Origin: an uncultured Acidobacteriota bacterium
Lineage (GTDB): Bacteria > Acidobacteriota > Thermoanaerobaculia > Multivoradales > JAHEKO01
NCBI GenBank assembly: GCA_963713825.1
Contig: CAVQNG010000035.1
Coordinates: 1-21,934, forward strand
Direction: 5' to 3'
DNA: 21,934 nt
Shown: piece by piece, positions 1 to 21,934 of the stretch
How the letters are laid out: every line of letters begins with the position of its first letter
How positions within the stretch are numbered: position 1 is the first letter of the stretch
Made by a program: the position numbers and the translations under genes
Notes under the pieces: model-generated
The model's input: only the letters and a program-made list of their open reading frames with translations
Told to the model about the DNA's origin: nothing
Database searches by the model: none

Positions 1-35
1 CCAGCCCTTTTCCTCCTTTTCGCTCCTAGCTAGAC

Positions 36-70
36 ACCGCTAACTCACTCTAGTAGAGTAGTTTACAGAG
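36..70 (+). repeat. Left imperfect terminal inverted repeat (35 bp)
   Basis: accgctaactcactctagtagagtagtttacagag aligns ungapped at 25/35 with the reverse complement of 21891-21925 (accgctaagtgcattttttacagtactttacaggg). Confidence 0.6.
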
Positions 71-144
71 ATACGTTTGGCGGCATCTCTCCCCGCAGTA
101 CCTACTGCACGCTGCGGCGTCGTACCGCTTGATTCGCTGGTTTT

Positions 145-166
145 TGGTTACCACTATGGTTACCAC
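145..166 (+). promoter_or_regulatory. Putative integrase arm-type binding sites (left)
   Basis: TGGTTACCAC twice with 12-bp period, just upstream of the integrase start; similar pair at 21856-21877. Confidence 0.6.
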
Positions 167-201
167 TTTCGCGAGTCTCGGGTTGGAAGGAAGATCGCTG
201 A

Positions 202-1548
202 ATGCCGAGAACGAGCAAGGACCTCACCAAGCGCGAGCTCGATTCCCTCCGCCGCCAAGCCCAGCGAGATCCCGAGTTTCGGGCAATGAGGGCGGACGGA
301 GGGCAGGCAGGCCTGTGTGTCCGGGTCCGTGGCGGCCGCGTCGAGTTCTGGTTCCGGACCCGCCGGCCGGGCGGCAAGCGCGTCATGCGGCGCATCGGCA
401 ACTTCGGCGACCTGACCCTCGATCAGGCTCGGGAGACGGCGCAGGAGTGGCACTGGATCAGGTCCTCGAGGCGCGACGTCGTCCAGGTCCTCGACGAGCG
501 CGAGCGCGAGGCGGTGACGGTAGGGGACATCGTGGACGCGTACCTCCAAGACTTCCGCCAGCGAGTCGAGACCGGTGCCCGCCGAGGCAAGCGCTCGAGT
601 TACACCGAGGCCGAGCGGATGCTCACCAAGCGCGTCGTCCCGAAACTCGGCGGCATGCCGGTGCGGAGCCTCACTGCCGAGCGGGTCCGCGCCCTCCATC
701 GCAGCATGAGCGACACCCCGGGCGCGGCCAATCGCATGCTCACTGCTCTCGGAGCGGCCCTCGCCTTCAGTCAGCGCGAAGGCCTGGTATCTGCCGACTT
801 CAGCAACCCGTGTGGCCACGTCCAGCGATTTCGCGAGGAGGGCCGCCGGCGCTCTCTCACCCGCGAGGAGCTCGGGCGGCTCGGTACTGTCCTGGCCGAT
901 GCGGCGACCTCCGGCAAGGTGGAGGTTGAGGACAAAGCACACAAAGTCCACCCATCCGTCATCCTGACCGTTCGCCTCCTGGCCCTGACCGGCCTCCGCC
1001 GCGGCGAGCTGCTCGGCAGTCCCCACGCCGAGAGAAGGGGAGGTGTTGACGGGCTGCGATGGAAGGACGTTGACCTCGACGCCGGAGTCGTCACGCTCGC
1101 GGATTCCAAGACCGGCTCCCAACGCCGCGTCATCGGCCAGGCCGCCGCCGATCTCCTCCGCGAGGCCAAGCCCAAGTCAGCCCACCCTGACGACTGCGTC
1201 TGCCCAGGCCCCAAGGACCGCCGCAAGCCCTACCGAGCCATCAATAACGCCCGACGCCTCATCTGGAAAGCCGCGGAGCTTCCGCTCGAGCGCGGCTGTG
1301 ATCTGCATTCTTTACGCCACTCCTTCGCCAGCATAGGTGCCCATGTCCACAACGGACGCTACGCGGCCTTTGTCGCCCCGCTGCTGGGCCACGGCTACCA
1401 GAAGCGCTCGATCACAGAGCGCTACATCCACCAGAACCCGGAAGCCCTACAGCCTGCCGCCGACGCTATCGCAGATGCCATCGCACTTCTCCTTGGCCTT
1501 GTCGGAAAGGGCAAAGTCGTTGCGATCACACGCACTGGGTCGGCCTGA
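202..1548 (+). CDS. int: Tyrosine recombinase/integrase with N-terminal arm-binding domain
   Basis: 448 aa. N-terminal GLCVRVR...FWFR...RIGNFGDLTLDQARE arm domain; catalytic GLRRGE (R), SKTG (K), HSLRH, LGH, ERY; RBS ggaagg upstream. Confidence 0.95.
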   Translation: MPRTSKDLTKRELDSLRRQAQRDPEFRAMRADGGQAGLCVRVRGGRVEFWFRTRRPGGKRVMRRIGNFGDLTLDQARETAQEWHWIRSSRRDVVQVLDEREREAVTVGDIVDAYLQDFRQRVETGARRGKRSSYTEAERMLTKRVVPKLGGMPVRSLTAERVRALHRSMSDTPGAANRMLTALGAALAFSQREGLVSADFSNPCGHVQRFREEGRRRSLTREELGRLGTVLADAATSGKVEVEDKAHKVHPSVILTVRLLALTGLRRGELLGSPHAERRGGVDGLRWKDVDLDAGVVTLADSKTGSQRRVIGQAAADLLREAKPKSAHPDDCVCPGPKDRRKPYRAINNARRLIWKAAELPLERGCDLHSLRHSFASIGAHVHNGRYAAFVAPLLGHGYQKRSITERYIHQNPEALQPAADAIADAIALLLGLVGKGKVVAITRTGSA

Positions 1549-1623
1549 GCGGCTCGCTAGGTGGCCGTAGGTTCGGTACGGCAAGTACATCCGACAAGGG
1601 CGACATATTGGATGCGCCTAGCC

Positions 1624-1740
1624 CGTCCTATCCAAGAATGGGATCATATGTAACTTGAACTCAGAGAATCGGTTACGCGCGGGTTGAGTCCGCCATGGAG
1701 AGGCGATTCGTACCCCTAGGCCGATTATTGGCACCCTACG
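1624..1740. repeat. Repeat unit A, copy 1 (bounded by inward-facing 24-bp motifs)
   Basis: Aligns with 4108-4225 and 6791-6907 (cgtcctatcc...ctcagagaa...ggttacg...gatt cgtacccc). Confidence 0.85.
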
Positions 1741-1913
1741 GGAAAGAGGACGCTCGGGTCTTCGTGCGACCGGGATTTGAGCTTCTATGTCAGGATTTTT
1801 GGGCTCTGCGGCAACTATACTAGTAGAGGCAACCACATCACGAGCCTGCTTTGCACAGCAGGAACGGAACCTTAACCTCGCTGAAGGAGTCTAGTGTACA
1901 TAAAGGAGTCCCT

Positions 1914-2588
1914 ATGAGACAGAACTTGTGCACAACTGTACTACTTGTCTCCGTTCTGGCTGTTACGAGTTTCTTGTTCCTGTGTTGCGGTGGGCTATTC
2001 GCAGAGGAGGGAAGCTCCAAGGTGAGCTTCTTCTTCCCGAGCGACCCAGAGTTCGTCGTCCTTGAGTATCACTATGGCTACAGCTCTGGAATCCCGCCGT
2101 TGAGAGTGTCGGGCGACGGGACCGTCCGTGCTTACAAGAGATGGGCTTCCTATAGTGCTGCACCCACCCTAGAGGAGCGTGTCTTGATTCCGGCGGGCAC
2201 GCATACTGCCCAGTTGTCGTTCGATGAAATCAACGATCTCATTCGACGCTTACTGGACACCGGTCTGCTCGCATTCGACGAGGATCTGGTGCAAGCGCAG
2301 CTAAGAGAAGCCCGGCGCATAGAGCGAGAGGAAACCGGTATCGGGCACACGACGGGCGACGCAGGAGTCCATGCGATCTATTTGCGCCTCCAGGAGATTC
2401 GTTTCTCGCCAGACGCAGAGCCGGTCAAAGACTACGAATTGCGGGTTCTCTGGCGGGAGCGCGACTTGGATCTGGACCGGGCCGTAGAGCTCTACCCTGA
2501 GATTACGGAATTAGGACGATTCCATGACGCAATCACGATTCTCCGAGGCATTTACAACGACACTATCCAGAGCACAGCTTCTGAATAG
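1914..2588 (+). CDS. Secreted hypothetical protein
   Basis: ATG 1914 with RBS aaggag; hydrophobic N-terminal signal peptide; 12 bp upstream of the protease gene. Confidence 0.8.
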   Translation: MRQNLCTTVLLVSVLAVTSFLFLCCGGLFAEEGSSKVSFFFPSDPEFVVLEYHYGYSSGIPPLRVSGDGTVRAYKRWASYSAAPTLEERVLIPAGTHTAQLSFDEINDLIRRLLDTGLLAFDEDLVQAQLREARRIEREETGIGHTTGDAGVHAIYLRLQEIRFSPDAEPVKDYELRVLWRERDLDLDRAVELYPEITELGRFHDAITILRGIYNDTIQSTASE

Positions 2589-2600
2589 GGAGCACCCATT

Positions 2601-3661
2601 GTGAATGCTTCCCTACAACGTCTCTTCGTCATTGGCTTGTTAGTGCCCATTGAAGCTCTCGTGGCCGGTGTCTTCAACCTAGGCCCAACCTACCCTGTGG
2701 AAAGTGTCTTGCACCCCATGGGCTATACCGGGCAGCCGGGACAGCTCACCGTTACCGTCTGCATTGACCCGGCTTCACCCTTTGCAGCCCAGGCATCGGC
2801 ACCCCTGGAAAGGGCACTCCAAACTTGGAACGCATTGACAGGGGAAGGGCCGAACCGGGTCACCGGCAGCTCAGAGATTCCCCCAGGATCGGCGGATTTC
2901 GAGTCGGTTGCTCTACATGAGCTTGGTCACTGTGCCATGGGCCTGGGTCACACAAATCTTGGCTCGAGCCTAGATCCTATCCAGGTACTTTTCTACTATC
3001 ACGCCACCAAGTCATTCGAAGGGCCAAACGGAGTCTTCAATTTTGACTCGATTGGGGCGGATGGGTCCTGGGGTACTGGGGACGATCTGCGCGGCGACGA
3101 TATCAACAAGAACTTCTTCAACGTCAGTACCAATGACCCCTTTGCTTTGCCTCTACCTTCTGATATCGACTCCTCAACTTACTCTGTGATTATTGGGAAT
3201 CTGCCCGGTGGGGTACTTTCTCCGCAAACGGATCGTTCGTAGTCGGAGATACCCTCGGCTATCCCGACACGGGAGCCGTGATGTTTGATAGGTATGACGC
3301 CCAGGTCGAAGCTCGGAAACTCGCCGCTGACGATGAAGCAACGGTGCGCTATGGCATGAGTGGACTTGACGAGCATGAGAACTCCCTGGACGACTATACG
3401 ATTCACCTGGAGTTCCTCGATGCTACAGATGTCTGTGATATCCCTATAACGTTCGCTCCTATTCTGCCAAATCCTCCTCTTGTCCTCGGGCGCTGTCTTC
3501 CCCAGGACGAGTTGATCAGTAACAACCACTATCGGTTGACCGATGTCTCGCTAACATTCAATGACGCCGCGCCGTGGTGGTTCGGGGTTTCTCCCGACTT
3601 GATTTTCAGTGACGGCTTCGAGTCCGGCGATACCTCCGCCTGGGACGACACGGTTCCCTAG
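2601..3661 (+). pseudogene. Secreted matrixin-like (metzincin) metalloprotease, split by a 1-bp frameshift
   Basis: Signal peptide; HELGHCAMGLGH zinc motif. Adding one base at GGGG 3210-3213 gives LPGGGTFSANGSFVVGDTLGYPDTGAVM (Met-turn), continuing into ORF 3278-3661, which ends LIFSDGFESGDTSAWDDTVP. Confidence 0.85.
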
Positions 3662-3885
3662 TCGATAAGCGTCGCGGGGATGCTTCCTGCTCTTGGGCGG
3701 TAGATCCTCGGCGTGTGCGGGGAACACTCATTCACTCACACCTTTTGTACCTGTCCATTTCTCATCCGTCCTGTAGCCAGCAGTCTTAGCGCCAGTGGCG
3801 GATATCCTCACCGCGAGATGATTCGCCTTCTTGGAGTGCTGCTCCGATCCGCCGCGGCCGCCCCAAAAGACCCGACAGTGTTCCC

Positions 3886-3960
3886 CGTAGGGTGCCAAAA
3901 GTCGGCCGACATAGCTAAAACCGAGCCTCGCATGGACGATCTGGCCGCCTCGGCTTATCC
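3886..3960 (+). repeat. Partial copy of the repeat region
   Basis: cgtagggtgccaaaagtcggccga... is similar to 4202-4280 and 6884-6907. Confidence 0.7.
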
Positions 3961-3994
3961 TACTGACCCTCCCCCCGTTTCCGCGCAATCAGGA

Positions 3995-4105
3995 TTAGGG
4001 TTCGGAGCCAGCAGCAGCGATCTGCCTTGAACTGCCCCGAACCTCCCTGCGAGGTCGGGCTTGGACGTGGGGTGGAGAAGGGCAAAGGAGCAGTCCGGTG
4101 TCAGT
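3995..4105 (-). pseudogene. repA: 3' remnant (36 codons + stop) of a second repA allele
   Basis: Translates TDTGLLLCPSPPHVQAR...GSEP*, versus TDAGLLLYPSPPHVQAR in the repA at 6925-7047 (15/17 identical). Confidence 0.85.
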
Positions 4106-4107
4106 CT

Positions 4108-4439
4108 CGTCCTACCCGAAAACAGGATCGTGGTGCAATTCAACCTCAGAGAACCGGGTTACGTGAGGGTAGACTTTGCCAATGAGGGCCGACTCTTACC
4201 CCGTAGGATGCCAAAACTCGGCCGATGCAGGCAAGACCGGGCCTAACCTCGACAAGTCGGATCCCTCGGCCGATTTATTGCACCATACGCCGTCCTATCC
4301 GTGAATTCGGGCTTGGGCATCCGGCGATGCTAGCAGCCACTCGTCCCCGGATTTCTGCAACAACGCCACACGAACCTACTTTCGGATAGGACGGGTTTTG
4401 GCGACCGACAGCTAGTCGGCCGAATTCTCGGATAGGACG
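4108..4439. repeat. Repeat unit A copy 2 plus cluster of direct and inverted 24-bp motifs
   Basis: Motif tips at 4108, 4202 and 4291 (+) and 4289, 4393 and 4439 (-); perfect 11-bp inverted pair cgtcctatccg (4291) / cggataggacg (ending 4393 and 4439). Confidence 0.85.
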
Positions 4440-4674
4440 AGAAACGCCGCGTGACCCGCCCTAGGGAGTGGGTTTAGCCACCCGGTCGGGCAGCGGTGGG
4501 AATTCCCAATGGGTAGTTTTGCTCAAGAGGTGTCAGATATCGGAGTGTTCAGGGAACATCATAGTATAAGGAAGGATGCTCGGAATCCACCGTCGAGCTC
4601 GCAGGGTTGCGACAATTGGGTTGCGGGAGCTGGGGGCAGACGATGCACATCCGCGTGAATTCCGGAGATCTAGT

Positions 4675-5385
4675 ATGAGTGACTCGCGCGAGGGGACAAG
4701 GGCTCCCAGAACGGGGACAGATGATGAGCACCTCAGAGGTCTCCGCGCCCTGGAAAAGTATGGGTTTGGGCCACTGGCCCCTATCGGGCAACACCGGGTG
4801 TATGAGGATATGGCCAATGTGTTCACTCAGGGGAAGCAGGCTAACCGATTCTGCATCGTAAGTTGGGGGCGGCTGAAGGTCTGTTTCCAGACCCATGACG
4901 GCCGCTCGTTGACTCTGGGTCTTGTTGGCCCCGGACAAGTGGTCGGCTTCGCAAGCGCTTTGGGGGGGCGGCTTCGGTGAACCTGTGTCGTAGCGCTTCA
5001 GGAGACTGGATGCTTGATCCTGCTCCGGGATCGGTTTCTAGAGTTTCTCTCGAAGGAGCCTCACCTCCTAGGCGATCTCCTGCCCTTGTTGACACGCAAC
5101 CTGGTCGGATGCACTAATTGCCTTGCAGAATCCGGTTGCACCCGGGTGGAAACACGGATCGCTCGCGTGTTCAAAAGCCTCCTGAGGGACCCCGAGGTGG
5201 GCGTTCAGGAGACGGGCCAGATTTCCTTGCGCCTGTCCCGGAGGGAGCTTGCGGACCTGGCCGGAACGACCGTGGAATCCTGCAGCCGGGTAATGAGTAC
5301 ATGGCGACGGAAGCAGATTCTGGTGACAAGCGATGAAGGGTTCCTCATCAAGGACCTATCCGCTATCCAGAGGCTGGGGCAGTAG
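4675..5385 (+). pseudogene. Crp/Fnr-family transcription regulator with in-frame TGA at 4978-4980
   Basis: ORFs 4576-4980 and 5014-5385 share a frame. cNMP-type domain (VFTQG...IVSWGRLKV...GPGQVVG) plus HTH LSRRELADLAGTTVESCSRVM; RBS ggag before ATG 4675; 8 Cys. Confidence 0.85.
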
Positions 5386-5458
5386 CAAGGAGTCAGAGCA
5401 TCCTGACTCAGCCTGCTAGTGCCCCTAGAATCAACATTGGCCATCACATCGGAGCCCT

Positions 5459-5490
5459 TTGACCGCGGTCAACTGGTTGATCGTGGTCAT
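5459..5490. promoter_or_regulatory. Two FNR-type boxes
   Basis: TTGAC-cgcg-GTCAA (5459-5472, perfect palindrome) and TTGAT-cgtg-GTCAT (5477-5490); FNR consensus is TTGAT-N4-ATCAA. Confidence 0.7.
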
Positions 5491-5570
5491 TGTCAGTCGA
5501 TGGCGAGAGTTGTTGAATGTCCTGAGGGGCTCAGAAACTCTGAGTCCTAAGTCATTCAAAGGAGGTGCAG

Positions 5571-6152
5571 ATGCCGATGAAGCTCGTTGTACTTGCGGCG
5601 ATAGGGCTCGTTGCATCCTCTGTTTTGGCTCAAGTAGGGCCTACGACAGTGACCCTCGGCGAGGGCTCGAACAGGGTTGAGTTCAAAGAGGAGCTTTCAG
5701 GACAGCAGATTCCTGAGTATATGGTGGTAGCGCAGTTCTTTCGAACTGCAGCGCTTCTCCGCGAAGCGCCGAATATCGGCTATGAAGTGTTCCTCGGCAG
5801 ATTCGGTATTCAACCAGAAAGTAAATGGGACGGAATCGTAGAGGAGGCGATCCTCGCTGCAAAGCCGATTCTTGAGAGGAAGACAGTCGATTTCTCGCTT
5901 GCAGACGATGAGGCTGCTTTCAGGAGTCACCAGGCTTGGGCCGAAGACGAGAAGGCTCGAGACTTTGCGCACGTATATAGGAAGCTTCTGGCTGATTTGC
6001 GCAAGGCGGACTATCCGATGGGGCAATGGGAGAAGTCTCTGAACGAAAGGGTCCGGGAGAATATGAGCATTCACATGACCGACCCTGAGTCAGATCGTGC
6101 TGCATTGAATCGAGTGGCAGAGGCGTTCGACGAGGAATTGAGGAATAATTGA
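5571..6152 (+). CDS. Secreted hypothetical protein, module partner A1 (paralog of 12058-12657)
   Basis: RBS ggaggt; signal peptide MKLVVLAAIGLVASSVLA; shares LSGxxxPxxMV...F...AA...Y..F...FGI with A2. Confidence 0.85.
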   Translation: MPMKLVVLAAIGLVASSVLAQVGPTTVTLGEGSNRVEFKEELSGQQIPEYMVVAQFFRTAALLREAPNIGYEVFLGRFGIQPESKWDGIVEEAILAAKPILERKTVDFSLADDEAAFRSHQAWAEDEKARDFAHVYRKLLADLRKADYPMGQWEKSLNERVRENMSIHMTDPESDRAALNRVAEAFDEELRNN

Positions 6153-6174
6153 GATGGCGCTGGAGGAGACAACA

Positions 6175-6609
6175 ATGAAGAACTGTATCCTGTTCGTTCT
6201 CATTTTCGTGCTGGGTCTTGTATCGCCAGGCTATGCAACTGATGCCATAGTGTCTGGAGAGGCGTATGGGGCGCAGGATGGTCATTGCACCGCAGCGTTT
6301 GCTGCGGGTCACTCAGTTGAGATGTTTAACATCGATCCAGACCATGAGGACCTGTTCTTTCGGGTAGTCGGAGACATTAACGATTACACACGTAACCGCA
6401 CTATTGGTCCAGGCTGCGGAACAACTGGGGCACTAAACCAGACACAGTCCTTGGCCTGTTTCAGCGAAGGACGGGGTAGATGCGACATGAGGTACCCCAT
6501 GGAGTACGGGGCGTTGAGCGAAGGCGGCATAGTTACTATTGGCGGCAGCGCCTACCACTATGATGCTCAAACCCCTGATTTGCTCATTTGCCATATCTGG
6601 CTGCCCTGA
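6175..6609 (+). CDS. Small secreted Cys-containing protein, module partner B1
   Basis: RBS ggagga; signal peptide ending PGYA; CGT-x11-C-x7-CD plus a near-C-terminal Cys. Confidence 0.85.
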   Translation: MKNCILFVLIFVLGLVSPGYATDAIVSGEAYGAQDGHCTAAFAAGHSVEMFNIDPDHEDLFFRVVGDINDYTRNRTIGPGCGTTGALNQTQSLACFSEGRGRCDMRYPMEYGALSEGGIVTIGGSAYHYDAQTPDLLICHIWLP

Positions 6610-6790
6610 GCACTTTCTCGATGTCCAATCACTTCACCCGCCGGATGAAGTGCATGCCGTAGATGGCGTCGCCATCGCGGAGCAAATCCCTGGTAGTCGT
6701 ATCGTGGGGAAAGGCGTGGATGATCTGCAGAAAGGCGATCTTGGGGTCCTTCGTGTTCTGAGGCCCGACTCTGCAAGAAGGAGGCGAGGG

Positions 6791-6907
6791 CGTCCTATCC
6801 GAAAATAAGATCGTGTTGCAAATCATACTCAGAGAATGGGTTACGTGCGGGTAGGGTTCGCGAATGAGAGCCGATTCGTACCCCGCAGGGTGCCAATGAT
6901 TGACCCA
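6791..6907 (+). repeat. Repeat unit A, copy 3
   Basis: Aligns with 4108-4225 and 1624-1720; lies just past the repA stop codon. Confidence 0.85.
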
Positions 6908-6924
6908 CACCTCACTTGGCCCAG

Positions 6925-8018
6925 TTATCGCACCCGTTGGACTTGGGATCGACCTGCAGCGAGCTGCGTGTGACTGCCCCAATCCCCATTCTGGGTCCGG
7001 GCTTGAACGTGGGGTGGAGAAGGGTAAAGCAGCAGGCCGGCGTCGGTTAGCCGGAGGCGGACAGCGGGGCAGACGCATACGACTTCGCGAAGGCGTGTGC
7101 AGAAACTCCGACGAAAATCCCGAGACCGAGAATAGGCAGCACCAAACTGGTCCTCCAGGGCCTTCCATGGAATCAGGCACGGCCGCCGGAGGTAGCTCAT
7201 CCGGTGAGTGAGCCAGATGTAGATGTCGATTGCCAGCCGAGAGTTCTTCAGGAGTTCGATGGCTCGGAGATCTACGGGTACGGCGGAGCGGGTGATTTCC
7301 TGAAAGAACTGGCGACTGAGGACAAGCTCCGCATTCCAGGTTGGTTTTCGCCATTGGAAGCACGCCTTGAGGAGCTCAAGAGTGGGGTCGCTAGACGTGA
7401 TCAGGCCGCGACCGCTCTCTAGCGTTCGGAAGTCCTTGGAGTATTGCCACTGGAATCGGGTGGAGACGAGGCGCTGAAGTTGGTCGTCAAGTCGCCTGGC
7501 AGTGCCGCGCAGCCCGCTGATCGGCGTAAGACCAAGCCTGCGAGCCAAGTCGTTGGGAGTGCGTCCAAGATCGATCTCGGGGCTCTTCGTACAAACAGCT
7601 TGGGTGGTTAGATAGATGAGGATAAGGCAGGATAGAGACCGTAAGGAAGGCCGATCGAGCGATGCGCGTCGAGGCGCAGGGCGTAGCGTCCATTGGTTCT
7701 TTCGAAGCGACGATCCGTCGGTCGGCTGTGATGAAGGGTCGCGAGGACTAGGATGCGGGGCATGAAGCCGAGGGGCTAGCCGAGGCGGTCTTCGAGAGAC
7801 TCCGCGAAGAGCCTTCGGTCTACCTCCTGCCGGAATACGAAGTCCCTTCTTCTCAGTACGAGGTGCTGGAAGAGTGCCGCCAGAAAGAGCGACTGCCGGT
7901 GGTTTTGAGCGGCGGTTGACCATCTCTTACAGCTGTAGTACGATGGTTCGCCATCGACTTCGACCCGTTTGGGTGTGGCCTTGACAGTTACCGGAAAGGA
8001 GCATCGGACTTGGACCAT
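6925..8018 (-). pseudogene. repA: Plasmid replication initiator RepA (RepA_C family), disrupted
   Basis: Reconstructed LGFMPRILVLATL.HS...FERTNG...GLPYGLYP/RLILIYLTTQAV...FFQEITRSAVPVDLRAI...LAIDIYIWLTHR. TAG at 7776-7778 and a 1-bp frameshift at 7628/7629. Start position uncertain. Confidence 0.85.
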
Positions 8019-8258
8019 CGGATTTCAAAGGCGCATCGCCGGATCGCCACTCGCGACCCGAGTGCACTTCTCAATCAGAGCCAGGCCGCTTCCCTAATCG
8101 GAGTCTCCGAGCGCACGTTGGAGTGCTGGCGCTGGAAGGGTAACGGTCCGGCGTTCGTAAAGATCTCGAGTCGGGCTGTCAGGTATCGGCGCCAGGACAT
8201 CGAGAAGTGGGTGAGCGACCGGATTCAGCGCTCAACGAGTGAAGAGCTGCCCAGGTGA
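8010..8258 (+). CDS. AlpA/excisionase-like helix-turn-helix protein
   Basis: LLNQSQAASLIGVSERTLECWR..G.GPAFVKI..RAVRYRRQDIEKW pattern; overlaps the next gene (GTGA). Confidence 0.9.
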   Translation: MDHRISKAHRRIATRDPSALLNQSQAASLIGVSERTLECWRWKGNGPAFVKISSRAVRYRRQDIEKWVSDRIQRSTSEELPR

Positions 8259-9829
8259 GCGGCTCGCGCCAGCGGCGTTCCCAAACTGATCCCCACTTTT
8301 GGGGTCCACTGAAACTGCCCCATAGCCCCGAGCTCGAACGCGCCGTCCTCGGTGGCCTGCAGCACGCACCCGATGTCGGAACGGCTTTATCGCGCCTTGA
8401 GGCGGACGATTTCGTTTCCGAGTGCCACCGGACCATCCTTCGCGCGATCGAGGCTCTCGCCGCGCAGGGGCGCCGAGCTGACCTACCCCAGCTGATCGAC
8501 ACGCTGGAGCAGGCGGGTGACCTGGTCGATGTTGGGGGACGGGCCTATGTCGCCAAGCTGGATCTCGATCTCGTTCCCTCCAATCTCGGCGGTTACATCG
8601 ACCGCCTGAAAGAGCTCCGCGCCCTCCGCGAAGCTGCGCTCTCGGCCGAGCGCTTCCTCGGTGCGCTGGGAGACTCGGTGCCGGCGAGGATCCCGGACGC
8701 TCTGGCGGCTCTCGAGGCTCAGTTTGGGAACGCTTCGGCTTCCGCTGCCTCAGCCGAGCCCAACCGGTTCAAGCGCCTGGCCGAAGTCAAGCCGGAATCG
8801 GTGGAATTCCTCTGGAAGCCCTACCTGCCTGTGGGGAAGCTCACGCTTCTCGAGGGCGACCCGGGCCAGGGCAAGAGCTACCTCGCGGCAGCGATCGCAG
8901 CTAGCGGGTCGCGCGGCCGCCATCTGCCGGGCTCGACATTCTTCGAGCCCTGGAGCACCCTGATCCTAACCGCGGAGGACGGCCTGGCCGACACTCTTCG
9001 ACCTCGGCTCGACCGGCTAGAAGCCGATGTCGACCGGATCTTCGGCGTCGAAGACCTCTTGGACTTGAGCACGCAGCAGGGCCTCGGCGTCCTCGAGCGA
9101 GCCATCTGCGAGCGGAAGCCACGTCTGGTGGTGATCGATCCTGTGGTCGCCTACGTCGGAGCCAGGACCGATCTCCACCGGGCGAACCAGGTTCGGGCTG
9201 TTCTCGGGCCCCTGGCGCGTCTCGCGGCGAAGACCCGCACGGCGGTCGTGGCGATCCGGCACTTGAACAAGTCCCAGGGCGCCCACTCCCTCTACCGTGG
9301 CCACGGATCGATCGACTTCACCGCGGCGGCCCGGAGCGTGCTCCTTGTCGGCTCGGACCCTGAGGACGCCGAGAGCCGGGTGGTCATTCACCTGAAAAGC
9401 AATCTGGCCCGCGTCGGCCGCTCGCTCGCCTACACGATTCGGCAAGGCGTCTTCGCCTGGTCTGGGTGGAGCCAGCTAACCGCGTGGGATCTCCTCCAGG
9501 ACGACCGGACCGCCGAGGAACGCACGGCAATCGGGGAGGCCAAGGACTTTCTGGTGGAGCTTCTCGCCGATGGACCGCAGGCCTCGAAGGACGTGCTCCA
9601 GGGGGCGAAGGCGGCCGGGGTGTCGGAGAAGACCCTCAGGCGAGCCAAGAGCCAGCTCAAGGTCAAGGTAAGGAAGACCGGGTTTCAGGGCACTTGGTGC
9701 TGGGCTCTCCCGGGCGCTGAGAGCTCGAAGGTGGCCACGGGACCCAAAGATGGCCAAGGAGGCCATAGGGGTACCTTTGGCCATCTTTGGGAAGACGGTG
9801 CGAGAACGGATGAAAATCGGCCCGGGTAG
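8255..9829 (+). CDS. DnaB N-terminal domain fused to RecA/AAA_25-type ATPase (element helicase)
   Basis: PHSPELERAVLG...DF...HRTI (DnaB_N); Walker A GDPGQGKS; Walker B LVVID; IRHLNK and GSIDF motifs. Confidence 0.88.
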   Translation: MSGSRQRRSQTDPHFWGPLKLPHSPELERAVLGGLQHAPDVGTALSRLEADDFVSECHRTILRAIEALAAQGRRADLPQLIDTLEQAGDLVDVGGRAYVAKLDLDLVPSNLGGYIDRLKELRALREAALSAERFLGALGDSVPARIPDALAALEAQFGNASASAASAEPNRFKRLAEVKPESVEFLWKPYLPVGKLTLLEGDPGQGKSYLAAAIAASGSRGRHLPGSTFFEPWSTLILTAEDGLADTLRPRLDRLEADVDRIFGVEDLLDLSTQQGLGVLERAICERKPRLVVIDPVVAYVGARTDLHRANQVRAVLGPLARLAAKTRTAVVAIRHLNKSQGAHSLYRGHGSIDFTAAARSVLLVGSDPEDAESRVVIHLKSNLARVGRSLAYTIRQGVFAWSGWSQLTAWDLLQDDRTAEERTAIGEAKDFLVELLADGPQASKDVLQGAKAAGVSEKTLRRAKSQLKVKVRKTGFQGTWCWALPGAESSKVATGPKDGQGGHRGTFGHLWEDGARTDENRPG

Positions 9830-10069
9830 CGAGGTTCGGTGGAGTGGGCGGGTGGTGGTCGCTGGGATGCCCGATGAAGGGTAACCCGGCTCGACGTGAA
9901 ATGAGCGGAACGGAAGACAGCGAGACTACGTAGTAAGACGCGTCATGTCGCCATGCAGAGGAGAGACCTGAATTGAGGAATCCGATGGTGGCGGTCTCCC
10001 CCAATCGGGAGATGCTTGGGTTGGCAAGACAACGACCCGGGCATCGAGCCCGAAAGGAGGAACACCGCC

Positions 10070-11107
10070 ATGGAACGATACATCGGTGTCGACGTCCACC
10101 GCGACAGCTCGACGATCTGTGTGCTGAGCGCTACCGGCAAGCGCGTGACCCAGGAGGTCGTGGCCACCAACGGGCATGCCCTGGTCAGCTCGGTGGGCAA
10201 GCTGCGGGGAACGCTGCACATTTGCATCGAAGAGAGTACCTGGAGCGAATGGCTCTACGAGATCCTCTCGCCACATGCGGCCCAGCTGGTGGTCTACCAG
10301 AACGAGTGGTCACCGGGAGCCAAGAGCGATGCAATCGATGCGCACGGCCTGGCCGAGAAGCTGCGCATCGGCCTGGCCGGACCCGGAGTGTTCAAGTCCC
10401 CAAGACGTTTCCGGCAGCTACGCGAGTGGGCCCGTGTCTATCGTGTGATGACTCAGGATGTCGCGCGGACCAAGAATCGGCTCAAGAGCCACCTGCGCCG
10501 CCGTGGGATTCACTGCTCAGGGAACAGCGTCTACGATCCCCAGCACCGAGACCCGTGGCTGGAGCAGTTGCCCGCGGCGATGCGAGCGCCGGCGAGACTC
10601 CTCGGACTCGAGCTCGACTCCGTGACCGCGCTGAGAGCCGAGGCCGAGCGGGCTCTGGTCAAGGAGTCGCACACGTATCGGATCTCGAGGGTGCTGGAGA
10701 CGGCTCCGGGCATCGGACCGATCCGGGCGGCGATGCTGATCGCGACCGTCATCACGCCGCACCGGTTTCGCAGCAAACGGCAATTCTGGAGCTACTGCGG
10801 TTTCGGAGTCGTCACGCGCAGCTCGGCCGACTGGGTGCAGACCGAAAGCGGCTGGATCAAGGCCCAGGCCGTCCAGACTCGAGGGCTCAATCGCAACCAC
10901 AATCCGACGCTCAAGGCGATCTTCAAGGGCGCGGCCATTACAGCCATTCATCAGACCAAGGCCGGTCATCCCTTGAAAGAGGCTTACAACCGGCTCCTGG
11001 AGGCCGGCACTCGCCCGCCCTTGGCCAGGCTGACGATTGCACGCAAGATCGCCGCAACCGTACTGGCCATGTGGAAGAACGAGGAGGTCTACCGAGCCAT
11101 GACCTAG
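10070..11107 (+). CDS. IS110-family transposase/recombinase
   Basis: DEDD RuvC-like domain (YIGVDVH, IEES, KSDAIDA); C-terminal PGIGP...RF...YCG...RSS; RBS aggagg. Confidence 0.95.
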   Translation: MERYIGVDVHRDSSTICVLSATGKRVTQEVVATNGHALVSSVGKLRGTLHICIEESTWSEWLYEILSPHAAQLVVYQNEWSPGAKSDAIDAHGLAEKLRIGLAGPGVFKSPRRFRQLREWARVYRVMTQDVARTKNRLKSHLRRRGIHCSGNSVYDPQHRDPWLEQLPAAMRAPARLLGLELDSVTALRAEAERALVKESHTYRISRVLETAPGIGPIRAAMLIATVITPHRFRSKRQFWSYCGFGVVTRSSADWVQTESGWIKAQAVQTRGLNRNHNPTLKAIFKGAAITAIHQTKAGHPLKEAYNRLLEAGTRPPLARLTIARKIAATVLAMWKNEEVYRAMT

Positions 11108-11194
11108 GCGCCCGACTCCCGACCGGAACGGACCGACAACCGCGACCGGCGGAGGCGGGCCTGGTGTCGAGGCGCCAAACGGCTCTCCGGCAAA

Positions 11195-11350
11195 AGGATT
11201 CGAGGGACAGCATCGACGCATTGCATGGCCCAGGACAAACCGTCCAAGGCACTCCAGCGAGACTATGCACCCTCACCGAACCGAACGAAGAGATGGCCCA
11301 CGAGGCCCGAATGCGAGCATGGTTCATCTGCCGCGAGACCAGAACAAAAC
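11195..11350 (+). ncRNA. Putative IS110 bridge/seek RNA in the 3' non-coding end
   Basis: Long non-coding end after tnp. Stem gaggg..gcat (11202-11213) / atgc.ccctc (11265-11274) encloses an internal loop and a ggac/gtcc hairpin. IS110 elements are known to encode such RNAs; limits are approximate. Confidence 0.5.
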
Positions 11351-11497
11351 TGTCTTCCAAGCCGGCGAGGCGATGGAGCCCGCCACGACCACCAACCCGA
11401 GCTCCCGGTAGCGATCCAGGTCCGTCGTCCACCCTGACGCTCGAAGTCCAGCGCCTCGAGCACACAGGATGGGTGTGGACAGCACTTCGCTTCCTAT

Positions 11498-11548
11498 GCG
11501 AGCAATGCTTTCGTAATACGCGACTCCGTCACGCATTCGAAAGCGCTC
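11498..11548. promoter_or_regulatory. oriT-like inverted repeat upstream of mobC
   Basis: gctttcg(t)aat ... attcgaaagc stem (11507-11544), about 60 bp before mobC; no clear nic site seen. Confidence 0.4.
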
Positions 11549-11606
11549 AGCCTTTTCGCACCGCTCCGCGGTGCTCAAGAGGCCCACTCAATGCGCATGG
11601 CTGCCC

Positions 11607-11915
11607 ATGAAGAAGGTACGCCAGCCTCGCTTCACTCTTGTGAAACCAGTCCGCTTTGCTCCCGAGGAGTGGGAGAAGATTCAAGTCCGCGCCTCTGAGG
11701 TTCGGCTACCACCCAGCACCTATGTCCGCCAGACGTCTCTGGGGTACCGTCTATCCGGGCGAATCAACGCGAGAGCCATCTGCGAGCTGGGCCGGATCGG
11801 CAACAACCTCAACCAGCTCGCGAGGCTCGCCAACACAACCGGCCGACTCGAACACAGCCAGCAACTCGAAGCCGTCCTCGACGAGCTCCTCGATGCCATA
11901 AGGCGCCTGGCCTGA
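11607..11915 (+). CDS. mobC: MobC relaxosome accessory protein (ribbon-helix-helix)
   Basis: VRF..EE...I..RA.......STYVR plus the signature ELGRIGNNLNQLAR; no relaxase follows. Confidence 0.9.
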   Translation: MKKVRQPRFTLVKPVRFAPEEWEKIQVRASEVRLPPSTYVRQTSLGYRLSGRINARAICELGRIGNNLNQLARLANTTGRLEHSQQLEAVLDELLDAIRRLA

Positions 11916-11918
11916 AGC
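11820..11918 (+). repeat. 99-bp direct repeat, copy 1 (mobC 3' end)
   Basis: 95/99 identical to 13151-13249. Confidence 0.95.
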
Positions 11919-11985
11919 GCGGGATCGTCCATCCAACTACCGAAGAAGGCAACTCTCACTGCTCGTCGTCACAGCTCTGTTTACC

Positions 11986-12014
11986 TTGCAGTTTGACCGG
12001 TCCTACACCATAAT
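11986..12014 (+). promoter_or_regulatory. Putative sigma70 promoter for module 2
   Basis: TTGCAG-17 bp-CATAAT upstream of RBS gggagg and ATG 12058. Confidence 0.45.
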
Positions 12015-12057
12015 TGCTACCAAGCACTTAGGACGCTTTGAAGGGAGGCTGCTGGTT

Positions 12058-12657
12058 ATGGCCAAATCTCGATTGAGAGCGCCACTGTTCCTAATCGCCG
12101 CGCTGATGGCCCAGTCGTCACCCAGCGCTCAGGCGAGTCCTCCAGAGCACTACTCGCTCAGCGGACGAGATGCTCCAACTTTCATGGTGCTGGGGAGCTT
12201 CATTAGCCTAGCAGCCGCTGCCTACCTGGCCGACGATCCGGAGCACTACACCGAATTCTGCGCGGAATTCGGCATCAAGTCAGAGTGGCCATCTGCCCGC
12301 AGTCTGGGCACGGCCTACCTGTTCATCGATGAGGAGTACAGGGTGCGGGTGGCGCAGGCCAACCAGACCTCCACATTCTCAGATTTCGAAGGTCGAGACC
12401 CAAATGAGTGGAAGAATGAGGCTCTGGGTCGGTCCTTTGGAGAGCTCTTCGAGGAGCTGCGGAGCGATGGCCTCAGGCGCGATCTAGAGGGATTCATCAT
12501 CTTGCTCGAGGCCCGACTTCGCGATGGCTTCACGGCATACAGCACCAACCCCTTCATTGAAGCGGATCTGTCCGACAAGGCCGACAAGTTCTGGACTGCA
12601 ATGGAAGGAGCAAGCGAGCAAGCACGAGAATACCGACTGGAAGGAGTGGAGCAGTGA
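12058..12657 (+). CDS. Secreted hypothetical protein, module partner A2 (paralog of 5571-6152)
   Basis: RBS gggagg; signal peptide ending SAQA; colinear similarity to A1. Confidence 0.85.
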   Translation: MAKSRLRAPLFLIAALMAQSSPSAQASPPEHYSLSGRDAPTFMVLGSFISLAAAAYLADDPEHYTEFCAEFGIKSEWPSARSLGTAYLFIDEEYRVRVAQANQTSTFSDFEGRDPNEWKNEALGRSFGELFEELRSDGLRRDLEGFIILLEARLRDGFTAYSTNPFIEADLSDKADKFWTAMEGASEQAREYRLEGVEQ

Positions 12658-13079
12658 GTCGACTATCAGTCTTTGGATTGATCGCCTTGCTGGCGATAAT
12701 CGGGGCTTCGCCTGTGGGGGCGCTGTCCTGGCAGGTCCAGTCTTTCGTCTTCGCCAGCGAGAAGCCTACGGGTCCCAACTCGTCGAAGGTCAACGCCAGG
12801 GGAACGCACCGACTCTCGATCGACACGGATCCCGGCGACTCAGGCAACGCCAACATCGTGAGGAGTGGTACGGAGCTACTCCAGGACTCGGACGAAATGG
12901 ACGACTGCGGGACATCGCTGCAGAGCTACCCCGCAACGACGTTTCATCAATGCACTACCGAGTACACCCAAGATCCGTGCGAGGACGCATCTTGGACCGC
13001 TGTGACAAAGGCCTGGATAAACGGCTCTACCGACACCGAATCGTCTGTTCCGAAGGATGTGACCTGCACCTGCACCTAG
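12654..13079 (+). CDS. Small secreted Cys-containing protein, module partner B2
   Basis: GTGA overlap with A2; signal peptide ending PVGA; CGT-x12-C-x8-CE and terminal CTCT. Confidence 0.85.
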   Translation: MSRLSVFGLIALLAIIGASPVGALSWQVQSFVFASEKPTGPNSSKVNARGTHRLSIDTDPGDSGNANIVRSGTELLQDSDEMDDCGTSLQSYPATTFHQCTTEYTQDPCEDASWTAVTKAWINGSTDTESSVPKDVTCTCT

Positions 13080-13150
13080 TCGCTGGATGGCAGTCTCAGG
13101 ACTGCACTGGTGATGGCGGAAGATCCGTCTATCTGGGAGGCACCTAACTG

Positions 13151-13249
13151 GCGAGGCTCGCCAACTCAACCGGCCGTCTCGAACACAGCCAGCAACTCGA
13201 AGCCGTCCTCGACGAGCTCCTTGATGCCATAAGACGCCTGGCCTGAAGC
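13151..13249 (+). repeat. 99-bp direct repeat, copy 2 (mobC 3' fragment)
   Basis: 95/99 identical to 11820-11918; includes the mobC stop codon. Confidence 0.95.
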
Positions 13250-13302
13250 TCGCAATCAGCTGCCCAGCACCTGCACCTCGCTCGACTCCACCTAAGGTTC
13301 CG

Positions 13303-13587
13303 CTAGCTCCCTTTCCTCGGTTGCTCGAGCCTCAGGTATTCCTCGAATACGCGGGAGATCGCTGCACTTCTCGAGGTCACGCTCAGCTTTCTGTAGAGCC
13401 GTTTGATGTGACTGTGAACGGTGTGCCGCGAGATCCCAATCTCTCTCGCGGTCCCTTTCTCTGTCCTTTTGTTGAGGAGACCACGGACAATCTCTTCTTC
13501 CCTCGGCGACAACCTGAGTCGCTGTGAGAGAAGTGACCAGACCCCATCCGACAAGAGCCGGTGCTTCCTACCAGGATCACCAGACAT
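13303..13587 (-). CDS. Stand-alone LuxR/GerE-type HTH regulator
   Basis: LSPREEEIV...TEKGTAREIGISRHTVHSHIKRLYRKLSVTSR; RBS aggag before ATG 13587; no receiver domain. Confidence 0.9.
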   Translation of the reverse strand: MSGDPGRKHRLLSDGVWSLLSQRLRLSPREEEIVRGLLNKRTEKGTAREIGISRHTVHSHIKRLYRKLSVTSRSAAISRVFEEYLRLEQPRKGS

Positions 13588-13850
13588 GCTGCTTTGTCTC
13601 CTGGGGGACCCAAACGTTACAGCTGATCTCCTCAGTCGGGGTTTCAGCTTGCCGGCGCCGGCCATGCGCGGGGGCGATCTCGGTCTCCTGGTCGGAGCTC
13701 GCGACCCTTCGATTCAGCGGGCCCTCACTATCAAAGTTGTCGCAGAAACCCGATCTCTGACGCAACTCTCACAGATCCGCCTATGCCCATGCGTTCACTT
13801 CACGGCTGGGCCGTGCGCCGTGGGCGTCAAGCGAAGCTCGATCTTGGTGT

Positions 13851-13895
13851 CCCCTAAATAGGTGACACCTAATTAGGTGACGCCTAAATAGGGGA
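13851..13895. promoter_or_regulatory. Three tandem 15-bp palindromic boxes (CCTAAWTAGG core)
   Basis: cccctaaataggtga / cacctaattaggtga / cgcctaaatagggga, between the divergent luxR and rhs genes. Confidence 0.75.
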
Positions 13896-14179
13896 ATTGA
13901 CTGAACCCATCTCCCAAGGGACGCTTCACTTGTCCGACTAGAGAACCGGGAGCTTTCGAGGCCATGCACCTGGACCATGGGGAATCTGGGGAAATGGAGG
14001 GGCCACTTTCACCGGCATCGAATCTTGAAACAGGGCGTTCGGCTGACCAATCGACTTTCATGTCGGCCGACAACACCCGTGGTCAGGGCGCTCTGATATC
14101 TCGAGCTCTCGCATCCGATGCGTTGCGCTTGTGTGGCCACCTGAACAGCCGATAGCTGGTCTTACAGGAGGAGGGATCC

Positions 14180-17100
14180 ATGACACGTTCCGCTTGCTCG
14201 AGGCTCACGAACAGAACACCTGCCGCTGCGCGAAAGCTGCTATTCCGACTTGCTGGAATTTGCCTCCTTCTGATCATTCCTGCTCGCCTGATCGCGCAAG
14301 TCTGTTCCCCGGAGGTCGGCTACAACATTGATCTCGCAGTCCGACCGGGGGCAATTTTTGAGGAGGAAAACTGTAGCCAGTACAGCATCTACTCACACTG
14401 CTATGAGGGCGAATTCTCGGCCCTACGTTACGAGGTCATTCCCTCCGAGTGCAATCCGGAAGATGAGACCTGTAGCGTCCGCGCTGTTCAGTCGATCGAT
14501 CTTCCTGGTCTCAGCCAGAACGACTTCGAGCCCTGCTGCACGCCAGCCCTGATCTTCTGGGAGAGCTCCGCAGGCGCAACCGTGGCTCGGTGCGGCTTTC
14601 AGTATGCGCAGATCCGTGACGATCTCGTGGACGCAAGAATCACAGGAGGTGGATTCAGCTGCTCTGAACCCGACGAGCTCGTCACCGCCGACACCTATAC
14701 GATCACAGCGATCACATGCCCGGAGGACGCATTTGGGTGCGACAAGACCGTCGAGACTTCGCTACCGTTCACAGGCGCGGCCGTAGCTGCGGCACTCTGT
14801 CCTCCACCGCCTCCCAAAGACGAGTGCTCCGACTGTGAAACTTGTCCTGCCGGGGACAGCGGCACAAGCGTTGCGGGCGGTGGTCCGAGTTTGACCCCGG
14901 ATCAGAGTGGCCCTGGCGCAACACTTCGCTATCGCGCTGGTGGCGTGGGACACCAGGGCTATCCCGGCTCGACAGAATGGACCAGCGCACTCGGCCGGTA
15001 CTGGTCCCATGACTACGCAGAGCGGATCGTTCCGGATCCCCAAACAGGTGACGAGACTCACGTATGGCTGATTACCAAGCATGGGAGCTTTCGAGAATTC
15101 CAGGACTTGGGAGTGGGCAATACCTATGACACCAACTCCCCCAGCGATGAGTATCGAACCCTCGAATGGCTGGGAGCTGGTCTTGGATGGGAGCTTCACG
15201 ACCTCGACGGCACCGTCCAGTCCTTCGACTCCAGTGGCCACTGGACTCAGACAGTTGACCGAAATGGAAACGCAACTGAGGCCCACTACGACGCCTTCGA
15301 TAGGCTCGAGTGGGTCGGCTTTCCTGACGAGCGGCGCGAGGATTTCACGTATCACACGAGTGGCAAGCTCGAGTCCATCACCGAGGTGGGAGTCGACGGC
15401 ACGACGATGCGTACCTGGCTCTACACGTGGGTGAGTGATGATCTGACGCGAATCGAGCGACCCGACGGCACCGCACTCGAGCTCTTCTACGAGGACCCGT
15501 CATTCCCAAGCTACCTGACGCGGATGGAACTTGTCGGTACATCTGGAGGACGCCGGATCGAGCGCGCCTGGAGCTACGATGGCGAGGGAAACGTCGAGAA
15601 AACCTGGCGCGGCGCCTTGAACTTCACCGACGAGGATGCCGTGGACCAGTGGAGCTTGGCATTCGACAATCCACAGTTCCCGACGGTCACTGAGCTCACC
15701 GATCCGCTCGGCGGTACTGCCACCTATACCCTGGAGCGGGACACAGCGAGCCTCAAGGCCAAGGTCATGACGATCTCCGGAGACTGCCCCTCTTGCAGTC
15801 TGGGCCCCAACTCACAGCTCTTCTATGAGGATCCAGATCATCCCCTGCTGGTTACCCGCAAGATCGACGGCAAGGGGAACGAGACCCACTTCACCTACAC
15901 GACCGAGGGTCAGGTGGAATCCAAGACGGAGGCGTTCGGCACCGCACTCCTCCGCACGACGGACTGGCAGTACGATTCCAACTTCCCGGCTCTTGTGACG
16001 CTCATCCGGGTTCCCTCCACTTCCGGCTCGAGCTACCGTGAGACGGCGATGAGCTATGACCCAGTCACCGGAGACATGGATTGGATGGAAGTCCGGGGTT
16101 TCGAGGAGCTCGACGGCCAGCCTCCCCTGGACTTCTTCGCGAACCGGACCCTTTACGACTACAACGATGCAGGCAGGTCGCTGACGATCGATCCGCCGGG
16201 TTTCGATCCCGCGCCTCCTGGTTTCGACACTGACGAGGTTGTCTTCACCTACGATTCCGACCGCGGGGACTTGATTCCAGAGACGCGAGCCGATCCCGAG
16301 GTCGGGATCACGTCGTTCGGCTACGATCCCTTCAATCGACGCACGGAAGTCACCGACCCCAACGGAGTCACCACGAAGACGACCTACGATGACCTCAATC
16401 GGGTGACCTCGGTCATTCAGGGCTTCGGCTCTGGCGACGAGTTGGTGACGAGCCACACGTACACCCAGTTCGGGGATCTCTTTCGTACCACTCTTCCCAG
16501 AGGCAACCTCATCGAGTACGGCTACGATGCCACCGGCCGCTTGGAGTCGATCGAGCGCAAGCCCGACGCCACGACCCCGGGTGAGAGGACCTTCTGGATC
16601 GTCGATAACGCTGGCAACCGGACGACGGAGAAGCTCCAGTCCTGGTCCGGCACCTGGCAGACTCAGTCCGAAACCGACTACCAGTACACATCGCGGTGTC
16701 AACTCGACAAGGTCATCCGCGCTCCGGGGACCGCCGAAGAGAGCGTGACGGAGTATGCCTACGACTGTAACGGCAACCTCGAGCAGGTCTGGGACGCGAA
16801 TCACCCCTCCGCCGGTCAGTCCGCGCCGGCCACTCAAACCTATTCCTACGACGAGCTGAACCGACTGAAATCTGTAACCCAGCCCTGGGAGGGTGGCGGA
16901 GACGCGACTACCACCTATGGCTACGACGTCCAAGACCACTTGACCTCGGCAACGGATGCGGAAGGCAACCTCACGACCTACACCTACAGCGACCGGGATC
17001 TTCTGACCAAGGAGATCTCGCCGGCATCCGGCACCACGACCTACACCTACAACGAGCATGGCGAGCTCCTGACCGAGACCGACCCACGAGGCATCACGAT

Positions 17101-18982
17101 CACCCGGACCGTCGACGCGCTCGACCGGCTCATGACTGTGACCTATCCCACAGACACTGACCTCGACACGACGTTTACTTATGATGAGAACCTGGGAGAT
17201 GTCTCAAACATTGCCATCGGGAGACTCGTGAAGATCGAGCGTGGCAGCCAGCCGCCGGTTGTCTACCACTGGGACCAGTTTGGGCGAAGGACCCGAGACG
17301 GCGAGCTGGGGTATGGGTACGACGACAACGGCAACCGCACCTCGATTGCCTACCCCGGCAGCAGCGTTGTGACCTATACCCACGACTTTGCCGATCGGCC
17401 GAGGTCTCTCGAGGTCCAGATCGGGGAGAGCACGTCCCAGACCCTCGTGAGCGACGCCAGCTATGGCCCCAGCGGCCCCCTGACTGGCTTGACCTTCGGC
17501 AACGGTCTAAGCGAGACACGGACGTTCGACGGGCGGTATTATCCCGATGCCGTGCAGGTCTCCGACCCCAGCACGCTGCTCAGTTGGGACTACACTGTCG
17601 ACAAGGTGGGCAACGTGACTTCCATCGCCGACGGCCTCAACAGCTCCAACGACCGCAGCTTCGGCTATGCCCCCGTCCATTACTTCCTCGAGTGTGCCGC
17701 GGGACCCTGGAGTCCTCTCGGTTCGAGCTGTGACCCTGTAACGGAGAGTCCACGGCTCTGGGAGTACGACAGGATCGGCAATCGGACGAGGGCCGAGAAT
17801 CTCCCCACCATGGGACCCGATGAGACCTACCTCTACGAGCCGAGCTCGGGCTCCGGGAACTCGCCCCTGCTCGATGCCATCGATCCGGATCCGGTGGACG
17901 GCACCCGCTACTACTACACCTTCGACGCCTCCGGCAACCTCACCCAGGTGGATCGGAGCGGCAATGTCATCGACTTCACCTGGGATGAAGCGGGGCGACT
18001 CCAACGGGCCGAGCGCACTGCGGCGGATGAGGCCGTAACCTTCACCTACGATGGCCGCTCCTTCCTGAGCCTGGCCGCCGAGGATGCGGACCCACCGCCC
18101 CCGGAAAGCCTTCCCTTCAGCGATGGCTTCGAGAGTGGGGACCTTTCGGCATGGTCTTCCTGTGTCGGTGGACCTGGCTGTGGCACGACCGTGCGCAGTG
18201 TCGTGCCCACCTACAGCTCTGAAGGTCTGCTCTACGCCTTGGGAGACGAGAGCGGCTACGCGGAAGTGTTCTACTTCGCAGGGAGACCCGTAGCCCAGGT
18301 CGACACAGCAGGGCCTGATCCAGAGTGGACCGTTTTGACCACGGATCACCTGGGGACTCCGATCTTTGCGGCAGATCTCGATGGAATCGAGCTCTGGCAG
18401 GGCGGATTCGAGCCCTTCGGTGAGGACTACGCGGATGCTCAAGGGATGGGGATCTTCCTGCGCCTGCCCGGTCAGTGGGAGGATTCCGTCTGGCAGGCCG
18501 CCATCGACGGGGCACCGCTCTACTACAACGTTCACCGCTGGTATGAGTACGGAACGGGGAGGTATACGAGGGTGGATCCGACCGGCCTATTGCCAGACCT
18601 GGACCTCCTACAGTATCCGGCAACCCGACAGGCGCCGCGCAGCCAATTCACTTGGGCCTTGGAGAATGTGGTTCACCCCTATGGGTACGCTCGCGAGAGC
18701 CCACTCGTATACCTCGATGTCAACGGCGCCAATCCACTCAAGTACCTTGATCCCAGATGTATCTTCTGGGGAATTGTCTGCATTAAGAGCTCTACTAACT
18801 GCAGGGAACGCTGGGAGTGCATCTTCCGCGAAAACCCGGAGGCGGCGCCAACCTATTTCCAAGAGGTGGGCGTGAGCAGCTTCTCAGGGTTCTACTTTGA
18901 GGTCTGCCTCAATATTCCATCCTGCAGGAAGGCCCTCCGATACTGCGGGAAGGTGCCGGGGCTCCCCAAGCCGACGAGGTAG
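14180..18982 (+). CDS. rhs: Rhs/YD-repeat polymorphic toxin with N-terminal signal peptide
   Basis: 1600 aa; RBS aggagg; signal peptide; Cys-rich N-domain; many YD repeats; core DHLGTP, LRLPGQ, YYNVHRWY...GRYTRVDP; short Cys-rich C-terminal tip. Confidence 0.95.
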   Translation: MTRSACSRLTNRTPAAARKLLFRLAGICLLLIIPARLIAQVCSPEVGYNIDLAVRPGAIFEEENCSQYSIYSHCYEGEFSALRYEVIPSECNPEDETCSVRAVQSIDLPGLSQNDFEPCCTPALIFWESSAGATVARCGFQYAQIRDDLVDARITGGGFSCSEPDELVTADTYTITAITCPEDAFGCDKTVETSLPFTGAAVAAALCPPPPPKDECSDCETCPAGDSGTSVAGGGPSLTPDQSGPGATLRYRAGGVGHQGYPGSTEWTSALGRYWSHDYAERIVPDPQTGDETHVWLITKHGSFREFQDLGVGNTYDTNSPSDEYRTLEWLGAGLGWELHDLDGTVQSFDSSGHWTQTVDRNGNATEAHYDAFDRLEWVGFPDERREDFTYHTSGKLESITEVGVDGTTMRTWLYTWVSDDLTRIERPDGTALELFYEDPSFPSYLTRMELVGTSGGRRIERAWSYDGEGNVEKTWRGALNFTDEDAVDQWSLAFDNPQFPTVTELTDPLGGTATYTLERDTASLKAKVMTISGDCPSCSLGPNSQLFYEDPDHPLLVTRKIDGKGNETHFTYTTEGQVESKTEAFGTALLRTTDWQYDSNFPALVTLIRVPSTSGSSYRETAMSYDPVTGDMDWMEVRGFEELDGQPPLDFFANRTLYDYNDAGRSLTIDPPGFDPAPPGFDTDEVVFTYDSDRGDLIPETRADPEVGITSFGYDPFNRRTEVTDPNGVTTKTTYDDLNRVTSVIQGFGSGDELVTSHTYTQFGDLFRTTLPRGNLIEYGYDATGRLESIERKPDATTPGERTFWIVDNAGNRTTEKLQSWSGTWQTQSETDYQYTSRCQLDKVIRAPGTAEESVTEYAYDCNGNLEQVWDANHPSAGQSAPATQTYSYDELNRLKSVTQPWEGGGDATTTYGYDVQDHLTSATDAEGNLTTYTYSDRDLLTKEISPASGTTTYTYNEHGELLTETDPRGITITRTVDALDRLMTVTYPTDTDLDTTFTYDENLGDVSNIAIGRLVKIERGSQPPVVYHWDQFGRRTRDGELGYGYDDNGNRTSIAYPGSSVVTYTHDFADRPRSLEVQIGESTSQTLVSDASYGPSGPLTGLTFGNGLSETRTFDGRYYPDAVQVSDPSTLLSWDYTVDKVGNVTSIADGLNSSNDRSFGYAPVHYFLECAAGPWSPLGSSCDPVTESPRLWEYDRIGNRTRAENLPTMGPDETYLYEPSSGSGNSPLLDAIDPDPVDGTRYYYTFDASGNLTQVDRSGNVIDFTWDEAGRLQRAERTAADEAVTFTYDGRSFLSLAAEDADPPPPESLPFSDGFESGDLSAWSSCVGGPGCGTTVRSVVPTYSSEGLLYALGDESGYAEVFYFAGRPVAQVDTAGPDPEWTVLTTDHLGTPIFAADLDGIELWQGGFEPFGEDYADAQGMGIFLRLPGQWEDSVWQAAIDGAPLYYNVHRWYEYGTGRYTRVDPTGLLPDLDLLQYPATRQAPRSQFTWALENVVHPYGYARESPLVYLDVNGANPLKYLDPRCIFWGIVCIKSSTNCRERWECIFRENPEAAPTYFQEVGVSSFSGFYFEVCLNIPSCRKALRYCGKVPGLPKPTR
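18533..18580 (+). repeat. 48-bp Rhs core repeat (copies at 19476-19523 and 20475-20522)
   Basis: Encodes HRWYE.GTGRYTRVDP; each orphan copy is 43/48 identical to this one. Confidence 0.95.
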
Positions 18983-18984
18983 AG

Positions 18985-19422
18985 ATGCGATCAAGAGTTA
19001 TCAAGGAAGCAATCATTCTTGGCCTGCTCGGGCTTCTCGCTTACGCGGCAGTCGAGGCGATACAGGCGATACTCGGTGTCGGTCCGTTCGGAAGGGCAAT
19101 CGCTCTACTGCAGAACCCAGAACACCTGTCAGAAGCAGGCGCAGCGTCTGAGGAGTTCTTTGCAATGGGCGCCGCCCATGGTGCCCTCAATGTCTGGGTT
19201 CTGCATCCCCTGATCTTGGCAAGCCTCGCGATTCTCTACGCTCAGCGAGAAAAATCTGTATTGGGTCTACCTATCATCGCACTCCCGCTTGCGCTTGCAG
19301 GCTCCTTCCTTGCCTTCCCACTGGTACTGTACTTGCTACTAGGGTACAGCGGTTGGACCTGGGTTGTATGGTGGCTCTCGCGAAGCCTCTGGGTGAAGTA
19401 CTCAGTGCCAACCAATGTTTGA
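18985..19422 (+). CDS. Putative membrane immunity protein for the main Rhs toxin
   Basis: Starts 2 bp after the rhs stop; 3-4 hydrophobic segments. Confidence 0.75.
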   Translation: MRSRVIKEAIILGLLGLLAYAAVEAIQAILGVGPFGRAIALLQNPEHLSEAGAASEEFFAMGAAHGALNVWVLHPLILASLAILYAQREKSVLGLPIIALPLALAGSFLAFPLVLYLLLGYSGWTWVVWWLSRSLWVKYSVPTNV

Positions 19423-19466
19423 TGCGCTAGGCGATCGCAAGGATTCCCGAGGTTCGGCGCCTTACT

Positions 19467-20036
19467 TACAGCCTCCACCGCTGGTACGAGCACGGGACCG
19501 GAAGGTATACGAGGGTGGATCCGCTGGGGCTCAGCGAAGGGCCGAACCTCTACGTATATGGACTAAGTAATCCGCTGCGGTACTTGGACCCCCGGGGCCT
19601 TGCCACGCTTACCTGCCAGAGACCCTTGCGAAAGCTTCCTGACGAGGGCAGGCGGAGTGGTCCCGAGTGGCCGGTCAACCCCTTCTTCCACGAGTACTTC
19701 TGCATCACAACTCCCGAGGGCGATGTCGAGTGTCACGGCCAAACCACCCCATGGAGATTTCCGTGGGGTCCTGGAGCACCAACTGAGAACGATACCCTCG
19801 ATCCTGAGAAGTGCGACGAGATAGCACCTGACGATTGGTGCTTCGAGAACTGCCTCCGGGAGCGTGCTGCGCAGCCACGGCCAACGTATGGACTTTTTGG
19901 CCCAGGCACGAACTGCCAAGAGTGGACTGGGGACGCGGTGCTAGGGTGTCGACAGAGATGCAACATCTTTCCCCCTGAGAAGGTCCCTTACTGCCAGCAA
20001 GTGCCAGATGACCCTCGCTGTATATTCAAGTATTGA
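19467..20036 (+). pseudogene. Orphan Rhs C-terminal toxin module 1
   Basis: Rhs core fragment to NPLRYLDPRG, then a Cys-rich domain with HEYF ... YGLFGPGTNCQ; no convincing RBS/start. Confidence 0.85.
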
Positions 20037-20042
20037 GGATTC

Positions 20043-20423
20043 TTGATGCGCCAATCGGAAATCGCAGCGAGAGCAGTCAGGGAGTTGTGGGTTGGTCTTG
20101 CAGTAGGTGCGCTGTGTGTAGCTCTATACGAACATAGTATGGGACGAACTGACGAGTTGGGCATAGCCCTTGGCTGGATCATGGCGTTTCTGTCGTTTCC
20201 TGCGAGCCTCCTAGGCGGTGTAATAGGAGGAGGACTCGGGTGGGTCATCTTCAAGCTAGGAGGGGGCAGCTGGATGGAAGATGTTTGGGGACTCGTACTC
20301 CTTTGGCTTGTGATGTTCGCGGTCGGATATCTACAGTGGTTTGTGATTATTCCTAGCCTTGCATCTCGCATGCGAGAGCGAAGAACTGGCCGAGCTGCCA
20401 GCTCGACAACAGGCGAGAGATGA
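20043..20423 (+). CDS. Putative membrane immunity protein 2
   Basis: Directly follows orphan CT1; hydrophobic, with LSFPAS and GYLQWF segments. Confidence 0.75.
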   Translation: MMRQSEIAARAVRELWVGLAVGALCVALYEHSMGRTDELGIALGWIMAFLSFPASLLGGVIGGGLGWVIFKLGGGSWMEDVWGLVLLWLVMFAVGYLQWFVIIPSLASRMRERRTGRAASSTTGER

Positions 20424-20468
20424 CCGGCAGTCATATCGTGTCCAGGCAACTTCTGAGTAGATTGTGTA

Positions 20469-21014
20469 AACGTCCACCGCTGGTATGAGTATGGGACCGG
20501 GAGGTATACCAGAGTGGATCCGCTGGGGATTGAAGGCGGCCAAAATGCCTTCTCCTACGCTGATAGCAGGCCTACCCTCCTTTTGGATCCGACTGGATTG
20601 GCGGTTCTTGTTTGCAGCCGGCAGGCTGGCGGTCTGTTTAGGCCGTTTCCGTTCAACCACTCCTACTTCTGGGACGATAGAGACTCTCTGCCGCCGGGGC
20701 GTCGCAGATTCTGCGGCAAAGGCCCCTCGACAACAGAGCTCGGACCGCCAGTCGGATCAGGGGGGATGGGTGACCAGTGCAGTCGAATTCCAGGGAGTGA
20801 TGGTCTGGAAGATAAGCTCATAGACTGCTGCGAGCTAGAGAAGCGAATTCACAGCGGCTGGTTTCCAGTCACGAATGACTGCCACTCTCCCCTGAAGACT
20901 TGCCAGGAGCTATTCCTCCGCAATCAGTCTCCAACTCCAGCGCCTGGCGGTCGGGTCGGCCCACGGTGCGTTATCTGCCCGGCTAGCCCGAGACGGTTTC
21001 CGGGGGCCCTATAG
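20469..21014 (+). pseudogene. Orphan Rhs C-terminal toxin module 2
   Basis: NVHRWYEYGTGRYTRVDP...PTLLLDPTG, then a domain with NHSYF ... WFPVTNDCH. Confidence 0.85.
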
Positions 21015-21040
21015 CCAGGACTCTTGACTGGGGGATCGAT

Positions 21041-21397
21041 TTGCAGCTGATAGGCCTACTATTGCTCGTGCTTCCGTTTGCTGTGGCGCTCGGGCTCTTC
21101 CAGAATCGGGGCAGAGCTCAGCGCCAAACTGCAGTAGTCGCCCTCGCAAGCTTGGTTACACTTGGCATCACTGCCACCTATTCTGCAGTTCTTGGCCGCG
21201 GTTCTGGTGACACTTGGCTGGGCATTGTCGTCGTGTGTCTAGCACCGTACGCCCTCGTCCTTGGCGCACTGCAACTGCCCATCTTGCGAGGTCGTCCGGT
21301 CCTGGTGTTCGTGTTCGCCCCGCTAGTGTACTTTCTTGGTCTCTTTGCCATCGTTGTTCTTGCAGTAAACGCTGGATTGGTTGGGCCGCCTTTCTGA
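21041..21397 (+). CDS. Putative membrane immunity protein 3
   Basis: Four hydrophobic segments; follows orphan CT2; TTG start after gggga. Confidence 0.7.
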   Translation: MQLIGLLLLVLPFAVALGLFQNRGRAQRQTAVVALASLVTLGITATYSAVLGRGSGDTWLGIVVVCLAPYALVLGALQLPILRGRPVLVFVFAPLVYFLGLFAIVVLAVNAGLVGPPF

Positions 21398-21564
21398 CCG
21401 AGGTGTTACAGCGCTCATCCACCGCGATGAAGGCAATAAGTTGACCGACAGGAAGCGAGCTTCACAGTCCATGTCCCTTGGCTATCCGCTGAGTGCGAGG
21501 AGAACCAATGCTAAACCTGAAAGGAAAGCCCCTTGGATCTTGGCAGAGTCGGTTCGATTTGAGA

Positions 21565-21861
21565 ATGCCCGTTGCGCAGTATGTGCTGATCCTTGCCATC
21601 TTGGCACTTCTGGGCTGTGACGGCCAGGTCTTCCTTTCGATTGCAGGCCCTCCGGAATGGGAAAGTGCCATCGTCAGACTGAATGGAATTGAAATCGCCC
21701 GGATGAAGGGCGTCAAACAAGAAGGTGAGGAGAGTTTCTCGAGCTCGGGCGCGTTCGTCAAAGTCCCGCTAGCCCGTAAGGGATTCAAACCCAAGCCGAT
21801 GGGTTCGCAGAGGCTGACGCCGGCACCTCAGCTGTGCGCCCCAAGTCGTGATCTTAGGTGA
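21565..21861 (+). CDS. Small lipoprotein, possibly truncated
   Basis: Hydrophobic stretch with lipobox LLGC; the stop codon falls within the right arm-type repeat. Confidence 0.5.
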   Translation: MPVAQYVLILAILALLGCDGQVFLSIAGPPEWESAIVRLNGIEIARMKGVKQEGEESFSSSGAFVKVPLARKGFKPKPMGSQRLTPAPQLCAPSRDLR

Positions 21862-21877
21862 CCAAGAAGGTCACCAC
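21856..21877 (+). promoter_or_regulatory. Putative integrase arm-type binding sites (right)
   Basis: AGGTGACCAA and AGGTCACCAC with 12-bp period, like 145-166. Confidence 0.6.
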
Positions 21878-21890
21878 GTCTTCCGACCAG

Positions 21891-21925
21891 CCCTGTAAAG
21901 TACTGTAAAAAATGCACTTAGCGGT
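21891..21925 (-). repeat. Right imperfect terminal inverted repeat
   Basis: Reverse complement matches 36-70 at 25/35. Confidence 0.6.
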
Positions 21926-21934
21926 TCTTACTCT

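Follow-up and report, generated by a model that had tools for sequence, protein, structure and literature searches.

The window (the whole stretch of 21,934 nt analysed here, from an acidobacterium of sediment) carries two genes, A1 and A2, whose exported products are true but deeply diverged homologues, each followed by a gene for a small exported protein, B1 or B2 (Table 1). In the favoured account, which is given a probability of about 40%, A is a non-enzymatic binding partner of exported B, and the two form an accessory pair that moves horizontally. The A/B pair falls outside every known family or system examined; this does not in itself imply a new mechanism.

Table 1. Position and strand of the A and B genes and of the repeats and regulator genes around them
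Feature	Position	Strand	Description
~95-nt repeat	4113..4202	+	Left of the Crp–A1–B1 block
Crp/Fnr-type regulator gene	4576..5385	+	In-frame stop at 4978–4980
A1	5571..6152	+	Exported helical protein of the A family, ~170 mature residues, no Cys
B1	6175..6609	+	Small exported protein, five mature Cys
~95-nt repeat	6791..6884	+	Right of the Crp–A1–B1 block
117-nt direct repeat, left copy	11810..11926	+	Real 3′ end of mobC
A2	12058..12657	+	A2-clade member, exported and helical, with the single Cys conserved in the clade (FC.EFGI)
B2	12654..13079	+	Exported Ig-like β-sandwich protein, five conserved Cys, C-terminal CxC
117-nt direct repeat, right copy	13141..13257	+	Orphan mobC 3′ end just past B2
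LuxR/GerE-type regulator gene	13303..13665	−	

A family of exported helical proteins

ORF calling bears out all four ORFs as real. The A1 ORF spans 5565–6152, with the likely start at ATG 5571 downstream of an AAGGAGG site; the likely A2 start, ATG 12058, has GGGAGG upstream. The B1 ORF spans 6154–6609, and its better start is ATG 6175, preceded by GGAGGAG; this puts B1 22 nt beyond the A1 stop, with a strong ribosome-binding site of its own. B2 starts at 12654, in a 4-nt overlap with the A2 stop. The putative signal peptides of A1, B1, A2 and B2 were recognised by eye as hydrophobic N-terminal stretches.

In a BLASTP comparison, A1 and A2 are 26% identical along 137 residues (E 1e-4), and hhalign, run with two small groups of sequences around A1 and A2, gives E 3.3e-4 over 128 columns. 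The Smith–Waterman score of the mature proteins is 82, as against 31.7 ± 5.8 for shuffled sequences (Z 8.7), and was reached by none of 1000 shuffles. The initial annotation had aligned A1 and A2 from their letters; their relatedness holds in all these comparisons, including the profile alignment it had proposed, which is significant. A 55-sequence profile of the A family matches A1 at E 1.6e-55 and A2 at E 6.9e-52. Membership is defined as a full-length profile match in a protein of ~200 aa with a signal peptide. The profile search yields 99 representative clusters (E ≤ 1e-3), 94 of them with a length of 168–243 aa, and among the genomes searched the family is restricted to Acidobacteriota.

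None of the 55 members tested has a match in Pfam, nor does the family match NCBIfam or PDB entries; the PDB sequence search returned composition-level or chance matches only. Anti-phage defence models (PADLOC) gave no matches in the six proteins scanned, and in PHROGs there was one weak match, to B1 (E 0.039). The earlier remark that neither family was recognisable agrees with these searches, in which the A and B proteins are without a catalogued-family match. Two narrower A-family alignments found nothing in the genome-contig search, and one of these and the A1 group found nothing in the viral-contig search. A close homologue of A1 occurs on a 1,266-base contig, and a representative of the A1 subclade on a metagenome contig of 398,651 bases. 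ESM Atlas gave nothing for A2, and a keyword search of the literature, which is not searchable by sequence, produced nothing relevant to these proteins.

The structural model of A is helical (pLDDT 92.4, pTM 0.81), as the initial annotation had expected of a conserved helical component, with a pair of short strands clamping its N- and C-terminal portions. A Foldseek search with this model gave no match at E ≤ 1e-3. The conserved positions are nearly all in the hydrophobic core or are Gly and Pro; the polar ones are few (R164, Q123, E160 and K130), a pattern more in line with a binder than with an enzyme. All 12 of the 12 A2-clade sequences share one invariant Cys (Cys68 in A2); A1 has none.

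The B proteins

Homology of B1 and B2 is not confirmed at the sequence level. BLASTP yields no alignment at E ≤ 100, the Smith–Waterman score of 22 is lower than the mean of shuffled sequences (26.5 ± 4.7; 894 of 1000 shuffles reach it) and hhalign, given a 17-sequence B2 profile and B1, aligns the signal peptides only (probability 2%). The proposal of one two-gene module present twice consequently stands for the homologous A genes but not for B1 and B2, between which no sequence similarity is detectable.

The count of five mature Cys in each B protein was correct. They are found at positions 17, 60, 74, 82 and 118 of 123 in B1 and at positions 62, 77, 86, 115 and 117 of 118 in B2; four of the five positions agree between the two proteins to within ±4 residues, a match reached by 1.0% of random placements, or by 9% when a free offset is allowed. 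Of the Cys pattern described earlier, the count and the rough spacing are retained (p ~0.01–0.09), whereas the ‘CGT’ tripeptide is not conserved inside the B2 family. Across four B types the number of mature Cys is odd (5, 5, 5 and 9), a count that hinges on signal-peptide cleavage sites picked by eye; the last Cys is 0–5 residues before the C terminus.

Membership of the B2 family is defined by a match to a 148-position profile with conserved C85, C100, C109, C138 and C140; B2 itself matches at E 8.1e-51. Four of the Cys are invariant and one is nearly so, and the invariant non-Cys residues are H52, E36, R49 and R70. The B2 model, a sandwich of ~8 strands predicted with moderate confidence only (pLDDT 71.9), resembles Ig-like and fibronectin-III-like sandwiches, including the MspA rim domain, RbmA, SoxZ and ApaG. 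The matches include ICAM-5 (Z 10.0), the MspA rim (Z 9.3; Foldseek TM 0.55), RbmA (Z 8.8) and SoxZ (Z 7.7), but the fold is generic, identity is 8–13% and there is no family HMM match. Unlike other Ig-like sandwiches, the B2 family has its five conserved Cys and a C-terminal CxC[TSN]. The Pfam family DUF4789 was considered for B2 and rejected, the match being at 16.8 bits (E 0.01), under the 27-bit gathering cut-off; it matches 3 of 17 B2-family members, all at E ≥ 0.01. Sequence searches of the PDB with the B2 family and with B1 gave composition-level or chance matches only. No relatives of B1 were found within the source genome, and ESM Atlas offered a 0.76 feature match with a pLDDT 0.33 model only, nothing usable.

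Linkage of A and B and their mobile setting

In the A2 clade, a full B2 gene overlaps the A stop by 4 nt at six of eight loci; the seventh has the first 45 B codons, followed by the contig end, and the eighth a B start cut short after ~23 codons. Among 401 genomes of the class, the profiles of A and B2 both match 3, and these are identical; in the phylum, the A profile matches 6 of 401. Outside the A2 clade, three of nine A genes precede a small Cys-rich exported ORF, each of another sequence type; at locus L018 this ORF begins at +18 nt and at locus L028 it overlaps by 4 nt, and the A proteins of these two loci form the longest branches of the tree. A clades track B types. The expectation that A is consistently followed by a Cys-rich exported B holds throughout the A2 clade (six full genes and two starts) but fails for the other six of the nine A genes, which suggests that A can work alone. 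The A1–B1 pairing is known from one locus and from adjacency, B1 having no detectable relative.

Identities of A and B correlate closely (r 0.98; 15 pairwise comparisons of 6 pairs); this parallel divergence is partly plain shared descent, and the correlation is expected from linkage alone. dN/dS is 0.28 for A2 and 0.42 for B2; a more closely related pair gives 0.18 (A) and 0.29 (B), and a single value of 1.17 derives from 9 changes. Judged by these ratios, A and B are under purifying selection.

The A2–B2 pair is carried by an integrase/RepA/MobC/RHS element and has a mobC 3′ end on either side; these duplicated ends are the copies of the 117-nt direct repeat and are 91% identical. Copies of the ~95-nt repeat bracket Crp–A1–B1, and a third copy is found at 1622–1716; both pairs had thus been placed between repeats correctly. 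The evidence supports the view that A2–B2 behaves as a discrete, movable unit of ~1.2 kb, in keeping with the earlier description of a travelling cassette. An RHS locus with orphan toxin cassettes lies 1 kb downstream of the gene pair on the same element. The regulators assigned to the pairs are present, Crp/Fnr upstream of A1 and LuxR/GerE near B2, but nothing supports their membership of the module; the flanking ORFs differ at related A2–B2 loci in two genomes (G217 and G010) and in metagenome contigs; the LuxR/GerE gene is absent there.

An integron cassette was considered and rejected: the integrase has a P4-type arm-binding domain, and the repeats flanking A2–B2 are a duplicated gene end, not attC-like. 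Subunits of chaperone–usher or type IV pili were likewise set aside, neither sequences nor models pointing to them and no usher or pilus assembly genes being seen in the window; nothing was found in favour of a fibre reading of A and B.

A hint of transcription comes from contigs of two metatranscriptome libraries, produced in two studies, that are identical to the window at 5812–6320, bridging A1 and B1, and at 6152–6553. Elsewhere on the element there is low-depth coverage by RNA-library contigs as well, and carry-over of DNA is possible. Such contigs do not cover 11916–13217, the A2–B2 region, which is not evidence of silence.

Possible role of the pair and its meaning

The favoured account starts from A1 and A2 as distant members of one uncatalogued family, the proteins of which are Sec-exported, all-helical and ~170 residues long when mature; in the A2 clade, the A gene is translationally coupled to that of its exported partner, an Ig-like sandwich with disulfide bonds. 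Most likely, A binds B, either periplasmically or extracellularly. A would act there as a holder or adaptor in a ~1:1 complex, and B may be the exchangeable working part. The unpaired Cys near the C terminus of B could be joined covalently to the Cys of A2-clade A proteins, to another B molecule or to some part of the envelope; A1 lacks Cys, so a covalent A–B link cannot be general. A1–B1 would represent the same arrangement with a partner unrelated in sequence, and the pair would be horizontally moving accessory cargo, carried here by a mobilisable element and in relatives found at unrelated chromosomal sites. A bolder version is improbable, namely that the pairs constitute a polymorphic Sec-exported two-component envelope system of a new kind in Acidobacteriota. 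It would combine a helical A whose fold is not in the PDB with interchangeable disulfide-locked Ig-like partners bearing an unpaired C-terminal Cys, as a ~1.2 kb cassette for inter-microbial conflict or surface variation.

It is possible, though unlikely, that the pair is instead an exported effector with its cognate immunity or neutralising protein, one harming competitors or the cell's own envelope and the other blocking it in the producer's periplasm. Harm could come from A, as a helical protein acting on membranes, or from B, locked by its disulfides, and conflict would account for the polymorphism. Like RHS, CDI and T6SS effector–immunity pairs, A and B are tightly coupled through the 4-nt overlap, patchily distributed (matches in 3 of 401 genomes at the level of the class, in 6 of 401 at that of the phylum) and mobile, lying beside an RHS toxin with orphan cassettes, and the partner appears to be exchanged for unrelated sequences, with A clades tracking B types. 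Unlike polymorphic toxin–immunity pairs, A and B each have a signal peptide and no attached delivery domain. Neither matches any toxin or immunity family, no toxin or immunity domain is recognised in them and residues of a catalytic type are not conserved in A; solo A genes are common, and the six seen here would have to be unprotected toxins or orphan immunities. The dN/dS values of 0.2–0.4 give no sign of diversifying selection, the lone 1.17 coming from so few changes. There is also a small chance, again on the unlikely side, that the module is A2–B2 only, with A1 and B1 mere neighbours, B1 being either an unrelated secreted orphan or an ORF of poor conservation and the Cys resemblance fortuitous. 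B1 and B2 are dissimilar by every sequence method, the Cys coincidence has p 0.09 with a free offset, B1 has neither a relative in its own genome nor a usable entry in ESM Atlas and most non-A2 A genes are solo; against this, B1 begins 22 nt past the A1 stop with its strong ribosome-binding site, an RNA-library contig bridges the junction and two other non-A2 A genes precede Cys-rich exported ORFs of similar size.

A periplasmic stress, metal or redox module is distinctly improbable. A would be a helical sensor or holdase resembling CpxP, Spy, ZraP and CnrX, which are likewise small, Sec-exported, all-α and non-enzymatic, and B a Cys- and His-bearing sandwich that carries metal or sulfur through its C-terminal CxC. 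In an exhaustive fold comparison, the top three bacterial periplasmic matches of the A model are CnrXs (2y39; Z 5.4, rmsd 3.6, 94 residues aligned), ZraP (3lay; Z 4.9) and CpxP (3itf; Z 4.2), all of them under the noise level that the tool states for helical models. The invariant H52, E36, R49 and R70 of B2, together with its CxC, and the presence of SoxZ among the sandwich matches are consistent with such a role. But none of the 55 A members matches the Pfam models of these families, whose signature is LTXXQ, at E ≤ 0.01 (NCBIfam likewise gave no matches); A is longer, has the clamping strands and lacks conserved His, Cys or Met as metal ligands, and a chemical function would sit oddly with a B that varies in type across A clades.

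Acidobacteriota abound in soils and sediments and have hardly been cultured; to our knowledge, almost nothing has been described of their accessory envelope biology. The A family contributes a confidently modelled helical protein without a clear structural relative and, with its strictly linked Ig-like partner, a small and tractable exported pair (~170 + 120 residues). If the exchange of partners is true, the pair would show in compact form how a secreted complex carried on mobile DNA evolves by modules.

The A family and the B proteins

The four ORFs A1, B1, A2 and B2 are located where the initial annotation placed them and have good ribosome-binding sites. A1 and A2, both exported helical proteins, are homologous, as it had claimed: in BLASTP they share 26% identity across 137 residues (E 1e-4), profile–profile comparison gives E 3.3e-4, and the mature proteins score 82 against 31.7 ± 5.8 for 1000 shuffles, none of which reached 82. 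Their small Cys-rich partners B1 and B2 produce no BLASTP alignment at E ≤ 100 and score under the shuffle mean, and a 17-sequence B2 profile aligns with the signal peptide alone of B1. Common to both are their size, five mature Cys and similar positions for four of the five, an agreement matched by 1% of random placements, or by 9% with a free offset. The 'CGT' motif proposed for the pair lacks conservation even within the B2 family. The description of a two-gene module present twice is half right: A is duplicated, but a relationship between B1 and B2 could not be demonstrated.

The A proteins are exported and helical and make up a family absent from the catalogues. When a profile of A1, A2 and close relatives was searched against 1.84 billion representative proteins, 99 matched at E ≤ 1e-3, including 22 at E ≤ 1e-10; 94 of the 99 are 168–243 residues long. 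The 55 aligned members have no convincing Pfam match (two unrelated single hits, E about 0.005) and none in NCBIfam, and among PDB sequences the profile matches designed helical repeats only. The AlphaFold2 model from the 55-sequence alignment is confident (pLDDT 92.4, pTM 0.81) and contains, past the signal peptide, six helices and two short strands, residues 42–45 pairing with 168–171. Foldseek found no PDB structure at E ≤ 1e-3 (best E 0.39); in an exhaustive alignment with 48,161 chains the best Z, 5.4 for CnrXs, is under the tool's noise level for helical models, with Z ≥ 5 in only three chains and Z 8 in none. The conserved columns comprise a hydrophobic core and G46, P50, G81, G149, R164 and P174, with no catalytic-looking constellation. 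In a maximum-likelihood tree, 40 members fall into two groups: the A2 clade (13 rows, support 100/99) and a larger one that includes A1. Eight separate stretches of a 3257-residue protein, P0101, match A-profile positions 17–60 (E 4.5e-4); these may be a repeated N-terminal A motif or a composition effect.

Searching with a profile of three B2-like sequences gave 17 proteins, of which 14 have 138–152 residues and three are listed as shorter (116, 117 and 141); the three with a taxon name at source are all Acidobacteriota. C100, C109, C138 and C140 are invariant, C85 is nearly so, and the C terminus reads C-x-C-[TSN]. Family libraries and a PDB sequence search returned no match to B2. Its model, of moderate quality (pLDDT 71.9, pTM 0.60), is a sandwich of about eight strands resembling Ig-like domains of a generic kind, namely ICAM-5 (Z 10.0), the MspA rim domain (Z 9.3, Foldseek TM 0.55), RbmA (Z 8.8) and SoxZ (Z 7.7).

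Linkage and selection

In the A2 clade the Ig-like partner family is tightly linked to A and co-occurs with it. At six of the eight loci with genomic context (the window, genomes G217 and G010, and three metagenome contigs), the A stop and the start of a complete B2-family gene share 4 nt. One further contig ends after 45 codons of a B2-like ORF, and another, of 1.26 kb, has a B2-like start of ~23 codons followed by unrelated sequence. Among 401 sampled genomes of the class, the A and B2 profiles match the same three (G000, G010 and G217). The neighbouring ORFs, located on the opposite strand, differ between the G217 locus and G010-type loci, so that the pair looks like a self-contained operon.

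The succession of A and a small Cys-rich exported ORF, proposed as a test for the family, holds in the A2 clade. In the other clade such a partner is absent from six (G714, G515 contig 20, G414, G735, G803 and G795) of nine loci with context, A1–B1 being counted among the nine. On G515 contig 82, 18 nt separate an A gene (family profile E 1.8e-12) from a downstream 145-residue exported ORF that has five mature Cys; in G775 an A gene, with a profile match confined to the N-terminal 69 columns (E 5e-8), overlaps by 4 nt a 161-residue exported ORF with nine. Two partnerless loci have the A domain fused to an extra domain, a C-terminal extension of ~110 residues in G414 (L015:1147–2178, minus strand) and an N-terminal domain of ~190 residues in G795 (L027:907–2049, plus strand), neither with a Pfam match. 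The four B types show no similarity in pairwise comparison (Z −1.6 to 1.4); in each of them the count of mature Cys, based on cleavage sites picked by eye, is odd, and a Cys lies no more than six residues from the C terminus. Scans of a species-representative genome collection and a viral collection gave no genome match for the A1 subclade.

Both A and B are under purifying selection, with dN/dS of 0.28 (A2) and 0.42 (B2) between the window and the sibling element L021, and of 0.18 (A) and 0.29 (B) between G010 and a metagenome variant (L010 and L022). Identities of A and B run parallel over six pairs (r 0.98), B changing somewhat faster (A 98%, B 89%; A 56%, B 46%). Because synonymous divergence between L010 and L022 (A 1837–2445, B 2442–2888) is three-fold higher in B (0.176) than in adjacent A (0.061), there are hints of recombination or allele exchange within the pair.

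The element and its cargo

The window is a complete contig of 21,934 bases, part of a 5.4-Mb genome, and homologues close to A2 and B2 bear Thermoanaerobaculia or Acidobacteriota MAG names at source. Judging by its integrase, RepA_C, MobC and other genes, it is an integrative or plasmid-like mobilisable element with both gene pairs as cargo. Near-identical DNA across 5400–13200 occurs in 20 public runs from eight studies; those labelled are salt-marsh or sediment metagenomes.

Features of the contig; genes were placed with Pfam and NCBIfam
Feature	Position	Strand	Remark
Tyrosine integrase	202–1548		Arm-binding domain
~95-nt repeat	1622–1716, 4113–4202, 6791–6884		Inverted motif CGTCCTATCC / GGATAGGACG; further motif copies at 4283–4440
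Metzincin-type zinc-protease motif protein	2601–3242		Motif HELGHCAMGLGH; signal-peptide-like N-terminus by eye
ORF	3278–3661		
Crp/Fnr gene	4576–5385		In-frame stop at 4978–4980
A1	5571–6152	plus	
B1	6175–6609	plus	ORF opens at 6154
RepA_C	6925–7923	minus	
DnaB-N/AAA_25 helicase	8255–9829		
Segment missing from L021	9925–11552		~1.6 kb
545-residue ORF	9973–11610		No family match; strong AT skew
MobC/NikA	11571–11915		
A2	12058–12657	plus	
B2	12654–13079	plus	
LuxR/GerE regulator	13303–13665	minus	
Palindrome	13850–13895		Overlapping 27-nt arms, 85% complementary
RHS protein	14180–18982		1600 residues
56-nt repeat	18531–18586, 19474–19529, 20473–20528		
Orphan RHS C-terminal modules	19515–20036, 20514–21014		Small ORF downstream of each

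The pair is mobile, in agreement with the cassette-like travel first proposed. A2–B2 is flanked by two 91%-identical copies of a sequence that comprises the 3'-terminal ~105 nt of mobC and a few additional bases; L021 has mobC–A2–B2 without the second copy, and its similarity to the window stops at 13137, immediately past B2, so a block of ~1.2 kb has been inserted or recombined at this site as a single unit. The Crp–A1–B1 block is bounded by copies of the ~95-nt repeat, whose three occurrences delimit two cargo blocks.

The stop in the Crp/Fnr gene, upstream of A1, separates the cNMP-binding half from the HTH half, and the gene is probably a pseudogene. The segment missing from L021, where the helicase gene runs directly into mobC, holds most of the 545-residue ORF. 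Numerous contigs from other organisms match only 3611–3643, with loose ends on either side, which suggests a short widespread peptide motif close to the C terminus of the ORF next to the metzincin-motif gene. The palindrome lies between the LuxR region and the RHS gene. The two ORFs after the RHS gene start within the second and third 56-nt repeat copies, and their first residues correspond to the final 29 positions of the Rhs-associated core model; two orphan C-terminal cassettes therefore trail this gene.

Possible role of the pair

Contigs from two metatranscriptome libraries, which belong to separate studies, agree base for base with the window over 5812–6049 and 6027–6320, and over 5080–5679 and 6152–6553; the 6027–6320 match spans the junction from the A1 stop to the B1 start. 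This fits transcription of A1–B1, if weakly, because the element is covered elsewhere too and DNA carry-over is possible.

The initial interpretation of the module is partly supported. Our tentative reading, with a probability of about 0.4, is that A binds B, that B would be the exchangeable working part and that the odd Cys may make a covalent link. An effector–immunity pair is unlikely, and about as doubtful is the proposal that A1–B1, which belongs to the clade with mostly partnerless loci, is no module at all. Weak resemblances to CnrX, ZraP, CpxP and SoxZ point to a periplasmic module concerned with stress, metals or redox, an explanation less probable still than either of these. The libraries searched leave both proteins outside recognised families, as had been suspected; the A–B pair is new in the sense of being unplaced, having no class in them, and its A family is rare.
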